Source of the DNA: a virus | Virus genome (UHGV): UHGV-0197770 | Reading direction: 5' to 3' (one strand) | DNA: 36,302 bases | Part shown: positions 1-36,302 of the stretch, one piece after another | How the letters are laid out: every line of letters begins with the position of its first letter | Numbering within the stretch: the stretch's first letter is position 1 | The notes under the pieces: model-generated | Databases searched by the model: none | What the model saw: only the letters and a program-made list of their open reading frames with translations | Told to the model about the DNA's origin: nothing | Translations under genes and position numbers: made by a program

Positions 1-79
1 AGCTGGATAAGCAGCAGGTGCTTTCGCAGCGAACGCGTTAAATGCTGAATCTTTACGCATTTCTCAAACCCTGAAATCA

Positions 80-95
80 CTGTATACTTTACCAG
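80..95 (+). promoter_or_regulatory. LexA (SOS) box of the dinB promoter
   Basis: CTGTATACTTTACCAG fits the CTGT-N8-ACAG SOS-box pattern about 17 nt upstream of the dinB ATG; GAGG RBS follows. Confidence 0.6.
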
Positions 96-111
96 TATTG
101 AGAGGTGAGCA

Positions 112-852
112 ATGCGTAAAATCATTCATGTGGATATGGACTGCTTTTTCGCAGCGGTGGAGATGCGCGACAATCCCGCCCTGCGCGATATCCCTATTGC
201 TATTGGCGGCAGCCGCGAACGACGGGGGGTGATCAGCACCGCCAATTATCCCGCGCGTAAATTTGGCGTACGTAGCGCTATGCCGACAGGGATGGCGCTC
301 AAATTATGCCCGCATCTCACCTTGCTTCCAGGGCGCTTTGACGCCTACAAAGAAGCCTCAAATCATATCCGCGAAATTTTCTCGCGCTATACCTCGCGCA
401 TTGAACCGTTATCACTGGATGAAGCCTATCTCGATGTCACCGATAGCGTCCATTGCCACGGTTCTGCGACCCTCATCGCCCAGGAAATCCGCCAGACGAT
501 CTTCAACGAGCTGCAACTGACGGCGTCTGCGGGCGTGGCACCAGTAAAGTTTCTCGCCAAAATCGCCTCCGACATGAATAAACCCAACGGCCAGTTTGTG
601 ATTACGCCGGCAGAAGTTCCGACATTTTTACAAACCTTACCGCTGGCAAAAATTCCCGGCGTCGGCAAAGTCTCGGCGGCAAAACTGGAAGCGATGGGGC
701 TGCGGACCTGCGGTGATGTGCAAAAGTGTGATCTGGTGATGCTGCTTAAACGCTTTGGCAAATTTGGCCGCATTTTGTGGGAGCGTAGTCAGGGCATTGA
801 CGAACGCGACGTTAACAGCGAAAGGTTGCGAAAATCCGTTGATCAGACATGA
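112..852 (+). CDS. dinB: DNA polymerase IV (DinB), 3-prime truncated: about 243 host codons fused to 3 phage-derived codons and a stop
   Basis: Translation [26 protein letters not shown]... matches E. coli DinB (351 aa from memory) up to ...RLRKSV, then diverges (DQT-stop) where phage DNA starts. Confidence 0.9.
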
Positions 853-882
853 GATAAATGAAGGGGGATCCGTGAGATAAAT
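851..882. repeat. Direct repeats GAGATAAAT x2 at the prophage terminus; candidate transposase end-binding sites
   Basis: GAGATAAAT at 851-859 and 874-882 (23-bp spacing) within 45 bp of the host junction; a degenerate AGATAA copy at 945-955. Confidence 0.4.
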
Positions 883-1200
883 AACGAATTGGAGTGGGTT
901 AACATGGGTTCTGGTGAACAGAACTGAAATTCTTTTCCGCTATACGATAGATAAGTCGGGCATTGAAATCATCCTTCCTGGCAACTTAGAATCGAGTTTG
1001 CTGAAACATGACCCGCAACAAAAAGGATGATTCCAATGACTACTCAAAACAATAAGCATGATAGCCTGGATTACTCAGAAAAGCCCAAAAGCAAGCACAT
1101 CGTGACGTTCGAGCGCGATTCCGGTAGAAAAGGAGAATCGTCTTCCTCTGCCAATAAAACCACTATGCCGGCAGCCCCTGCCCCAGGGAAAAAATAAACA

Positions 1201-1833
1201 TCATTCATCGTTCGTTGCACGAACGCGCCTGATCTCCACTCTGGCAATCTGATCTGCTGGAATATAGGTTGCCAGAGCTCCCCAGTACTTATCAACCACG
1301 CCTTTATACTCTTCCCATTCGTTACTGCCTGAAGGGCTGCTGTGCGTGACGTAAAGAACCATATCGCCTTTATTCCCCAGGGTAAACGGACCGTTAGGCC
1401 ACTCTTCAAAGTTCCCTGGCAGCCGTGACATCATACCGGAACCATCGCGAAGAATCACTCTGACCTCGGTAACGCTGAAGCCTGTTTGATCAAACATTGC
1501 CTGCCATGCTGAGCTGGTATCGTCAGACCATGAAACATCATTATTCCACAGTAATCTGTACATCCATTTGCGACCGTACCTGCGCCACCACGCACCGCAT
1601 GTAACGGCACACAGAAGTGCTGGTGGTGTTGCCAGCCAGGCATTCAGACCTGCCCACATAACAGCCTGGTAAGCCATCATTGCTGTCAGGCCAAAAATCA
1701 GCGAAGAAAAAGTCACCTCAATGGGCTTGTGGTGATCCTTCAGTCCCACATTCGCAATAAAATACCCAATATAGCCACTGGTCAGGGTCACCAGTGTTGC
1801 CCATGGCAGATTTAACAACGAAACGTCAAACAT
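1201..1833 (-). CDS. Membrane protein of unknown function (about 3 N-terminal TM helices plus ~130-aa soluble C-terminal domain); terminal accessory gene
   Basis: Start chosen at MFDVSLLNL because GGGAG lies 6 nt upstream; hydrophobic segments LPWATLVTLTSGYIGYFIANVGL and VTFSSLIFGLTAMMAYQAVMWAG; lies downstream of an intrinsic terminator. Confidence 0.6.
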   Translation of the reverse strand: MFDVSLLNLPWATLVTLTSGYIGYFIANVGLKDHHKPIEVTFSSLIFGLTAMMAYQAVMWAGLNAWLATPPALLCAVTCGAWWRRYGRKWMYRLLWNNDVSWSDDTSSAWQAMFDQTGFSVTEVRVILRDGSGMMSRLPGNFEEWPNGPFTLGNKGDMVLYVTHSSPSGSNEWEEYKGVVDKYWGALATYIPADQIARVEIRRVRATNDE

Positions 1834-1871
1834 ATTTTCTCCCTGCATCCTGAATACTAAAGAGAGAGCAT

Positions 1872-1905
1872 AAAAAAAGCACGGTAAGGGGTCTACCGTG
1901 CTTTT
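1872..1905 (-). terminator. Rho-independent terminator ending the leftward early operon (bidirectional hairpin)
   Basis: Stem AGCACGGTA / TACCGTGCT (1878-1886 / 1894-1902), 7-nt loop, flanked by A7 on plus strand (U7 on minus) and TTT on plus. Confidence 0.6.
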
Positions 1906-1947
1906 ATACAATAAGGAGATTTTTGAAAGGACTTTAACAAGCAGGAA

Positions 1948-2346
1948 TTATCTGGATTTGTTAACGTCTTTCGTCTCCTCTGGCAGATCTTCATCAAACA
2001 ACCTGCCCTGCATCCGATCCAGTTCTTCTTTTCTGACCCGCTTAACCACGCTGTAGACCCACTGAAGCGAAACACCAAACTTGCGGGCCAGTTCGTGGTG
2101 GTTGCGTCCGTTAAACTCCCTGAAGATTTCCCGGTCGCGCTGACTGACCTTCCATACCATGCCCATCGGGAAATAAACGTTTTGCCCGCCCCAGACCTGC
2201 ATCATTCGGTTCGCGACGGCCTGACCAATCTGGTCGGCAATTGCGGGCTCAATATCAATAATCTCGCGAACGGTCTCAGAGGTATGCTGTGCCAGCTCCA
2301 CCAGGAGTTCCGGCCCTTTACTTCGAAACTGATTCAGGTCGCTCAT
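1948..2346 (-). CDS. Mor/C-family transcriptional activator of middle/late genes
   Basis: 132 aa with C-terminal HTH ELARKFGVSLQWVYSVVKR typical of Mu Mor/C; last gene of early operon as in Mu; GGGAG RBS. Confidence 0.7.
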   Translation of the reverse strand: MSDLNQFRSKGPELLVELAQHTSETVREIIDIEPAIADQIGQAVANRMMQVWGGQNVYFPMGMVWKVSQRDREIFREFNGRNHHELARKFGVSLQWVYSVVKRVRKEELDRMQGRLFDEDLPEETKDVNKSR

Positions 2347-2767
2347 GTTTTACTCCCGCAGCTCTGTGCTGCCACTTCTTCAGTTTCTCAATAACACTGC
2401 TTGCCTGTTCAGTATTGAGCCAGCGCAGGGCGCTGATGCCCGTTTCCCGCTTGATCCACCGCGCTAATGCATTTTCTGAACGGTCACGAACAATGCCGGC
2501 AGCAGCCATTTCAAGCCATAGCGCACGAATTTTCCTGGACTGCGGATGGTTATCCAGCGGTAAACCGGAGCTGGCTTTTCTGGCTGGTTTAACGCGAAAG
2601 CCTTTCTTTTTCATGGATTCCAGCACGCAGTTTAGTTGTGTGGTATCCATTCCTTTGGTTGAGGCTTTACCGGTCAGCCCCTGTAACATCTGGCGGTAGG
2701 TGTCTTCATCCATACCCAGTTCATTACGGGCAATATGGATAAGCTGTATCAGGCGTTTTTTCTGCAT
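2318..2767 (-). CDS. GemA-like protein (Mu gp16 family, DUF1018)
   Basis: 149 aa; N-terminal RLIQLIHIARNELGMDEDTYRQML resembles Mu GemA; sits immediately upstream of Mor as in Mu; AGGAG RBS. Confidence 0.55.
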   Translation of the reverse strand: MQKKRLIQLIHIARNELGMDEDTYRQMLQGLTGKASTKGMDTTQLNCVLESMKKKGFRVKPARKASSGLPLDNHPQSRKIRALWLEMAAAGIVRDRSENALARWIKRETGISALRWLNTEQASSVIEKLKKWQHRAAGVKHERPESVSK

Positions 2768-2768
2768 A

Positions 2769-2975
2769 TCATCTCCTTTTTTTCAGTCTGTCGGCAACAA
2801 TGTCGGTTGCAGCTGGCAGGGTGACTGGCCAGAACAACATGACGGCGGTCATGTACAGGATGTAATGCGCGGTGTCGTAGTGCCTGCCATAGCCCAGGGA
2901 ACGATGAAGTCTTGCGCTGCATGATCCTGCGTACATATACCAGAAAAGAAAACAGACAATGGTTTCAGTAGTCAT
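2769..2975 (-). CDS. Small hydrophobic protein (68 aa)
   Basis: Internal start MTTETIV preceded by GGGGAGG; two hydrophobic stretches. Confidence 0.4.
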   Translation of the reverse strand: MTTETIVCFLFWYMYAGSCSARLHRSLGYGRHYDTAHYILYMTAVMLFWPVTLPAATDIVADRLKKRR

Positions 2976-3195
2976 TCTGAATACCTCCCCATTCGATATG
3001 AATATTACGGGCAGCAATGACAGGGTCGTTATTCCACCATGCACCTGACATGTATTTTTCAACCTGTTCGCGTCCGGCAATAACACCAATTGTGATCCCC
3101 GGCCTGACGTTCTTAAAAAAGGCGCGGGCAAAAAGGTATCTGGCAGATATTCGGCAGGCTTTTAATTTCCGGCTGTTACCTGATAGCGTAATCAT
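2965..3195 (-). CDS. Hypothetical early protein (76 aa)
   Basis: GGAGG 5 nt upstream of ATG; ATGA start/stop overlap with upstream gene indicates translational coupling. Confidence 0.45.
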   Translation of the reverse strand: MITLSGNSRKLKACRISARYLFARAFFKNVRPGITIGVIAGREQVEKYMSGAWWNNDPVIAARNIHIEWGGIQNDY

Positions 3196-3875
3196 CTGGC
3201 CTCCAGTTTCTGTTGTTCCTGCCCACTGACCGGGCGGTGCAGTCTGACGTTCTGCCCTTCACGAAACCCCGCATAGCGCGAGGCGTCGCCATTGCGGCTT
3301 CTTCCCGGTTTACGCGCCCTGGTGGTTTGCGTTTGCGGGTATTTATGTTCCAGCCACTGTTGCATCAGTTCACGCTCATCATCGGTCAGGGCAAAGGACT
3401 GTATTTCACTGATAACGGCCAGTACCCAGCCTTCAGCAAACTGGTCTCCACGGCTGGTACGGGTGGCGTTTTTTATTCTTTTGTTCTGTGCGCTGATATA
3501 CTGCTGACGCGCCTTTTTCAGCTGGCGGACCAGCACTTCCCAGGTGTACGCAGCCAGTGCCGCTCGTTCCCGGTTACCGTAGAACCCCACAGACGGATGC
3601 GTGCCGGGGTGAATGATGGAGTTAACACCAAATGCCTCGCGGATGATGTTCATCAGGCCCAGCATGTAGCGCGGTGGACGGAGACTGCCTGTCGGCCAGT
3701 AATGACTGATGGTTTCATCAATATCACTCATAGCAATGTCGGAATGTGTGATGCCGTGAACATCCATCAGTTTACGGGCTCGGCGCAGTGCCAGAGCGGC
3801 CTCGTGCGGGTTGCCGGATGCGGCCAGCGCCAGCAACTTTTTCAGTTTCTCAATGTGTTTATTCTGGTCTGTCAT
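3192..3875 (-). CDS. Hypothetical early protein, DUF2786-like N-terminus
   Basis: Start chosen at MTDQNKHIEKL (ATGA overlap with upstream stop); motif IEKLKKLLALAASGNPHEAALALRRARKLM resembles DUF2786 phage proteins. Confidence 0.5.
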   Translation of the reverse strand: MTDQNKHIEKLKKLLALAASGNPHEAALALRRARKLMDVHGITHSDIAMSDIDETISHYWPTGSLRPPRYMLGLMNIIREAFGVNSIIHPGTHPSVGFYGNRERAALAAYTWEVLVRQLKKARQQYISAQNKRIKNATRTSRGDQFAEGWVLAVISEIQSFALTDDERELMQQWLEHKYPQTQTTRARKPGRSRNGDASRYAGFREGQNVRLHRPVSGQEQQKLEAR

Positions 3876-4087
3876 TGTTCTGTATCTCCGGTATTTTTCT
3901 GCCGTTTCCATGCCCGGACAGCGTCGGACAGCTCTTTCAGGCTGTATGCTGCTTTAAGCTTTTCCCATAACCACTGTGTTGTTATGTGCATCAGCAGGGC
4001 AGCCAGGGCTGCCCCCGCACTGAGGCATGTCGCCAGGCCAGTAAGAATCAGTGTCCATGCGGTGATTTCCCTGAGTATGTCAGCCAT
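3872..4087 (-). CDS. Small membrane protein (71 aa)
   Basis: GGGAGG RBS; hydrophobic core WTLILTGLATCLSAGAALAALLM. Confidence 0.5.
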   Translation of the reverse strand: MADILREITAWTLILTGLATCLSAGAALAALLMHITTQWLWEKLKAAYSLKELSDAVRAWKRQKNTGDTEQ

Positions 4088-4101
4088 TGAATGCCTCCCG
4101 G

Positions 4102-4398
4102 TTACTCGTTCGTGTAAATCACGCCCAGTCGTGCAGCCAGACGTTCCAGTTTTTTCTGTTTGTGGAAGTCAATCAGCCGGTCCATCCCCTGAAGGCGCAG
4201 TTGCTCTGTCATGATTTCCACGTCTGCCAGCTCTGCCGCGAGGTCACTTTCGCTGCCCTGTCCGTTCAGGTTGCGGGCGGCACTGGCCGCCAGTTCAGCG
4301 GCCTCTTCTGTCAGTTTCAGGGCCTGTGCGTCCGGCCCGAAACGCTGCAGGGCCAGACGGTAGAGGGCGGTGCGGGTGAGTTCGGTGTTCCGTGTCAT
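4102..4398 (-). CDS. MazG-like nucleotide pyrophosphohydrolase domain protein
   Basis: 98 aa with paired acidic motifs TEEAAELAASA and ELADVEIM characteristic of small phage MazG-like proteins; GAGGG RBS. Confidence 0.55.
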   Translation of the reverse strand: MTRNTELTRTALYRLALQRFGPDAQALKLTEEAAELAASAARNLNGQGSESDLAAELADVEIMTEQLRLQGMDRLIDFHKQKKLERLAARLGVIYTNE

Positions 4399-4407
4399 GC
4401 CGCGCCC

Positions 4408-4680
4408 TCAGTGTTTCCGGTCGACGGTGATGTTCAGGCCGCCTTCTGCAGTGGTTTCCATCCGGTACGGCACCTCATGCTCTGCCGTGTGGGTGAGTGT
4501 GTTCACCAGTACCTGCAGGGCAGCCGCCTTTCCGTTGGTCGCCACAATGGCCTGAGCGGTCATGCTGATTAGCGCCGTCAGGACGTGCTTCACATCGGTG
4601 AGGTCGCGGCATTCACACTCGTTGACATAGTGTTCAACAAGGGTTCGGGTGCGCTGTCGTGCTTCCTGTGGGGTAATCAT
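4408..4680 (-). CDS. Hypothetical early protein (90 aa)
   Basis: GGGAGGA RBS 7 nt upstream; tightly packed in operon. Confidence 0.45.
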   Translation of the reverse strand: MITPQEARQRTRTLVEHYVNECECRDLTDVKHVLTALISMTAQAIVATNGKAAALQVLVNTLTHTAEHEVPYRMETTAEGGLNITVDRKH

Positions 4681-4871
4681 TGCGAGTCCTCCCTGTCAGG
4701 GCGGGAGAATTCCATGACGGGCACGTCTGCCGAAAAATGCTGGCTGCAGTACGGGCAGACCAGGGTGACGCGTACCGCAGGGATGTGGTATTTACCGGAC
4801 ATCACGGCGATGGCGCTGTGAAAACGCAGGGCTGTTATATCCCTCTCGCACTGAATACATTTAAATATCAT
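4677..4871 (-). CDS. Small zinc-ribbon protein (64 aa)
   Basis: CxxC ... CxxC pattern (CIQCERD ... CPYCSQ); GAGGAG RBS. Confidence 0.45.
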   Translation of the reverse strand: MIFKCIQCERDITALRFHSAIAVMSGKYHIPAVRVTLVCPYCSQHFSADVPVMEFSRPDREDSQ

Positions 4872-4968
4872 GATTTAATTCTCCTCTGTTTCCGGCGTGC
4901 AGAAGCCCGCGGCGCTGACGCCGGAATAAAAAAGAAAATGTTTTTATTAAATAATTAACGTGGTGTGT

Positions 4969-5499
4969 TTACTGCACATCCTGCTCAAAAGGAATTATTG
5001 AAAAATCCTCAATGTCGCTTTTAATGGAAATACCGGGAATATTTTTCACGGCCTCTTTTTCATTCAGGATAGCGTCTTTATTTATTTCCTCTTTTACACG
5101 AATAAAGCGCTCAAGCCCCAGACGTCTCAGTAATTCAATAACATTATCCGCCCCACGGATACTGACTGATGGCGGACGGTTTCGCCACTGCACCTCGCCG
5201 GTGGTGAGGTTAGCGAACTTCACCTTCCCGTTGCCGGTCAGTTCATCACGGTGTGCCTCACACCATGTCTGAATACCGGACTGCAGTTCGGCCATGCGTT
5301 TTTTCAGGCTCTCGGTGAGCGGGGCATAACGTGCGGTGATATCGCCAATGGCGTCATTCATTTCTGTTTCAGCCCTGACCAGTTCACGTTGTGCGTCACC
5401 GAGTAGTCTGATTCCCTCAATGACCTCTTCACGTGTCCCCGGCACCCAGAGTGCTGCTGCGGCCTTGATACGTTTTGCACCTTTTGTACTTTTTGCCAT
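4969..5499 (-). CDS. gam: Gam-like host-nuclease inhibitor (Mu Gam / Ku-like family)
   Basis: 176 aa, size and early-region position of Mu Gam; conserved-looking W...GKVKF..GEVQWR core. Confidence 0.55.
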   Translation of the reverse strand: MAKSTKGAKRIKAAAALWVPGTREEVIEGIRLLGDAQRELVRAETEMNDAIGDITARYAPLTESLKKRMAELQSGIQTWCEAHRDELTGNGKVKFANLTTGEVQWRNRPPSVSIRGADNVIELLRRLGLERFIRVKEEINKDAILNEKEAVKNIPGISIKSDIEDFSIIPFEQDVQ

Positions 5500-5526
5500 T
5501 TTTTATGATTTCTCCAGTTGTGCTGA

Positions 5527-5796
5527 TTACCACAAAGATTCCGGCCACACGACGCGACAGCCGTGCAGTTCGAAAACGCCCTGACGGAAATATCCCCTGT
5601 GGTCATGTCCGGTATACAGATAACAGGCCTTTCCCTGCTCAAGCATGCGCATGCAATGCGCACTCCGGGAAACGCGGATGACAGGTTTGTTACCCCTGAT
5701 GGTGATGCTTTGTACATCCGTGTTCGTCGCCTTAAGCGCCATAATGGCTGACTGCACTTTGCTGATTTGCTGGTTGATACCTGTGGTGGATTTCAT
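5527..5796 (-). CDS. Hypothetical early protein (89 aa)
   Basis: ATG 2 nt downstream of the B-gene stop; weak AGGGG RBS. Confidence 0.4.
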   Translation of the reverse strand: MKSTTGINQQISKVQSAIMALKATNTDVQSITIRGNKPVIRVSRSAHCMRMLEQGKACYLYTGHDHRGYFRQGVFELHGCRVVWPESLW

Positions 5797-5798
5797 TA

Positions 5799-6965
5799 TT
5801 AAACCCCTTTGACAACGTCAGCGTTGACCTGTGGAACCCCGATTTCAGCGGCCAGATTCATGGCGGCTATTACCAGGTTACTGACGGCCAGCGGATACAG
5901 CAGGCTGACCATATTTTTACGATGACTTCCCGGATTGCTCAGGCGGGCACGTATGGCATCCACTGCGCTGGCGTCCATAATGTCCGTCAGTTGTTTACCG
6001 GCCCGTTGCAGTTTGAACGTCAGAAACTCTTCAAGGTTATTGTCCAGAGGCAGAAGTTCGACCACCTCACAGCGCTGAACGACTTCACGGACTTCCATAT
6101 TGCGTTCAGACAGTTTTGTCGCCAGTTCCGGCTGGCCAATCAGCACGATGGACAGCAGTTTTTTGAAACCGGACTCCAGCTCAAAAAAGCGTTTGAGGTG
6201 TTTCAGTGTCGGAATGGGCAGACTGTGGGCCTCCTCAATCACCAGAACGTGGCTGAACCCCGCCTGGCTGCTGTCTTTCAGGACGCGATGCAACTGGCGA
6301 AAGCGGGCGTCCTGACTGCGTCTGATGCTTTCCAGTGGTGCGATGGTACTGATAATGGCTTCGGCAATCGCTGCTGCCTTCAGGGTTTTCCCTTTCACAT
6401 CGTTGTCTTCCATAGCGATGATGTATGGCTCGATAACAATTACCGGCGCATTCTCGCGGTTGATACGTTCAGTCAGGTCGCGGCGCAGCGTGGATTTACC
6501 CGCACCGGACTCACCGATGACGGCCATAAACCCACCATGACGGGCTGTCTGGTACAACGCCTCACGCACGTAGCGAATATCCGGGGTGGTGAACACATCA
6601 TCAGAACCCTGCATGGCTTCGTCGGCGAATGGGTCACGGAAAAGACCAAACGCTTTTTTGGTTGCTGGAAATAACACCTGTTTTTTGAGTAACATATTCT
6701 CTTCCTCACTGAGGCTCGTTTTATCTGTGGTACCCGCTGTACGGGGCGTGGCCGCGCCCTGTACAGCATCAAAACTCTTCGTTGTATCAATCCCCTGACT
6801 TTCCAGCCAGGACGCAAGACGCCGGCGCACTTCTCCGGGGCGGGTGCGGGGCCACGCGTTATGATTCACAATCTGGGCCAGCGTGGCCTCAGAAACATCG
6901 ACAGCTCTCGCCACCACCGCCTGTGAGATACGGGCCTCTTTCAGTTGCTGCTTCAGTACCAGCAT
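5799..6965 (-). CDS. Transposition ATPase (MuB-like, AAA/TniB-type)
   Basis: Walker A GESGAGKST; N-terminal HTH; start at MLVLKQQ chosen because GAGGAGG lies 5 nt upstream; immediately follows transposase. Confidence 0.75.
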   Translation of the reverse strand: MLVLKQQLKEARISQAVVARAVDVSEATLAQIVNHNAWPRTRPGEVRRRLASWLESQGIDTTKSFDAVQGAATPRTAGTTDKTSLSEEENMLLKKQVLFPATKKAFGLFRDPFADEAMQGSDDVFTTPDIRYVREALYQTARHGGFMAVIGESGAGKSTLRRDLTERINRENAPVIVIEPYIIAMEDNDVKGKTLKAAAIAEAIISTIAPLESIRRSQDARFRQLHRVLKDSSQAGFSHVLVIEEAHSLPIPTLKHLKRFFELESGFKKLLSIVLIGQPELATKLSERNMEVREVVQRCEVVELLPLDNNLEEFLTFKLQRAGKQLTDIMDASAVDAIRARLSNPGSHRKNMVSLLYPLAVSNLVIAAMNLAAEIGVPQVNADVVKGV

Positions 6966-6975
6966 GTTTTCCTCC

Positions 6976-8745
6976 TCAGTTGCCGTTAACAATGCTGATA
7001 ACACTGCTGCGTGCCGGCGTGGTCAGCGTGGCCATGACTTCATCCAGTGCAGCTTCCGGTACGCCGTCCGGGTACTGTGCCGTTAACTGGCGGTAATGTT
7101 CCGGCGTCCAGGTAAGGCCGTCGGCGCTGAACTTATCGCGCAGGGCTTTCGCGGCCTCCACATGAGTCATGGGACGTTGTTCAGTGCGCGGCCCGCGTAC
7201 GTCAGAGGCCTGACCGCGCTTCGGCATATAGGCCGGAAGTGTGGCGTCATCAATATGTTTATACGGGTCAAGCCGCCCGCCGAACGGCAGCGCCTTCGCC
7301 TTGCGTGCGGCAGCTGCATCTGCGGCGTTGTCTGTACCGGTGACCAGCTCTTCGGTTTCTTTTGCCGCCATCTGCGCCGGGGTTTCCGGCAGGGCTTTGT
7401 AACTTTCGCCAAATACCGCCGCGCCTTCAGCAAAGCCAAACTCGTTCTTTCTGACCTCTTCGACCAGGAAGAACGTCTCGTGGCCGTCCTCACCGGTCAG
7501 AACCACCTGTGCCACATCGCTGCGCCACGGGTTACGGGTAATCATCAGTTTTTCACCGACCAGTACGCCCGGTACCGTTGATACGTCAAATTCAGTGCCC
7601 CGGAACGAGACACGAAGTTTTGGCGTGACTTTGCGGAGTTCTGGTGCCGCCACAGCCAGTTCACGACATACCTCAACGGAAGGCGCTTTTTTCAGCTGCT
7701 CAGCAGTAATCTTCAGCCAGATATCCGTGCGGGTTTTACCGTGGCGGCTGTGAACAGCCGTGGCGTTAAAGTGGCTGCGCCATTTCGCGGCCAGCGCGTT
7801 GAGTTCTTCCAGACTGTGAACCGGCCGGAACTTCAGACCCGGCTCCAGCTTGCGTTCGATAATGTCCCGCGCCTTTTCCACCTGTCCGGTGGCGCGGGCG
7901 TTATGCGGCTTGTGCGCTATCAGGTCAATGCCCAGTGAGCGGCACATGTTTTTCGTCATACCCGCGGTGTTTGCCGAGCCGGGGTCGAGATAGAGTATTT
8001 TTGGCACGCCGTGCAGCACGTCTGCGCCGCCACGCTCCTGCATGGCGTTGATAAGCACAGAACACAGGTTCTCACCGGATTCCGCACCCGTCACATACTC
8101 AACGTAAATCCAGCCGCTGGCATGGTCGGTAATCTCATAACTCCACACGCGGTCACTGGCGATACGGGCAAGGTTAGCGGGCTTGTTCTTGTAGAATTTC
8201 GCGCTGTCCATCACCTGCAGCCCTTTGTGTCCATTGCTCAGGTAGTAAAGCGTGCAGAGCGAGGCATCAATCTGCCAGACGTGATTGGGATGCAGACTGG
8301 CCACTTCGGTATGCGGCGCAGGGGCATCCAGTTGTTCCGGGTGCAGGCCATAGTTACGCAGGGCACGGCTGATGGCATCTTCGGACAACGGGAAAAACTC
8401 ACCGGTGGTTTCATCTGTTCTGCCTGCGGAGATAAAGCCGTTAGCCCGCAGGGTTTCCACTGCATCTGCGATGGAATAGAGACGCTTACCGTTCTTGCGG
8501 GTGGCCTCACGCAGTGTGGCAGATATCAGCGCGGCTTCGTCGCGGGTCAGGGCGCTGCGCCCGGCATCGGCGCGTTTTTTGCGTTTATCAGTCACAGAGA
8601 CCTCCTTCAGCCTGCGCAGCAGAGTGGCGCGGGACATGCCAAGTTCAGCACAGGCAGCGTCGTATATTGCACCGCGTTTACCATGCCCCGCGTCACGTGC
8701 CGCGCGGGCGACATAAACCAGTCGTTCAGTCAGGGCAGCATTCAT
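6976..8745 (-). CDS. DDE transposase (Mu A-like, integrase-core superfamily)
   Basis: 589 aa; N-terminal HTH (LGMSRATLLRRLKE); integrase-core-like segments HVWQIDAS and LYLDPGSANTAG; paired with B-like ATPase. Confidence 0.75.
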   Translation of the reverse strand: MNAALTERLVYVARAARDAGHGKRGAIYDAACAELGMSRATLLRRLKEVSVTDKRKKRADAGRSALTRDEAALISATLREATRKNGKRLYSIADAVETLRANGFISAGRTDETTGEFFPLSEDAISRALRNYGLHPEQLDAPAPHTEVASLHPNHVWQIDASLCTLYYLSNGHKGLQVMDSAKFYKNKPANLARIASDRVWSYEITDHASGWIYVEYVTGAESGENLCSVLINAMQERGGADVLHGVPKILYLDPGSANTAGMTKNMCRSLGIDLIAHKPHNARATGQVEKARDIIERKLEPGLKFRPVHSLEELNALAAKWRSHFNATAVHSRHGKTRTDIWLKITAEQLKKAPSVEVCRELAVAAPELRKVTPKLRVSFRGTEFDVSTVPGVLVGEKLMITRNPWRSDVAQVVLTGEDGHETFFLVEEVRKNEFGFAEGAAVFGESYKALPETPAQMAAKETEELVTGTDNAADAAAARKAKALPFGGRLDPYKHIDDATLPAYMPKRGQASDVRGPRTEQRPMTHVEAAKALRDKFSADGLTWTPEHYRQLTAQYPDGVPEAALDEVMATLTTPARSSVISIVNGN

Positions 8746-8748
8746 TGG

Positions 8749-9660
8749 TTATGCCTCCAGCCCGTTAATCTGTGGCGTCGGCTCAGTCAGCCATGAAGGC
8801 GCGACATCGCCTGTTGGCTCGTCCGGCAGGTCAAATGTGGAGCGCAGGCTACGCGCTGTGCTTTCCAGTTGACAGACCAGACCTGCCATGAAGTCTCTGG
8901 GGGTATCAATCATGTTTTCAGCACAATATGCGCACAGTGTCTCAAAAGCGCTGGACAGTCGAACGGCGATGGCAGATTCCGCCTCAACCGCTAATGCTGT
9001 CACTTCCGCCCGCAGCTTCTTAACCTCCTCATCAGGCTCAGGCAGCTGAATACGGGATTTCTTTTCCAGTCTGGTAGAGAGAGAATCAATTTTTTCATTT
9101 TTATCGGCGAGTACGCGCTGTTGTGCTGCGTTGGTTTCGCGCGCTTCGCGCAGGGCCTGGCGAAGTTCGCGTACTGACATGCGATCAACGTCGTCAAGCG
9201 TCAGGCCGGCAACTGTGCCGCCGTCGGCCAGTTCGGCAAGCTCTTCGTCGTCTTCTGTCATTAATTCGAAAAGTTTGGCTTTTCCCAAATGTGCCAACGT
9301 TGGCACATTTGGTTTCAGCGCCGGGGATAAGTATTTTGTCGATGCTTGCATCATTCTCACAGATGTCCGGTATGCCAGCCCCAACTCACTTTCAAGAATC
9401 TTTATAAACTCCCCGTGTGGTTCATTTTCCTTAAGGATTATCAGCCGCTTACCTGCCTCCAGCATGGCCTCAGCGCTCTGTGCCATATAAAAGCGTGCCT
9501 CATGGACAACACGATCGCGCTCATAAGGCAGACCATCGCCGAACTGTTGCATGATTTCCATGCGATGCTGTGTCATGGCGTTTAGACTGACATTGAGATC
9601 ATCCGACAGCGGTACCTCGACGTTCAGTTCAGTGCTAACCGGTGATTTGGTGCGTCCCAT
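8749..9660 (-). CDS. Hypothetical early protein (303 aa), acidic coiled-coil rich
   Basis: AAGGAG RBS 6 nt upstream; between regulators and transposase; no family recognised. Confidence 0.5.
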   Translation of the reverse strand: MGRTKSPVSTELNVEVPLSDDLNVSLNAMTQHRMEIMQQFGDGLPYERDRVVHEARFYMAQSAEAMLEAGKRLIILKENEPHGEFIKILESELGLAYRTSVRMMQASTKYLSPALKPNVPTLAHLGKAKLFELMTEDDEELAELADGGTVAGLTLDDVDRMSVRELRQALREARETNAAQQRVLADKNEKIDSLSTRLEKKSRIQLPEPDEEVKKLRAEVTALAVEAESAIAVRLSSAFETLCAYCAENMIDTPRDFMAGLVCQLESTARSLRSTFDLPDEPTGDVAPSWLTEPTPQINGLEA

Positions 9661-9670
9661 TGATTACTCC

Positions 9671-9979
9671 TTACAAACGACTACCTGAAATAACACGTTG
9701 GTTGATTTCGTTAATGCGATCCTGTGCACGTGCCATCTCGTTACTGTGGGCCATGGCGATCTGCAGCAACTGGATGCCTGGTGCGAAACGCCCGTTTTCT
9801 AGTTTCAGAGCCAACCCTTCTTCAATGAGCGTGTTAAGTGCCCGGTTGATGTTTGCCGGTGATTCGTGCAGTGCAACCGCTAGTTCCCCGTTAGAAACAC
9901 CGTTCAAAGCGTGGCCACGTAAGGCCTTAAGAACGCGCAAAATACGGATACCTGAGCTTGATGTATTTGGTTTATTCAT
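9671..9979 (-). CDS. Winged-helix DNA-binding regulator (102 aa)
   Basis: ILRVLKALRGHALNGVSNGELAVALHESPANINRALNTLIEEGLA looks like a wHTH; AAGGAGG RBS; ATGA coupling with Ner-like gene. Confidence 0.5.
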   Translation of the reverse strand: MNKPNTSSSGIRILRVLKALRGHALNGVSNGELAVALHESPANINRALNTLIEEGLALKLENGRFAPGIQLLQIAMAHSNEMARAQDRINEINQRVISGSRL

Positions 9980-10200
9980 GACGCCTCCTTAAGGATACCG
10001 GGGGTAACTTCTTTACCTATTGCAACCGATAGATCTCGCAAAATCCGATAAGTCAAACGACCGCGAGGTAGTTCACTTTTACCAGCCCAGCGACTGACTG
10101 CCTGGGTGACTGTTCGTGGTTCATAGCCCGCGTTAAGCGCGAACTGGCGCAAGCTACTGCCTCGTTCAACCAGCCGTGCCCGAACTTGTTGTTTGTTCAT
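9976..10200 (-). CDS. Ner-like DNA-binding protein (first gene of early operon)
   Basis: 74 aa from ATG (GTG 6 nt upstream also possible); HTH LRQFALNAGYEPRTVTQAVSR resembles the Mu Ner family; divergent from repressor. Confidence 0.55.
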   Translation of the reverse strand: MNKQQVRARLVERGSSLRQFALNAGYEPRTVTQAVSRWAGKSELPRGRLTYRILRDLSVAIGKEVTPGILKEAS

Positions 10201-10288
10201 ATGCACCGTGTTCCTGTTAGGTTATGATGTACTCTATTGGGTCTATTGTACACACCCAAATGAGTGTGTCAAATTGAGATATGTTCAA
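10201..10288. promoter_or_regulatory. Divergent promoter/operator region between early operon and repressor gene
   Basis: Inverted repeats TGTAC-N15-GTACA (10228-10252, containing tandem TCTATTG half-sites) and CACAC-N8-GTGTG (10251-10268). Confidence 0.5.
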
Positions 10289-10696
10289 ATGAGTACAAAA
10301 GAGAGATTGCGTGAAGTGATGGATGCTAATGGCATGACAATAAAGGCATTATCTGACTTATCAAAAATTCCATATCGCTCACTTCAAAACTATTTGCGTG
10401 GAGAGAGAGAACCAAACGCAGAGGCTCTTGTTGCGCTAAGTACCCATTTGGGTGTATCAATCGATTGGCTACTTACCGGTAAAGAACATATTCCATCTAA
10501 AGAAATTGTTGCTGTACCAACACAACATCAATTCAGCCCGTCAGACCTTAAAATGCTTGAACTTCTAAACCAGTTAGATCCTGAGGTTCGGCGAGATCTC
10601 ATGCGAGGCGCTGAAGAAAAACAGCGTGTGATTGAGATGGAAAAACAACTGAAGGAATTATCCGCAACGATTGAGCGGTTAAAAAATGTGGGTTAA
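10289..10696 (+). CDS. XRE-family HTH repressor (phage c-repressor candidate) with C-terminal coiled coil
   Basis: ATG at 10289 preferred over upstream TTG; HTH LSDLSKIPYRSLQNYLRGEREPNAEALVALSTHLGVSIDWLLTGK; divergent from early operon. Confidence 0.65.
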   Translation: MSTKERLREVMDANGMTIKALSDLSKIPYRSLQNYLRGEREPNAEALVALSTHLGVSIDWLLTGKEHIPSKEIVAVPTQHQFSPSDLKMLELLNQLDPEVRRDLMRGAEEKQRVIEMEKQLKELSATIERLKNVG

Positions 10697-10766
10697 TGTG
10701 TTCCTAACGAGAACATATAGCAGAAATTATTTGCCATTAAGCAATAAAAAATAAGGTGGATAGCCA

Positions 10767-11774
10767 ATGTCTGAGCAGACCATTGAAGTTAAACACGTTG
10801 TAGTTCACATTTTAGACAAACAACAAAATGGAGACGCTTCTGAGAGATTGAGTCCTGAAGAAGGTCTAGTTACTGAAGCCTCTCAGCGCCTTATAAACGA
10901 TATTTGTGCAAAATATGCAGGACGCACAGGTAAAGGTTATGGCTATTTTGAAGGCGATACGGATAACTATCCTATGGAACGAATGGCTGGGGACTTTCTC
11001 GAAGGTGTTGATGATTTCTACCAAAGTTCCTGCCGAATGATGCATCACCTGACGGAACGTTCTCAGCGAGAAAACATGGCTACTGGTGGTTATGTTCTTT
11101 TTGCAAATATCGTGATAGGACACAATGAACACCTGTTGATAGCTATTGTAAGCGCTACCATTGGGTCCACTGTCACAGATGATTTTAACATCCAAGATAG
11201 TACCTATCTTGATATTGCTAAGCTGCGTATGGCTGGGCGCATTGACTTAACCGCGTGGGAAAGTGGCGCAGAGCGCTATATCAGTTTTCTTAAGGGGCAA
11301 GGTAATGTTTCAAACTATTTTAAACAGTTCCTAGGCTGTAATGATGTCTTAATCGCCAAACGAGAGTCTGAAAAGTTACGTGACGTTTTAAAAGCATTTG
11401 CGGCAGAGAAAGGACTTGACGGCGCTGAAAAAGATGCATTTCTTAAGAGTGCGTTTGAACACTTACATGCACTAAGTAAGGCTGGTGAACCACTTAGTCT
11501 TGAAACCCTTGTTAATGCCATTTGGCCCCAGGCTCCCGAGGAGTTATCTGGTAAACTTGCTGCTGAAGAGTTGGAGTTATCGGATGGCTTCGTTCCTGAT
11601 GGTCGAGTCATTCGGGCTCTGGTATCTTTTAAAGGCAAGTCTAAATATTGGGAACTTAAGTTTGACCGGGAAGGGAAAACTGAAGGCTATATTGATTATG
11701 ATCCGGAAACAAATATTATCACCCTACGTAATGTACCTGAAGAATTTAGGGAAATGTGGATGACTGAGGTTTAA
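10767..11774 (+). CDS. NdpA/YejK-family nucleoid-associated-protein homologue (phage-borne paralogue); candidate sensor of a two-gene defence cassette
   Basis: 335 aa (same length as E. coli YejK); blocks GGYVLFANIV..HLLIAIV, YLDIAKLRMAGRIDLTAWESG..ERYISFLKG...FLG and C-terminal NIITLRNVPEEFRE align to my recollection of YejK; AAGGTGGA RBS; AT-rich. Confidence 0.6.
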   Translation: MSEQTIEVKHVVVHILDKQQNGDASERLSPEEGLVTEASQRLINDICAKYAGRTGKGYGYFEGDTDNYPMERMAGDFLEGVDDFYQSSCRMMHHLTERSQRENMATGGYVLFANIVIGHNEHLLIAIVSATIGSTVTDDFNIQDSTYLDIAKLRMAGRIDLTAWESGAERYISFLKGQGNVSNYFKQFLGCNDVLIAKRESEKLRDVLKAFAAEKGLDGAEKDAFLKSAFEHLHALSKAGEPLSLETLVNAIWPQAPEELSGKLAAEELELSDGFVPDGRVIRALVSFKGKSKYWELKFDREGKTEGYIDYDPETNIITLRNVPEEFREMWMTEV

Positions 11775-11776
11775 TC

Positions 11777-12982
11777 GTGGCGATTTCATTTGAGATGCTG
11801 ACAGCTCTGTATCGTCGTATGGAATTCCAAGAGGGGTTTCGTGTCGGTTCGCTGTTGCTCTTAGATCAGTCCGATTGTGATCTGGTTGATACTTTGCTTG
11901 ATGATCCTCGTGAATATGGTCTTTCTATTGATACAGGCACTATCGCTCCAGGTAACACGATCATCCTACGTGTGACGTCACCACGGAGTGGACTGGGACT
12001 TGTGTTTTCCACCCATGAAAAATTGCTAAATGCTCCAAAGCATCAGTGCCTTGAGCCAGCTAATTACTTCATCCTAGAAACAAAATTTCGTAATGATGAT
12101 GAAGATATCCCCGTTTTCATCAGCAACTACCGGAAGATTCTCGAGTTCGTTAACCTGCTAAAAGAGGCCGCGGCCTACTTTGATAACTCAACTTGTCAGT
12201 TAGTTTTTCTGAAAAAAGAAGTTATCAAGCTATTACCGCACTTCGCTGCAGAAAATGTACAAAATTTGCAAAGGGAGTATCTTGATAACCTTATAGCTTG
12301 TTTCAATGATGATACCCATAAGGATCAGAAGCTAGATATTCTGATTGAAAGTATTCAAGCAGTTAGTGATGGAATTGATTCACCTCTAGTATTCGCTTAT
12401 TTACTGGACAATATTCAGCGTCTGCATGAAAAGTTTCTGAAAGGGTATCGTATCTACTCTTCTGGATTCTCTTATGACAAAGTAATGGATCAACTGCGTG
12501 CTGCAAAAGTCGAAGAAATGGGTAAAATCCACAAAGCGTTTTCAGATATCCAGAACCATATACTTGGCATTCCTGTTGCCTCTGTTATCGTAGCTACCCA
12601 ATTCAAAGTGGCTACGAAATGGTCAGGCCAAGGGATAACAAACACAATAATTCTTCTGGGATGCATTTTTGCTGCAACGTTAATCTGGCTGGCACTTTCG
12701 AACCAGATGCAATCTATAAAGGCCTTAGGCGAAGAAATTGAATACAAAGAAAAACAGATTAATAAGGAATATTCCTTCATTAAAGATGACGTGGCTGGTG
12801 TATTTAGCAGTATTTCTGCGCGACTAGACACGCAGAAACGTACGTTCTGGATTATACGTGGTGTTCTAGTTATGGGAATTATTACCGCTATCACTGTTTA
12901 TTTTTGGTACACAAAACCAGCCCTTGACTTCATGCAGTACTTGATTCACTGCATGAAGTCTTACTATTCGGTCAAAAGTTGA
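11777..12982 (+). CDS. Protein with ~270-aa soluble N-terminal domain and two C-terminal TM helices; candidate membrane effector
   Basis: GTG start 2 nt after upstream stop with GAGG RBS (coupled); hydrophobic helices ITNTIILLGCIFAATLIWLAL and FWIIRGVLVMGIITAITVYFWY; no family recognised. Confidence 0.55.
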   Translation: MAISFEMLTALYRRMEFQEGFRVGSLLLLDQSDCDLVDTLLDDPREYGLSIDTGTIAPGNTIILRVTSPRSGLGLVFSTHEKLLNAPKHQCLEPANYFILETKFRNDDEDIPVFISNYRKILEFVNLLKEAAAYFDNSTCQLVFLKKEVIKLLPHFAAENVQNLQREYLDNLIACFNDDTHKDQKLDILIESIQAVSDGIDSPLVFAYLLDNIQRLHEKFLKGYRIYSSGFSYDKVMDQLRAAKVEEMGKIHKAFSDIQNHILGIPVASVIVATQFKVATKWSGQGITNTIILLGCIFAATLIWLALSNQMQSIKALGEEIEYKEKQINKEYSFIKDDVAGVFSSISARLDTQKRTFWIIRGVLVMGIITAITVYFWYTKPALDFMQYLIHCMKSYYSVKS

Positions 12983-13742
12983 GGATAATGAGTTCCTTCT
13001 TGCGACTGGATTTGCCAGTGATCTTGAGGTTGTAGCTGATATCAACCGACTGAATATTTAGACCGTTGAATGCCTGCCGCATTTCCGGGATATCGTTCAC
13101 CGATATAATCATCTTCCCTTTGATCCTGCGTGCTAAATCTGCCATATGATCATAATTTTCTAGTCCGAACTCCACACCATAACCTTCCGTTCCCCAGTAT
13201 GGAGGGTCACAGTAGAACAACGTATGCGGGCGATCATATCGTTCTATGCACTGTTGCCAGTCCATGTGTTCTATGACCGTTCTGGAAAGCCGCAGGTGTG
13301 CCGCTGACAGTTCTTCTTCAATACGCAGCAGGTTGAAGCGTGGCGGGGATATGGTGGAGGTACCAAAGCTGTGCTCCGCCACCTTGCCCCCAAACGCCTG
13401 CTTCTGAAGGTAGTAGAACCGTGCTGCACGCTGGATATCCGTCAGTGTTTCTTCCGGGGTGATCTGCAGCCATTTGTAGATCTGCCGGCTGACCAGCGCC
13501 CATTTGAACTGGCGTACAAATTCTTCCAGATGATGTTTTACCACCCGATACAGGTTCACCAGCTCACCGTTGATATCATTAATGACTTCGATCTTGCCGG
13601 GTACCTTAAGAAAATAGAGCGCTGCTGCCCCACAAAACGGCTCCACATAACATTCATGCGCCGGAAACAGCGGCAGGATGTGTTTTGCAAGGCGGCGTTT
13701 GCCACCAATCCATGGAACGATGGGTAATGTCTGCATTTTCAT
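12972..13742 (-). CDS. Dam-family N6-adenine DNA methyltransferase (orphan)
   Basis: WIGGKRRL, EPFCGAAALYF and DPPY motifs parallel E. coli Dam; no adjacent restriction endonuclease; 3-prime end overlaps the convergent upstream gene by 11 nt. Confidence 0.8.
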   Translation of the reverse strand: MKMQTLPIVPWIGGKRRLAKHILPLFPAHECYVEPFCGAAALYFLKVPGKIEVINDINGELVNLYRVVKHHLEEFVRQFKWALVSRQIYKWLQITPEETLTDIQRAARFYYLQKQAFGGKVAEHSFGTSTISPPRFNLLRIEEELSAAHLRLSRTVIEHMDWQQCIERYDRPHTLFYCDPPYWGTEGYGVEFGLENYDHMADLARRIKGKMIISVNDIPEMRQAFNGLNIQSVDISYNLKITGKSSRKKELIILNF

Positions 13743-13924
13743 AATCTGTAAGCCTTTTACAATTATAAAAAATATGGCAGGCTAGTCTGGTCTCGCGAGA
13801 CTGACTGAACCTTGGTCGGCTCACAGCGCATTCCTGTGGGGCGATGGCCAGCCCGGTGTTCGGGTACCGGGCTGGTCGTTCTTTCAAAGCCATCATGCAG
13901 TGCACGTTTACATCTTCACTATTA

Positions 13925-13945
13925 ACGCTGTTTAAAATCCGTATC
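13925..13945 (+). promoter_or_regulatory. Candidate late promoter (copy 1 of a shared TTTAA(A/T)ATC motif) upstream of lysis/head operon
   Basis: TTTAAAATCCGTATCCCG about 50 nt upstream of the first late gene; related motif recurs at 21124, 27041 and 33341. Confidence 0.4.
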
Positions 13946-13989
13946 CCGCCACATTTGTGATGCTGTCTCCACCAAACGAGGAGACACAC

Positions 13990-14340
13990 ATGAAAAACCT
14001 GAAAAAATTCATTCCCCCTGTTAAAAAACCTCGCCTCAGCGGCTGGCTGCTGACCTCAGTGCTGTTGCTGGGCATCATCGCTCTGGTCTCGCCACAGCAG
14101 TTGCCTGTTGTGATCTACAAGCTGGCACTCATCACGCTGGCAGCAGTGCTGGGGTACTGGCTTGACCGTTCGCTCTTCCCCAAAGCCCGTCCCGGTCAGT
14201 ACCTGAAACATGAAGACAGGCTGATGGCTGAAGGGCGTTTCCCTGTGCAGACCGGCCTTCACCTTGTATTTTCTGCTGCGTTAATCCGCCGTGCACTGAT
14301 TGTTGCAGCTGTCTGTCTGGCTGTTGCGATGGGGCTTTAA
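13990..14340 (+). CDS. Membrane protein, 3 predicted TM helices; holin candidate
   Basis: Start at MKNLKKF with GAGGAG 6 nt upstream; first gene of lysis cassette directly before endolysin. Confidence 0.45.
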   Translation: MKNLKKFIPPVKKPRLSGWLLTSVLLLGIIALVSPQQLPVVIYKLALITLAAVLGYWLDRSLFPKARPGQYLKHEDRLMAEGRFPVQTGLHLVFSAALIRRALIVAAVCLAVAMGL

Positions 14341-14342
14341 TC

Positions 14343-15083
14343 ATGAACTGGCCGCAGATCACCTGGATTGTATGCATGTCCCTGAAACTGGCTTTCGAAG
14401 CCTTTCGGGTCTTCATCAGAACCGAACGCCTGTCAGTCCGCGCCGGGACCTTTCTGGTTCATATGGCATGGGTATTCTTTGTCGCAATGTTGCTCTGGTG
14501 TGGCGGCTTTTTCAGCCAGGCATGCGCAGCGCAGCCTCCGCAGGTTGCGCTGCAGTATCGCGATGATGTGATCCGTAATGCCCGGCTTGAATGGGGACTG
14601 TCTGCGCCGGTGGCCGACTTCGCCGCGCAGCTGCATCAGGAAAGCGGCTGGCGACCTGATGCGGTCTCGCCGGCTGGCGCTCAGGGACTGGCGCAGTTTA
14701 TGCCCACCACCGCTGACTGGATAAGTCAGCTGATGCCGGGGCTTAACAGCCGTGAACCGTTTAATCCGGCGTGGGCCATCCGGGCGCTGGTCAGCTATGA
14801 CCGCTGGCTGTGGCAACGCGTCAGCGCCGCCAGTGACTGCGAGCGTATGGCCATGACGCTGTCAGGCTATAACGGTGGTCTGGGCTGGGTACAGCGGGAC
14901 AAACGGCTGGCCTCGCAGCAGGGGCTGGACAGCACCCGCTGGTTCGGACATGTCGCCACGGTGAATGCCGGACGCAATGCGGCCAGCTGGCGGGAGAACC
15001 GCCATTATCCGCAGCGCATCCTGCGCGAACTGGCACCGCGATATCTCACATGGGGAGGCAGCAGTTGTGTGGCATCTGGTTAA
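14343..15083 (+). CDS. Endolysin, SLT-domain lytic transglycosylase with N-terminal signal/SAR-like hydrophobic segment
   Basis: ESGWRPDAVSPAGAQGLAQFMPTTA and GYNGG motifs of the SLT family; hydrophobic MAWVFFVAMLLWCGGFF near N-terminus (alternative start at 14463). Confidence 0.7.
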   Translation: MNWPQITWIVCMSLKLAFEAFRVFIRTERLSVRAGTFLVHMAWVFFVAMLLWCGGFFSQACAAQPPQVALQYRDDVIRNARLEWGLSAPVADFAAQLHQESGWRPDAVSPAGAQGLAQFMPTTADWISQLMPGLNSREPFNPAWAIRALVSYDRWLWQRVSAASDCERMAMTLSGYNGGLGWVQRDKRLASQQGLDSTRWFGHVATVNAGRNAASWRENRHYPQRILRELAPRYLTWGGSSCVASG

Positions 15084-15717
15084 AAAGCTGCCGTGGCGCG
15101 GCATTCTGCTGGCCATTCTTATCAATGCCTTTCTGGTCGGCCTGTATGCCATGGGATACAGAAGTGGTCATGACTCTGCAAAGCGTGACGGTGATACCGC
15201 GCTCAGTCAGTTGCAGTCAGCGTTCGACACGTACAAAACGGAGCAGGCAACGCTTGAGAATGCTGCGCTGCGGGCCTGGGCCAGACGGTATCAGGAGCAG
15301 GTGGCCGCCGGGCAGCGGGCTGAAGCCGGTTATCTTGAGCAGATTGCTCAACTGGAGAGCCGGAATAAACAACTACAGGGGCAAATTAACGATGTCACAC
15401 AGCGCTGGATTGATGAAAAAGGTAAGAGCCATCCCATTGAGTGCGTGTTTACTCGCGGTTTCGTGCGCCAGTACAACGCCGCACTCGGATATGACAACGC
15501 ATCCGTCGACACCGGTCATTCAGACTCAGTTGCCGCCGCTGGCACCCGCTCTGGCACAGCGACCGGGCAACCTGAAACCACTGACACCCGGTTACGCGAT
15601 TCGGGTGTCTCCCAGCGTGACGTTCTCGCCAACATCATCGACAACGCAGGACAATGTCGTCGCTGGCGGAACCAGATAAACGCGTTACTGGATGAACGGG
15701 AAGGATTACAGAAATGA
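15067..15717 (+). CDS. Rz-like inner-membrane spanin (i-spanin)
   Basis: GTG start with GGGGAGG 8 nt upstream; N-terminal TM WRGILLAILINAFLVGLYAMGY then coiled coil; follows endolysin. Confidence 0.55.
   Translation: MWHLVKKLPWRGILLAILINAFLVGLYAMGYRSGHDSAKRDGDTALSQLQSAFDTYKTEQATLENAALRAWARRYQEQVAAGQRAEAGYLEQIAQLESRNKQLQGQINDVTQRWIDEKGKSHPIECVFTRGFVRQYNAALGYDNASVDTGHSDSVAAAGTRSGTATGQPETTDTRLRDSGVSQRDVLANIIDNAGQCRRWRNQINALLDEREGLQK
15413..15679 (+). CDS. Rz1-like outer-membrane lipoprotein spanin (o-spanin), embedded in +1 frame of the Rz-like gene
   Basis: 88 aa; lipoprotein-type signal MKKVRAIPLSACLLAVSC then proline-rich mature region; entirely within i-spanin gene. Confidence 0.5.
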   Translation: MKKVRAIPLSACLLAVSCASTTPHSDMTTHPSTPVIQTQLPPLAPALAQRPGNLKPLTPGYAIRVSPSVTFSPTSSTTQDNVVAGGTR

Positions 15718-16040
15718 CACTGCAGGTTGAATTCTGGACGGTGGTGAGTTTTCTGCTCACCTTCATGGGGTTTGTGGGAGGGCTCGCCAAATGGTTGTTC
15801 AGTAAAACAGAAGAACGCCAGGCGGCACGATTCGCCTCCCTTGAACAGGCCCTGCAACAATCCGCCTCCAACTGGGGCGAGCTGGAAAAAGAATTTATGC
15901 GATTTAAAGCGGATTTACCGCTGAATTATGTCCGTCGAGAGGATTATATCCGTGGCCAGACAGTCATTGAGGCCAAACTGGACGCGCTTTATAACAAACT
16001 GGAAGTGGTACAGCAGTACCGCAATACCGGAGGTCAATAA
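15714..16040 (+). CDS. N-terminally anchored membrane protein with coiled coil; possible lysis accessory protein
   Basis: TM VVSFLLTFMGFVGGLAKWLF then coiled coil; between spanins and terminase genes. Confidence 0.4.
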   Translation: MTLQVEFWTVVSFLLTFMGFVGGLAKWLFSKTEERQAARFASLEQALQQSASNWGELEKEFMRFKADLPLNYVRREDYIRGQTVIEAKLDALYNKLEVVQQYRNTGGQ

Positions 16041-16351
16041 TGGTCGATATTACCCGGGTACGCCGCGAATCCCTGCGCTGGAGTCTGCTGGTTGCCCTGA
16101 ACAAAACCCGCCCTTACACCGCCAGCGAGACGTTGCTGCTGGACGTGTCCCGTGCCATCTACCCGGACACCACGCAACTGGAGCTGCGCCGGGAGCTTGA
16201 TTATCTGGCAGATCGCAAAATGGTGGAGCTGGAGAAGAGACCGTCCGGTGACTGGTTTGCCGATCTGAGTCGCCTTGGTGTGGATATTGTGGAATACACC
16301 GTGGAATGCGGCCCGGGTATTGCCCGCCCGGAAAAATACTGGAGTGAGTGA
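16040..16351 (+). CDS. Hypothetical protein (103 aa)
   Basis: Packed between lysis and terminase genes; no family recognised. Confidence 0.4.
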   Translation: MVDITRVRRESLRWSLLVALNKTRPYTASETLLLDVSRAIYPDTTQLELRRELDYLADRKMVELEKRPSGDWFADLSRLGVDIVEYTVECGPGIARPEKYWSE

Positions 16352-16353
16352 TT

Positions 16354-16902
16354 ATGGGACGTCGCAGCAGCATTGATTCTCTGCCGACGGAGGTCCGCCG
16401 CTGGCTGGAGCGGGCACTGACGGAGAATAACTTCAGTGGATATGCCCGGCTGGAAGCCCTGCTGAAGGAGAAGGGATACGTCATCACCCGCTCTTCCCTG
16501 CAGCGGTTTGGCTACAAAATGGAGCGACAACTGGCCCGCATCCGCGCCGCCACCGAGGCCGCGCGTCTGATGGCACAGGAAGCCGGTGACGAGGCGGACG
16601 ATCGTTCTGCCGGGATGATGGCACTTATTCAGACCGAGATGCTGGATGTTCTGATGCGTCTGCAGGAAATCGGGGAAAATGATGACCCTGCAAAACGCGC
16701 AAAACTGCTGGCCACTGCTTCGGAAAGTATAGCCACACTGGTACGTGCTTCGGTGACCCACAAGCGATTCCGGGCCGAGGTACTGGCAAAAATTGAGGCG
16801 CGGATGAATGCTCTGGAAAAACAGGCGAAGTCCGGCGACACCCGCCTGAGTCTGGAAACCCTGAAGATGGTGCGGGAACAGATTTACGGGGTGATCTCAT
16901 GA
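16354..16902 (+). CDS. Terminase small subunit-like protein (Mu gp27 / DUF3486-like)
   Basis: N-terminus GRRSSIDSLPTEVRRWLERALTENNFSGY resembles Mu gp27 family; directly precedes large terminase with overlapping stop/start. Confidence 0.55.
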   Translation: MGRRSSIDSLPTEVRRWLERALTENNFSGYARLEALLKEKGYVITRSSLQRFGYKMERQLARIRAATEAARLMAQEAGDEADDRSAGMMALIQTEMLDVLMRLQEIGENDDPAKRAKLLATASESIATLVRASVTHKRFRAEVLAKIEARMNALEKQAKSGDTRLSLETLKMVREQIYGVIS

Positions 16903-18215
16903 CAGCAGCCATTCAGCTGTATCCCTACCAGCAGGCGTGGTTTCTGGATCGTGCCCGTTTCAAGATTGGCATGTTTGCCCGCCAGACGGGCAAGACGTTC
17001 ACCACCACGCTGGAACTGGTTGATGACTGTTTTGAAACAGAGGCATCAGGGGGACGCACTCGCTGGGTGATCCTATCGCGTGGGGAGCGTCAGGCAAAAG
17101 AAGCCATGGTGGAGGGGGTGAAAAAACACTGCAGCGCCTACCGGATGGCGGCCCGTGAGGTGGAAAGTTATTACCGTGCTGAAAGCGGCGAACGCTACAC
17201 CATGCTTGAGGTGGAGTTACCCGGTGGCTCCCGTATCACGGCCCTGCCGGCAAATCCCGACACGGCACGTGGGTTTGCGGCTAACGTCTTTCTGGATGAG
17301 TTCGCCTTCCATGCCGACAGTCGCAAAATCTGGACCGCCCTGTTTCCGGTCATTTCCAACGGCTACAGACTGCGTGTGACATCGACGCCGAACGGCAAGG
17401 GAAACAAGTTTTATGAACTGATGACCAGCAACGCCCTTGAAAATGTCTGGTCACGTCACATCGTGGATATTTACCGTGCCGTGCGCGACGGCCTTCCGCG
17501 TGACATTGCACAGATGCGACAGGCGCTCAACGATGATGACGCCTGGGCACAGGAGTTTGAACTGAAGTGGCTGGATGAGGCATCGGCCTGGCTGACGTTT
17601 GAACTGATTGACGGCGTGGAGCACGATGCTGCCGGACTGCCGGTGCACTATACGGGTGGCCCCTGCTTTGTGGGGGTGGATATTGCTGTCCGTAATGACC
17701 TGTTTGTGATCTGGGTGCTTGAACAGGTGGGGGATGTCTACTGGACCCGGGAAATCATCACCCGTAAACGGGCCACCTTTGCTGAGCAGGATGCTTTGCT
17801 GGATGACGTATTTTTCCGTTATCGCGTGCTGCGCTGCTGTATGGATCAGACAGGAATGGGGGAAAAGCCTGTGGAAGATGCTCAGGAGCGCCACGGCAGG
17901 AGTCGTGTGGAGGGGGTGATATTTAACAGCCCGAACAAGCTCACCCTCGCGACCCGTGGCAGGGAGATGTTTGAGGACCGCCGCCTGCGTATTCCGGCGG
18001 GAGATGTGGTACTGCGCAGTGATCTGCATAAACTCCGTAAGATCACCGGACCTACCGGAGCGCCTCGCTTTGTGGCGGAAAGTGATGCAGCAGGTCACGC
18101 CGACCGTACATGGGCCTGTTTTCTGGCTATTAACGCCACTGACGGACCGTCAGGGCCGGTGGTGGCGCGTTCGCGCCGCCGCCGTGAAGCCGCCCGCATG
18201 CTGGAGGGATTCTGA
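16899..18215 (+). CDS. Terminase large subunit (Mu gp28-like)
   Basis: 438 aa; Walker A-like FARQTGKT; position before portal. Confidence 0.75.
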   Translation: MTAAIQLYPYQQAWFLDRARFKIGMFARQTGKTFTTTLELVDDCFETEASGGRTRWVILSRGERQAKEAMVEGVKKHCSAYRMAAREVESYYRAESGERYTMLEVELPGGSRITALPANPDTARGFAANVFLDEFAFHADSRKIWTALFPVISNGYRLRVTSTPNGKGNKFYELMTSNALENVWSRHIVDIYRAVRDGLPRDIAQMRQALNDDDAWAQEFELKWLDEASAWLTFELIDGVEHDAAGLPVHYTGGPCFVGVDIAVRNDLFVIWVLEQVGDVYWTREIITRKRATFAEQDALLDDVFFRYRVLRCCMDQTGMGEKPVEDAQERHGRSRVEGVIFNSPNKLTLATRGREMFEDRRLRIPAGDVVLRSDLHKLRKITGPTGAPRFVAESDAAGHADRTWACFLAINATDGPSGPVVARSRRRREAARMLEGF

Positions 18216-19711
18216 TGGCAAAAGGTATCTGGGTTTCACCCGATGAGTTCGTGGCGTTCACCGAACCCAAAAAATCACTGACCGCGCAGATTGCCTCGCG
18301 CAGTCGCGCCATCGACTTTTACGCTCTGGGAATGTACCTGCCCAACCCTGATCCCATTCTCAAGGCTCAGGGACGGGATATCCGTATCTACCGCGAACTG
18401 CGCACCGACCCGCTGGTCGGGGGCTGTATCCGCAGACGTAAAGCAGCGCTCAAATCACTGGAGCGTGGACTGGAGCGCGGTCACGCTTCTGCCCGGGTCT
18501 TCCGTTTCATCCGCGACATGCTCGACGATCTGGATCTGTCCCGCATCATCGGTGAGATGAGCGATGCCGTGCTCTACGGGTATCAGCCCTGTGAAATCAT
18601 GTGGGGCCGTTCGGTCAGGGCGTGGGCGGTGACGGATATTGTCGGCAAACCGCCTGAGTGGTTTCAGTTTGATACGGACAACTGCCTGCGCTTCCGGGCG
18701 CGTGATGCGGGTGTGGAGGGTGAGCTGCTGTCACCGTCAAAATTCGTGGTGCCGGCACAGGATGCCTCGTATGACAATCCTTACGGTTTCCCTGACCTGT
18801 CCATGTGCTTCTGGCCGGTCGCCTTCAAGAAAGGCGGGATGAAATTCTGGCTCCGCTTTGCCGAAAAGTTTGGCTCCCCATGGGTGATCGGTAAGCACCC
18901 GAGGGGTGCAAATGATGCAGAGATTGAAAAACTGCTGGACTCCATGGAGCAGATGGTGGAGGACGCGGTGGCCGCCATCCCCGATGACAGCAGCATCGAA
19001 CTCAAAGCCGCGGATGGCAAGGCGGACAGCAGCGAGGTATTCCGCGAGCTGATCACGCTGTCACGCAGTGAGATCTCCATTGCATTACTCGGTCAGAATC
19101 AGACCACGGAAGCGAACAGTAACAAGGCCTCTGCACAGGCCGGGCTGGAGGTAACGGCTGATATCCGCGATGCGGATGCGGACATCATTCAGGCGGCAGT
19201 GAATCAGGTCATCAGAACGGTGGTCACCCTGAACTTCGGCGATGTGCCGTGTCCGGTCTGGGCCATGTGGGAACAGGAGGCCATTGATGACACCCGTGCC
19301 ACCCGCGACGAAAAACTCACCCGGGCGGGTCTGCGTCTGACCCCGCAATACTTCAAGCGTGAGTACCAGCTGCAGGACGGCGATATTGACGAGACACCAC
19401 CGTCAGAACGCGAGAAGAACATGCTGCCGCTGTCATTTGCCGAGGCGATTGATGCCGATATTCAGGCTCAGCAGCAGCTTGACGACGCGCTGGACATTCT
19501 GATGAACGGAGGTGTGTTAAATGGCACGCTGGAACCCGTCCTGGCACCTCTGTTTAAGCGGGTCGAAAACGGGGTTAACCCGTCTGAGCTGCTGGGCGAA
19601 CTGGCGGAGCTCTACCCTCAGATGAACACGGACGATCTGCAGGAACGGCTGGCCCGCATTCTCTTTGTGGCAAATATCTGGGGGCGTCTGCATGAGCGTG
19701 ACAACGGCTGA
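18215..19711 (+). CDS. Portal protein (Mu gp29 / DUF935-like)
   Basis: 498 aa directly after terminase with 1-nt TGATG overlap; size and position typical of Mu-like portal. Confidence 0.7.
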   Translation: MAKGIWVSPDEFVAFTEPKKSLTAQIASRSRAIDFYALGMYLPNPDPILKAQGRDIRIYRELRTDPLVGGCIRRRKAALKSLERGLERGHASARVFRFIRDMLDDLDLSRIIGEMSDAVLYGYQPCEIMWGRSVRAWAVTDIVGKPPEWFQFDTDNCLRFRARDAGVEGELLSPSKFVVPAQDASYDNPYGFPDLSMCFWPVAFKKGGMKFWLRFAEKFGSPWVIGKHPRGANDAEIEKLLDSMEQMVEDAVAAIPDDSSIELKAADGKADSSEVFRELITLSRSEISIALLGQNQTTEANSNKASAQAGLEVTADIRDADADIIQAAVNQVIRTVVTLNFGDVPCPVWAMWEQEAIDDTRATRDEKLTRAGLRLTPQYFKREYQLQDGDIDETPPSEREKNMLPLSFAEAIDADIQAQQQLDDALDILMNGGVLNGTLEPVLAPLFKRVENGVNPSELLGELAELYPQMNTDDLQERLARILFVANIWGRLHERDNG

Positions 19712-20513
19712 ACTGGCGTACTGCATGACGCTTCCCCCGAAGCGGGCAGTCAGTTACCTGAAGTCCAAAGGGTATCAGATTACCTGGGACTGGGAAGAAA
19801 TGTGGCAGGAAGCCCATGCCCGCGCCTTTACCGTCGCTAAAGTGACCCGCCTGGATATTCTGGAAGATATTCGCGGGGCACTGCAGCAGGCTGTCGATGA
19901 AGGAAAAACCGATCGCTGGTTCCGGCAGGAGCTGGAGCCGGTGCTGAAGCGTAAGGGATGGTGGGGACCACGTGACACGACTGACCCGGTAACGGGTGAG
20001 CCGGTCACCATTCAGCAGGGCAGCCCGTGGCGGCTCGACACCATCTTTCGCACCAATATGTCCGTACTCTACAGCGCCGGTCGTTGGGCGGAGCAGATGG
20101 AAAACGTCGACGACAGGCCGTACTGGATGTATACCGGCATCAACGACAGCCATACCCGCAGGAGCCATCTGGCGCTGCATGGTCTGGTGCTGCGCTGGGA
20201 TGACCCGTTCTGGCAGGCATTTTACCCGCCGAACGGCTGGCGCTGCCGCTGTAGTGTGATTGCCCTGAGTGCGGCGGATGTACGTGCCCGTGGCCTGAAG
20301 GTTATCAGCTCCGGCTCTGCCATGGGCCAGGAACTGAAACTGGTCTCAGAGAAAACCGGCGAAATGCGGAACGTGGCCACCTTTAATACCGGCACCACGA
20401 AGGTGACCACCGACGTCGGCTGGTCTTATGCACCGGGGGCAGCATACCGTCCCGACCTGGCCCGCTATCAGGGTACGCTTCAGCCACTGGCACAACAGGA
20501 ACTGAGAGGATAA
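19692..20513 (+). CDS. Head morphogenesis protein (Mu F / gp30-like)
   Basis: ATG at 19692 preferred over upstream TTG; position after portal. Confidence 0.6.
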   Translation: MSVTTAELAYCMTLPPKRAVSYLKSKGYQITWDWEEMWQEAHARAFTVAKVTRLDILEDIRGALQQAVDEGKTDRWFRQELEPVLKRKGWWGPRDTTDPVTGEPVTIQQGSPWRLDTIFRTNMSVLYSAGRWAEQMENVDDRPYWMYTGINDSHTRRSHLALHGLVLRWDDPFWQAFYPPNGWRCRCSVIALSAADVRARGLKVISSGSAMGQELKLVSEKTGEMRNVATFNTGTTKVTTDVGWSYAPGAAYRPDLARYQGTLQPLAQQELRG

Positions 20514-20515
20514 CA

Positions 20516-20974
20516 ATGGCTTCCGATAACCTGGTCAGTATCACCATTAACGATAAATCCCTGCGCCGGAGCCTCCGTGCGCTGGATCTTGCTGCCACAG
20601 ACCTGGAGCCCGCGATGCGCAAAATTGCCGGAACCCTGCTGGCGGAAACACAGTTTAACTTTCTTGATGAGGGGCGTCCGGGGTGGATGCCCTCGCTGGC
20701 AGCGGAAGAACGTGACGGGCAGACACTGCAGGATACCGGGCGTCTGATGGGGTCAGTATCAACCGACCATGATGACCGGCAGGCTGTTGTGGGGACCAAC
20801 GTTGTTTACGGTGCCATTCACCAGTTCGGGGGTAAAACGGGGCGTAATGAGTCTGTTGAACTTCCGGCCCGCCCGTTCCTGCCGGTGACGGGGGATGGAG
20901 AACTACAGCCTGAAGTGGTAATCCCCATCCTCGATACCATTGTCCGCCATCTTGAATCAGCGGCCCGTCGCTGA
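20516..20974 (+). CDS. Virion morphogenesis protein (Mu G-like)
   Basis: 152 aa; motif VVGTNVVYGAIHQFGG...ARPFL fits the Mu G family; position after F. Confidence 0.6.
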   Translation: MASDNLVSITINDKSLRRSLRALDLAATDLEPAMRKIAGTLLAETQFNFLDEGRPGWMPSLAAEERDGQTLQDTGRLMGSVSTDHDDRQAVVGTNVVYGAIHQFGGKTGRNESVELPARPFLPVTGDGELQPEVVIPILDTIVRHLESAARR

Positions 20975-21017
20975 GTTTTCTCTCTTCAGGCGGGTGATTT
21001 ATCATTGCCAGCGAATG

Positions 21018-21060
21018 AGGGGCTGTATTACCTTTATAAAGGCTTTACAGCCTCTGTTTT
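21018..21060 (+). terminator. Hairpin plus T-run after G gene (candidate terminator)
   Basis: GGCTGTA / TACAGCC stem enclosing palindrome CCTTTATAAAGG, followed by CTGTTTTAT. Confidence 0.45.
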
Positions 21061-21119
21061 ATAACCGCTTCCGGTTCACCGCATTGCTTTCCCTGTCCTT
21101 CTCCCCTGATGTTTTCTAA

Positions 21120-21140
21120 AGCAGATTAAAATCGCCGGGC
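21120..21140 (+). promoter_or_regulatory. Candidate late promoter (copy 2) upstream of protease/scaffold gene
   Basis: GATTAAAATCGCCGGG about 55 nt upstream of ATG 21189, preceded by CTTCTCCC; 214-bp intergenic gap. Confidence 0.4.
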
Positions 21141-21188
21141 CTGCATTTCTCACAAACTGTCTCCGACAACATAACGCGGGACAGCAAA

Positions 21189-22304
21189 ATGTCAGCCATT
21201 CACATTTTTAAAGCCGGTACTCATACCGATATGCACGGCAAAAAACTGCCGTTCACGCCAGACGATCTTGCCGCCTGCGTGAAAGCCTATGACCCGTCCG
21301 TCCATGAAGCACCACTCGTGATTGGTCATCCCAGAACGGAAGACCCGGCGTGGGGCTGGGTGAAAGCCCTGTCGCTCAGCGGCGTCGATCTGATGGCAGA
21401 GCCTGCCCAGCTGGACCCGCAGTTTGCTGAGATGGTCACCAACGGACGATTCAAAAAAGTGTCCGCCTCTTTCTACCTCCCGGATTCACCGTCCAATCCG
21501 AAGCCCGGCGTGCTCTACCTGCGCCATGTGGGCTTTCTCGGGGCACAGCCACCTTCCGTCAAGGGGCTGAAACAGGTGTCCTTCAGTGAGCAGGAAGAAG
21601 GTGTGGTGGAGTTCGCCGACTGGCAGGCCATCACGAATGCCTCCCTGTGGGGAAAGCTGCGCGATTTTCTGATCGCCCGCTTCAGTCTGGACGAAGCAGA
21701 AAAAGTCCTGCCGGAATGGCAGCTCAACAATCTGCGCGAAGAGGCGTACCGCGACGCACCGTCGCAGGATGCAGCAGGTGCACAATTCAGTGAGACAGGC
21801 CAGGTGCCGTCTTCCGCAAGTAACGAGGAATCATCGATGACAAAAGAAGAGATTGAAGCCCTTCAGGAGGAGAACCGCCGCCTGAAGCAGCAGGCTGCTG
21901 ATCGCGATGCGCGTGATGCACAGGCCAGACAGGAGCAACTGCATAAGGACAATGTGGCCTTTGCAGAAAAACTGGTCGCAGAGGGGCGTCTGGCTCCCCG
22001 CGCCTCCTCCGTGGTGGTTGCCCTGCTGGATGCCGTCGCCGGTGGCGACAAGCCGGTGGAGTTTGCTGAGGGGGAAAGCCGCACGCCGCTGGCCACCGCC
22101 TTCCGTTCATTGCTCTCCGACGGGGAGCCGGTGATGAATTTCGCCGAACAGGCCACAAAGGAGCGTGTCGGCGACACGGTGAAGGTGGATGTGGCGGAGT
22201 TTGCGGAAGCCGATCCTGAGCGTCTGGCCCTGCATCAGAAAGCAGTGGCCCTGTCCAAAAAAGAAGGCATCAGCTATGAGGCTGCTGTCGCACGCTGCCT
22301 GTAA
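21189..22304 (+). CDS. Head protease/scaffold protein (Mu I-like)
   Basis: 371 aa with acidic coiled-coil C-terminal half; directly upstream of major capsid gene. Confidence 0.55.
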   Translation: MSAIHIFKAGTHTDMHGKKLPFTPDDLAACVKAYDPSVHEAPLVIGHPRTEDPAWGWVKALSLSGVDLMAEPAQLDPQFAEMVTNGRFKKVSASFYLPDSPSNPKPGVLYLRHVGFLGAQPPSVKGLKQVSFSEQEEGVVEFADWQAITNASLWGKLRDFLIARFSLDEAEKVLPEWQLNNLREEAYRDAPSQDAAGAQFSETGQVPSSASNEESSMTKEEIEALQEENRRLKQQAADRDARDAQARQEQLHKDNVAFAEKLVAEGRLAPRASSVVVALLDAVAGGDKPVEFAEGESRTPLATAFRSLLSDGEPVMNFAEQATKERVGDTVKVDVAEFAEADPERLALHQKAVALSKKEGISYEAAVARCL

Positions 22305-22318
22305 TTTAAGGAGAAATC

Positions 22319-23272
22319 ATGTCTGATTACTTAAAAGGTAAACGTGTCGTTGATCCGGTACTGACCAGTATCGCCCGAGGCTATAAAAATGCCGCATTCA
22401 TTGGCGAACGTATTTTCCCCGTCGTGCTGACGGACAAGGAAGGCGTGCGTGTGCCGACCTTCGGGAAAACCGCCTTTGTGGAATATGACACTGAGCGTGC
22501 CGTCGGGGCGGACAGCAATGTTCTGGTCCGTGAGAAAACCGGCACACTGGATCTGGTGCTGGGTGAACACGATCTGGCAGCACCGGTGGATTACCGCGAA
22601 CAGGCGGAGTCCATGTTTAACGAAGAGAGCAAGGCCATCCGTCGCGCCACGAATGGCGTGAACCTGCGCCGTGAACTTATCGCCGCCCGTCTGGCTCAGG
22701 ATCAAAAGGTCTACCGTACCGGGCACGTTAAAAAACTGACAGCCAGTGATCGCTGGGCCGGTGGTAAGGGGGACCCCATCGGGGTGATTGAAGCCGGTAT
22801 GGAAGCGGTCCGTACGGCCACGGGGCTGCGTCCTAACCTGATGACCATGGGTGCCGGCGTGATGGCGCTGCTGAAGTTCCATCCGGCACTTCAGGCTGCC
22901 ATCGGAGCCAACGAACGCAAGCGCATCACCACAGAAATCCTGCAGGACCTCTTTCAGATCGAAGAGATCGTCATCGGTGCGCCTGTCTCCCTGCCGTCCA
23001 TGAAAGCGGCAATGGATAAGGACAGCGTGCCGGCGGATATCTGGGGAGACAACCTGATGCTGCACTATGTCGGCAAACCGCAGCCCGGGGCGGACAGCGC
23101 GGACGAGAACGAGCCGTCCTTCGGCTACACCCTGCGTCGTAAGGGGATGCCTGTTGCTGACAAATACGACGGAGCCGGTGGCAAGGTGAAGTACTGCCGT
23201 TATACCGATATCTACAAAGTCGCCGTGGTTGGTGGCGATGCCGGGTATCTCATCACCGGTATCAGTAAATAA
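22319..23272 (+). CDS. Major capsid protein (Mu T-like)
   Basis: 317 aa following protease/scaffold gene; AAGGAGA RBS. Confidence 0.6.
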   Translation: MSDYLKGKRVVDPVLTSIARGYKNAAFIGERIFPVVLTDKEGVRVPTFGKTAFVEYDTERAVGADSNVLVREKTGTLDLVLGEHDLAAPVDYREQAESMFNEESKAIRRATNGVNLRRELIAARLAQDQKVYRTGHVKKLTASDRWAGGKGDPIGVIEAGMEAVRTATGLRPNLMTMGAGVMALLKFHPALQAAIGANERKRITTEILQDLFQIEEIVIGAPVSLPSMKAAMDKDSVPADIWGDNLMLHYVGKPQPGADSADENEPSFGYTLRRKGMPVADKYDGAGGKVKYCRYTDIYKVAVVGGDAGYLITGISK

Positions 23273-23281
23273 GGAGGCGTT

Positions 23282-23620
23282 ATGGGAACCACTCAGCAGG
23301 TCATTCTGATCACAACCGTAACGGCAGGGGCCGCACTGACACAGCAGCGTTTTGTCGGGGCAGATAATACCCCCTGTAAAGCCGGTGCCGCAGCGCTCGG
23401 GGTTGCCGAAGTGGATGCTGTTACCGGCGACAGCACGCCGGTGAGCGTTCTGGGCATTATTGCTGTCGAGGCCGGGGCCGCTGTCAGCTGTGGTGTGGCT
23501 GTTCAGTCAGATGCTCAGGCCAGAGCCGTGCCGCAGTCCGGCGACGGTAAATCCTGTGGTATTGCACTTGATGAAGCCGGGGGTGAAGGCGACGTCATTC
23601 GTATCCTGCGCGGGGTGTGA
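23282..23620 (+). CDS. Small Gly/Ala-rich head protein (decoration/cement-like, DUF2190-like)
   Basis: 112 aa, beta-rich low-complexity composition; immediately after capsid gene. Confidence 0.45.
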   Translation: MGTTQQVILITTVTAGAALTQQRFVGADNTPCKAGAAALGVAEVDAVTGDSTPVSVLGIIAVEAGAAVSCGVAVQSDAQARAVPQSGDGKSCGIALDEAGGEGDVIRILRGV

Positions 23621-23621
23621 C

Positions 23622-24068
23622 ATGTACTGCACCCTGGAGGATTTGCTTGCGCAGGTGCCGGAGCGGACGCTTATCGAACTCACCAGTGAAGAGATGGACT
23701 TCGACTCGCCTGCAACAGTGAATACCCGTGTGGTGGACAGCTGTATCCGCTATGCCGACGAGCTGATTGATGCCCATCTGCGCGGACGCTATATCCTGCC
23801 ACTGGCAGAGATACCGACTGTTCTGCGGGACATTGCCATCACGCTGGTCCGTTACCGGCTCTACGCCCGCCGCCCGGAAGGTGACCTCCCGGATACGGTG
23901 AAGGATGACCACAAAGAAGCGCTGCGGCAACTCAGGGAGTTACGTGATAACAGGCTCACGCTGGGGCTGCCGTCCACTCAGAAAGATGTGCCTGAGCCTG
24001 GCGAGTTTCGTGTACGCAGTCGCCCGGCCACTTTCGGCGGTCGTGACGGTTTACTGGAGAAATACTGA
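23622..24068 (+). CDS. Head-tail joining protein (Mu gp36 / DUF1320-like)
   Basis: Start at MYCTLEDLL 1 nt after upstream stop; longer upstream ORF overlaps previous gene and is discounted. Confidence 0.5.
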   Translation: MYCTLEDLLAQVPERTLIELTSEEMDFDSPATVNTRVVDSCIRYADELIDAHLRGRYILPLAEIPTVLRDIAITLVRYRLYARRPEGDLPDTVKDDHKEALRQLRELRDNRLTLGLPSTQKDVPEPGEFRVRSRPATFGGRDGLLEKY

Positions 24069-24532
24069 TGAACGTTCTACCCGTCCTTGATGCGGTACTG
24101 GCCCGGTTACGCGAGAAGCTGCCGCAACTGCAGGTGGAGTACTTCCCGGAGAAACCGGCTGAATATCGCCTGAACCATCCGGTTGGCGCGTTGCTGTTGA
24201 GCTATGCCGGTTCGCGCTTTGACAGGCCGGATGATACCGGTGCGGTGATCCAGTCTCAGACTATCCAGCTCTGCGTCACGGTGGTCTTCCGCCAGCTCAA
24301 CGGTAAAAAAGGGGCGATTAATGTCCTGGATGCTGTCCGCCGCATTCTCGGTGGCCACACCCCGCCCGGCTGCCGCCGCCGTATCTGGCTGACCCGCGAG
24401 GTGTTTATCGGTGAAGTCAGGGGGCTGTGGCAGTACGCCCTCGACTTCGCGACTGAAAGCGTCTTTATCGAAGACAGCGATTTACCGTCCGGCCCGCTGT
24501 TAACCGAAGTGAACTATGAGGAAAGCGAGTGA
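24068..24532 (+). CDS. Tail completion protein (Mu gp37 / DUF1834-like)
   Basis: 154 aa; overlapping stop/start in late operon. Confidence 0.5.
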   Translation: MNVLPVLDAVLARLREKLPQLQVEYFPEKPAEYRLNHPVGALLLSYAGSRFDRPDDTGAVIQSQTIQLCVTVVFRQLNGKKGAINVLDAVRRILGGHTPPGCRRRIWLTREVFIGEVRGLWQYALDFATESVFIEDSDLPSGPLLTEVNYEESE

Positions 24533-24783
24533 TGAAAGAATACCGCTATTCCGGCCCGGCCAGCGGCGTCACGCTGTCGGACGGAACCGAAATCCTGCTC
24601 TGGCCGGGGAAGACGGTTTCCCTGCCGGAGGAGCATGACTACGTGAAGGTACTGGTGGCGCTGAAACATCTGACGCCGGTACCTGAAGAGACTAAACCCG
24701 CCGGCACACCGGCTGTGCAGTCACCAAAGCGCAGAAGCAGCAGTGACAGCGAAGTGAAAACGGAGGACACCCATGGCAGCTAA
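24529..24783 (+). CDS. Hypothetical structural-module protein (84 aa)
   Basis: ATGA overlap with upstream gene; precedes sheath gene. Confidence 0.4.
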   Translation: MMKEYRYSGPASGVTLSDGTEILLWPGKTVSLPEEHDYVKVLVALKHLTPVPEETKPAGTPAVQSPKRRSSSDSEVKTEDTHGS

Positions 24784-26200
24784 CTATCTGCATGGTCCCG
24801 AAACCATTGAGGTGGAAAACGGTGCCCGCCCGGTTAAAACGGTGAAATCTGCCGTTATTGGCCTGATTGGTACCGCCCCGATGGGGGATGTCAATACGCT
24901 GGTACAGTGCCTGTCTGAGAAAGACGCAGCGGCATTTGGCAGCCAGTTCACCGGCTTTACCATTCCGCAGGCGCTGGATGCGATTTATGACCATGGTGCA
25001 GGTACCGTTCTGGTCATTAACGTCCTCGACCCGGCGAAACATAAAACGGCGATCGAGGATGAGGTGGTTACCTTTGACAAATCGACAGGGCAGGCCAGAC
25101 TGGCGCATCCGGTTGTCGCTAATGTGGTGGTGAAAAACAGTGAAGGCAGCACCTCCCACACGGCGAACACGGACTACCGTGTTGATGCGCAGGCGGGTGT
25201 GCTCACGAACCTGGGCAAGGCTATTGAGGCCGGTGGCAGCGTGAAGGTGAGCTATGAGTACGCGGACCCGTCGAAGGTGACTGCGGCGGACATCATCGGC
25301 GGGGTGAACAGCGCCGGAAACCGAACCGGCATGAAGCTGCTTAACGACAGCTTCAACCTGTACGGCTATTTCGCCAAAATTCTGATTGCGCCGGTGTTCT
25401 GCACCCAGAAGAGTGTCGCAGTTGAGCTTATCGCCATGGCAGAGAAGCTGGGCGCGGTAACCTACATTGATGCGCCTGTCGGTACCACCTTTGCACAGGC
25501 TCTGGCAGGTCGTGGCCCGGAAGGCACCATCAACTTCAATACCAGCTCCGACCGCGTCCGTCTGTGCTATCCGCATGTGAAGGTATATGACCCGGTGACA
25601 AACACAGAGCGTCTGGAGCCGCTCAGCCAGCGTGCAGCAGGTCTGCGTGCCAGAGTCGATCTGGACAAGGGCTACTGGTGGTCATCCTCCAATCAGGAGA
25701 TTCTGGGGATCACCGGCGTGGAGCGCCAGCTGTCCGCGATGATTGATGACCCGCAGAGTGAGGTGAACCTGCTTAACGAACAGGGGATCACCACGGTATT
25801 CAGCAGTTACGGCAGCGGCCTTCGTCTGTGGGGTAACCGGACGGCAGCATGGCCAACGGTCACCCATATGCGTAACTTTGAGAACGTTCGCCGCACCGGT
25901 GATGTGATCAACGAGTCCATTCGTTATTTCAGCCAGCAGTACATCGACATGCCGATTACTCAGGCGCTGATTGATGCACTGACGGAGTCGGTCAACGCCT
26001 ACGGTCGCAAAATGACTGGTGATGGTGCGGTACTGGGCTTCCGTTGCTGGTTTGATCCGGCCCGCAATCCGGAGACGGAGCTGGCCGCCGGGCACCTGTT
26101 GCTGAGCTACAAATATACGCCACCACCGCCGCTGGAGCGACTGACGTTTGAGACTGAGATCACCTCGGAATACCTGTTAACCCTGAAAGGGGGCAACTGA
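24773..26200 (+). CDS. Tail sheath protein (P2 FI / Mu L-like)
   Basis: N-terminus MAANYLHGPETIEVENGARPVKTVKSAVIGLIGTAP parallels P2 FI N-terminus; 475 aa. Confidence 0.85.
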   Translation: MAANYLHGPETIEVENGARPVKTVKSAVIGLIGTAPMGDVNTLVQCLSEKDAAAFGSQFTGFTIPQALDAIYDHGAGTVLVINVLDPAKHKTAIEDEVVTFDKSTGQARLAHPVVANVVVKNSEGSTSHTANTDYRVDAQAGVLTNLGKAIEAGGSVKVSYEYADPSKVTAADIIGGVNSAGNRTGMKLLNDSFNLYGYFAKILIAPVFCTQKSVAVELIAMAEKLGAVTYIDAPVGTTFAQALAGRGPEGTINFNTSSDRVRLCYPHVKVYDPVTNTERLEPLSQRAAGLRARVDLDKGYWWSSSNQEILGITGVERQLSAMIDDPQSEVNLLNEQGITTVFSSYGSGLRLWGNRTAAWPTVTHMRNFENVRRTGDVINESIRYFSQQYIDMPITQALIDALTESVNAYGRKMTGDGAVLGFRCWFDPARNPETELAAGHLLLSYKYTPPPPLERLTFETEITSEYLLTLKGGN

Positions 26201-26721
26201 TGTCAAAGATTGAGATAAACCGCATCACGAATGCCAACATCTATCTGGATGGTACTAACCTGCTGGGACGGGCTGAGGAAGTTAAACTCCCCGATGTCTC
26301 CATGATTATGCAGGAACACAAGGCGCTGGGGATGGTGGGTAAGGTGGAACTCCCGGCTGGTTTTGACAAACTGGAAGGCGAAATCAAATGGAACAGCTTT
26401 TACCGCGATGCGATGCTGTCTGCCGCGAACCCGTACAGGTCGCTGGCACTGCAGTGTCGTTCCAGCGTCCAGCGCTACAGCTCGCAGGGGCTGATTGACG
26501 AAATCCCGCTGGTCACCTTCCTGACGATTATGTTCAAGAAGAACCCGCTGGGGACGTTCAAACAGCACGAGAACGCCGAGTTCTCCAGTAGCTTCACCTG
26601 CACGTATATCAGACAGGTACTGGATGGTGAAGAGCTGCTGCAACTGGACTATCTGGCCAACATCTTCCGGGTCGGCGGTGTTGATCAACTGACTGACTAC
26701 CGTATCAATATCGGGGGCTGA
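26200..26721 (+). CDS. Tail tube protein (P2 FII / Mu M-like)
   Basis: C-terminus CTYIRQVLDGEELLQLDYLANIFRVGGVDQLTDYRINIGG parallels P2 FII C-terminus. Confidence 0.85.
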   Translation: MSKIEINRITNANIYLDGTNLLGRAEEVKLPDVSMIMQEHKALGMVGKVELPAGFDKLEGEIKWNSFYRDAMLSAANPYRSLALQCRSSVQRYSSQGLIDEIPLVTFLTIMFKKNPLGTFKQHENAEFSSSFTCTYIRQVLDGEELLQLDYLANIFRVGGVDQLTDYRINIGG

Positions 26722-26723
26722 CG

Positions 26724-27005
26724 GTGAGTGTTGAACTGACGGATAAAGGAGGACGATGTGCGGCACTGGGCATGTCAAATGGTACGTGGTTTACCCTCCT
26801 TGATATTCCGGGGGTGGAAACCCTTTTTAATACCCGTAAAACCAATGACCCGATTGACTGCACACGTTCAAAGGCCCGCAAACTGGCGGATTTGATTGAA
26901 GCATGGGAGCCTCCCGACCACTGGTTCTCCGGCATCGGCAAATCTGAGGGAAAGACGCTTCTCATCGCTTTCCTGCGTAACTGCAAGGGGTTTCGCACTT
27001 GCTGA
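26724..27005 (+). CDS. Hypothetical tail-module protein (93 aa, GTG start)
   Basis: Open frame directly after tube gene; no family recognised. Confidence 0.35.
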   Translation: MSVELTDKGGRCAALGMSNGTWFTLLDIPGVETLFNTRKTNDPIDCTRSKARKLADLIEAWEPPDHWFSGIGKSEGKTLLIAFLRNCKGFRTC

Positions 27006-27011
27006 CATCAC

Positions 27012-27035
27012 AGGGGCTCCGGCCCCTTCTTCTTA
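27012..27035 (+). terminator. GC-rich hairpin with T-rich tail (candidate attenuator/terminator)
   Basis: AGGGGC-TCCG-GCCCCT stem-loop followed by TCTTCTT. Confidence 0.4.
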
Positions 27036-27075
27036 ATCTCCTTTAATATCCGTCACGCGCTTCTCCCGACATACT
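27031..27075 (+). promoter_or_regulatory. Candidate late promoter (copy 3) upstream of tail chaperone/tape-measure genes
   Basis: CTTCTTAATCTCCTTTAATATCCGTCACGCGCTTCTCCCGACATACTGCC shares CTTCTTAA / CCTTTAATATC / CGCTT / TCCCG / ATACTGCC blocks with 33331-33380. Confidence 0.45.
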
Positions 27076-27102
27076 GCCCTGAACTTACACAGGAGCACAA
27101 TC

Positions 27103-27438
27103 ATGTCACAGACCCCATCCGATACTTTTAAATTGTCTTATCCCTTCACCACTGCTGCAGGCACCAGAATTGAGCTGGTTGAACTGAAACGCCTGACGGT
27201 AAAAGACCTGAAGCAGGTGCGCAAAATCAGCAAAAACCCGGCAGACTGGGACGAACCGCTGATTGCCCGCAGTACTGGTCTTCTCCCGGAAGATCTCGAC
27301 AATATGGATCTGGCTGATTACCTGCAGTTACAGAAACGATTTCAGCTCATCACGGGGATGGGTGAGAGCAACCAGGGCGCTGACGCAGGCGCAGGGGCTG
27401 CTGGCGAGATGGTTCCGGTTTCAGCCGGGGGAGATTGA
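27103..27438 (+). CDS. Tail assembly chaperone
   Basis: 111 aa directly upstream of tape measure; motif IELVELKRLTVKDLKQV typical of tail chaperones; AGGAG RBS. Confidence 0.6.
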   Translation: MSQTPSDTFKLSYPFTTAAGTRIELVELKRLTVKDLKQVRKISKNPADWDEPLIARSTGLLPEDLDNMDLADYLQLQKRFQLITGMGESNQGADAGAGAAGEMVPVSAGGD

Positions 27439-27520
27439 TGCCCTCGATACTGACGATCTGGAGATGTGGCTGGAGCAGGCTGAAGAGCAAATAAAAAGCG
27501 AGTACGGCGACAAATCATAG
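27263..27520 (+). CDS. Overlapping +1-frame ORF: probable frameshift extension of the tail chaperone
   Basis: Overlaps chaperone ORF in +1 frame, ends 76 nt before tape measure; G5 run at 27427-27431 just upstream of chaperone stop. Confidence 0.4.
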   Translation: MPAVLVFSRKISTIWIWLITCSYRNDFSSSRGWVRATRALTQAQGLLARWFRFQPGEIDALDTDDLEMWLEQAEEQIKSEYGDKS

Positions 27521-27595
27521 TACAGACAGCCGCCAGTAGCGGCTGTTCTGCGTTATTCCCTCACGTCTTTTCACCTTCCCCGGAGGTTAACCACT

Positions 27596-30547
27596 ATGTC
27601 GGGACAGTTTTCAGTCGGCGTTGTTATCGGCGGGATGATTGGCAGCACATTCCGTTCTGCAATGAGCGGTACCCGCCGTGCGCTTGATTCCCTGAGCGAT
27701 ACCTCACGCCGCCTGCAGGAACGTCAGAACGCTTTAACCCGTGCAACAGAACGTTATGGTCAACTGGGTTCTTCCCGGATGCAGCATCTCAACAGCGAGC
27801 TGCTGCGGGTAAGCCGCACCATGGAGCAAATTGAGCGCCAGCAGCGCCGTCTGTCAGCGGCATCCGCTACCAGTGATGCGCTGAAAGCTAACCGCATGGC
27901 GCTGTATGGTCAGGGGATTGAAGCGTATGGCATGGCACAGACTGTTTATCATACGGTTTCCCCTGCCGTTCAGCAGTCCATGTCTTTTCAGGACAAAATG
28001 ATTGATATGTCGATCACCGCAAAATATGACAATAAAACGCGGGATGCACTTGCCGGACAGATAAAAGGCTGGGCGCTTAAATACAATCAGTATCAGGATG
28101 AGCTGCAGGAGGCGGTGGGTTCACTCATCAGCGACAATATTGATAATGTGTCAGATATCGGTTTTCTGATGCCGGATATTGCCCGCGCGGCAACGGCAAC
28201 ACGCACGTCTGCTCAGGACTGGGCAAAAGTGGCCGCAGTCTGGCAAAACTCCCTGAAAGGTGCGGCCAGAGATTTTGGTGCCGTTCAGAATATTATGGCT
28301 TATGCCGGTGACCAGGGGTCATTTGAAATCCCGGATCAGGTCAAGTGGATGCAGTCCCTGGCCCCAATGATGGCGGGTATTGCCAATGGAAAAGAGGCTG
28401 TTGCTGAAATCGGGGCCAGTCTCCAGATAGCAAAAATCGGTGCAGGTTCCACCGACGAAGCAGCCAATAATTTTAAAAACTTTCTTACCAAAATTTTTGC
28501 CCGCGATACTCAGAAACAGTTTGCTGATCTGGGTATTGATTTGCAGGGATCTATTGCGAGTTATAAAGCTGCGGGGATCTCTCCGATTGAAGGGATGTTG
28601 AGTGTTATAGAACGTTACCTCAATGCCAAAAGCCCCGAAGCGCTGGCCGGCTTCAAATCAGCCATGAAAATAAAGAATGATACGGCAAGAGATGAGGCAC
28701 TTCAGGCTCTGGCGAAAAACTTTGGTCTGGGCGATATGTTCGCGGATATGCAGGTCATGGCATTTATCCGCCCGATGCTGGCCAACATGGACAGATATCG
28801 AGAGATCCGTGCCGGTGCTCTCAGGGCTGCGGATAACGATTTGCTTGCCAGTGCTTATGATCAGCGGCTGAAATCTCCCCTTGAAGCCACTAAAACACTT
28901 ATGGTCAGCAGTCGCGATCTGGCAATTACGCTGGGCGATCAATTAGCTCCATCTTTTATTTCTTTGACTCAGGAACTGCTTCCACTCATTCAGGGGGCAA
29001 AACACTGGGTAGCGACTCACCCGCAATTTGTCAGTGGGGCTTTTAAGCTCATCAGTGCGCTCCTTGCGATTAAGATAGCGACTGTTGGTCTCAAACTGGG
29101 GCTGAATCTCCTTATTTCCCCCTTTGTAAGTGTCTGGAAAAATGCTGTTTTACTTCGGGCCAACTGGCTTCGTCTGTCGCTCGCACTGGGGCAAGGCGGT
29201 AAGCTCCGCTGGCTGGTGACCGGATTTAGCGCCGTCGCCAGAGGAGCCAGAACACTGAGTGGCGTGCTCTCCGGGGGGCTGGTTCGCGGAATTATGCTCG
29301 CCGGACGTGCTGTTCTCTGGATTGGACGTGCGCTGATGATGAATCCCATCGGTCTCGTTATCACCGCTGTCGCGGCAGCAGCTTACCTTATCTACCGCAA
29401 CTGGGGGGCAGTCAGTGGCTGGTTTAAACAGCGCTGGGCAGACATTCAGGAAGCCTTTAACGGCGGCATTGTGGGAATTGGTAAGTTACTGATTAACTGG
29501 TCGCCGGCAGGCCTGCTCTATAAAGCCTTTGCGGCTGCGCTGAAATATTTCGGCGTTGCTCTGCCGGCAAAGTTCACCGACTTCGGTGGCCATCTTATCG
29601 ACGGTCTGATTAACGGTATCAAAAACAAATGGGGGTCGCTCAAATCCAGTGTAACCGGAATGGGTGACAGCATCAGTAGCTGGTTTAAACAGTGCTGGGC
29701 TGACATTCAGGAAGCCTTTAACGGCGGTATCGCGGGAACTGGTAAGCTGCTGATTAACTGGTCGCCGGCAGGTCTGCTCTATAAAGCCTTTGCAGCTGCG
29801 CTGAAATATCTTGGTGTTGATCTGCCGGCAAAGTTCACCGACTTCGGTGGCCATCTTGTCGACGGTCTGATTAACGGTATCAAAAACAAATGGGAGTCGC
29901 TCAAATCCAGTGTAACCGGAATGGGTGACAGCATCAGTGGCTGGTTCAGTGAAAAGCTGGGTATTCATTCGCCGAGCCGCGTGTTTATGGGCTTTGGTGA
30001 CAATATCGCGCAGGGGGCCGCCATTGGCCTGCAGCGGACCACTCCGCTTGCAGCTCTGGCCGGGCAGCGAATGGCCAGTGAACTGCTCCCCAGAATGCCC
30101 GTGAGCATTCAGGGGCCAGAAATACGGGATAACACTTCAGGTGTTCGCTTCAGTATGCCGTTGCCCGATATCAACGGGTTTATGTCGTCTGCTAAAAATG
30201 CGATCGGAGCCGTAATCAATAGTTTGTCTTCCATGCCCGCTATCCCGCTCTCCACCCGGGCATCGATTTTACCAGGGCAACGTCTGGCAAATGAGATGAC
30301 ACCGGATGTTCCCCGTATCCCCTCGCCTGAAATCATGGCTGCCGGATATTCAGGCCGTGGTGCAGCTGCAACCGGCGGTGGAACGTCTGGTGGTATCCAG
30401 GTCAGCTTTAATCCTCAGTTTTTCCTCAATGGCAGGGAAACCACAGCGCCTGCAGGACTGACTGGTGCCCTGAATATGAGTCTGCATGAGCTGGAAAAAA
30501 TGCTGGAGCGTCTGCTGGCTCAGAAACAACGTAAGGAGTACCGCTGA
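27596..30547 (+). CDS. Tail tape measure protein
   Basis: 983 aa, alpha-helical/low-complexity, after chaperone pair; contains internal tandem duplication. Confidence 0.85.
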   Translation: MSGQFSVGVVIGGMIGSTFRSAMSGTRRALDSLSDTSRRLQERQNALTRATERYGQLGSSRMQHLNSELLRVSRTMEQIERQQRRLSAASATSDALKANRMALYGQGIEAYGMAQTVYHTVSPAVQQSMSFQDKMIDMSITAKYDNKTRDALAGQIKGWALKYNQYQDELQEAVGSLISDNIDNVSDIGFLMPDIARAATATRTSAQDWAKVAAVWQNSLKGAARDFGAVQNIMAYAGDQGSFEIPDQVKWMQSLAPMMAGIANGKEAVAEIGASLQIAKIGAGSTDEAANNFKNFLTKIFARDTQKQFADLGIDLQGSIASYKAAGISPIEGMLSVIERYLNAKSPEALAGFKSAMKIKNDTARDEALQALAKNFGLGDMFADMQVMAFIRPMLANMDRYREIRAGALRAADNDLLASAYDQRLKSPLEATKTLMVSSRDLAITLGDQLAPSFISLTQELLPLIQGAKHWVATHPQFVSGAFKLISALLAIKIATVGLKLGLNLLISPFVSVWKNAVLLRANWLRLSLALGQGGKLRWLVTGFSAVARGARTLSGVLSGGLVRGIMLAGRAVLWIGRALMMNPIGLVITAVAAAAYLIYRNWGAVSGWFKQRWADIQEAFNGGIVGIGKLLINWSPAGLLYKAFAAALKYFGVALPAKFTDFGGHLIDGLINGIKNKWGSLKSSVTGMGDSISSWFKQCWADIQEAFNGGIAGTGKLLINWSPAGLLYKAFAAALKYLGVDLPAKFTDFGGHLVDGLINGIKNKWESLKSSVTGMGDSISGWFSEKLGIHSPSRVFMGFGDNIAQGAAIGLQRTTPLAALAGQRMASELLPRMPVSIQGPEIRDNTSGVRFSMPLPDINGFMSSAKNAIGAVINSLSSMPAIPLSTRASILPGQRLANEMTPDVPRIPSPEIMAAGYSGRGAAATGGGTSGGIQVSFNPQFFLNGRETTAPAGLTGALNMSLHELEKMLERLLAQKQRKEYR
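29420..29941 (+). repeat. In-frame tandem direct repeat, 2 x 261 bp (87 aa each), inside tape measure gene
   Basis: TGGTTTAAACAG...GACAGCATCAGT unit recurs at 29420 and 29681 with about 95 percent identity; third unit starts at 29942 and then diverges. Confidence 0.9.
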
Positions 30548-31431
30548 TGTTTGCCGTACTGGGTGATATTGAGTTTGAGCTGATTACCTACTGGGACGGC
30601 TTCGAGGCCACGTTCGGCGTCGATTATGCGGAGCATGCCCGCATCGGGGGTAAGCCTGGCCTGCAGTTCGTCGGCGACAGGCTGGACGAAATCCAGATAA
30701 CTCTGGTTTTCCATCAGCATTATTGTGTACCCGATGTGGAGCTGGCGAGACTGCGAACAGCCATGAAAGCCCATCAGGCACTGGCGCTGGTCTTCGGCAA
30801 CGGTGACTATCGCGGCTGGTTCGTGATTACCGATGTGACTGCAACCAGCGAGCAGACTGACAGTACCGGCAACGTGCTGGCTGTCAGTGCCACCGTGTCT
30901 CTCCGGGAATACACCGGTGACCCGAAAAATCCTCTGCAACCACCGGCAATACGCACGAAGCTCCCGGGTGTCGGGGCGGTCTCCGGTGCCATTCCTTCAC
31001 CTTCCGGGGTGGCGCAGTTCATCCGCAACGGCGTCAACTATGCGAAACAGGCGCAGTCTGTACTCCAGACCACTATCAGCGCCGTTCGGGTGACACAGAA
31101 AATGAAGGATAACCCCGTTGTCGCACTGACCCGTGTGCCGGGGCTGATGAGCGGACTGGGTAATATCTCCGGGGCTCTGGGGAAAAGTGTTCCGGCGTTT
31201 AACGCACTCTCTGAATCCATGCCCGATGCCATCAGTCTGGCCAGAACAGCCAGCGAAGCAGCCACGTATGTACAGCAGGCACAGTCTGCGCTGAGTGGTG
31301 TGGACAAAAGAAATATTGCAGGTGCTCTGGATACCGTTTCCGGGCAGCTTAACGCCGCCGGCACAGCATTCAACCGCATATCTCCGGGATTAAGTGCAAT
31401 GGCCGCCAGAATACTGACGAGGAGTGTGTGA
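30547..31431 (+). CDS. Tail protein (P2 gpU-like N-terminus / Mu N-like DNA circularization protein)
   Basis: N-terminus MFAVLGDIEFEL parallels P2 gpU MMMVLGLFVFML; follows tape measure. Confidence 0.6.
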   Translation: MFAVLGDIEFELITYWDGFEATFGVDYAEHARIGGKPGLQFVGDRLDEIQITLVFHQHYCVPDVELARLRTAMKAHQALALVFGNGDYRGWFVITDVTATSEQTDSTGNVLAVSATVSLREYTGDPKNPLQPPAIRTKLPGVGAVSGAIPSPSGVAQFIRNGVNYAKQAQSVLQTTISAVRVTQKMKDNPVVALTRVPGLMSGLGNISGALGKSVPAFNALSESMPDAISLARTASEAATYVQQAQSALSGVDKRNIAGALDTVSGQLNAAGTAFNRISPGLSAMAARILTRSV

Positions 31432-31643
31432 TGTTTCTTGAACATGTTACCCGTGACGGAGAGCGCTGGGATTCGCTGGCATGGCAGTACTACGGTGACC
31501 CGCTGGGCTATCCCCGGATTATTGCCGCCAATCCGCACGTGGCCATCACGCCGGTGCTGCCCTCCGGGCTGTTGTTACTGATCCCGGTGATTGAGGCTGA
31601 AGAAGCCCGTACAGAAGAGGATATTGCCCCATGGCTGAGATAA
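31428..31643 (+). CDS. Tail protein X-like (LysM-like)
   Basis: 71 aa; WQYYGD...IIAANPHVA...LLLIP resembles P2 gpX. Confidence 0.6.
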   Translation: MMFLEHVTRDGERWDSLAWQYYGDPLGYPRIIAANPHVAITPVLPSGLLLLIPVIEAEEARTEEDIAPWLR

Positions 31644-32803
31644 ACAGCACTGCGCAAGTCACATCAGCGTTAACCGGCGTCAGCGATGTGCTGACACCGG
31701 TGTTCACTTTGTGGTATCTGCAGAAAAACATCACCTCTGATATCGCGCCTTATGTCACCCGTGTGACCTGGAGCGATAACATCAAAAATGAGTCCGATAC
31801 CATTGAGGTGGAGCTGGACGACACCGATGGCCGCTGGCTGGATAAATGGTATCCGGGCAAGGGTGACACGCTGACGCTGAAAATGGGCTATCAGGGCGAG
31901 AAGCTGCTGTCCTGCGGTACGTTCTCTATAGACGAGATCGAAGTGAGTTCGCCCGCTTCCGTTGTTTCTATCCGTGGGGTGGCCACCTCGGTTAACAGTG
32001 CCCTGCGGACTAAAACCAGTCGTGGTTTTGAGAACACCACGCTGGCAGCTGTTGCGGGGCGGATTGCCAGAAAGCACCGACTGAAACTGGTGGGCAGCAT
32101 TGAGTCCATCAGAATCGACCGGGTGACCCAGTATGCTGAAACCGACGTGGGTTTTCTGCGCCGGCTGGCCAGCGAGTATGGTTATGCAGTGAAAGTGGTC
32201 AGTGACCAGCTGATTTTTTCTCATCTGGCCACACTGCGCAGTCAGGAGCCGGTCAGGCAGTTAAAACCGCAGGATGTGGCCCGCTTTTCCCTGCGTGACA
32301 CCATCAACCGGGTCTATAAATCTGCAAAGGTAAAACACCAGAAAAGCAGCAGTAAAAAACTGATCGTCTACGAAGCTGATGGTGGTACCCGTGAAAGCGA
32401 CAAAAAGCTCAAAGGTGGTAAGGTTACCAGCGCTGACTCACTTAAAGTTAACAGCCGCGTCAGCGACCCGGACAGTGCCCGGATTAAAGCGGATTCAGCA
32501 CTGGCCAGACATAACGAATACCAGCAGAACGGCTCCCTGACGCTGACGGGAACACCTCAACTGACAGCAGGCAACAAAATTGAACTGGTGGGTTTTGGGC
32601 AGTTATCTGGGCCATGGCTCATAACCACTGCCCTCCATGCGTTTGAGCGTAACAGCGGCTACACCACAGAGCTGGAAGTGGCACGGGGGCCGGTCACACA
32701 GGGCAAGGCGAAGAAAGGTAAAAAAACCGGCAAAACCCGGACGCTGACCATCTATAAACCGGACGGCAGCACGTCCACAGTAATAAGAGAGAAGAAAAAA
32801 TGA
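31631..32803 (+). CDS. Baseplate hub / late control D-like protein (P2 gpD / Mu P-like)
   Basis: 390 aa (P2 gpD is about 387 aa); position after X. Confidence 0.65.
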   Translation: MAEINSTAQVTSALTGVSDVLTPVFTLWYLQKNITSDIAPYVTRVTWSDNIKNESDTIEVELDDTDGRWLDKWYPGKGDTLTLKMGYQGEKLLSCGTFSIDEIEVSSPASVVSIRGVATSVNSALRTKTSRGFENTTLAAVAGRIARKHRLKLVGSIESIRIDRVTQYAETDVGFLRRLASEYGYAVKVVSDQLIFSHLATLRSQEPVRQLKPQDVARFSLRDTINRVYKSAKVKHQKSSSKKLIVYEADGGTRESDKKLKGGKVTSADSLKVNSRVSDPDSARIKADSALARHNEYQQNGSLTLTGTPQLTAGNKIELVGFGQLSGPWLITTALHAFERNSGYTTELEVARGPVTQGKAKKGKKTGKTRTLTIYKPDGSTSTVIREKKK

Positions 32804-33327
32804 CTGGTGTCACTCGTCAGGTCGGTACGGTCAGTGCCGTTGATGCCGACAGGGTTCAGGCCCGCGTTCGTCTGCCTGAATGCGATAACCTGCGCACAAA
32901 CTGGCTTAACGTGCTGCAGCGCAATACCCAGGATAACAAAGATTACTGGCTCCCTGACGTGGGGGAGCAGGTTGAGGTGCTGCTCGATGCCAACGGCGAG
33001 GATGGTGTTATTCTGGGCGCGGTGTATTCAGACGTCGATAAACCACCGTTCAGTGATAAAAACGTCCGGGGCACGAAGTACGCTGATGGCGCGGAGTTCA
33101 GTTATAACCGCGCGACCCATACGCTGACGGTCAGAGGAGGTATTGAGCGTATCGTGGTGGAGGTTGCCGCCGATATCTCACTGGAAGGGAAAAGCATTGA
33201 CCTCACGGGAGTTACCACAATCAACGGCAACGCGACACTCAACGGTGATCTGGAAATCAACGGAAGCGCCCATGCAACGGGTGACATATTTGCCGATGGT
33301 CAGAACTCTAATCACCATTCCCATTGA
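32800..33327 (+). CDS. Baseplate spike protein (P2 gpV-like)
   Basis: WLPDVGEQVEVLLDANGEDGVILGAVYS parallels the P2 gpV core (W..VGEQV..L....G.....VLG.YS). Confidence 0.7.
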   Translation: MTGVTRQVGTVSAVDADRVQARVRLPECDNLRTNWLNVLQRNTQDNKDYWLPDVGEQVEVLLDANGEDGVILGAVYSDVDKPPFSDKNVRGTKYADGAEFSYNRATHTLTVRGGIERIVVEVAADISLEGKSIDLTGVTTINGNATLNGDLEINGSAHATGDIFADGQNSNHHSH

Positions 33328-33330
33328 ACC

Positions 33331-33380
33331 TTCTTAAACGCCTTTAATATCGGCGCTTACTTCCCGGGGGCAATACTGCC
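33331..33380 (+). promoter_or_regulatory. Candidate late promoter (copy 4) upstream of baseplate genes
   Basis: CTTCTTAAACGCCTTTAATATCGGCGCTTACTTCCCGGGGGCAATACTGCC; same block structure as 27031-27075. Confidence 0.45.
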
Positions 33381-33383
33381 TCC

Positions 33384-33731
33384 ATGAAAACGACCTCAGT
33401 ATTCTGGCAACCAGCTCTGCAGGCTTCCGGCGAAATCGTCAGGGGGCTGGATGATATCCGGCAGTCCATCCAAATCATCCTGCGGACTCCCCGCGGCAGC
33501 GACCCGCATCGCCCGGAGTTCGGCAGCAATCTGCACCTTTATATCGACTGGCCTGTCGACCGGGCCATTCCGCATGTGGTTCGCGAATCCGTCGATGCCA
33601 TCCGGCGCTGGGAGCCCCGCTGCCAGCTTATGTCAGTTAAACCCGCCGTCGACGGCGAACATCTTACGCTCCGGGTGAGCTGGAAAGGCTCAGACGGACA
33701 GACCCGGACTCAGGAGCTGCTATGGCGCTGA
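33384..33731 (+). CDS. Baseplate protein (gpW / gp25-like)
   Basis: 115 aa; GSDPHRPEFGSNL motif region typical of GPW/gp25 family; position before J. Confidence 0.65.
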   Translation: MKTTSVFWQPALQASGEIVRGLDDIRQSIQIILRTPRGSDPHRPEFGSNLHLYIDWPVDRAIPHVVRESVDAIRRWEPRCQLMSVKPAVDGEHLTLRVSWKGSDGQTRTQELLWR

Positions 33732-34825
33732 CAGAACCCGATTTTATTGAACGCGATGCCGACAAAATCACGGCAGAAATGATTGCGAAGTATGAAGCGG
33801 ATACCGGCAAAACGCTGTACCCGGCACAGGCAGAGCGTCTGCTGATTGATCTGTGGGCCTATCGCGAAATGCTGGTCAGGGTTGCGGTACAGGAGGCAGC
33901 AAAGCAGAATCTGGTCGCCTTTTCACGAGAGCCGATGATTGATTACCTCGGAGAACTGGTTGGTGTATACCGCCTTGCCGCGCAGCCTGCCACCACCACA
34001 CTTCAGTTCTCTGTGGATGAGGCACTGGCCATTGATGTGCTGATCCCGGCAGGCACCCGCGTCAGCGCTTCCGACAGCGTTATTTTTGCCACCGATACAG
34101 ATGTGGTACTGAAGGCCGGATTGCTGCTGGTCAATGTCACGGCCACCTGTACCGAACCCGGTACCGCTGGTAACGGCTGGCAACCTGCGCAGGTCAGTCA
34201 GTTACTCGATGAGATTGATAACGTCGACCTGCTGGTGAGCAATCTGACGGCCAGTTCCGGCGGTTCAGAACAGGAAGACGATGACAGGCTCCGGGAGCGT
34301 ATCAGGCTGGCCCCGGAGTCATTCACCAATGCCGGAAGCCGTGGCGCATACCGCTTTCATGCCATGCAGGCCCATCCCAACATTGTCGATGTTGCTGTGC
34401 TTTCCCCGGTTCCCGGGACCGTAGATCTGTATCCGCTGCTCAGTACCGGTCTGCCGGACGGCGGTGTTCTCACGCTGGTAGAGAGTTTCTGCTCTGATGA
34501 GAAAGTCAGGCCACTCACTGATACAGTGCGGGCTAAAACACCAGTGAAGGTGGATTACACCATTGAAGCCAGGATTACGATCTATCGTGATCAGGATGCC
34601 AGGTCTGTAAAAGATGCCGCTAACAGCGCCATACAGAACTGGGTGGCATCACGTGCCGCCACGCTGGGGCGCGATATTGTCCCCAGCCAGATTATCAGTG
34701 CATTGTCCGTTTCCGGGGTGTACCAGGTTGAACTGGTGACACCGGCACTGCGGGTGGTGGCAGAAAACGAATGGGCAAACTGTACGGCAATCACTCTTAA
34801 CATGACTGGAGTGTCTGATGACTGA
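33722..34825 (+). CDS. Baseplate J-like protein
   Basis: 367 aa after gpW-like gene; order W-J-I as in P2/Mu. Confidence 0.65.
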   Translation: MALTEPDFIERDADKITAEMIAKYEADTGKTLYPAQAERLLIDLWAYREMLVRVAVQEAAKQNLVAFSREPMIDYLGELVGVYRLAAQPATTTLQFSVDEALAIDVLIPAGTRVSASDSVIFATDTDVVLKAGLLLVNVTATCTEPGTAGNGWQPAQVSQLLDEIDNVDLLVSNLTASSGGSEQEDDDRLRERIRLAPESFTNAGSRGAYRFHAMQAHPNIVDVAVLSPVPGTVDLYPLLSTGLPDGGVLTLVESFCSDEKVRPLTDTVRAKTPVKVDYTIEARITIYRDQDARSVKDAANSAIQNWVASRAATLGRDIVPSQIISALSVSGVYQVELVTPALRVVAENEWANCTAITLNMTGVSDD

Positions 34826-35396
34826 GCCATTACAACTCCCGCCACCGCTTGAGGGTGATATCAGTCTCAGGACGCTGGGAAGACTGGCAGGACGGCTGGA
34901 TAACATCGACCTGAGCGTACTGATGGTCTTTCTCGTCGATATCGTCGACAGTTCCGCGCTGCCATGGCTGGGCGAGCAGTTCTCACTGTCTGGCGATGGC
35001 TGGGAGCTGGCGGAATCGGACGATGTTCGCCGCATGCTTATAAAAGCAGCCATCGAACTGCACCGGTATAAAGGGACGCCGTGGTCAATCCGGGAAGTTA
35101 TCCGCCGTTTTGGCTTTGGTGAAGTGGATCTGATTGAAGGCACAGGTCGTCTCAGTTACGACGGCAATCGCAGCTATAACGGACTGTTTGTTCATGGAGA
35201 TGCAGCCGCCTGGGCAGTTTATCGCGTTATTCTGAAACAGCCCATTACTAACGATCAGGCCGCGATGCTGCGTCAGACGCTGGCTGCATTTGCACCGGCC
35301 CGCTGCCATCTGGCCAGCCTGGAGTATCAGTCTGTGGCCATTCGCTATAACAATACCGCCATCCATGATGGCAGTTATAACCACGGGAGCAGTTGA
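34818..35396 (+). CDS. Tail protein (P2 gpI / Mu gp48-like)
   Basis: 192 aa between J-like gene and tail fibre gene. Confidence 0.55.
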   Translation: MTEPLQLPPPLEGDISLRTLGRLAGRLDNIDLSVLMVFLVDIVDSSALPWLGEQFSLSGDGWELAESDDVRRMLIKAAIELHRYKGTPWSIREVIRRFGFGEVDLIEGTGRLSYDGNRSYNGLFVHGDAAAWAVYRVILKQPITNDQAAMLRQTLAAFAPARCHLASLEYQSVAIRYNNTAIHDGSYNHGSS

Positions 35397-35398
35397 TT

Positions 35399-36302
35399 AT
35401 GGGAAACCTGAATGAAACAGAAAAGTGGGAAGAAAATATCTATCAACTGGAGACATCAGATCCGGTTCTGGGTGGTGCAGACGGGATATCAAATCGAGCC
35501 CCCCGGCAACTGGCAAACAGGACGAAATGGCTGAAGAAGAAAACGGAGGAAGCCGCACAGTCACTGGCTGAACACGTACGTTCCCGTAACCACCCGGACG
35601 CGACACTGACAGCTAAGGGGTTCACCCAACTGAGCAGTGCCACCAACAGCACCTCTGAAACGCTGGCCGCCACACCAAAAGCGGTCAAGGCTGCATACGA
35701 CCTGGCAGCCGGCAAGGCGCCTGCCAGCCACACTCACCCGTGGAGTCAGATAACGGGAGTGCCTGCGGCTTCACTGACGGCAAAAGGCACCGTACAACTG
35801 AGCAGCGCCACGGACAGTCAATCAGAAACTGAGGCTGCCACGCCGAAGGCTGTGAAAATCGCGTATGATCTGGCCCGGGGAAAATACACAGCCCAGGATG
35901 CAACAACGACCCGTAAAGGGATCGTACAACTGAGCAGTGCCATCAACAGCACGTCTGAAATACTGGCCGCCACACCGAAAGCGGTCAAGGCTGCATACGA
36001 TCTGGCAAACGGAAAACAACCGGCAGATGCCACGCTCACTGCTCTCGCAGGACTTGCCACTGCAGCAGATCGGTTGCCTTATTTTACCGGAGCAGACCGC
36101 GCAGCGCTGGCAACCCTTACAGCTATTGGTCGCGCGATTATCGCTAAGGGCAGTATAAAAGATGTCCTCAATTACCTTGGTTTAGGAGAAGGCTCGGCGC
36201 TACCCGTTGGTGTGCCTGTTCCGTGGCCCACCGCCACACCGCCAGCAGGCTGGTTAAAGTGCGACGGGCGCGCCTTTACAAAAGAACAATATCCTGTTCT
36301 GG
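35399..36302 (+). CDS. Tail fibre protein, 5-prime part (runs off the window end)
   Basis: ATG 2 nt after upstream stop, open to window end; three repeats of KG.VQLSSA.NSTSE.LAATPKAVKAAYDLA; WLKCDGRAFTKEQYPVL collar-like motif at the end. Confidence 0.8.
   Translation, partial: MGNLNETEKWEENIYQLETSDPVLGGADGISNRAPRQLANRTKWLKKKTEEAAQSLAEHVRSRNHPDATLTAKGFTQLSSATNSTSETLAATPKAVKAAYDLAAGKAPASHTHPWSQITGVPAASLTAKGTVQLSSATDSQSETEAATPKAVKIAYDLARGKYTAQDATTTRKGIVQLSSAINSTSEILAATPKAVKAAYDLANGKQPADATLTALAGLATAADRLPYFTGADRAALATLTAIGRAIIAKGSIKDVLNYLGLGEGSALPVGVPVPWPTATPPAGWLKCDGRAFTKEQYPVL
35598..36018 (+). repeat. Three tandem coding repeats (about 160 bp period) in tail fibre gene
   Basis: Repeated ACTGAGCAG(T/C)GCCA..AGC..TCTGAAA..CTGGCCGCCACACC(A/G)AAAGCGGTCAAGGCTGCATACGA(C/T)CTGGC blocks. 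Confidence 0.8.

Follow-up and report, generated by a model that had tools for sequence, protein, structure and literature searches.

How does an E. coli gene for a translesion polymerase come to end in phage DNA, and what remains of the gene and of its SOS control? The DNA analysed here (UHGV virus genome UHGV-0197770, 36,302 nucleotides, referred to as the window) opens on the dinB locus and passes, inside dinB, into a phage genome. An earlier note, made from the sequence alone, had read this as a prophage inserted by Mu-type transposition. Comparison with complete genomes leads us to a more specific reading: very probably, a BcepMu-type temperate phage entered dinB by DDE transposition, in a gut E. 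coli strain with the Flag-2 cluster next to this gene.

The host part of the window, positions 1–839, is 100% identical to many complete E. coli genomes with an intact 351-aa dinB, for example SA186 (NZ_CP022730). In these genomes it takes in the last part of lafU, the dinB promoter and 728 nt from the start of dinB. Compared base by base, SA186 dinB and the window match from the ATG through position 839 and not beyond. The intact gene reads AAAATCCGT followed by CGGTGTAG (in a longer stretch, AAAATCCGT followed by CGGTGTAGAACG), and the window reads AAAATCCGT followed by TGATCAGACATGAG. This alignment to an uninterrupted dinB, which the earlier note had proposed as a check, fixes the junction at 839/840. 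The first phage base is T840, the same first nucleotide at which the insertions of related phages begin, and all DNA from 840 on is phage, in keeping with the claim that the phage terminus directly follows dinB. The third position of codon 243 is supplied by the first phage base, and the codon still specifies Val. By ORF translation, base-by-base comparison and Pfam, the truncated gene (112–852, plus strand) encodes 246 aa, namely DinB residues 1–243 followed by D-Q-T and a TGA stop at 850–852, within the first terminal repeat of the phage. The reading frame suggested before, DinB up to about codon 243 and then three foreign codons and a stop, thus agrees exactly with the SA186 comparison.

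The same junction is present in two public assemblies, ENA ERZ28649237 (scaffold_202) and Logan SRR4305316, which match the window at 100% identity over 10,852 and 6,164 bases, respectively, and are the only two contigs on which the exact 246-aa DinB product is recorded. They are probably assemblies of one sample from the same reads and do not count as independent evidence. Upstream of the junction, scaffold_202 continues for ~21 kb as contiguous chromosome spanning the Flag-2 genes through lafU. The phage left end lies inside dinB in none of 5,426 complete E. coli genomes, and the insertion appears to be a one-off, limited to one sample.

To place the phage part of the window, we fetched four complete related E. 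coli prophages: L003 (between yodD and dsrB), L004 (in kefF), L005 (in mdfA) and L007 (from strain FORC_031). The prophage (840–36302) is collinear with L003–L005 and with phage BcepMu (NC_005882), and it runs from the left end into the tail-fibre gene. By comparison with L003, the right ~2.7 kb lies beyond the window and comprises the remainder of the fibre gene, an invertible segment, a Gin-like recombinase gene and the right end.

Reading inward from the junction, a conserved 53-aa ORF (1036–1197, plus strand as for dinB; phrog_15726), preceded by a promoter-like site at 963–992, is followed by a run of minus-strand genes. The nearest of these encodes a 210-aa protein (1201–1833; gene call, PHROG phrog_12870) that is absent from BcepMu and whose sequence, read by eye, suggests a membrane protein. 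Both families in this left-end kilobase (1036–1833) are conserved PHROGs without known function, and both are missing in BcepMu. A strong terminator-like hairpin (1905–1875) separates the 210-aa gene from mor, which encodes a Mor-family late/middle transcription activator (1948–2346; Pfam PF08765, 56% identity to BcepMu gp01). Next come a GemA/gp16 family gene (2318–2767; PF06252, 43% identity to gp02), a DUF2786 gene, the Gam host-nuclease inhibitor (4969–5499; PF07352), an ExeA/Eha-like AAA+ transposition ATPase in the role of MuB (5799–6965; Pfam AAA_22, 59% identity to gp08) and a 589-aa DDE transposase of the Tn552/BcepMu type (6976–8745; Pfam rve, phrog_310 transposase). The series ends with a DUF3102 protein (8749–9660; Pfam and protein comparison, 42% identity to gp10) and small HTH regulators, one of which (9671–9979), close to where the leftward early operon begins, has a weak HTH match and is annotated as a helix-turn-helix protein in the relatives. 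A CI/Cro-type HTH repressor (10289–10696, plus strand; Pfam HTH_3 and Phage_CI_repr only) is divergent from this operon. Past the repressor, the plus strand carries cargo genes, a Dam methylase gene, lysis and head genes, and P2-like contractile tail genes. The direction of the early operon is therefore leftward: it points at the dinB junction and finishes at the left terminus, with the repressor ~9.5 kb inside. Two features by which transposable phages are recognised are found here: the DDE transposase gene adjoins the AAA+ ATPase gene, and both Mor/C and GemA regulators are present.

The transposase identifies the kind of phage. Over 581 aa it shares 68.7% identity with BcepMu gp09 (E = 0), whose annotation is that of a Tn552/IS1604 rve transposase; the relation of BcepMu-type transposases to Tn552 and the TG...CA form of the termini have been described (PMC2628397). 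A MuA-type transposase was considered and rejected, as the best BLASTP alignment to Mu A covers 12 aa with E = 5.4 and Pfam finds rve only; in BLASTP against MuA and MuB no match was better than E = 3.4. BcepMu (genus Bcepmuvirus) and BcepMu-like prophages of Proteobacteria have the same gene order and are collinear with the present phage gene by gene. Common to BcepMu and this phage are the leftward Mor, GemA, ATPase, rve transposase and gp10 genes, the divergent CI-type repressor, and a rightward part with holin, SLT endolysin, Mu-like head genes and P2-like contractile tail genes. The E. coli phage differs from BcepMu in ~1 kb of additional DNA at the left end, which holds the 53-aa and 210-aa genes. 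At the right end, the four fetched prophages and L016–L018 carry a Mu-like invertible tail-fibre segment and a Gin-type recombinase, where BcepMu has an acyltransferase. BcepMu gave no megablast match to window positions 840–20000 among 50,697 phage records. Judged by DNA identity, the phage is thus not a member of the genus of BcepMu, and the relationship is one of proteins and architecture.

With Mu (NC_000929), the phage has in common a temperate lifestyle, transposition to essentially random sites, gene interruption, TG...CA ends and a short target duplication, along with Mor/C, GemA, Gam, Mu-like portal, F and G head genes and an invertible fibre segment. The early region, however, is inverted relative to the ends, and the repressor is of the HTH_3/CI type rather than Mu c; the Muvirus layout, with the repressor at the left end and a rightward early operon, is not found. 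The whole Mu genome has six putative transposase-binding sites (PMC2628397), as against two presumed sites per end here. Transposase type, duplication length (below) and layout rule out Mu proper (Muvirus), and on proteins and architecture the inserted element is BcepMu-like. Of the earlier proposal of Mu-type transposition, the transposable prophage, the many insertion sites and the short duplications stand; the assignment to Mu itself gives way to a phage with a BcepMu-type rve transposase and an inverted early region. With the Tn552 and B3-family DDE transposases, as these are described, the enzyme shares the rve core and a 6-bp duplication; here, unlike in Tn552, the transposase serves a 38-kb phage genome and not a small resistance transposon. 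The nearest deposited phage is Escherichia phage PhiKM (PQ738613), with 95.5% identity over 58% of window positions 840–20000, followed by Phi06_2974 B and Klebsiella phage KP12 at ~86% identity to the same interval. None of the three spans the left 1.1 kb or the immunity/cargo region, and none is recorded in dinB.

The phage ends have the form expected of such an element. The left terminal sequence (840–882, plus strand; repeat finder) consists of TGATCAGACA followed by two direct copies of TGAGATAAAT at 850–859 and 873–882, spaced by 23 bp, which are presumed to be transposase-binding sites. With the right-end layout taken from relatives, each end carries the repeat G(A/C)GATAAAT twice, at offsets +12 and +35. 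The left end begins TGATCAG in the window and the right end, again from relatives, finishes in GCGCATCA, giving TG...CA termini with the repeats inverted between the ends. BcepMu likewise has TG...CA termini and two GATA(A/T)(A/T)T-containing repeats per end, at the same offsets as in the present phage.

This left end recurs widely. It is present at 98–100% identity in 118 of the 5,426 complete E. coli genomes and at no fewer than 19 different loci, among them kefF, yehQ, otsA, irp1, yodD, proP, phnP, fadM, mdfA, yejF, yfaV, tdh and xylR, and some genomes hold two or three copies. In 11 IMG/VR contigs homology starts exactly at TGAT, with ten different flanks, and four further insertion sites came to light through a look-up of the exact tape-measure allele. 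Many unrelated sites with short duplications, and no att or tRNA site, are thus observed among the relatives, the copy in dinB presenting its left side only. BcepMu-type transposable phages emerge as active mutagens of E. coli chromosomes, found in ~2% of complete genomes and in many genes. The phage in dinB is of a known and fairly common kind, at a new insertion site in a dispensable gene, and its insertion is an ordinary event.

The four complete prophages allowed the duplication to be read directly. All start with TGATCAGACATGAGATAAATG and finish with GCATTTATCGCGCGGCGCATCA; the intact L003–L005 measure 37.7–38.5 kb, and L007, which is without the transposase region, 32.9 kb. The flanking direct repeats of L003, L004, L005 and L007 are CGCTGT, TCCTGT, GCAAAT and CATTTC, respectively, perfect over 6 bp in 4/4 and over 7 bp in 0/4. 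In three of the four the sixth base is T, which could also reflect a 5-bp duplication next to a T borne by the phage; this was excluded, as the duplicated sixth base of L007 is C. The length of 5 bp expected by the earlier note, which is that of the target-site duplication of Mu, thus does not hold for this group: the relatives have 6 bp in all four resolved insertions. A 6-bp repeat is the footprint of B3/Tn552-family transposases (PMC8705779). For annotation, the lesson is that the limits of such prophages should be set by TG...CA ends together with a duplication of 6 bp; the 5-bp rule of Mu does not apply.

The duplication at dinB is accordingly predicted to be 6 bp long, since 4/4 resolved related insertions carry 6-bp duplications; its left copy would be ATCCGT, the last six host bases (834–839), within codons 241–243. 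The predicted right junction then reads GCGCATCA, ATCCGT and CGGTGTAG in its shorter form and GCATTTATCGCGCGGCGCATCA, ATCCGT and CGGTGTAGAACGTACGATGGCG in its longer one. It was not found in the JGI metagenomes, IMG/VR or the GTDB representative genomes, nor was the left junction sequence found in the IMG/VR scan. Two apparent right-junction matches in JGI proved to be chance 22-mer matches in unrelated GC-rich contigs. Look-ups of exact proteins did not reach the right junction. The ORFs that cross the predicted junction measure only 27–32 aa, below what gene calling would have recorded, and all right-hand phage proteins proved too common to lead to the short contigs of the sample.

On this model, the 589-aa rve transposase, aided by its AAA+ partner, would bind at each phage end to the pair of G(A/C)GATAAAT repeats, cleave at the terminal 5′-TG...CA-3′ and join the ends to the target with a 6-bp stagger over codons 241–243 (ATCCGT). 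Gap repair would then duplicate the six target bases.

Two derivatives of the phage were encountered. In L007 (FORC_031, NZ_CP013190, 37902–39214) the region of transposase, ATPase and gam has been lost by internal deletion; judged from its gene content, L007 is a grounded, non-mobile derivative that retains both ends and the 6-bp duplication. An unannotated 145-bp relic of the left end (~90% identity to window 849–993) lies on plasmid pSA186_2 (NZ_CP022731; L015 3001–3144) and at ~105 plasmid places in all; the plasmids are large (~190 kb) and belong to E. coli, in many cases to poultry strains. The relic keeps both putative transposase-binding repeats, lacks the terminal 9 nt including the TG, and has IS remnants nearby.

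Could the window be explained other than by a simple insertion? The left junction might be real, with the 3′ part of dinB since removed or moved by a phage-mediated rearrangement, either through replicative transposition that deleted or inverted adjacent DNA or through recombination of two copies of the prophage; no duplication would then be found at the far end. The failure of the junction searches to find the right end of the dinB insertion fits such a history, as do the genomes with two or three left-end copies, which offer substrates for recombination, and the existence of defective derivatives such as that of FORC_031 without its transposase region. Yet the 4/4 resolved insertions, FORC_031 included, are simple and have perfect 6-bp duplications, and the prophage in the window looks intact and is collinear with the complete relatives as far as it extends. 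We regard a later rearrangement as unlikely.

An error of assembly, in which dinB and a phage end were wrongly joined and the real dinB is intact, is a natural concern given the metagenomic source and the probable origin of the assemblies with this junction from the same reads. The break, however, coincides exactly with nucleotide 1 of the phage terminus, a position shared by 15 other independent insertions; dinB (TCCGT/CGGTG at the join) and the phage end (TGATCAG) have no sequence in common there; and at least two different assemblers produced the same join. A chimera is very improbable on these grounds. Nor does the dinB DNA look like a host flank packaged in virions, as would arise if Mu-type headful packaging had captured one of many replicative sites with no stable lysogen. 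Transposable phages do package host DNA at both ends (PMC5977238), but heterogeneous flanks would give no single clean junction, and this reading is excluded, to a degree that leaves it hardly any weight, because scaffold_202 holds ~21 kb of contiguous chromosome upstream, which exceeds the capacity of a virion beside a genome of ~38 kb. Simple insertion of the phage into dinB is the explanation that we carry forward.

What the insertion costs the host is best seen in the domains of DinB. Pfam recovers IMS, IMS_HHH and the thumb domain from the 246-aa product and does not find IMS_C, which occupies residues 240–347 of intact DinB; the clamp-binding motif QLVLGL is present in the intact allele only. 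The limits of Pol IV have been placed at 166–240 for the thumb and 243–351 for the little finger, with clamp contacts at VWP 303–305 and QLVLGL 346–351 (PMC4564189). By these limits, the insertion takes away the entire little finger and both clamp contacts (VWP 303–305 and QLVLGL 346–351), upholding the claim that the little finger and the clamp-binding tail are lost. Of DinB, the lysogen would make no more than a 246-aa stub that retains palm, fingers and thumb. A Y-family polymerase without little finger and clamp contacts is expected to have lost Pol IV function. Because both are gone here, the lysogen should be null for Pol IV translesion synthesis, and the insertion would represent a natural Pol IV knockout by a phage.

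Natural dinB-null alleles of other kinds exist in E. coli, and they too leave a catalytic stub of ~240 aa, with the little finger as a separate 103-aa ORF. They arise by point mutation or small deletion, whereas the present allele is a phage insertion of ~38 kb, which also disconnects the gene downstream from the SOS promoter. In L010 (5257–6312) and 17 further similar places codon 240 of dinB is a premature stop, and a 10-bp deletion of ATTTTGTGGG in L011 and L012 (5267–6312) leads to a 241-aa product. The 103-aa C-terminal little-finger ORF is on ~680 contigs, and those that could be read carry a mutated dinB and no phage. dinB is thus repeatedly lost in nature through simpler mutations, and the phage event adds little new biology in this respect.

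The regulatory region of dinB is untouched. A consensus scan places promoter-like hexamers, TTCTCA and TATACT separated by 16 nt, at 61–88 on the plus strand. A predicted LexA (SOS) box, CTGTATACTTTACCAG (CTG-N10-CAG), read directly at 80–95 with one mismatch to CTGT-N8-ACAG, overlaps the −10 hexamer. The 111 nt upstream of the dinB ATG, LexA box included, are 100% identical to the lineage with intact dinB. The expectation that the LexA-regulated promoter is kept is therefore well founded as far as these hexamers and the predicted box are concerned, both being identical to the intact locus.

After the new dinB stop there is just a weak hairpin at 907–925 (z = −1.1 against shuffles), and a strong terminator between the dinB remnant and the phage genes was rejected on that value. 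Since only this weak hairpin separates the dinB remnant from the phage genes, transcription that starts at the dinB promoter could plausibly continue into the phage left end. Such a transcript would be sense to the 53-aa ORF and antisense to the 210-aa gene, mor and gemA. That the SOS-inducible dinB promoter transcribes the prophage left end in such a way that host DNA damage then alters prophage expression or induction is a further step, and one that we consider quite unlikely. If true, the read-through matters, given a repressor without an S24 domain and a phage control region without a LexA box: Pfam detects no S24 self-cleavage peptidase domain in the CI-type repressor, and a motif scan of the control region found no LexA box.

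Downstream of the insertion, the effect would fall on yafP. In the matching host lineage yafP directly follows dinB, its start overlapping the dinB stop. We infer that yafP is cut off from the SOS promoter by ~38 kb, because the prophage sits between the promoter and yafP, which overlaps the dinB stop. The last phage gene of the relatives encodes a Gin-type recombinase and reads outward to the right end, and transcription of this gene may feed the 3′ part of dinB and yafP. In the same host lineage the yafN-yafO pair, an SOS-regulated toxin-antitoxin pair, is absent between dinB and yafP (L006 3664–4116); other E. coli have the order yafN-yafO-yafP (L010 6364–7520).

The right part of the phage varies among relatives. 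An invertible fibre segment resembling the G segment of Mu is present in L003 (34757–38940), L004 (34860–38349) and L005 (34817–39098), with the recombinase (Resolvase and HTH_7 domains) as last gene, and the fibre and assembly genes are oriented oppositely among related genomes. A draft contig, L019, terminates within the fibre gene as the window does, and contig ends at this place may reflect assembly breaks caused by inversion heterogeneity. In the N-terminal part of the tail fibre (window 35560–36010) there are three tandem copies of a motif of ~40–50 aa, of the form KGF/TVQLSSATNS(T/Q)SET(L/E)AATPKAVKAAYDLA, and the corresponding repeat motif of the relatives matches Pfam Phage_fiber_2.

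The region 9906–13078 has no counterpart among the four related E. coli prophages fetched. Within it, downstream of the repressor, lies a pair of cargo genes (10767–12982) for a 335-aa nucleoid-associated protein of the NA37/YejK type (Pfam E = 1e-80) and a 401-aa protein (phrog_5023), the C-terminal part of which is weakly KwaA-like (PADLOC E = 8e-5). On these similarities the module may be a phage-borne defence or exclusion cassette. The exact cargo proteins occur on at least 1,000 contigs, and relatives are found across Enterobacterales, including Salmonella Typhi.

Follow-up and report, generated by a model that had tools for sequence, protein, structure and literature searches.

Organization of the Prophage End

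The window analyzed here, a stretch of 36,302 nucleotides from virus genome UHGV-0197770, contains a prophage inserted into the dinB gene of E. coli. The 5' part of dinB, 244 codons that match the NCBIfam DNA polymerase IV model (E = 1.6e-132), occupies the start of the window before base 840, from which the gene is interrupted. Four independent insertions in E. coli genomes (in dinB, a flagellin gene, fadM, and kefF) share their sequence from TGATCAGACATGAGATAAATG onward, and because these host sites are unrelated, the end of the prophage can be fixed at base 840. The presence of the same end beside unrelated host genes indicates random, transposition-type insertion. The end itself (840..885) begins with TG, starts identically in the four insertion sites, and carries two direct GAGATAAAT repeats, which are presumed transposase-binding sites; its terminal ~40 bp are ~82% conserved in relatives that lack the cassette described below. 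This cassette lies directly inside the GAGATAAAT repeats. Between the prophage end and the promoter of the small cassette gene, a pattern scan detected a terminator-like hairpin (907..935, plus strand), a putative element that may stop transcription entering from the host.

The leftward operon of the prophage encodes a transposase with an rve domain (6976..8745), an ExeA/AAA_22-like B protein (5799..7004), Gam (4969..5499, identified from annotated Gam genes), a DUF2786/DUF7168 protein (3192..3911), and GemA (2318..2767), and its last core gene encodes a Mor-family late activator (1948..2346, minus strand; Pfam Mor, E = 1e-43). A CI-like repressor (10193..10696) is encoded in the rightward direction, followed further on by holin, SLT transglycosylase, and virion genes; the lysis genes, Holin_2-3 and SLT endolysin, are located at 13957..15083. 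The nearest deposited phage is PhiKM, classified as a Bcepmuvirus, and this classification together with the content of the leftward operon identifies the prophage as BcepMu-like, with an early operon directed to the left end. What appeared to be an alternative cargo after Mor in PhiKM is in fact host DNA past the same prophage end, and PhiKM is cassette-less. The GC content of the cassette is 44-51% versus 52-55% nearby, a gap too small for use. No meaningful match was returned by an Rfam scan of 700..2400.

The early (Mor) operon is closed by an intrinsic terminator (1868..1905, minus strand) between the Mor stop codon and the gene for a membrane protein, directly upstream of the cassette. 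Found by pattern scan and folding, it consists, on the minus strand, of the hairpin AAAAGCACGGTAG-ACCCC-TTACCGTGCTTTT (1905..1875) followed by a T-run, and it folds with -19.1 kcal/mol (z = -6.5 versus shuffles). The strong intrinsic terminator that the original prediction had placed behind a Mor/C-like gene is therefore present, as is the Mor gene itself. A hairpin with a T-run between Mor and the large gene was seen in all 10 enterobacterial BcepMu-like loci inspected, with sequences that differ from locus to locus, as read by eye from sequences and folds.

The Large Gene and Its Predicted Membrane Protein

The large gene of the cassette (1201..1833, minus strand, ATG at 1833) encodes a 210-residue inner-membrane protein, and RefSeq annotates exactly this open reading frame (ORF) in identical prophages as WP_000460690.1. 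A ribosome-binding site of its own, GGGAG, had been predicted and was read from the sequence at 1839..1843 (minus strand), with 5 nt between it and the ATG. The earlier description of three N-terminal transmembrane (TM) helices and a soluble C-terminal domain agrees with the hydropathy profile and with an AlphaFold2 model (mean pLDDT 83.7), but the length is 210 residues and not the 211 first given. The helices span residues 11-27, 37-60, and 65-97 and are followed by a beta-rich domain at 119-205. Positive charges cluster after helix 3, with five K/R in residues 84-100; a weaker cluster is found in loop 1 (KDHHK, two K versus two acidic residues), and the N-terminus and loop 2 have no positive charges. 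From this distribution, the protein is predicted to have its N-terminus out and its C-terminus in, which would place the C-terminal domain in the cytoplasm. In the predicted structure, this domain has an N-terminal helix and a barrel formed by a five-stranded bent beta-sheet, an Sm/LSm-like fold.

Conservation is uneven along the protein. It is highest in the N-terminus with TM1 (mean value 0.84) and in cytoplasmic loop 1 (0.76), while periplasmic loop 2 is the most variable region (0.37) and contains indels. Eight or nine polar residues are invariant, including H35, S101, D104, D157, Y161, T163, and R202, and this pattern suggests a defined ligand-binding or catalytic site near the membrane-cytoplasm interface. 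These residues are not explained by a simple "plug" model. The dN/dS of the large gene is 0.1-0.2, with a value of 0.11 against an allele of 87% DNA identity.

A scan of the stretch from the terminator to the large gene found no promoter with at least 9/12 consensus matches. Inspection by eye shows only an 8/12 sigma-70-like match upstream of the gene, embedded in the terminator hairpin. In every phage context examined, the large gene points in the same direction as the operon around it, and expression in the lytic phase thus fits as well as expression in the lysogen.

The architecture of the protein bears on one alternative to the functions considered below. In MscS, three TM helices are followed by an Sm-like beta domain in the N-terminal two-thirds of the protein, and the large protein, with three helices in an N-out/C-in arrangement before its own Sm-like beta domain, mirrors this part. 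The cassette could accordingly serve a lysogenic conversion that has nothing to do with phages, in which a small oligomeric channel or sensor alters the ion, osmotic, or envelope physiology of the host; we consider this very unlikely. Assignment to the MscS family itself was ruled out by hhalign, and MscS was absent among the fold matches. The TM part also gave weak, generic Foldseek matches to three-helix holins. Because the prophage has a separate holin and SLT endolysin, the large gene is not the lysis holin.

A Convergent Small Gene with Conserved Regulatory Sequences

The cassette contains a second gene (1036..1197, plus strand), which encodes a hydrophilic protein of 53 residues (RefSeq WP_001571575.1; phrog_15726, E = 1e-41) with a Pro/Lys-rich C-terminus (...PAAPAPGKK). 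The two genes are convergent, and their stop codons are 3 bp apart. The dN/dS of the small gene is 0.11 against an allele of 87% DNA identity, and both cassette genes are under purifying selection. The original prediction had listed a convergent ORF of 56 codons at 1027..1197; it is a real and conserved partner gene, but RefSeq starts it at 1036 and gives it 53 residues. The small gene, not the membrane-protein gene as had been proposed, is physically the last gene before the prophage end.

Upstream of the small gene, we found a sigma-70 promoter-like site, TTGAAA-N18-TAGAAT (963..992, plus strand), with 10/12 consensus matches. The TTGAAA/TAGAAT pair is kept, with a spacing of 17-18 nt, upstream of the small ORF in diverged loci of Serratia, Citrobacter, Symbiopectobacterium, and Salmonella. 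An inverted repeat on the plus strand brackets this region: its left arm (961..977) covers the -35 element and pairs with the right arm (1022..1038), which spans the small gene's ribosome-binding site (AAGGA) and start codon (ATG). Across eight diverged loci, the repeat comprises 15 pairs with 88% of cells paired, and five pairs show compensatory changes; these figures exceed those of shuffled and slid controls. Transcription of the small gene is expected to start downstream of the left arm, so that the hairpin could form, and occlude the start site, only in transcripts that come in from host DNA beside a randomly inserted prophage end. By analogy to IS10, the repeat would be a fold-back block that keeps the small gene from being translated from host read-in transcripts, or it may instead act as a DNA-level operator.

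No terminator was found between the large and small genes, and as a result the small-gene transcript should run antisense across the large gene as far as the hairpin at 1875..1905. More generally, tail-to-tail genes with no terminator between them imply that each transcript must run antisense into the other gene. This organization raises the alternative of a switch that resembles a toxin-antitoxin or addiction system, in which the large protein is a growth-arresting or pore-forming membrane toxin that is neutralized in the lysogen by the small protein or by an antisense transcript of ~0.9 kb. Such a module would stabilize the prophage or time membrane damage in the lytic phase, and other phages would not be its target. 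Several features fit: even very distant loci retain the tail-to-tail order, with 0-30 bp and no terminator separating the genes; the small gene is preceded by a conserved and strong promoter of constitutive type, and its covarying fold-back guards it from read-in, as would suit a regulator whose dosage is critical; a terminator precedes the large gene, for which no clear promoter was seen; and the TM part resembles three-helix holins weakly. However, known type I toxins are peptides of <60 residues, known type II pairs form co-directional operons, and selection on the small ORF acts at the protein level (dN/dS 0.11) and not only on an RNA. Together with the pattern of loss described below, this makes a toxin-antitoxin-like function doubtful in our view.

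Presence and Absence among E. coli and Enterobacterial Prophages

The whole 840-2400 segment is present in 115 complete E. coli genomes, and ~500 others match only its Mor/gp16 part. Similarity to the cassette-less relatives starts at base 1988 of the window, inside the 3' end of Mor, and this 3' end (about 1948..1988) is hence part of the variable segment. In relatives without the cassette (e.g., L008), ~160 bp separate Mor from the prophage end, whose terminal 40 bp are homologous; Mor and gp16 of these relatives have 92-98% and Gam 98% protein identity. Homologous ends with and without the intervening segment show an indel of ~1.1 kb that spans roughly bases 880-1988. In a sensitive search of 5426 complete E. 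coli genomes, 132 had the large gene and 124 the small one, in every case on the chromosome. In four viral contigs (L047, L050, L051, and L061), the transposase, B-like ATPase, and Gam are 97-99% identical and the allele of the large gene is only 68-72% identical; such alleles on near-identical backbones indicate cassette exchange.

The reading of the large gene as an accessory gene, put forward in the original prediction, is supported by these ~500 close E. coli relatives that do not have the cassette, by its restriction to 132 of 5426 genomes, and by the unrelated phages that carry the gene elsewhere. For most related prophages, the cassette has been lost with no sign of addiction, which also argues against a toxin-antitoxin-like module.

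The position of the cassette is conserved in the lineage. All enterobacterial homologs that were retrieved and could be assigned to a BcepMu-like backbone lie directly after Mor at the prophage end; they come from Citrobacter, Serratia, Salmonella diarizonae, Symbiopectobacterium, Pantoea, Arsenophonus, and Phlomobacter. On a separate enterobacterial-like contig (L062), the large gene follows terminase and portal genes, and no partner-like small ORF was recognized. Burkholderia phages of the BcepMu type are known to have lineage-specific sequences at their genome ends (PMC2920897).

The conserved position invites a second alternative, in which the large gene is a dispensable gene of the BcepMu-like early program. 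Transcripts that pass the terminator would express it, and it would aid the development of the phage itself, for instance through membrane anchoring, sibling exclusion in lytic growth, or lysis timing. The same place directly after Mor in seven genera, the constant co-orientation with the adjoining operon, and a divergence (35-68% identity) like that of core genes (transposase 45-58%, B-like ATPase 57-62%) are in line with this possibility. On the other side, the gene is absent from ~80% of the E. coli relatives, which are widespread and seemingly intact at this end; it is found inside head/tail operons of non-Mu phages and in non-phage islands; and a conserved terminator stands in front of it. 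We therefore rate an early-program function as improbable. Homology to a conserved early-operon gene had been named in advance as a result that would speak against the accessory reading; this is partly the case, since the gene occupies the same position after Mor, always behind a terminator, in many enterobacterial BcepMu-like prophages. A core early-operon gene would be present in all members and inside the operon, whereas this gene is missing from most E. coli members and from PhiKM and is separated from the operon by the terminator. A conserved position combined with frequent absence indicates an old, recurrent, and dispensable module of the lineage and not a recent one-off pickup.

The Gene Pair in Unrelated Phages and Other Loci

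Distant homologs of the large gene, 37-47% identical, were found in other contexts. In an HK97-like phage (L032), the gene pair lies between the head-tail connector and head-closure genes, and the small ORF was seen in L066 as well. In L067, the pair follows the genes for capsid and cement; in L069, it is flanked by a minor-tail gene of the tape-measure type and a tail-tip gene; and in L071, terminase, portal, and Mu-F-like genes precede it. Judged by its ORF layout, another contig (L070) is similar to L069. Outside these phages, a serine-recombinase-like gene, judged from its N-terminal sequence only, is directly upstream in two Afipia loci (Bradyrhizobiaceae), an HTH_7 fragment is directly upstream of the large gene in a Bradyrhizobium locus, and in Allosphingosinicella the cassette gene stands beside a DUF4411/peptidase-M78 pair.

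In most of the loci examined in Gamma- and Alphaproteobacteria, a hydrophilic small ORF of 44-66 residues is arranged tail-to-tail with the large gene at a gap of 0-30 bp. One survey found it in 14 of 20 loci, and further viral contigs carry it as well. In the HK97-like phage and in Alphaproteobacteria, its sequences have recurring [NS][YFH]xPxT motifs and end in a PPxPKK-type tail, and those of Enterobacterales show a D[YF]SE.PK...P.P.KK pattern. The small ORF was not recognized in L062 or in three reduced symbiont genomes (L018, L019, and L027), and the occurrence of the large gene in these symbionts with no recognizable partner is a further argument against a toxin-antitoxin-like pair. It is the gene pair that moves as a unit.

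The large-protein family is compact: clustering at 50% identity gives 522 representatives, of which almost all have ~200 residues. In the longer members, apparent domain fusions were due to extensions that are of low complexity or to mis-called starts and were uninformative.

Two properties of phage morons are seen here. The cassette is present or absent between close relatives, and the same unit occurs in unrelated backbones at different positions. As for a promoter and terminator of its own, the small gene has a conserved sigma-70 promoter, and the large gene has an upstream terminator and no promoter at 9/12. It is well supported that bases about 880-1990 form a self-contained, horizontally mobile, and optional two-gene cassette, a moron, at the end of the early operon.

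Family Searches

Across its full length, the large protein matches PHROG 12870 with E = 7.8e-134 (residues 2-211 of the 211-residue translation against positions 1-210 of the 210-position profile). PHROG 12870 and phrog_15726, both of unknown function, are the only families matched by the cassette proteins. Pfam and NCBIfam scans of both proteins gave no significant match, and for the large protein Pfam gave none at E <= 0.1. In PADLOC-DB v2, the single defense-system library tested, neither protein matched any family at E <= 1. A phage GenBank collection contained only one distant match, and a profile search against PDB sequences produced chance-level matches only (E >= 0.5).

The relation to DUF6338 (PF19865) was considered separately. 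The large protein itself does not match this family at E <= 0.1, and 16 of 33 homologs do at E <= 0.01. For the four homologs with scores read, these were 23.9-25.9 bits, below the gathering cut-off of 26.5 bits, and covered profile positions about 54-144 of 205. At most, the large-protein family may be distantly related to DUF6338.

Several named candidates were also rejected. Homology to P22 SieA received an hhalign probability of 0.15%, and the FxRYPxEAxxFNK motif of SieA was absent from the alignment. The membrane nuclease SNIPE was set aside on the basis of its published description (PMC13190303). A literature search found no paper on the large-protein family, and the term "DUF6338" occurred in one unrelated proteomics paper.

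A Possible Role in Phage-Phage Conflict

We propose, with a probability of about 0.4, that the cassette acts in phage-phage conflict at the inner membrane, by exclusion or abortive infection, and that the small gene is its controller. The original prediction had raised superinfection exclusion or another lysogenic conversion, which is a plausible guess. Our interpretation is based on the distribution among temperate phages, the polymorphism in both presence and alleles, the variable periplasmic loop, and the architectural analogy to P22 SieA. Speaking against it, the searches gave no homology to a characterized exclusion or defense protein, no convincing sigma-70 promoter was found for the large gene, and the invariant polar residues do not fit a simple plug. 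The membrane protein would block DNA entry of a superinfecting phage, or it would kill or depolarize the infected cell. The small protein, presumably disordered, ~50 residues long, with a proline/lysine-rich tail and expressed from its own sigma-70 promoter, could control the large one by binding its beta-barrel via short linear motifs; control could also be exerted by antisense and convergent transcription across the large gene. The inverted repeat would prevent host read-in transcripts from being translated into the small protein, by a logic like that of IS10. Oligomerization, protein-protein contact, and the expression pattern of the cassette proteins are parts of this scheme that we infer.

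A more specific version of this proposal, which we offer as a speculative possibility, is that the cassette represents a widespread, previously unrecognized two-component exclusion or abortive-infection system carried by phages. Its effector would be an Sm-like ring in the inner membrane, to which the small protein docks via its [NS][YFH]xPxT motifs and PPxPKK tail and which it either restrains or activates; convergent transcription would oppose the two genes, and IS10-style insulation would protect the small one.

A large part of the anti-phage and lysogenic-conversion genes of bacteria that are still unknown is carried by temperate phages. The cassette is ~1 kb in size, is under purifying selection, occurs in Gamma- and Alphaproteobacteria and in at least four phage architectures, has no PADLOC-DB v2 match, and varies among E. 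coli prophages that are identical in other respects, clinical lineages included. Such compactness, selection, spread, and polymorphism are typical of an undiscovered exclusion or defense system. The combination of a membrane-tethered Sm-like domain, a convergent small partner, and fold-back protection is an unusual design and is of mechanistic interest whatever the phenotype may be; the interest of the module would be modest if it proved to be only a phage-internal helper.

Comparison with Known Systems

One of the nearest known analogs is SieA of P22, which is prophage-borne and non-essential and has three predicted inner-membrane TM helices and a conserved cytoplasmic C-terminal region (PMC10883804). 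The gene is transcribed from a separate promoter, apart from the main operons, and several sequence types that are <30% identical are exchanged among related phages (PMC10883804). The large protein is like SieA in its size (about 160-210 residues for the two), its prophage origin, its three TM helices, and its conserved cytoplasmic C-terminal region. In contrast, SieA has neither an Sm-like domain nor a convergent small partner gene, and its exclusion function is demonstrated, whereas for the cassette we infer exclusion.

At the level of the family, the large proteins and DUF6338 are alike in length (about 170-215 residues), the region from TM2 to the early beta part of relatives of the large protein matches at E ~1e-5, and one relative of the large protein is named "DUF6338 family protein" by NCBI. 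DUF6338 has no known function, so that membership would add nothing on mechanism. At the level of the fold, the C-terminal domain resembles Sm/LSm proteins with a sequence identity of 10-16% and no sequence-level match, and it is unlike them in having a 20-residue insertion (167-188) and in being tethered to the membrane. LSm domains bind short peptides, and PDB 6f9w is among the fold matches.

In IS10/Tn10, translation of the transposase from read-in transcripts is prevented by fold-back inhibition. The arrangement in the cassette is the same, with one repeat arm upstream of the element's own transcription start and the other over the ribosome-binding site and ATG, and both IS10 and this prophage insert at random sites next to host promoters. 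The cassette differs from IS10 in that the protected gene encodes a 53-residue protein and not a transposase, and the proposed structure is supported by covariation.

The cassette family is uncharacterized, and a moron that encodes a membrane protein is of a known kind. Like morons such as HK97 gp15 (PMC3594210), the cassette is an extra transcription unit that is present or absent between near-identical phages, is bounded by a terminator, encodes a membrane protein, and is inserted between core genes of unrelated phages, including those of head/tail operons. Unlike the HK97 gp15-type morons, which are single genes, it consists of two convergent genes.

Variants and relatives of the end-located cassette

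In the Bradyrhizobiaceae loci L009, L021, L024 and L026, a third open reading frame (in L009 at 8802..9272, minus strand) lies upstream of the small gene and on the same strand. It has a conserved C-terminus (…FDPIFTFPFQPRN) and a length that ranges from 83 to 174 aa in our own ORF calls; the single copy scanned against Pfam, that of L009, gave no match. Because this frame stands ahead of the small gene, the cassette may comprise three genes in its alphaproteobacterial form. A BcepMu-like prophage of Serratia carries an extra 95-aa gene (L012, 7690..7977, plus strand) between Mor and the membrane-protein gene; its Pfam match to Tad5, a Thoeris inhibitor, has a chance-level E-value of 0.048 and is probably noise.

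The GenBank phage collection yielded a single homologue, with 29% identity, in Synechococcus phage Ssp-JY41 (L001, PP438431.1; 8001..8636 of the locus), where it is the first gene at the extreme end of a 20-kb record that also carries primase and HTH regulator genes.

Apparent orphan copies of the prophage end and the interrupted dinB gene

Copies of a 145-bp piece of the end region (window 849..993), about 90% identical, were found without the remaining phage, located partly on chromosomes and partly on large E. coli plasmids; among the places found in complete E. coli genomes with the 840-2400 segment as query, 106 are plasmid-borne. In the one case inspected (L074, 3501..3644), the piece is unannotated and adjoins IS3 and IS1 remnants. 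These copies have the appearance of an orphaned end piece from a related phage of the transposable type. On the host side of the junction, the prophage is inserted in dinB, which encodes DNA polymerase IV (window 112..839), after codon ~243, and therefore no functional Pol IV is expected in the strain unless a second copy is present.

Cargo genes beside the repressor

A D12-class (Dam-like) adenine methyltransferase gene (window 12972..13742, minus strand) has the repressor-side cargo on one side and the holin on the other, and runs in the direction opposite to that of the genes around it. No nuclease that would partner it was noticed. Directly 3' of the CI-like repressor (10193..10696), two protein genes (10767..12982, plus strand) encode a YejK/NA37-type nucleoid-associated protein of 335 aa and a second protein of 401 aa. 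These weakly match the NCBIfam models DS1_1_antiphage and DS1_2_antiphage, with scores of 64 and 76 bits, respectively, where the cut-offs are much higher (330 and 315), and the 401-aa protein also weakly matches PADLOC KwaA (E = 8e-5). The pair, carried in the repressor operon, may be distantly related to an anti-phage system of two genes.

Follow-up and report, generated by a model that had tools for sequence, protein, structure and literature searches.

A Prophage-Borne Pair of a YejK-like Protein and a Membrane Protein as a Probable Divergent Member of a Described Antiphage Defense Class

Introduction

What is the role of two translationally coupled genes that lie directly behind the repressor gene of a Mu-like prophage, the first resembling a nucleoid-associated protein (NAP) and the second ending in hydrophobic helices? 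The question is raised by the virus genome UHGV-0197770, a stretch of 36,302 nt that was analysed at its full length and is referred to here as the window. In phage lambda, RexAB is a two-gene unit with a membrane component behind the repressor gene, for which an abortive-infection outcome has been proposed. Its sensor, RexA, is not known to belong to the NA37 family, of which the first gene of the present pair is a member.

Three described systems offer further points of comparison. DS-1 (working id D390; DS-1A WP_000355468.1 and DS-1B WP_000150292.1) is a two-gene system of the E. coli accessory genome reported with DefensePredictor (Science 2026/bioRxiv 2025); it protects against phage when cloned alone in MG1655, and the defense was replicated, with a −log EOP of 7.6 on Bas1 and 2.7 on Bas26 (PMC13092281). 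Type II PANGU, described in a preprint, is bicistronic and consists of a YejK-like NAP, Pag2A, and an effector, Pag2B, with an acidic DNA-mimic (DMK) N-domain and a C-terminal TM domain; PANGU partner genes lie <40 bp apart (bioRxiv 10.64898/2026.04.06.716658). In E. coli "upec", the PANGU system aborts infection upon phage-induced degradation of host DNA and requires both genes, with Pag2A relocating from the degraded nucleoid and binding the Pag2B N-domain at 19 nM (bioRxiv 10.64898/2026.04.06.716658). Finally, Kiwa pairs a membrane protein, KwaA, with a non-specific DNA-binding protein, KwaB, in a two-gene system (PMC11785009).

Results

Layout of the cassette. The gene coordinates and the junction first read from the sequence were confirmed: two abutting, co-oriented open reading frames are separated by 2 nt, and a GAGG, as read from the sequence, lies 8–11 nt upstream of the GTG start of gene 2 (Table 1). 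The domain matches of the preceding gene likewise bear out that the cassette sits directly behind, and on the same strand as, an XRE-type repressor gene. At its other end, gene 2 overlaps by 11 nt with the 3′ end of a convergent Dam-type methyltransferase gene. The holin gene of the same Mu-like phage lies two genes downstream of the cassette. Repeats in the immunity region were found to be short and unconvincing. When the 70-nt spacer between the repressor gene and gene 1 was scanned, neither a terminator-like site nor a strong promoter was detected, which makes read-through from the repressor promoter plausible; on this basis the cassette would be expressed in the lysogen.

Table 1. Features of the cassette and its surroundings, in window coordinates
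Feature	Coordinates	Strand	Description
Divergent early promoter candidate	10272..10245	-	TTGACA-16-TACAAT
XRE/CI-type repressor gene, Mu-like prophage	10289..10696	+	HTH_3 E 3e-12, Phage_CI_repr E 1.5e-6; RefSeq WP_001513990.1
Repressor-gene 1 spacer, 70 nt	10697..10766	+	Shine-Dalgarno AAGGTGG 10753-10759, read from sequence
Variable cargo slot, repressor stop to dam stop	10717..12990	+	Filled here by the two-gene cassette
Gene 1	10767..11774	+	335 aa, ATG; RefSeq WP_000003711.1, identical coordinates
Coupling junction	11766..11776	+	GAGG 11766-11769, gene 1 stop TAA 11772-11774, 2 nt, gene 2 GTG
Gene 2	11777..12982	+	401 aa, GTG; RefSeq WP_001007984.1, identical coordinates
Gene 2 aa 1-212, acidic soluble N-terminal region	11777..12412	+	Alpha/beta domain then helices (AF2 model)
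Gene 2 aa 223-280, most conserved block of the family	12443..12616	+	GY..F.SGFSYDK..DQLR.AK.EE.GKIHK.FSDIQNQILGIPVATVIVATQ.K
Gene 2 aa 288-309, strongly hydrophobic TM helix	12638..12703	+	Kyte-Doolittle 19-residue maximum 2.33; helical in AF2 model
Gene 2 aa 357-377, strongly hydrophobic TM helix	12845..12907	+	Kyte-Doolittle maximum 1.95; helical in AF2 model
Convergent Dam-type adenine methyltransferase gene	12972..13742	-	PF02086 E 7e-28; PADLOC MTase_II E 4e-115

A swap-in cargo slot. The locus is a low-GC, swap-in cargo slot of about 2.3 kb in a Mu-like E. coli prophage. The contrast in composition that had drawn attention to the block is real, with a GC content of 0.38–0.45 over 10500–13000 as against 0.55–0.61 in most of the phage. 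The borders of the slot are marked by a cassette-less relative, E. coli HH107, in which homology ends at 10716 and restarts at 12991 and the same slot holds an unrelated 175-aa gene. In two heteroimmune relatives (L002 and L003), the cassette is retained from position 10740 on, with different repressors in front of it. A natural lysogen is E. coli M-17 (NZ_CP068394.1). Of the 5426 complete E. coli genomes, only 19 have gene 1 on a prophage cargo slot; the same phage backbone carries other cargo in 44 E. coli genomes, and the cassette is therefore dispensable for the phage.

Linkage and mobility of the pair. With gene 2 alone as the query, we collected 54 loci, which are spread over three proteobacterial classes. 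In 51 of them gene 2 is directly preceded by a co-oriented gene 1 homologue, and in every one of these 51 the gene 2 start codon falls −20 to +13 nt from the gene 1 stop. The linkage of the two genes is thus far beyond chance, and the pair recurs in other prophages and in islands, the co-occurrence that the initial annotation had asked to be looked for. The three loci that lack gene 1, all from Cupriavidus, were considered as a possible new fusion and set aside: each contains a 208-aa, 5′-truncated remnant beside unrelated genes. The Mu-like backbone is common to only 6–7 loci. In lambdoid prophages of Salmonella and Citrobacter, the pair occupies the interval from Q to the holin gene and is encoded on the other strand; in Paraburkholderia, it is near Mrr and MazE genes; and two related loci are in ICEs of the PAPI-1/ICEclc type, marked by DUF3158 and DUF2857. 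A census of neighbors across the loci returned integrases, TniQ, ICE genes, restriction endonucleases, and AAA_15/21 proteins. The pair is a mobile unit carried in, among others, prophage moron slots, ICEs, and islands. The gene 2 family comprises 1297 representatives at 50% identity and, like PANGU, has a broad distribution and moves horizontally.

Gene 1 is a full-length NA37 protein. Its resemblance to YejK/NdpA along the whole length, noted in the initial annotation, is upheld by profile, alignment, and model. Pfam NA37 (PF04245) covers residues 12–327 (E 1e-80), residues 4–330 align to E. coli YejK (PDB 9be2, E 7e-30), and phrog_3767 matches with E 7e-117; with the AF2 model (pLDDT 87) as a Foldseek query, the best match is again YejK 9be2 (E 5e-21, 27% identity). 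The protein shares with YejK the two-domain NA37 fold and an acidic overall character (pI 4.9), but differs from it in being prophage-encoded with an obligate partner gene. The protein does not qualify as a housekeeping YejK, given the location in prophage cargo and a score of 186.2 bits against the YejK equivalog NF001557, under its 341-bit cut-off. DNA binding by E. coli YejK needs the N-domain basic cluster R173/R176/K177 (PMC11229321). These residues correspond to Q178/gap/N180 in gene 1, at positions that vary across the subfamily, and the C-domain basic cluster of YejK is kept only in part, so that nucleoid binding by the gene 1 protein is not assured.

Gene 2 is a membrane protein with an acidic N-terminal region. 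No Pfam family was found for it; it matches phrog_5023 with E 2e-142, and its AF2 model has a pLDDT of 80. Residues 1–212 have a net charge of −14 and a pI of 4.6 (the family median net charge is −8), and the pI of the TM part is 9.25. This N-terminal region is a candidate partner-binding, DNA-mimic-like domain, as judged against the published description of the Pag2B DMK domain. In the block of residues 223–280, the mean frequency of the commonest residue is 0.79, compared with 0.24–0.54 in the rest of the protein; the block can also be aligned to DS-1B with hhalign. Among the invariant residues of the protein are P266, T274, K277, N309, Q310, E320, and R349. The two C-terminal hydrophobic helices that had been noted are both present, but they are not the whole of the membrane part: another hydrophobic stretch, weaker yet highly conserved, precedes them at residues 262–280, inside the conserved block. 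A comparison of the gene 2 model with solved structures returned no significant relative, and any effector activity assigned to the protein is for this reason a guess.

Both proteins are homologous to DS-1. Gene 1 is matched by NF053868 (DS1_1_antiphage) over residues 33–258 (63.7 bits, E 1.4e-17; cut-off 330 bits) and gene 2 by NF053869 (DS1_2_antiphage) over residues 74–366 (75.9 bits, E 3e-21; cut-off 315 bits). The DS1_2 model is matched by all 86 of the 86 gene 2 family members, with a best E of 3e-29. Direct comparison with the published proteins agrees: BLASTP gives E 8e-9 for gene 1 against DS-1A and 6e-10 for gene 2 against DS-1B, and hhalign gives a 97% probability for the first pairing and 96% (E 4e-9) for the second. 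In both systems, an NA37 gene comes first and a membrane protein of about 400 aa second, across a 2-nt gap (220602–221777 and 221780–222994 in DS-1), and gene 2 has the same conserved juxtamembrane motif and the same pattern of hydrophobic segments as DS-1B. However, identity is about 23% and both scores are far under the curated equivalog cut-offs. DS-1A, moreover, begins with an N-terminal CxxC...CxxC zinc ribbon (aa 1–41) and its NA37 domain starts at residue 42, whereas gene 1 has no cysteine motif and its NA37 domain starts at residue 12. As judged from sequence, the pair is homologous to DS-1 yet is not a DS-1 equivalog. The novel defense genes predicted by DefensePredictor include an NA37 protein 40% identical to gene 1; WP_000003711.1 and WP_001007984.1 themselves were found neither in the papers searched nor among the rows listed in the DefensePredictor supplementary tables.

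Discussion

The initial annotation had placed the pair outside any named defense family, as a candidate novel system. Profile searches place both genes in a described system, the DS-1 models, which is the outcome named beforehand as refuting novelty; the novelty claim is therefore not supported. The other part of that reading, an accessory two-gene defense cassette composed of a DNA-binding sensor and a membrane effector, is supported by the homology to DS-1 and by the architecture of PANGU. We consider that the pair is probably a prophage-borne, divergent member of the class of defense systems that combine a YejK-like NAP with a membrane effector (DS-1, type II PANGU). On this account gene 1 is the presumed counterpart of DS-1A and Pag2A, in the sensor role, and gene 2 the presumed counterpart of DS-1B and Pag2B, in the effector role.

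The likeness to type II PANGU lies in an NA37 protein with a same-operon partner at a gap of 2 nt, within the <40 bp of that system, and in the C-terminal TM domain of gene 2 (segments aa 262–280, 288–309, and 357–377); the acidity of its N-terminal region is consistent with a domain of the DMK kind. Two differences stand beside these. Gene 1 does not conserve the basic patch of the NAP N-domain, and the pair belongs to the immunity region of a prophage, here a Mu-like one, unlike PANGU as surveyed: that survey was anchored on defense islands, and the word "prophage" is absent from the preprint (bioRxiv 10.64898/2026.04.06.716658). By its architecture, set beside the published description of Pag2A and Pag2B, the pair is a putative type II PANGU.

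A stepwise mechanism can be proposed by analogy. In the lysogen, the repressor transcript would read through into the translationally coupled genes. The gene 1 protein would sit on the chromosome as a dimeric clamp, as shown for YejK and Pag1A/Pag2A, and the gene 2 protein would be anchored in the inner membrane, its acidic N-terminal domain facing the cytoplasm, as hydropathy and the positive-inside rule suggest. When a lytic phage degrades the host DNA, the NAP would be freed and would bind the acidic N-domain of the effector, following the Pag2A/Pag2B model. The conserved juxtamembrane/TM module might then pass into a toxic state; membrane permeabilization or depolarization is our best guess. 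The infection would be aborted and the lysogen population protected. Taken as a whole, the sequence comparisons and the analogy largely support a defense role, probably by abortive infection.

A variant of this mechanism concerns what is sensed. The Mu-like-prophage branch could respond to some specific state of the DNA or to a protein of the phage, unlike the nucleoid-release sensing of PANGU. The gene 1 protein is an NA37 protein that lacks the YejK N-domain basic cluster, and it would be tied to the repressor transcript of a phage whose own replication proceeds by transposition into host DNA; distinct sensing is therefore conceivable, although we hold it to be unlikely. If it were true, the effector would offer a natural, lysogeny-expressed model for the activity of membrane modules of the Pag2B/DS-1B type.

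Kiwa had been named as the nearest architecture, an assignment that does not survive. In a Kiwa-like mechanism, the membrane protein would sense phage attachment or DNA entry and license its partner to coat phage DNA and block replication, with no abortive infection. The parts list is indeed the same, a membrane protein and a non-specific DNA binder encoded by two genes, and the sole PADLOC match for either protein is KwaA, on gene 2 residues 262–394 (E 8e-5). KwaB structures are also among the first non-YejK Foldseek matches of gene 1, at ranks 7, 8, and 12. The gene order is nevertheless the opposite, and KwaA, a protein of four TM helices, lacks a large soluble domain. The KwaA matches are weak and occur in only 3–4 of the 86 gene 2 family members, KwaA is not among the structural matches of the gene 2 model, and the Foldseek match of gene 1 to KwaB (9mtn, E 0.34, probability 0.12) is not significant; nor did Pfam or PADLOC match gene 1 to KwaB (DUF4868). 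We reject membership of Kiwa on these grounds and regard a mechanism of this kind as very unlikely.

Next in rank, and likewise very improbable, is a regulatory role, in which gene 1 would adjust the expression of prophage or host genes, counter-silencing of H-NS being one example, with gene 2 as an accessory and no part in defense. NdpA2 of the ICE PAPI-1 provides a documented precedent for a regulatory NA37 protein on a mobile element, as it counter-silences H-NS together with TprA; two of our loci are in ICEs of that type, and the cassette adjoins the repressor in the immunity region. The partner of NdpA2, however, is an RHH regulator rather than a membrane protein like gene 2, and 51 of our 54 loci retain the membrane partner, whatever the host element. 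The dispensability of the cassette also speaks against a regulatory role, as does the homology of both partners to DS-1, which is protective when cloned alone. Least credible of all is a membrane function of the phage itself, either a lysis-timing or holin-like accessory or superinfection exclusion that blocks DNA injection: gene 2 is a membrane protein, the pair adjoins the holin-lysozyme cassette in lambdoid prophages, and a holin gene is close by in this phage, but the lambdoid prophages encode the pair on the other strand from the late lysis operon, it also occurs outside phages (ICEs, Tn7-like elements, islands), and gene 2 is coupled to a cytoplasmic NA37 protein.

The comparison with lambda RexAB drawn at the outset stands for position and falls for relationship. 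As in lambda, the repressor gene is immediately followed, on the same strand, by a two-gene unit that includes a membrane protein and for which abortive infection is the proposed outcome; no sequence relationship to RexAB was detected, and with the weak KwaA match as the only PADLOC result, membership of Rex was rejected.

Conclusions

The pair that probably belongs to the YejK-like NAP and membrane-effector class adds no new category of system, the class having been described in 2025–2026. What it places on view is this class as lysogeny-linked cargo, behind a Mu-like repressor and in the lambdoid Q-holin moron slot, positions that are classic places for host-protecting genes. The effector gains a genetic setting found in nature, along with a family that is large and diverse and in which the juxtamembrane/TM block is sharply conserved. 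For annotation, hundreds of enterobacterial prophages encode a "nucleoid-associated protein" together with a "hypothetical protein", a combination that can now be labeled a probable defense pair.

Organization of the cassette and its prophage

The window is a piece of the E. coli chromosome that opens with the host DNA polymerase IV gene, dinB, and continues into a Mu-like transposable prophage, the left prophage-host junction lying roughly between 850 and 1200. Other strains carry the same prophage at different chromosomal positions, as expected for a transposable phage. Gene 1 and gene 2 follow the repressor gene of the immunity region (see table), and the RefSeq annotations denote exactly the same genes. 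The initial annotation of this cassette is correct in all points that can be checked: the ORF coordinates, the repressor upstream, the 2-nt gap between the genes, the GAGG preceding the GTG start of gene 2, and the low GC content (0.38-0.45 versus 0.55-0.61 in most of the phage). A scan of the spacer upstream of gene 1 found neither a terminator-like hairpin nor a convincing promoter. The mobile unit comprises the two genes and a leader of about 27 nt and here lacks its own promoter, which fits a presumed expression in the lysogen by read-through from the repressor promoter. The 3' ends of gene 2 and the convergent methyltransferase gene dam overlap by 11 nt (12972-12982) with no terminator-like structure between the genes, and transcription from both sides would collide. 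The 236-aa ORF that adjoins the host junction has a low local GC content (0.46-0.49) and no match in Pfam or PADLOC; it may be a second prophage cargo gene.

Features of the host junction, prophage arms and immunity region
Feature	Position	Strand	Remarks
dinB	112-852		host gene
236-aa ORF	1201-1911	-	distal end of early operon
Early operon		-	Mor, GemA, Gam, MuB-like AAA protein, 589-aa DDE transposase, DUF3102 protein, two small HTH proteins
Immunity region			between early (-) and late (+) arms
Short inverted repeats	10228-10239 / 10286-10297; 10252-10265 / 10442-10455		near the promoter-like site; could be operators
Strong promoter-like site	10272..10245	-	sigma-70 near-consensus TTGACA-16-TACAAT, 11/12 matches; faces early operon
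Repressor gene, 135 aa	10289-10696	+	HTH_3 / Phage_CI_repr
Spacer, 70 nt	repressor to gene 1	+	good Shine-Dalgarno sequence
Gene 1, 335 aa	10767-11774	+	RefSeq: nucleoid-associated protein
Gene 2, 401 aa	11777-12982	+	RefSeq: hypothetical protein
dam	12972-13742	-	convergent with gene 2
Lysis, head, tail genes		+	

The cassette block is swappable cargo. Among 5426 complete E. coli genomes, 19 contain an identical cassette at scattered chromosomal positions and 44 others match its flanks only. E. coli HH107 and Klebsiella phage KP12 are homologous to the window up to 10716 and again from 12991, with an unrelated 175-aa gene in place of the cassette. In prophages of the same type from Brenneria and Pectobacterium, the repressor region differs and the cassette is retained from 10740 onward. 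This other cargo between repressor and dam is present in two phage records as well as in 44 E. coli genomes (in HH107 at 3592-4119 of that locus, equivalent to window 10717-12990). Its 175-aa product, WP_001228474.1, has no match in Pfam or PADLOC and may serve as a further accessory or defence protein expressed during lysogeny. S. Typhi CP029870.1 holds a decayed copy of the 9396-13814 prophage region. Deletions of window positions 9396-10825, 10929-11323 and 11848-13814 have left it without the repressor, gene 2 and dam, and what remains includes a 198-aa NA37 piece (fragment P0140) with 100% identity to parts of gene 1, for which the assembly collection lists 2702 blocks.

The two proteins

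Gene 1 encodes a full-length NA37 protein (PF04245, E 1e-80; AF2 model pLDDT 87) with 27% identity to E. coli YejK; no structure other than the YejK crystal structure matches it significantly. With a score of 186 bits against an equivalog cut-off of 341 bits, it is distinct from the housekeeping YejK. YejK clamps DNA as a dimer, irrespective of sequence, and its DNA binding is lost in the R173A/R176A/K177A variant and weakened in R276A/R280A/K284A (PMC11229321). The R173/R176/K177 cluster corresponds to Q178/gap/N180 in gene 1 and is variable in the subfamily, while the second basic cluster is partly retained (R280, R283, K289, K291). Since the first cluster is not conserved and the second is kept only in part, DNA binding by gene 1 is plausible but not guaranteed.

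No Pfam family was found for gene 2. In the model (pLDDT 80), an alpha/beta domain spans aa 1-160 and is followed by a helical region and by four long helices, which bear the hydrophobic segments. The two C-terminal hydrophobic helices originally described are both present and strong (aa 288-309 and 357-377), but there is also a third, weaker segment at aa 262-280 that is extremely conserved. Conservation peaks sharply over aa 223-280, which covers the juxtamembrane helix and this first hydrophobic segment. An acidic soluble portion of 212 residues at the N-terminus (net -14, pI 4.6) contrasts with a basic membrane part (pI 9.25). The loop that joins the last two helices (47 residues) contains eight Lys/Arg residues, and the loop after the first (7 residues) contains one; under the positive-inside rule, this favours a topology with three spans and a cytoplasmic N-terminus.

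Linkage and distribution of the pair

A query with gene 2 by itself returned 166 clusters at 90% identity, and an exhaustive profile search returned 1297 representatives at 50% identity, nearly all of ~400 aa, with E <= 1e-30 for 406 of them. Scanning one genome per species recovered 54 loci from gamma-, beta- and alpha-proteobacteria and a few odd MAGs. An NA37 gene is immediately upstream on the same strand in 51 of the 54, and in all 51 a gene 2 start falls between -20 and +13 nt from the NA37 stop, most commonly with an overlap of 8 or 11 nt. The three exceptions, from Cupriavidus (plasmid/contigs), each contain a stand-alone 208-aa ORF (7992-8618) that matches gene 2 residues 191-392 only, with no NA37 gene nearby; its neighbours are an oppositely oriented unrelated ORF and an ORF for a large multi-pass membrane protein. 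We read the ORF as a probable 5'-truncated remnant and not as a new fusion.

The Mu-like backbone is common to only 6 or 7 of the 54 loci. In lambdoid prophages of Salmonella and Citrobacter, the pair sits between the antiterminator Q and holin genes on the opposite strand, the classical moron position, and in Paraburkholderia its island also contains genes for an Mrr-type nuclease and MazE. A Pfam census of three neighbours on each side at 25 loci recovered phage integrases (6), TniQ (3), the ICE genes DUF3158, AcaB, DUF2857 and TrbI, Q and holin genes, restriction endonucleases, AAA_15/AAA_21, and ResIII. Taken together, these contexts are characteristic of a self-contained accessory module carried by mobile elements. 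In the Citrobacter freundii lambdoid prophage, a colicin-domain gene and an SLFN/AlbA_2 protein lie about 4-9 kb from the pair, with a reverse transcriptase adjoining an SMC/AAA_15 ATPase in one strain; these form a defence-rich cargo region. NdpA2 of ICE PAPI-1 shows that an NA37 protein on a mobile element can be regulatory, but a role of this kind would leave the obligate membrane partner and the dispensability of the cassette unexplained.

Relationship to DS-1 and type II PANGU

Both proteins match antiphage families in NCBIfam, gene 1 DS1_1_antiphage ("nucleoid-associated anti-phage protein", E 1.4e-17) and gene 2 DS1_2_antiphage (E 3e-21), the latter also matched by 86/86 sampled gene 2 relatives. 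DS-1, which the DefensePredictor study numbers D390, consists of two E. coli genes: WP_000355468.1 (zinc ribbon + NA37, 391 aa) comes first and, after a 2-nt gap, WP_000150292.1 (404 aa) second (PMC13092281). Cloned in MG1655, it was replicated as defensive, with screen -log EOP values of 7.6 for Bas1, 2.7 for Bas26, 1.7 for Bas3 and T3, and ~1 for T5 and T7 (PMC13092281). Our pair has the same order, NA37 gene first, and the same 2-nt gap; each component is 23% identical to its published counterpart (E 8e-9 for gene 1, 6e-10 for gene 2), and profile comparison gives probabilities of 97% and 96%. Both scores fall far under the curated equivalog thresholds and gene 1 is without the zinc ribbon; the pair is a sister family of DS-1 and not DS-1 itself. 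DefensePredictor also lists an NA37 protein of 40% identity among its predicted defence genes (PMC13092281).

In its architecture, the pair resembles type II PANGU throughout, the acidic N-terminal region of gene 2 being a candidate DNA-mimic domain. PANGU systems, described in an April 2026 preprint, are bicistronic operons of a YejK-like nucleoid-associated protein (NAP) and an effector, which in type II are Pag2A and Pag2B; Pag2B joins an acidic DNA-mimic domain at its N-terminus to a TM domain at its C-terminus (bioRxiv 10.64898/2026.04.06.716658). The type II PANGU of E. coli confers protection from T4 through abortive infection, which depends on both of its genes and which endonuclease II mutants of T4 escape. 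In infected cells, a Pag2A-GFP fusion departs from the nucleoid, and the KD of Pag2A for the N-domain of Pag2B is 19 nM (bioRxiv 10.64898/2026.04.06.716658).

Of the other systems proposed for comparison, the Rex-like label stands as to position behind a repressor, and the likeness is positional only. Kiwa, once suggested as the nearest architecture, is dismissed: a weak KwaA match is limited to the gene 2 hydrophobic region and occurs in 3-4/86 relatives, KwaA is absent among the gene 2 structural matches, KwaB is not significant against gene 1, and the gene order is opposite.

Proposed mechanism and implications

In the mechanism that we propose, the lysogen would transcribe the cassette with the repressor, and the YejK-like gene 1 protein would sit on chromosomal DNA, as shown for YejK and PagA rather than for this pair. 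The effector would stand ready in the inner membrane, its acidic domain facing the cytoplasm. Upon destruction of host DNA by a lytic phage, the freed NAP would bind the acidic domain, a step shown for Pag2A/Pag2B and extended here by analogy, and the conserved membrane module would turn toxic, probably through membrane permeabilisation or depolarisation, aborting the infection. Replicative transposition of a Mu-like phage requires that host DNA stay intact, so such a phage would not be expected to set off the system in the course of its own development.

On the available comparisons, we regard the cassette as real, well delimited and of defence type. The initial proposal of a novel defence system is supported as to function by DS-1 homology and type II PANGU-like architecture, but not as to novelty: the pair appears to be a divergent new member of a defence class published in 2025-2026. 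To that class this analysis adds its occurrence in the immunity region and the moron slot of prophages, a nearly absolute linkage of the two genes, an effector family whose size and conserved core are now described, and the loss of the basic patch found in the N-domain of YejK.

Follow-up and report, generated by a model that had tools for sequence, protein, structure and literature searches.

Among the described systems that resemble the locus reported here, com-mom of the transposable phage Mu comprises a DNA-modifying gene whose early expression is harmful and which, tightly controlled at the posttranscriptional level, shields progeny DNA from restriction (PMC3299994). In Mu-like phages, adenine methyltransferases that stay silent in the lysogen are known to take the place of Mom; Hia5, Hin1523 and Nme1821, nonspecific orphan adenine methyltransferases with a Dam-related fold and a DPPY motif, are found at the mom position of Mu-like prophages in this way and are likewise silent in lysogens (PMC3299994). 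The Hia5 group is a subfamily separate from the methyltransferases typified by ORF48 of Pseudomonas phage B3 (annotated as “Dam modification methylase”), a protein that falls outside the 1,000 sequences closest to Hia5 and whose activity was, as of the same report, without experimental demonstration (PMC3299994). Finally, M.EcoMIV, a D12-class orphan enzyme of prophage Phi2 in E. coli ST131 strain EC958, shows low transcription in the lysogen and has had no recognition motif assigned to it (PMC4659465).

The DNA analyzed here (the window; 36,302 nucleotides, UHGV virus genome UHGV-0197770) is a BcepMu-like transposable prophage of E. coli. On its minus strand, at 12972..13742, it carries an orphan DNA methyltransferase gene of the D12 class (alpha group), whose product shows 64 to 66% full-length identity to B3 ORF48 (66%), VP882 gp37, phiE125 gp27, KS9 gp25 and the corresponding protein of phiHAP-1. 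We favor, with a probability of roughly 60%, the reading that this gene encodes a stand-alone backbone enzyme, namely, a Mom-like, lytic-phase anti-restriction methylase that is separate from the neighboring cargo and is controlled through its leader with the involvement of an antisense RNA.

An orphan methyltransferase of the prophage backbone

The initial annotation had described the gene as an orphan methyltransferase with a DPPY motif, an assignment borne out by the agreement between the open reading frame and the Pfam, PADLOC and phrog matches. Starting from an ATG codon, the gene encodes 256 amino acids, identical to RefSeq protein WP_000783856.1 (“DNA adenine methylase”), and its product is matched by Pfam PF02086 (MethyltransfD12; E = 7e-28; 98.4 bits versus a cutoff of 22; profile positions 1 to 248 of 253) and by PADLOC MTase_II (PDLC03253; 382 bits) and is assigned to phrog_56. 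Domain searches of the neighboring genes, which encode a repressor, the NA37 and TM proteins discussed below, a holin, an SLT transglycosylase and Rz-like proteins, revealed no partner endonuclease gene and no gene with a nuclease domain within several kilobases.

The motifs follow the order of the alpha class, with PWIGGK (motif X), EPFCGAA (motif I), a hairpin target recognition domain (TRD; residues 105 to 137) and DPPY (motif IV). The AdoMet-binding motif I, EPFCGAAALYF (13611..13643, minus strand; residues 34 to 44), aligns to EPFVGAGSVF of E. coli Dam (EcoDam), and the combined region PWIGGKRRL...EPFCGAAALYF is conserved family-wide. The catalytic DPPY can be read directly at 13197..13208 (minus strand; residues 179 to 182) and, like all other catalytic motifs, is invariant in an alignment of 86 homologues. 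The target recognition hairpin region (QRAARFYYLQKQAFGGKVAEHSFGTSTISPPRF; 13332..13430, minus strand; residues ~105 to 137) is highly conserved in the B3 ORF48-type family, across which the TRD block LTDIQRAARFxYLQ..FGGKV is kept and the neighboring genes vary. The gene thus specifies a genuine but ordinary orphan enzyme, belonging to an annotated and widespread type of prophage gene. M.EcoGII was considered as its identity and was dropped because M.EcoGII is a beta-class enzyme.

With respect to distribution, the methyltransferase belongs to the conserved backbone of BcepMu-like prophages of Enterobacterales. It is present in 535 of 5,426 complete E. coli genomes (~1 in 10), ST131 included, has a GC content at the level of the backbone and is always flanked by the immunity region on one side and the lysis genes on the other. 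The same slot and orientation, with immunity and lysis modules as flanks, were found in about 25 prophages of Escherichia, Klebsiella, Mixta, Pantoea, Erwinia, Photorhabdus, Xenorhabdus, Serratia, Citrobacter, Brenneria and other genera; some BcepMu-like prophages (L095-98 and L102-104) do not have the gene. The B3 ORF48-type family as a whole spans at least four unrelated phage architectures: besides the position described above for BcepMu-like prophages, the gene is found in the late/tail region in B3, adjacent to a tail gene in VP882 and, in phiE125, following the lysis genes.

The earlier description of the enzyme as Dam-like holds at the level of fold and family only. E. coli Dam, T4 Dam and DpnM share with it the Pfam family and the alpha-class motif order, EcoDam aligns to it with an E value of 1e-14 and has its intercalating aromatic residue conserved (Y119 in EcoDam, F117 here), and the score against the TIGR00571 “dam” subfamily model is barely above the cutoff (116.9 versus 114.85 bits). 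However, identity to EcoDam is only ~25%, the score against the Dam equivalog model NF008152 is far below the cutoff (69.2 versus 441 bits), and the residues that read GATC are not kept. In EcoDam, these residues are said to be K9, L122, R124 and P134, reportedly from the work of Horton et al. in 2006; they align to P10, K120, A122 and S132 of the window's enzyme, and these substitutions are conserved throughout the B3 ORF48-type family. Since the contact residues are replaced by P/K/A/S, a GATC target is doubtful, and the GATC specificity that had been considered for this gene finds no backing in the alignment. On the same sequence grounds, the target is probably other than GATC, and it may be short or relaxed, with relaxed specificity raised just as a possibility because Hia5 belongs to a different subfamily. 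Homologues with >65% identity had no known recognition site as of 2015 (PMC4659465). M.BceJIV (GTWWAC) was rejected as a specificity lead, its solved structures being absent from the PDB sequence matches at E values of up to 10. As a side observation, no other 4-bp palindrome in the window is as depleted as GATC (observed/expected ratio, 0.62), a bias that does not discriminate between the hypotheses.

A structured RNA opposite the methyltransferase leader

Head-to-head with the methyltransferase gene and antisense to its leader lies a conserved structured RNA motif of ~120 nucleotides (13773..13891, plus strand), which consists of a 5′ hairpin followed by a three-way junction and ends in a U-rich tail. 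The junction is built from a closing stem (GAAC/GUUC), a long G+C arm and an arm with a CACAG/CUGUG stem, which does not vary among the 28 closest sequences. The 38 pairs of the motif are 94.6% paired and include 18 compensatory ones, a result reached by none of 500 shuffles. A covariance model, against which window positions 13773 to 13891 score 122 bits, yielded 63 full-length matches, all of them opposite a methyltransferase gene, and 25 of the 26 pairs were compensatory among 64 aligned matches. B3, VP882 and phiE125 match this model, as do 47 of 59 other nontraining loci; the motif, which shows strong covariation, accompanies B3-type methyltransferases in phages of beta- and gammaproteobacteria, across many genera and phage types. 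Searches of the intergenic element with Rfam (at the gathering threshold and at E values of up to 10) and ARAGORN returned no match. The motif is apparently an undescribed structured RNA gene and represents the new feature of this locus.

An RNA on the methyltransferase-sense strand, i.e., a 5′ leader riboswitch or a Com target, was considered and is disfavored, as the RNAalifold consensus energy is −14.8 kcal/mol on the minus strand versus −27.1 kcal/mol on the plus strand. On the sense strand, many of the G-U pairs would turn into A-C, and the covariance model found just a few weak, partial matches there, to single hairpin arms. A sigma-70-like promoter candidate for the RNA (TTTTCA-16-TACAAT; 13736..13763, plus strand; putative −10 box, 13758 to 13763), suitably positioned for an RNA start at ~13770, overlaps both the start codon and the Shine-Dalgarno sequence of the methyltransferase gene (13752..13757, minus strand), the latter being located, as seen in alignments, inside the invariant block AAAAGGCTTAC. 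Because its match to the consensus is weak and conservation is poor in distant relatives, across which no conserved sigma-70 promoter for the RNA was found, this promoter is assigned only putatively. Alternatively, the motif could belong to a longer transcript, as its 3′ end.

About one-quarter of the family members have a Com-type zinc finger translational regulator encoded ahead of the methyltransferase gene, an arrangement shared with mom of phage Mu. In B3, a Com homologue (ORF47) is encoded directly upstream of ORF48. Likewise, 14 of the ~50 RNA-positive loci examined outside Enterobacterales have an open reading frame with a Com-like CxxC...CxxC signature that separates the RNA motif from the methyltransferase gene and, given this limited share, Com is an optional part of the module. 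The window has no Com-type CxxC...CxxC reading frame between 13743 and 13990, and control of the Mom type therefore applies to it by analogy only. A 111-amino-acid reading frame (13654 to 13989, minus strand) was rejected as a Com candidate, since it contains no zinc finger motif and overlaps the conserved RNA.

The neighboring cassette, the convergent junction and alternative roles

Downstream of the repressor gene and outside the methyltransferase module, a low-GC cargo cassette (10767..12982, plus strand) encodes a YejK-like NA37 protein (10767 to 11774) and a 401-amino-acid TM effector with C-terminal TM segments (11777 to 12982), the gene for which is convergent on that of the methyltransferase. 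This two-gene architecture is like that of DS-1 and type II PANGU (YejK-like NAP plus TM effector), but the scores fall below the NCBIfam equivalog cutoffs (63.7 versus 330 and 75.9 versus 315), and by sequence the cassette appears to be a distant relative only. NA37 and TM genes are always paired (37 loci), and the cassette is found in 19 of the 5,426 complete E. coli genomes. About 28 of the 37 cassette loci have no B3-type methyltransferase nearby; they comprise the BcepMu-like prophages named above as lacking the gene and some 20 lambdoid phages, in which the cassette sits beside antiterminator Q. In two further loci (L094 and L105), it is located on the opposite side of the methyltransferase gene, and in relatives, the repressor and methyltransferase genes either have no cargo between them or enclose cargo of another kind. 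The methyltransferase is independent of the adjacent cassette, which is swappable cargo.

These distributions bear directly on the functional link between the two that the initial annotation had put forward, according to which the methyltransferase would mark self DNA for the NA37+TM defense cassette or otherwise cooperate with it. While adjacency and convergence in the window speak for such a link, the sole point in its favor beyond adjacency is provided by the unrelated Sinorhizobium phage phi2LM21, in which the layout of NA37, TM and convergent methyltransferase genes is repeated with an enzyme that is 44% identical. With 535 versus 19 genomes and each partner found without the other at most loci, the proposal is not supported, and we regard it as extremely improbable, the more so as the cassette is low-GC cargo that can lie at either flank of a gene with backbone GC content. 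Related NAP-plus-effector operons, i.e., DS-1 and type II PANGU, defend when cloned alone, and the trigger proposed for them is genome degradation, not methylation (PMC13092281; bioRxiv 10.64898/2026.04.06.716658). Additionally, the homologue in the ST131 lysogen is poorly transcribed, whereas cargo 3′ of the repressor gene would be expected to be on. Transcription also enters into another possible relationship, in which repressor-cargo transcripts running antisense through the methyltransferase gene would silence it in the lysogen, or the reverse, such that the 3′ overlap would matter. As noted earlier, the methyltransferase gene indeed ends 11 nucleotides inside the TM gene, the two reading frames sharing 12972..12982 with both stop codons inside. 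Convergence is ancestral to the repressor/methyltransferase pair rather than specific to the TM gene, and a consensus scan flagged no terminator between the TM and methyltransferase genes, both of which favor interference; the 3′ end of the RNA motif, with its G+C hairpin and U-rich tail on the plus strand, would then block read-through into the lysis genes. However, the last 19 codons of the TM gene contain a perfect 13-bp inverted repeat (GACTTCATGCAGT / ACTGCATGAAGTC, 9-nucleotide loop; 12926..12960), located 11 nucleotides from the methyltransferase stop codon (z = −3.8 and −3.7), which may serve as a terminator, or as an insulator that separates the convergent units, and, being followed by UUACUAUU, could end plus-strand transcripts. 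In cassette-free relatives, too, a hairpin immediately follows the methyltransferase stop codon. Moreover, the overlap is restricted to junctions of the window type (the window, L093 and Mixta L007) and is not conserved in Brenneria L023, where the same cassette ends without overlapping the methyltransferase gene. Taken together, interference of this kind is decidedly unlikely.

The two remaining alternatives concern the enzyme itself. An anti-restriction or regulatory role, as had been suggested, is a sensible default for an orphan phage methyltransferase of the adenine type. A regulatory or epigenetic enzyme of the phage life cycle, with a part in, for example, transposition, packaging or the switch between lysis and lysogeny instead of in anti-restriction, would suit a gene that adjoins the immunity region, and orphan Dam homologues of phages are known to play such parts: Dam of P1 acts in packaging, and host Dam acts in the control of Mu mom and of IS10/Tn5. 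Yet the occurrence of the family in at least four unrelated architectures is more in keeping with a portable accessory function than with an integrated role in regulation, and the gene is absent from several BcepMu-like prophages, leaving this role unlikely. As for the modified base, m6A is the most likely product, as DPPY is typical of m6A enzymes and adenine is the specificity given in every curated family model. It is not certain, since M.CbeI (7M6B), the second-best PDB relative, is an alpha-class m4C enzyme despite its DPPY motif (PMC8616854). M.CbeI aligns over the full length and, like the window's enzyme, carries the hairpin motif F-[GS]-G-x-V, but identity is just ~25%, and an N4-cytosine rather than an adenine methyltransferase is very improbable.

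Proposed control and comparison with known systems

If the methyltransferase is a Mom-like anti-restriction enzyme, as we favor, it would be silent in the lysogen and on during lytic growth, when it would modify progeny DNA, most likely to m6A, and thereby allow the phage to survive restriction in the next host. Its expression would probably be controlled via the 5′ leader, with the ~120-nucleotide plus-strand RNA acting as a cis-antisense repressor, or through promoter interference, to keep the gene off in the prophage; the likely RNA promoter overlaps the methyltransferase ribosome-binding site. As the gene is oriented away from the late operon, late expression would need a promoter of its own, and none for such expression was identified in the window. 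We speculate, tentatively and at somewhat less than even odds, that methyltransferase and RNA constitute a portable two-part module spread across unrelated temperate phages of beta- and gammaproteobacteria, sometimes with Com in between, and that the RNA represents a new class of cis-antisense regulators that silence a harmful enzyme in lysogens, much like a type I toxin-antitoxin system. A bolder variant, with the RNA as cofactor or guide of the methyltransferase, is much less likely.

How temperate phages silence self-harmful DNA modification genes has so far been answered only for Mu mom and Com, and the RNA motif would offer a testable handle on this question. A probable non-GATC enzyme in about one-tenth of complete E. 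coli genomes also matters for the interpretation of methylomes and for the engineering of phage host range, and the backbone status of the gene, together with its independence from the cassette, removes a tempting but wrong connection between methyltransferase and defense.

Compared with the known systems, the locus is furthest from Mu in the enzyme itself, as Mom is an unrelated, acyltransferase-fold protein that makes acetamido-adenine and thus is no member of this family. The control region of the methyltransferase gene contains no GATC or OxyR sites, unlike that of Mu mom; Mu has a divergent promoter, momP2, and we know of no structured antisense RNA for mom. Within E. coli, the enzyme has an 88% identical counterpart in ST131 strain EC958 (WP_000783854.1), encoded at the same position of the same type of prophage; this counterpart is very likely M.EcoMIV, judging from prophage position and Pfam class rather than from an accession match. 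Unlike in the window, the gap between repressor and methyltransferase in ST131 is without cargo, and the RNA motif and the holin gene are separated by two additional leftward genes. B3 ORF48, finally, is likewise an orphan gene of a transposable phage, with the same TRD loop and the same antisense RNA motif upstream, but it is placed inside the late tail operon, whereas the gene in the window is on the opposite strand, between the immunity and lysis modules.

Methyltransferase gene and its prophage setting

The minus-strand ORF at 12972-13742 starts with ATG and encodes a 256-aa product in which the whole D12-class N6-adenine methyltransferase domain is covered by Pfam PF02086 (E=7e-28). The ORF is also matched by phrog_56 and by the PADLOC type II methyltransferase model (382 bits), and it barely exceeds the threshold of TIGR00571, the "dam" subfamily model (116.9 versus 114.85 bits). 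Both N-terminal motifs, PWIGGKRRL and EPFCGAAALYF, are present, and DPPY occupies residues 179-182 (13197-13208, minus strand). No nuclease-like gene was found near the methyltransferase among domain matches and RefSeq annotation of its neighbors. ORFs, motifs, and neighbors agree with the initial annotation of an orphan DPPY methyltransferase without partner endonuclease, in an 11-nt convergent 3' overlap; the gene is genuine and intact and encodes an alpha-class orphan enzyme of an ordinary kind, annotated already.

The window is a BcepMu-like transposable prophage, 100% identical in this region to prophages carried on the chromosomes of, among others, E. coli M-17 and KE50 and collinear with Klebsiella phage KP12 and Escherichia phage PhiKM (classified Bcepmuvirus). 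A leftward early operon (Ner-like, IclR-HTH, DUF3102, DDE transposase, ExeA/MuB-like, Gam, and Mor) is followed by a rightward repressor, cargo, and the leftward methyltransferase, beyond which lies the rightward late operon (holin, SLT, Rz-like, terminase, and so on). The cargo is a cassette consisting of a YejK-like NA37 gene and a TM gene, the product of the latter being 401 aa long. Facing the Ner-like gene is a near-consensus sigma-70 promoter (TTGACA-16-TACAAT, 11/12 matches; 10245-10272, minus strand), which presumably serves as the prophage's early promoter. Additionally, GATC is the most underrepresented 4-bp palindrome in the whole window (110 observed versus 177 expected; ratio, 0.62) and is absent from the methyltransferase-holin intergenic region.

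In ~25 related prophages from >10 enterobacterial genera, the slot and orientation of the methyltransferase between the immunity and lysis modules are constant, and the DNA flanking it on both sides differs. In ST131 strains, the convergent methyltransferase directly follows the repressor gene and cargo is absent; the repressor-methyltransferase slot is occupied by another small gene in KP12 and by ~2.3 kb of other DNA in Photorhabdus and Xenorhabdus prophages. Methyltransferase DNA was present in 535 of 5426 complete E. coli genomes, and the NA37+TM cassette was present in 19. G+C content is 37 to 45% for the cassette, ~50% for the methyltransferase, and 50 to 66% for the backbone. The methyltransferase is a backbone gene, independent of the defense-like cargo adjoining it.

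A structured RNA opposite the methyltransferase

The interest of the locus lies just outside the methyltransferase coordinates, in an RNA motif of ~120 nt. High conservation among relatives extends over ~190 nt ahead of the methyltransferase start and persists where further genes have been inserted past this stretch. For 28 distinct upstream sequences, the consensus fold reached -27.1 kcal/mol on the plus strand (antisense to the methyltransferase) versus -14.8 kcal/mol on the minus strand, and many plus-strand pairs are G-U, which would be A-C mismatches on the opposite strand. Across the 38 pairs of this structure, 94.6% of cells pair (30 to 50% with slid partners) and 18 pairs show compensatory changes, values reached by 0 of 500 shuffles. 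The core is a plus-strand three-way junction with a 4-bp closing stem (GAAC/GUUC), one arm formed by a CACAG/CUGUG stem with a 7-nt loop (invariant in the 28 sequences and slightly variable in the 64-match set described below), and a second, long G+C arm; a covarying hairpin flanks it on the 5' side and a U-rich tail on the 3' side.

A covariance model trained on 20 sequences scored the window (13773-13891, plus strand) at 122 bits and matched 47 of 59 nontraining methyltransferase loci from distant taxa, as well as phages B3, VP882, and phiE125; loci carrying the motif besides the window include L004 (3705-3824), L125 (1849-1967), and L126 (1849-1970), all on the minus strand, and ~60 others. 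Full-length matches were invariably antisense to the methyltransferase; the few sense-strand matches were weak, partial, and confined to single hairpin arms. Fourteen cassette-only loci and Sinorhizobium phage phi2LM21 gave no match. In the alignment of 64 matches, itself fitted to the model, 25 of 26 pairs were compensatory and 94.8% of cells paired (18 to 53% in slid controls). Neither Rfam 15, even at E up to 10, nor ARAGORN returned anything for the motif, and RefSeq leaves this position blank in E. coli; the B3 and VP882 annotations place small hypothetical ORFs across the motif. The motif is widespread, covarying, coupled to the methyltransferase family, and apparently undescribed.

The distance from the motif's 5' end to the methyltransferase ATG is 2 to 67 nt, apart from 14 loci in which it is 163 to 217 nt (1,310 nt in the outlier L045). 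In all 14, a Com-like CxxC...CxxC ORF intervenes (among them L063, L073, L074, L049, L043, L077, L084, L079, L034, L025, L040, L045, and L004). These zinc-finger ORFs (IRCGxCxxKLA...IKCPRCxxxN), found in a subset of beta-proteobacterial loci, are placed as in phage B3, and some appear to be fused in frame to, or to overlap, the methyltransferase start.

A candidate sigma-70-like promoter (TTTTCA-16-TACAAT; 13736-13763, plus strand), positioned for a start near 13770, overlaps the Shine-Dalgarno sequence and ATG of the methyltransferase and is poorly conserved in distant relatives. Since all flanking genes in B3, VP882, and phiE125 run the opposite way, the RNA there requires its own promoter and is necessarily antisense to transcripts entering com or the methyltransferase. 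We infer that the RNA controls the methyltransferase as a cis-antisense or promoter-interference element, which would keep the prophage from expressing a harmful modification enzyme.

Between RNA motif and holin, the ST131 prophage L005 has a second variable cargo slot (7903-9225), containing ORFs of 72, 243 (P-loop-like, GPVGSGKS), and 134 aa; KP12 carries a different gene there. A candidate element of a Mor-dependent late promoter, TTAACGCTGTTTAAAATC (13922-13939, plus strand), precedes the holin start by some 50 nt and is kept in all relatives; where genes have been inserted (L005 and L006), a degenerate second copy adjoins the RNA motif.

Target specificity and likely role of the enzyme

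The closest phage homologues, 59 to 67% identical over their full length, include B3 ORF48, VP882 gp37, phiE125 gp27, and phi1026b gp26, with phiHAP-1, KS9 gp25, and Stenotrophomonas S1 gp23 in the same range; genome matches at 65 to 76% identity span many beta- and gamma-proteobacteria. The target-recognition loop is nearly invariant over these homologues, which suggests one shared specificity. DpnM, M.CbeI, and EcoDam (~25% identity) are the best solved-structure matches. EcoDam residues K9, L122, R124, and P134, which Horton et al. in 2006 reportedly found to contact the GATC bases, align to P, K, A, and S in the methyltransferase, and the intercalating aromatic residue is kept. Because the contact residues are replaced and the Dam equivalog model is not reached (69 versus 441 bits needed), the earlier description as Dam-like is supported for the fold and not for GATC specificity; judging from the sequence, the target is probably not GATC. 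M.CbeI is an alpha-class N4-cytosine enzyme (PMC8616854) with a DPPY motif, so that family membership leaves the modified base unfixed. M.EcoGII (beta class) and M.BceJIV (no PDB sequence match) were ruled out as relatives.

In ST131 strain EC958, WP_000783854.1 (88% identical) has the same position in the same prophage type and is very probably the counterpart of M.EcoMIV, encoded on prophage Phi2. That enzyme, an orphan of the D12 class, has a transcript level significantly below that of dam; its methylation motif could not be assigned, and none of its homologues with >65% identity had a known recognition site (PMC4659465). Drozdz et al. reported that Mu-like prophages without mom carry the Dam-related orphans Hia5, Hin1523, and Nme1821, which are nonspecific, silent in lysogens, and probably controlled by Com, and that in phage B3 a Com homologue is followed by ORF48, a putative methyltransferase of a different subfamily from the Hia5-type enzymes (PMC3299994). 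We consider it most likely (probability, roughly 0.6) that the methyltransferase would shield progeny DNA during lytic growth, as Mom does.

The 3' junction and the adjacent cassette

The TM gene (11777-12982, plus strand) and the methyltransferase have 12972-12982 in common. The scan flagged no canonical terminator between them; it missed, because of the 9-nt loop, a perfect 13-bp inverted repeat (12926-12938/12948-12960) that is contained in the final 19 TM codons and succeeded on the plus strand by UUACUAUU. This repeat may be a terminator lying inside the reading frame, and an analogous one is present in the Brenneria homologue (L023). Cassette-less relatives have a hairpin directly after the methyltransferase stop, and a hairpin with insulating function has probably persisted at the junction. 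Window-type and ST131-type genes diverge over the last ~20 methyltransferase codons, and the 11-nt overlap seems to have arisen incidentally from the point at which the cargo joined. Antisense interference between the convergent transcripts, as the initial annotation proposed, is possible at this 3' end but neither conserved nor required; in L023, for instance, cassette and methyltransferase adjoin without overlap.

The suggestion that methyltransferase and cassette are functionally linked is, in our judgment, very improbable. The two cassette genes co-occur in 37 of 37 collected loci; the methyltransferase is adjacent and convergent only in window-type prophages (L090 to L093; L099 is truncated) and in phi2LM21. 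BcepMu-like prophages host the cassette in two different insertion slots: in L094 and L105 it lies on the opposite side of the methyltransferase (methyltransferase-cassette-holin), and seven others (L095 to L098 and L102 to L104) carry it and lack the methyltransferase, as do ~20 lambdoid phages in which it sits beside antiterminator Q and DUF968. In favor of a link, phi2LM21 (L088, 628-3718), an unrelated alpha-proteobacterial phage, repeats the NA37-TM-convergent methyltransferase layout, its TM protein being 31% and its methyltransferase, a member of the same family, 44% identical to those of the window; this recurrence, perhaps coincidental or reflecting a weak preference, is outweighed. 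Independent support against the link comes from related operons that defend E. coli when cloned alone, namely, the YejK-like NAP+effector operon DS-1 (PMC13092281) and type II PANGU, a YejK-like NAP with a TM effector (bioRxiv 10.64898/2026.04.06.716658); their proposed trigger is genome degradation, not methylation (both sources). The window cassette (NA37 gene, 10767-11774, plus strand) also matches KwaA below threshold. Since it matches the NCBIfam DS-1 antiphage models only below threshold, it is a distant relative, and in architecture, an NA37 protein with a TM protein, it is similar to type II PANGU.

Follow-up and report, generated by a model that had tools for sequence, protein, structure and literature searches.

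What switches on the late genes of a transposable prophage that encodes one candidate activator? The question is raised by a short intergenic element upstream of the tail assembly chaperone gene in UHGV virus genome UHGV-0197770. An earlier note on this 36,302-nt stretch of DNA (the window, to whose positions all coordinates refer) had proposed that this element and three others are late promoters dependent on an activator of the Mor/C family. Promoters of this kind are well studied and their presence in a Mu-like prophage is expected. Our search of the accessible literature found no description of late promoters in the BcepMu or B3 groups; an earlier mention in the founding genome papers is possible.

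By its sequence the window is a BcepMu-like, transposable Mu-like prophage of Escherichia coli inserted in dinB, an SOS-inducible gene; the phage is placed inside this host gene because a truncated dinB occupies positions 112-852. Beyond 13 kb its sequence shares 98% identity with Escherichia phage PhiKM (genus Bcepmuvirus) and 85% with Klebsiella phage KP12. The prophage type is common: of 5426 complete E. coli genomes, 641 contain a match to a 2-kb piece spanning the chaperone element (26000-28000), and relatives are found in many other Proteobacteria. The repressor gene and all lysis, head and tail genes are read rightward; the leftward early genes are listed with the other features in Table 1.

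Table 1. Coordinates of genes, operators, hexamers, terminators and stems in the window; starts are predicted and scores are from the matrix trained on relatives
Feature	Positions	Strand	Remarks
Terminator past activator gene	1872..1901	-	Intrinsic, GCACGGTA-GACCCCT-TACCGTGC followed by T7; directly past the activator gene; read from sequence
Mor/C-family activator gene	1948..2346	-	Pfam PF08765, E 1.1e-43, full length
GemA	2318-2767	-	Leftward early gene
ATPase partner of transposase	5799-7004	-	Leftward early gene
Transposase	6976-8745	-	Leftward early gene
Repressor	10193-10696	+	Rightward
P1 operator	13922..13935	+	TTAA-CGCTGT-TTAA; upstream of holin/lysis genes; 36.3 bits
P1 -10-like hexamer	13959..13964	+	GATGCT; 23 nt past operator; best -35 match 2 of 6; predicted start 13971-13972
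P1 stem	13965..13985	+	GTCTCC (13965-13970) with GGAGAC (13980-13985, holin ribosome-binding site)
P2 operator	21116..21129	+	CTAA-AGCAGA-TTAA; upstream of protease/scaffold; 33.2 bits
P2 -10-like hexamer	21153..21158	+	CAAACT; predicted start 21165-21166
P2 stem	21157..21184	+	CTGTC.CCG (21157-21165) with GCGGGACAG (21176-21184, ribosome-binding region)
Terminator at P3	27012..27035	+	Intrinsic, GGGGCC-TCCG-GGCCCC and T-rich run; -12.8 kcal/mol, z -2.3
P3 operator	27033..27046	+	TTAA-TCTCCT-TTAA; upstream of tail assembly chaperone; 39.2 bits
P3 -10-like hexamer	27070..27075	+	CATACT; predicted start 27082-27083
P3 stem	27068..27107	+	GACAT..GCCCTG (27068-27081) with CAGG.AGC.....ATGTC (27090-27107)
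P4 operator	33334..33347	+	TTAA-ACGCCT-TTAA; upstream of gpW/gp25-like baseplate gene; 22.3 bits
P4 core hairpin	33366..33386	+	GGGGGCA-ATAC-TGCCTCC; -10-like hexamer AATACT (33372-33377) in/around loop

Four late gene blocks begin with the same element

The four sites, which we call P1 to P4, all lie on the + strand and share one anatomy. An operator of two 4-bp half-sites 6 bp apart, within the sequence (T/C)TAA-N6-TTAA(A/T)ATC, is followed after 23 nt (P1, P2 and P3) or 24 nt (P4) by a -10-like hexamer, nA(T/A)(A/G)CT. The sites stand 49 to 73 nt ahead of the start codons of the genes for the holin (ATG 13990), the head protease/scaffold (21189), the tail assembly chaperone (27103) and a gpW/gp25-like baseplate protein (33384), that is, at the beginnings of the lysis, head, tail and baseplate gene blocks. 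A -35 element was sought at all four; the best match to TTGACA at spacers of 15-19 reached 2-3 of 6 positions, and a scan for consensus promoters called none at these sites. If transcription starts 7-8 nt past the hexamer, an extrapolation from the geometry of the Mu promoter Pm, the operator would be centred at -42.5 to -43.5.

Searching the window for YTAA-N6-TTAAWATC with at most one mismatch returned exactly these four places, all on the + strand; shuffled sequences gave 0.17 matches on average and none of 100 gave four, for a pattern that had been drawn up from the four sites themselves. Because the pattern was composed after the sites had been viewed, we trained a matrix on relatives only, with the window and its three closest relatives left out. 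This independent matrix picked the same four sites, at 22-39 bits against 8.4 for the next best in the window, the lower score of P4 being due to its 24-nt gap. Exact TTAA-N6-TTAA occurs three times in the 36 kb, each time at one of the four.

The ordered blocks that the earlier note had seen in both P3 and P4 are present as described: CTTCTTAA (27029/33330), CCTTTAATATC (27040/33341), CGCTT (27058/33354), TCCCG (27064/33362) and ATACTGCC (27071/33373). So are the shorter cores at P1 (13931-13941, TTTAAAATCCG) and P2 (21126-21134, TTAAAATCG), although their distances to the start codons are 59 and 63 nt and not about 50 nt. CGCTT and TCCCG, which do occur in both copies, are probably there by chance, because they fall in the spacer, at different offsets, and in columns that carry near-zero information across relatives.

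The element is conserved at the same genes in relatives

Using the head-tail adaptor (23622-24068) as an anchor, we collected 75 loci of about 20 kb from other genera (1.46 Mb in total; 35-85% protein identity) in Enterobacterales, Burkholderiales/Neisseriales and Pasteurellaceae. This search across the prophage and its relatives, which had been suggested as a check, showed the motif kept upstream of homologous genes in these loci. Exact TTAA-N6-TTAA was found 158 times, and 137 of the matches (87%) fall in the 130 nt before one of the four anchor genes; these zones together account for 2% of the relatives' sequence. The holin gene is preceded by at least 7 of the 8 core bases in all 35 loci where the region was readable, and the protease, chaperone and gpW genes are so in 70/77, 63/74 and 60/63 loci, respectively; as the relatives share ancestry, such counts overstate the number of independent events. 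Variants include a degenerate chaperone site in BcepMu (TTAA-N6-CTGA) and operators in some relatives with a GTAA left half-site, as in Pm.

When 162 unique promoter sequences were aligned on the operator without gaps, conservation was confined to the half-sites, their flanks and the hexamer, the spacer columns holding about 0-0.3 bits. An A occupies position +38 in 159 sequences and a T occupies +42 in 157; these correspond to A2 and T6 of a sigma-70 -10 hexamer, neither of which had been used in selecting the sequences. The rest of the hexamer varies by host, with cATACT in enterics, CACGAT/GACAAT in Burkholderiales and TAAACT/TATCAT in Pasteurellaceae.

The operator resembles the Mor site of Mu Pm

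Mu Pm reads A-GTAA-AGCCGG-TTAA-T, then 23 nt, then TATCCT. We set its +1 at Mu coordinate 9224, where the six published permanganate-sensitive positions are all A on the top strand; this puts the centre of GTAA-N6-TTAA at -43.5, in agreement with the published value, and the Mor site has been described as a GTAA-N6-TTAA dyad element spanning -51 to -36. The core of each site in the window matches GTAA/TTAA at 7 of 8 positions, with TTAA as the left half-site at P1, P3 and P4 and CTAA at P2, and the protease promoter of BcepMu (GTAAAGCCGATTAA) is one base apart from Pm (GTAAAGCCGGTTAA). In type and geometry the operator, as read from these comparisons, is that of Mor in Pm and not that of the C sites. 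For C, the consensus is TTAT-N5-6-ATAA (PMC12867686), and in the Mu genome the four C-dependent late promoters have TTAT-N6-ATAA, clearest at Pmom, 24 nt ahead of the -10. The window's four sites have (T/C)TAA and TTAA as half-sites in place of TTAT and ATAA.

The likeness to Pm extends to the 23 nt before a weak -10, the lack of a -35, the operator centre near -43.5, the pairing of the promoter core with the start region of the first gene (see below) and a terminator that abuts or overlaps the operator. In the window the last feature is seen at P3, where the predicted terminator, which ends the sheath/tube transcription unit, runs its T-run into the left half-site; relatives carry GC-rich stems followed by T-runs at the same place. 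Unlike the single copy in Mu, which drives the middle operon including C, the four copies in the window would drive late operons directly.

The parallel that had been drawn with Mu's four C-activated promoters thus stands in part. Both sets number four, every promoter has a -10, lacks a -35 and carries a bipartite operator upstream (24 nt from the -10 in Mu), and Mu Plys and PI, before the lysis and protease/scaffold genes, are the positional equivalents of P1 and P2; PI and P2 even share the hexamer CAAACT. It breaks down at the half-sites and at P3 and P4, which have no Mu counterpart, whereas Mu has PP inside gene N and Pmom, whose DNA-modification gene is absent from the window.

A single activator gene and covariation of its recognition helix with the half-sites

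As the earlier note had stated, the window encodes one activator of this family: one Pfam Mor gene was found, and tblastn with its product, with Mu Mor and with Mu C found no second copy. The protein is only 31-32% identical to the activator of Mu Pm and fits the architecture of the family, with a dimerisation domain, a GG..Y.P beta-strand linker and a C-terminal helix-turn-helix. G54, Y58, P60, F78, G80, N82, L86, Y98 and Q113 are invariant in an alignment with Mor and C, and the recognition region is S93-L-Q-W-V-Y-S99. Residues 113-117, QGRLF, align with the C-terminal QPDLF of Mu C, a form of the clamp-binding motif whose general consensus is QL[SD]LF, with Q, L and F kept. Late transcription in Mu is reported to be coupled to replication, and QGRLF raises the possibility of such coupling here.

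Directly past the activator gene lies an intrinsic terminator (Table 1), with which the early operon probably ends. RNA-seq of Fc02, a B3-like phage of the same layout, puts mor last in the leftward early operon (PMC9936078). Phages of the BcepMu type and a Pasteurella relative contain one Mor/C match per genome, and Mu-type phages contain two. Because there is a single activator, the cascade of the window's phage probably has two steps, from early to late, without the middle step of Mu.

In B3-like phages the recognition helix of the activator and the operator half-sites vary together, on the sequences compared. In the phages with TTAA-N6-TTAA (that of the window, KP12, BcepMu and Pasteurella AFS-2018a) the turn and recognition helix read VS(L/M)QW(V/I)Y. 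In Pseudomonas phage B3 the helix is VTEDWIY, and TTCG-N6-CGAA precedes the holin, protease and tape-measure genes; JBD25 combines LTPSSIY with TT(C/A)G-N6-CCAA; and Mu C combines LSQPQIY with TTAT-N6-ATAA. Both B3 and JBD25 have the same genome layout as the window's phage, and a hexamer with A2 and T6 follows after 23-24 nt at two of three B3 sites and at all three JBD25 sites, where the printed sequence reached. The lack of TTAA-N6-TTAA in JBD25 was considered as counter-evidence and dismissed, since the half-site differs but the geometry is the same. Mutational and cryo-EM work has shown that the aligned residues of Mu C touch the DNA major groove. The covariation, which rests on few lineages, is not a simple code, because Mu Mor reads almost identical half-sites (GTAA/TTAA) through another helix, VTFNTVY, where the window's protein has VSLQWVY.

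Predicted promoter cores are complementary to the ribosome-binding regions of the first genes

Past the hexamer, the conserved bases ACTGCC or CTGTCTCC complement the ribosome-binding region of each first gene (Table 1). We compared folding energies of RNA reading through each promoter with those of RNA initiated at the predicted start. At P1, where the 5' arm GTCTCC lies upstream of the predicted start and the stem is kept in relatives, these were -12.2 and -0.5 kcal/mol, with 3% of shuffled cores as stable. The values were -10.7 against -5.9 kcal/mol at P2 (0.4% of shuffled cores), -12.3 against -1.4 at P3 (0 of 500), where the stem covers both the ribosome-binding site and the start codon, and -12.7 against 0 at P4; across the four promoters 0-3% of shuffled cores were as stable. 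At P4 the 3' arm of the hairpin adjoins ATG 33384, which is also the predicted start, so that the gpW mRNA is predicted to be leaderless.

Relatives give the same picture. Over 55 unique sequences the mean energy was -13.2 kcal/mol for read-through RNA, -2.1 for promoter-initiated RNA and -6.3 with a shuffled core, and the probability that the ribosome-binding site is unpaired was 0.27 on read-through against 0.66 on promoter-initiated RNA. The arms vary by clade with their complementarity kept (GCCTCT/AGAGGC and ATTGCC/GGCAAT, both at P2, ATGTCC/GGACAT and CCTTCGCG/CGCGAAGG), and in Pasteurellaceae T7 comes directly after the P3 stem and makes it a terminator. RNAalifold returned no consensus structure for 19 P2 sequences because the stems lie in different registers across clades, and per-sequence energies with shuffled-core controls were used in place of a consensus fold. 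Contiguous stems of at least 6 bp were moderately enriched (36% of sequences against 3% of controls). The pairing is also seen at Mu Pm, Plys and PI, at -14.9, -13.9 and -14.7 kcal/mol on read-through against -4.6, -1.5 and -1.5 when initiated at a +1 placed from geometry, for Pm also from the permanganate data; according to the literature, the starts of all three have been located experimentally.

Hairpins also surround the -10 hexamer itself, at gpW promoters in all three clades and at holin and protease promoters in Betaproteobacteria. There they have about 4-8 perfect pairs (clade means at gpW 4.3, 5.2 and 7.8), against 2 in shuffles and in chaperone promoters. Mismatches in these hairpins (4 G-T/T-G, 3 C-A and 3 other) do not discriminate between action as RNA and action as DNA.

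Late promoters probably served by the Mor-like protein

The motif, its geometry and position before the late genes, its conservation and the single activator gene are direct results of the computation, and together with the covariation of half-site and helix they support the proposal of candidate Mor/C-dependent late promoters. Every sequence-based test made here agrees with this reading, and we put at about 0.85 the probability that the four elements act as late promoters dependent on the Mor-like protein as their activator. By analogy with Mu Pm, the protein, probably made from the end of the leftward early operon, would contact the half-sites in two neighbouring major grooves around a centre near -43. 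Once bound, it would substitute for the absent -35 contact and recruit host RNA polymerase, with transcription starting near 13971, 21165, 27082 and 33384. P1 would then serve lysis and head assembly, P2 the genes from the protease to the tail tube, P3 those from the chaperone to baseplate V and P4 those from gpW to the tail fibres. Binding, start sites and activation are what we infer from the computed features.

The reading that comes closest to this one keeps TTAA-N6-TTAA as the activator site but takes the -10 to be misassigned and the start to lie further upstream, in which case the ACTG(C/T)C block and the stems would be 5'-leader structures in every late transcript, with a role in stability or in translational control by another factor. 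Since the stems include the 3' part of the hexamer, RNA pairing could explain part of its conservation; however, A2 and T6, the key positions of a -10, are kept in about 97-98% of the 162 sequences whatever their stem partner. The distance from operator to hexamer equals that of Mu Pm, where +1 derives from permanganate data, Mu Plys and PI share both the operator-to--10 geometry and the pairing, and no better -10/-35 pair is present upstream. We regard such a leader as unlikely. Binding by some other protein, be it the prophage repressor, a Ner/Cro-like protein or a host nucleoid protein such as IHF or Fis, seems to us improbable, even though AT-rich half-sites in GC-rich DNA are typical of nucleoid protein targets. 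A repressor or Cro operator was rejected, since the immunity region (about 9.6-10.8 kb), where such operators are expected, has no copy, and an IHF site was rejected in a comparison by eye with the consensus WATCAANNNNTTR, which the sites do not fit. Moreover, in B3 and JBD25 the half-sites vary along with the Mor helix, and the sequence is nearly that of the experimentally footprinted Mor site of Mu.

The extra blocks shared by P3 and P4 (CTTCTTAA, CGCTT and TCCCG) might instead be taken to mark remnants of a repeated or mobile element, or of a recent internal duplication, with no regulatory role. Relatives, however, conserve only half-sites, flanks and hexamer and leave the spacer free, and the elements recur at these four places relative to the genes across three host orders, all copies in the same orientation relative to the genes downstream; this origin is very improbable. 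Least credible is a chance clustering of AT-rich words in intergenic DNA. The first pattern was indeed composed after the sites had been seen, but the shuffles gave no set of four, the independent matrix separates the sites from the rest of the window by more than 13 bits, and 87% of exact matches in relatives fall in 2% of their sequence.

A possible translational insulator

If the four elements are late promoters, their pairing with the first gene may have a use. RNA reading through from upstream would fold and hide the ribosome-binding site or start codon, whereas promoter-initiated RNA would lack the 5' arm and be translatable; at P4 such RNA would begin at the AUG itself. The pairing is a computed result, from which an effect on translation may follow if the predicted starts are right. 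We suggest, tentatively and at somewhat less than even odds, that Mor/C-type promoters, including Mu Pm, Plys and PI, contain a built-in translational insulator, through which the first gene, in particular the holin gene, would be translated only from activator-initiated transcripts. The first gene would stay silent on transcripts entering from the repressor operon, from dinB (on the same strand) or from the preceding late operon. The gpW gene would be the extreme case, its leaderless mRNA having AUG as its first base and the hairpin upstream holding the -10 hexamer in its loop. Insulation would matter most for the holin gene, which lies downstream of the rightward repressor operon and, at this insertion site, of SOS-inducible dinB. 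Blocking the first cistron only is a weak rationale for P2 and P3.

There is a precedent in phage T4, where the late promoters of genes e, soc, 49 and I-TevI lie within the 5' arm of an inhibitory hairpin (PMC3014915). As proposed here, the hairpin hides the ribosome-binding site or AUG, long transcripts initiated upstream are translated inefficiently, and the arm is missing from late transcripts (PMC3014915). The T4 promoters differ in depending on gp55/gp33 and a TATAAATA box, compared with an activator and sigma-70 here; the effect is demonstrated there and predicted here, and here the pairing is found at every late operon start and also in Mu. In IS10 and IS50, transposase genes are protected from outside transcription by a hidden translation start. 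These mobile elements, too, hide the start of a potentially harmful gene in incoming transcripts, although the protected gene is the transposase and not the first gene of each late operon. Such protection of a transposase gene is also described for IS200 (PMC4513863). For Mu-like phages we found no description of such insulation in the searchable literature. If it exists, the lysis genes of prophages that insert at random would be kept silent under read-through transcription.

Use of the consensus and a fifth candidate site

New in this analysis are the consensus and the depth of its conservation, an operator closer to that of Pm than to C sites, a probable cascade with one activator, a series of natural variants in specificity, the complementarity of promoter core and ribosome-binding site and the predicted leaderless gpW mRNA. 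The consensus (TTAA-N6-TTAA, 23-24 nt, nA..CT) can be used to annotate late operons in this phage group, and it predicts four start sites. The operator variants (TTAA/TTAA, TTCG/CGAA, TTnG/CCAA and TTAT/ATAA) with their helices form a natural set for studying how Mor/C proteins read DNA, which is timely now that structures are available for complexes of these proteins.

A fifth site, TTAA-AGTCCT-TTCA at 1924-1937 on the - strand (8.4 bits), was considered but not accepted as a conserved promoter: a proper -10 is lacking at 23-24 nt, a terminator follows, and it is missing from this place in PhiKM, KP12 and BcepMu. It adjoins the 3' end of the activator gene, where Mu has Pm.

Promoter cores paired with gene starts

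At the promoter of the gpW/gp25-like baseplate gene, the −10-like hexamer lies only 6–7 nt before the ATG in all three clades (Enterobacterales, Burkholderiales/Neisseriales and Pasteurellaceae), and no ribosome-binding site precedes the gene in the window or its homologues in the related genomes compared (L001–L078). Because the ATG falls so soon after the hexamer, the gpW mRNA is predicted from these sequences to be leaderless. In the same genomes a hairpin carries the hexamer in its loop, and its two arms show compensatory changes from clade to clade.

In phage Mu, the promoter core of Pm, Plys and PI pairs with the region around the first gene's start, as at the window promoters. Folding gave −14 to −15 kcal/mol with the core included, compared with −1.5 to −4.6 for RNA beginning at the predicted start, the Mu transcript starts being predicted positions and the +1 of Pm deduced from published permanganate data. 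No such pairing was found at Mu Pmom, and we found no description in the literature of the pairing at Pm, Plys and PI.

Variant promoters in relatives

B3-like siphoviruses are predicted, from the B3 and JBD25 sequences, to have three late promoters each, with the geometry of those in the window and different half-sites. In the Pasteurellaceae relatives, TTTAAA-like words occur beside the operator in runs with 10–11 bp spacing; the run lies upstream of the operator at the protease promoter, and at the tail-chaperone promoter it crosses the operator and continues downstream. Since Mor and C bind as tetramers, these runs might be extra activator sites, or they might be bent DNA. Among Betaproteobacterial −10 hexamers (L039–L069), GATCAT, which contains a GATC site, is common at protease and gpW promoters. 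Several phages in that comparison, the window's included, carry an adenine methyltransferase gene.

The activator gene and its surroundings

In Mu C the clamp-binding motif at the C-terminus reads QPDLF; residues 113–117 of the Mor/C-family activator, QGRLF, align with it, as do QRDLF in BcepMu and QFDMF in a Pasteurella phage. Just past the 3′ end of the activator gene, the place of Pm in Mu, is a sequence with a weak resemblance to the operator (TTAA-AGTCCT-TTCA; 8.4 bits), which was not kept in any of the three phages compared (PhiKM, KP12 and BcepMu). A terminator comes next, and beyond it a gene for a predicted membrane protein of 211 aa that matches no Pfam family; this gene lies near the expected left end of the prophage.

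Positions of the features discussed
Feature	Sequence	Position	Remark
dinB remnant	window	112-852	5′ part
211-aa protein gene	window	1201-1836	− strand; between terminator and dinB fragment
Operator-like sequence	window	1924-1937	− strand
Activator gene	window	1948-2346	− strand
NA37 homologue	window	within 10767-13742	37-kDa nucleoid-associated protein; E 1e-80
401-aa protein	window	within 10767-13742	no Pfam match
D12-class adenine methyltransferase	window	within 10767-13742	opposite strand
gpW promoter and start	window	33366-33386	
Pm	Mu (L079)	9211-9257	pairing
Plys	Mu (L079)	10444-10489	pairing
PI	Mu (L079)	18018-18065	pairing
TTTAAA-like runs	L081	16723-16767, 22241-22286	Pasteurellaceae
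TTTAAA-like run	L074	7427-7450	Pasteurellaceae
Late promoters	B3 (L084)	~11565-11590, 19835-19860, 26815-26840	TTCG-N6-CGAA
Late promoters	JBD25 (L082)	13340, 21750, 27257	TT(C/A)G-N6-CCAA

Cargo block and insertion site

Between the repressor and lysis genes lies a variable cargo block (10767-13742), whose genes differ in the related prophage of L001. The prophage interrupts dinB, which encodes DNA polymerase IV. The 5′ part of dinB that remains has the orientation of the late genes, and therefore SOS-induced dinB transcription would run into the prophage.

Follow-up and report, generated by a model that had tools for sequence, protein, structure and literature searches.

A probably old, copy-variable 261-bp tandem repeat in the tape measure gene of predicted BcepMu-like prophages of Escherichia coli

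The tape measure protein (TMP) of phage tails acts as a ruler with a constant of 0.145-0.15 nm per residue (PMC5099701), and that paper, citing Katsura & Hendrix 1984, reports that engineered duplications and deletions in the TMP changed tail length proportionally. In phage TP901-1 the TMP termini were found not to be all ruler (PMC5099701). The gpH of lambda (Katsura & Hendrix 1984) and the TMP of TP901-1 (Mahony et al. 2016, PMC5099701) share with the locus described here the in-frame change of an internal segment. Those changes were engineered and made in non-contractile siphophage tails, whereas the present case is a natural polymorphism in a predicted contractile P2-type tail. Natural length variation was described for mycobacteriophage TMPs (Belcaid, Bergeron & Poisson 2011, PMC3271669), in which tandem units were gained and lost in frame and the history was rebuilt from paralogue-specific substitutions, both as here. 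The mycobacteriophage unit is 11 aa (33 bp) long, whereas the present one is 87 aa and occurs in 1-3 copies only; Tandem Repeats Finder run over positions 27000-33000 detected the 261-bp period only and no 33-bp periodic array. The repeat works like the class described by Belcaid et al. 2011 and falls outside the 11-aa-unit family. A copy-variable repeat is an ordinary route to variation in phage tail length, and the event is of a known kind with no new mechanism.

The window, that is, the whole 36,302-nt stretch analysed (UHGV-0197770), carried transposition genes matching PF00665 (rve) with the PHROG 310 transposase and PF13401 with the PHROG 296 DNA transposition protein, a MuB-like AAA+ ATPase. 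The head and tail set was full, the head genes including a Mu F-like minor head protein (PHROG 220), portal, protease and capsid. Its gene content marks the element as a Mu-type transposable prophage of E. coli, related to BcepMu and with a predicted P2-type contractile tail. The closest isolated phage was Escherichia phage PhiKM (PQ738613), classified as Bcepmuvirus. With PhiKM and the BcepMu-like prophages of E. coli ST131, IAI39 and CE10, the TMP gene was 96.6-100% identical at the DNA level and the tail module was alike; unlike the window, the PhiKM entry is interrupted inside the repeat by a sequencing gap. A literature search on PhiKM or on the TMP of E. coli BcepMu-like prophages turned up no more than general references to Bcepmuvirus prophages of ST131 and of isolates from the gut, and a Vibrio phage paper of apparent relevance proved to be unrelated. 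The gene order and the Pfam families of the TMP neighbours matched the tail module of P2 (FI, FII, E/E+E', T, U, D). The backbone differs from that of P2, being of Mu/BcepMu type (rve transposase and MuB-like ATPase). Features around the repeat are given in Table 1.

Table 1. Positions of the tail genes and repeat elements in the window.
Feature	Position	Strand	Basis
Contractile tail sheath	24773-26200	+	PF04984/PF17482
Tail tube	26200-26721	+	PF04985
Tail assembly chaperone, gpE-like, immediately preceding the TMP gene	27103-27438	+	PF10109 Phage_TAC_7, E 5.5e-21
Tail tape measure protein (TMP) gene, 983 aa plus stop, holding the repeat	27596-30547	+	ORF, profiles
Repeat unit copy 1 (type 1)	29412-29672	+	Repeat search, alignment
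Repeat unit copy 2 (type 2)	29673-29933	+	Repeat search, alignment
13-nt direct repeat TCAGTGGCTGGTT, coding for SGWF	29934-29946	+	TRF array end, boundary comparison
gpU-like tail/baseplate-hub gene, downstream of the TMP gene	30547-31431	+	PF06995
gpD-like tail/baseplate-hub gene, downstream of the TMP gene	31631-32803	+	PF05954

The assignment of the repeat-bearing gene as a tape measure gene was consistent across profiles. Its product matched PF10145 PhageMin_Tail over aa 159-340 (E 4e-20; 73 bits against a cutoff of 33.2), TIGR01760 tape_meas_TP901 (E 2e-16; 59.9 bits against a cutoff of 28.8) and PHROGs 28, 794 and 58, all 'tail length tape measure protein' (PHROG 28, E 8e-134), and RefSeq likewise names the product a tape measure in genomes with the identical gene. 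The gene lies where a tape measure gene is expected, after a gpE-type chaperone, for which an overlapping 'GpE family' frameshift partner is annotated in relatives in RefSeq, and before the gpU/gpD baseplate-hub genes. The repeat module lies within the C-terminal third to 40% of the protein, after a long hydrophobic region and before a widely conserved region with the motif GIHSPSRVF, a region with matches at the C-termini of many TMP PHROGs. A PDB sequence search with the TMP gave no match. An AlphaFold2 model of aa 560-830, built from the single sequence since only near-identical homologues were admissible for alignment, was nearly all helix at low confidence (mean pLDDT 44) and too poor for a fold search.

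Tandem Repeats Finder reported one array at 29412-29946 (period 261, 2.0 copies, 93% matches, 0% indels, score 951). By direct count the two head-to-tail units differed at 17 of 261 positions without indels (93.5% identity), and the longest in-register identical stretch was 38 nt; seven of the 17 differences fell within unit positions 29-77. Chance is not a realistic account of 244 in-register matches out of 261. The unit length equals 87 codons and the reading frame is kept through both copies, which in codon alignment are 29414-29674 (aa 607-693, SGWFKQRW...GMGDSI) and 29675-29935 (aa 694-780, SSWFKQCW...GMGDSI). Nine of the differences were synonymous and eight non-synonymous, changing 8 aa. 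The TMP frame was the sole open frame of six through a unit. A minus-strand ORF at 29486-29968 (160 aa) was rejected as a gene, as only the TMP frame is open through the unit and the substitutions fit that frame. The short direct repeat at the array end has the same sequence as the opening 13 nt of copy 1 (29412-29424); it flanks the unit, and the duplication junction falls on it. The first-pass annotation had described an in-frame 87-codon tandem duplication inside the tape measure gene, and the repeat finder, the ORF, PF10145, TIGR01760, PHROG 28 and the gene order all bear this out. Its placement at 29420-29941 describes this array with the register shifted by 8 nt, and is equally valid because the array extends 13 nt into a third unit. 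The near-identity that it noted also stands, but its figure of about 95 percent should be replaced by the 93.5% counted.

The two-copy structure could in principle be an assembly artefact, with a single unit expanded or mis-joined. Assemblers do struggle at this locus, as seen from the gap within the repeat of the PhiKM record, from the many database TMP proteins that stop at contig edges in the repeat region, and from a scaffold (L040) with about seven units joined via 'n' and a G-run. However, the TMP gene was 100.0% identical over 2952 nt to that of the complete chromosome NZ_CP141083.1 and 99.6-99.9% identical to those of dozens more complete genomes with the same two-copy structure, so that the structure recurs identically in dozens of independently assembled complete chromosomes. 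The copies are nowhere identical for more than 38 nt, and short reads are therefore enough to tell them apart; the frame is intact in all three size classes. The probability of an artefact is negligible, and assembly error as the source of the two-copy array is excluded for practical purposes. The L040 scaffold was not accepted as proof of a higher copy number because of its 'n' and G-run joins; among the best 120 homologues in the protein database no TMP was longer than 1070-1084 aa.

Of 5426 complete E. coli genomes, 636 contained related prophages, ST131 among them. The complete genomes contained 1-, 2- and 3-copy alleles of 896, 983 and 1070 aa, with ORFs of 2691, 2952 and 3213 nt, all open. 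One copy was confirmed on sequence in L002, L011, L107, L028 and L048, two copies in the window, L006 (ST131), L010 and others, and three copies in L003, L004, L005, L012, L038 and L043. Natural lysogens include UPEC129 (CP071522) and MLI114 (CP117013) with one copy, KE50 (CP141083) and EC958 (CP138232) with two, and AR_0015 (CP024862) and SCU-105 (CP051738) with three. In two evenly spaced samples of 60 each from the 636 positive genomes, a strongly clonal collection with many ST131, the two-copy allele was the most frequent (n = 41 and n = 39), followed by the three-copy allele (n = 11 and n = 14), diverged single-copy alleles (n = 4 in both) and the one-copy allele (n = 2 and n = 1). The two-, three- and one-copy alleles accounted for 65-68%, 18-23% and approximately 2-3% of the sampled matches, respectively. 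The best 120 homologues in the protein database comprised 26 proteins of 896 aa, 43 of 983 aa and 17 of 1070 aa, plus contig-end fragments. Two copies were present in every ST131-type allele of the samples (about 30 in each, with identity bands of 97.2% and 96.9%), and a 100% identical three-copy gene was common to several unrelated strains; copy number is steady inside clones. A short patch at aa 545-570 was observed to swap between TMP alleles.

The comparison with relatives lacking the duplication, which the first-pass annotation had suggested, yielded close one-copy alleles as well as more distant relatives, all with one unit. Approximately 60 relatives from other Enterobacterales had one unit only, among them Pantoea, Mixta, Trabulsiella, Pseudocitrobacter, Buttiauxella, Pectobacterium, Klebsiella phage KP12 and IMG/VR contigs. 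The single unit in other genera was also bracketed by a 10-15-nt direct repeat coding for SxWF.

A recent duplication had been proposed from the near-identity of the copies, and would be in essence private to this phage or strain. The 93.5% identity without indels and the single-copy state of some close alleles (L002, L011, L107) speak for such an origin, but dS between the copies was 0.168 (dN/dS 0.24). This is at least the depth found among two-copy alleles, with flank dS of 0.01-0.14, and less than the depth to single-copy relatives, with flank dS of 0.22-0.50 or more. Such dating is soft, as gene conversion lowers dS and an origin by exchange between diverged alleles raises it. In relatives the two units were also present and were as similar to each other as in the window or less so (11-19 differences per 261), a pattern that the first-pass annotation had named as evidence against a recent event. 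In a 17-site signature table the copy-1-specific and copy-2-specific bases were common to every two- and three-copy allele examined, including alleles with flank dS of up to 0.14 from the window (ST131, PKF4). In all of these alleles copy 1 was orthologous to the first unit and copy 2 to the last. The one-copy E. coli alleles were of type 1 at the 5′ end and type 2 at the 3′ end, and outgroup polarisation showed that they join derived copy-1 states (unit positions 29, 59 and 75) to derived copy-2 states (122, 140, 143 and 186). The close one-copy alleles were therefore rejected as the ancestral state and are read as deletions, being hybrids with derived states of both copies. Several further one-copy hybrid classes were seen at the protein level only, in assemblies of unsure quality, and may include collapsed repeats. 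A recent and private origin is thus highly improbable. From these comparisons the repeat appears to be old and common to hundreds of E. coli prophages, neither recent nor strain-specific.

The history is read as follows. The ancestral TMP gene had a single unit between 10-15-nt SxWF-coding direct repeats. The first duplication would have arisen by slipped mispairing or short-homology recombination between such short repeats 261 bp apart, which fits the position of the duplication junction exactly on that short repeat. It took place once, in the ancestor of the E. coli group of 896/983/1070-aa alleles, when this had already separated from the 821/825-aa single-copy group but the two-copy alleles had not yet diversified, and both copies have since been kept by purifying selection. 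The 261-bp units thereafter served as substrates of ordinary unequal homologous recombination and gene conversion, giving rise to the three-copy and one-copy hybrids. The middle unit of the three-copy alleles was of type 2 at the 5′ end and type 1 at the 3′ end, and the breakpoint differed among alleles, at least three being distinguished; hybrid units of this make-up are what unequal crossover is expected to produce. The earlier description of the site as recombination-prone is borne out by the 1-, 2- and 3-copy alleles with hybrid units in complete genomes. We give a probability of about 0.85 to the explanation as a whole, namely one old in-frame duplication, later unequal recombination and an inferred effect on tail length.

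Alternatively, two single-copy alleles that had already diverged may have given rise to the duplication through an unequal exchange at the 13-nt repeat, in which case much of the 6.5% divergence between the copies would be older than the event, and the event younger than dS suggests. The TMP gene is mosaic, with an N-terminal dS above 1 against GABEEC10 and KP12 and a conserved unit and C-terminus. The exchange of the aa 545-570 patch between alleles and the clustering of seven of the 17 differences at unit positions 29-77 point the same way. However, no sampled single-copy allele favoured either copy (29-35 differences from copy 1, 27-32 from copy 2), derived states were present in both copies, and with the two-copy allele so widespread the event would still not be strain-recent. 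We regard this origin as quite unlikely.

The repeat might also be a fast-switching contingency locus for adaptive toggling of tail length, as could be suggested by the three size classes, by expansions with three or more independent breakpoints and by the deletions that left hybrids. This is very unlikely, given that copy number is constant within clones (ST131-type alleles, and the identical three-copy gene in unrelated strains), and that ordinary RecA-type exchange recombines repeats of 261 bp and 93% identity, with no dedicated machinery evident.

For the old duplication with later unequal recombination, an effect on tail length of approximately 13 nm per unit is inferred. If the TMP is a ruler of about 0.145-0.15 nm per residue, each 87-residue unit would add approximately 12.6-13 nm of tail, or about three more rings of tube and sheath, these being what a longer tape measure would multiply. 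Tails of three or four discrete lengths would then occur within the lineage, and the longer tail predicted earlier for the duplicated gene seems reasonable by analogy with the ruler experiments. An extra unit may conversely leave tail length unchanged if the module lies outside the ruler, for instance as a membrane-insertion or baseplate-proximal part, with copy number neutral or acting on ejection. The position of the unit between the hydrophobic and GIHSPSRVF regions is in line with this, as are the TP901-1 TMP termini that are not wholly ruler (PMC5099701). We consider it unlikely, as internal in-frame deletions and duplications scaled tail length in every tested system (PMC5099701; Katsura & Hendrix 1984, cited there). 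Moreover, in two distant relatives (L089 and L096) the same module was spanned by in-frame duplications that arose independently and measure 188 and 235 aa, which suggests that the region tolerates length change.

A further idea, which we hold to be improbable, is that the natural series of 896, 983 and 1070 aa (821/825 in sister lineages) gives tail steps of approximately 13 nm that are regenerated repeatedly by unequal recombination and kept for differences in host envelope or capsule thickness. The lineage concerned would be one inducible E. coli prophage lineage, found in ST131, IAI39, CE10 and others. If true, nature would have repeated Katsura's ruler experiment in this allelic series, and the phenotype would be selectable. 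The locus offers a tidy, sequence-resolved case of natural change in tape measure length, in which a short flanking repeat seeds a duplication and unequal crossover expands and contracts it, and the natural 1-, 2- and 3-copy strains are ready material for examining whether the ruler rule holds for a contractile tail of P2 type.

Naive prophage typing by TMP length is inadvisable, because the repeat disrupts both assembly and annotation. Short-read assemblies break or collapse at the repeat, as in the PhiKM gap and the many contig-end fragments, and two intact three-copy TMP genes were labelled as pseudogenes in RefSeq.

Between positions 27000 and 33000 of the window, Tandem Repeats Finder detected one array only, at 29412-29946 (period 261, 2.0 copies, 93% matches, no indels, score 951). 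The array lies within a 983-codon ORF on the + strand, which matched Pfam PF10145 with 73 bits (cutoff 33.2), as well as TIGR01760 and several PHROGs named "tail length tape measure protein" (TMP). Since the period equals 87 codons the reading frame is kept, and the codon-aligned units correspond to aa 607-693 and aa 694-780. The in-frame tandem duplication (2 x 261 bp) in the TMP gene proposed in the first-pass annotation was thereby confirmed; its coordinates described the identical array in a register offset by 8 nt, which is equally valid because the array extends 13 nt into a third unit. Pairwise alignment and our own count gave 17 mismatches in 261 positions, so the near-identity of the copies holds at 93.5% and not at the proposed figure of about 95%. 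The longest identical in-register run shared by the copies was 38 nt, and the two-copy structure therefore assembles unambiguously. Through a unit, the TMP frame was the sole open one of six, and a minus-strand ORF at 29486-29968 was dismissed as a by-product.

The surroundings of the TMP gene constitute a P2-type contractile tail module, and the rest of the window codes for an rve transposase, a MuB-like transposition ATPase, terminase, portal, a Mu F-like protein, protease, capsid and baseplate proteins. The nearest isolated phage was Escherichia phage PhiKM (Bcepmuvirus), with 96.6% identity across the TMP gene. Based on this relationship and on the gene content (transposase, MuB-like ATPase, head and tail genes), the element is a BcepMu-like transposable E. 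coli prophage. No isolated phage other than PhiKM (PQ738613.1) has a closely related record, and in that record a sequencing gap (run of N) at ~4914-5240 splits the TMP gene exactly in the repeat.

Coordinates of the repeat copies and the tail genes in the window
Feature	Position	Strand	Basis or placement
Sheath	24773-26200		P2-type tail module
Tube	26200-26721		P2-type tail module
gpE-like chaperone	27103-27438		before TMP in module
TMP ORF	27596-30547	+	PF10145, TIGR01760, PHROGs
Repeat copy 1	29412-29672	+	repeat search
Repeat copy 2	29673-29933	+	repeat search
gpU	30547-31431		after TMP in module
gpD	31631-32803		after gpU in module

A search of 5426 complete E. coli genomes with the TMP gene gave matches in 636, and EC958 (the ST131 reference), IAI39 and CE10 were among them. 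One chromosome carried the gene with 100.0% identity across its 2952 nt, and dozens of others showed 99.6-99.9% identity and the same structure, which settles the possibility of an assembly error raised in the first-pass annotation: the two-copy structure is neither an artefact nor private to the window. The matched intervals grouped into length classes 261 nt apart, and class representatives were fetched and scanned with unit 1 of the window. One copy was found in genes of 2691 nt (896 aa; UPEC129 (L002), L011, L107 and the IMG/VR loci L028 and L048), two in genes of 2952 nt (983 aa; the window, O25b:H4 ST131 (L006), L010 and many IMG/VR loci) and three in genes of 3213 nt (1070 aa; L003, L004, L005, L012, L038 and L043), with uninterrupted translation in all genes checked. 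The best 120 protein-database homologues comprised proteins of 896 aa (n = 26), 983 aa (n = 43) and 1070 aa (n = 17) plus contig-edge fragments, and none was longer than 1070-1084 aa. Two evenly spaced samples of 60 from the 636 matches contained 41 and 39 two-copy, 11 and 14 three-copy, 2 and 1 one-copy (close lineage) and 4 and 4 diverged single-copy alleles, frequencies that are only rough since the genome collection is clonal.

Some individual records deserve comment. The three-copy TMP genes at 1501-4713 of both L003 (NZ_CP146591.1) and L004 (NZ_OZ547150.1) are labelled pseudogene fragments by RefSeq/PGAP ('incomplete; partial in the middle of a contig'), probably an annotation artefact from the extra unit, as the 3213-nt ORF has no internal stop. 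About seven units with 97-99% identity at 4817-6766 of L040 (IMGVR_UViG_2740892433_000005) were not accepted as a true 7-copy allele; the array is joined via an 'n' and a G-run at ~5680-5700 and looks like a scaffolding artefact. An E. coli-type two-copy TMP on an 8.2-kb contig with coverage ~7 in the actinobacterial assembly of 'Arthrobacter sp. GMC3' (L013/L034, NZ_PJIO01000028.1) is most likely contamination. In the one-copy lysogen MLI114 (L107, NZ_CP117013.1), the annotation gives the chaperone upstream of TMP (8-343) as a pseudogene, interrupted by an internal stop, and this prophage may be defective.

The evolutionary history of the repeat may be traced as follows. The ancestral TMP had one unit, as a single unit is found in the diverged E. 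coli alleles L007 (825 aa) and L008 (821 aa), in Klebsiella phage KP12 (821 aa) and, highly conserved, in ~60 relatives among ~100 related loci (one-genome-per-species collection and IMG/VR) searched with a unit HMM, including Pantoea, Mixta, Trabulsiella, Pseudocitrobacter, Buttiauxella, Intestinirhabdus and Pectobacterium. The single units of L007, L008 and KP12 differed from either window copy at 27-35 positions. E. coli alleles lacking the duplication have TMPs of 821/825 aa (L008, L007) or 896 aa (close one-copy alleles), compared to 983 aa in the window. The unit starts with TCAGTGGCTGGTT (SGWF), and the identical 13 nt follow the last unit; in single-copy relatives of several genera, the same SxWF-coding direct repeat, of 10-15 nt, is located on both sides of the unit. 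As the duplication junction falls on this direct repeat, the first duplication may have arisen from two short repeats spaced 261 bp apart, through slipped mispairing or recombination at short homology.

At the 17 sites distinguishing copy 1 (type 1) from copy 2 (type 2), the first unit was type 1 and the last unit type 2 in all two- and three-copy alleles examined, especially over unit positions 101-223. The copies are thus orthologous across alleles, and the duplication occurred a single time. The copies in the window differed by 9 synonymous and 8 non-synonymous substitutions (Nei-Gojobori dN 0.041, dN/dS 0.24), indicating purifying selection on both, and their dS was 0.168; gene conversion lowers the apparent age, and it would be raised if the duplication had come from an exchange of two alleles that had diverged beforehand, which is quite unlikely. 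Flank dS relative to the window was 0.09 N-terminally and 0.03 C-terminally for the ST131-type allele, 0.14 and 0.01 for PKF4, and 0.22-0.50 or more for single-copy relatives. Together with the shared copy-specific sites, these values place the duplication after the 821/825-aa group had split off and before the two-copy alleles radiated. The duplication had been annotated as recent, which is contradicted by this dS, by the copy-specific sites common to two- and three-copy alleles and by relatives with units of comparable or lower identity, the copies of other alleles differing at 11-19 positions per 261.

The site has nevertheless been recombination-prone, as originally proposed, with one-, two- and three-copy alleles, hybrid units and at least three crossover intervals. 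In three-copy alleles the middle unit is type 2 at its 5′ end and type 1 at its 3′ end, the product of an unequal crossover in which two-copy genes paired out of register. The change of type lies at unit positions 6-21 (L012, L043), 67-75 (L003, L005, L038) or 77-101 (L004), and three distinct intervals imply at least three separate expansion events. The close one-copy alleles (L002, L011, L028, L048, L107) are the reciprocal hybrid, with type-1 states through position 101 and type-2 states starting at 122. Relative to outgroups they combine derived states of copy 1 (29, 59, 75) and copy 2 (122, 140, 143, 186); they were therefore rejected as ancestors and represent secondary deletions. A type-2 tract across positions 29-77 in ST131- and PKF4-type first units stems from exchange in patches, either between the copies or between alleles. 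Many more combinations of the eight diagnostic residues occurred at the protein level, some from assemblies of unknown quality. Within clones copy number is stable; all sampled ST131-type alleles had two copies. This stability, and a 100% identical three-copy gene common to unrelated strains, argue against the repeat being a fast-switching locus.

Tail length responds proportionally to engineered deletions and duplications in TMPs, by ~0.145-0.15 nm per residue (PMC5099701, citing Katsura & Hendrix 1984). By this ruler arithmetic, 87 residues correspond to ~12.6-13 nm. Tail tube rings rise ~4 nm each, so that each unit would plausibly add this length of tail in roughly three extra rings. It is unlikely that the 87-aa module lies outside the ruler part of TMP and leaves tail length unaltered. 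Structure was checked solely by AlphaFold on aa 560-830 as a single sequence; the model was nearly all helix, but at a mean pLDDT of 44. No relative of the TMP was found in the PDB. The repeat resembles known ruler-length variation of TMPs in its working. Mycobacteriophage TMPs show natural duplication and loss of 11-aa units (PMC3271669), but the window TMP is not a member of that class, as no 33-bp array was detected by Tandem Repeats Finder in 27000-33000. No description of this particular TMP copy-number polymorphism was found in the literature; it is a further case of an already well-known kind of event.

Other length changes were seen in this TMP family. Larger in-frame duplications arose independently in two distant relatives, one of 564 bp (188 aa, ~97% identity) in L089 (4508-5635) and one of 705 bp (235 aa, ~90% identity) in L096 (~4499-5800), both covering a hydrophobic region plus the 87-aa module. 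A 71-aa segment of the window TMP (30062-30274, aa 823-893) is absent from L007, L008 and KP12. The 21 residues with which it opens (GQRMASELLPRMPVSIQGPEI) are similar to the segment that comes next, at 30275-30334 (GQRLANEMTPDVPRIPSPEI), and the gene thus seems to hold a second length indel, which is older and has diverged. These duplications and this segment make the C-terminal third of the TMP family a recurrent site of length change. The TMP gene is also mosaic: relative to GABEEC10 and KP12, the N-terminal 605 codons (27596-29410) showed dS >1 and dN 0.42, and the unit and the C-terminus were conserved (dS 0.2-0.5). A 26-aa patch (29228-29305, aa 545-570) differed en bloc between window-type and ST131-type alleles.
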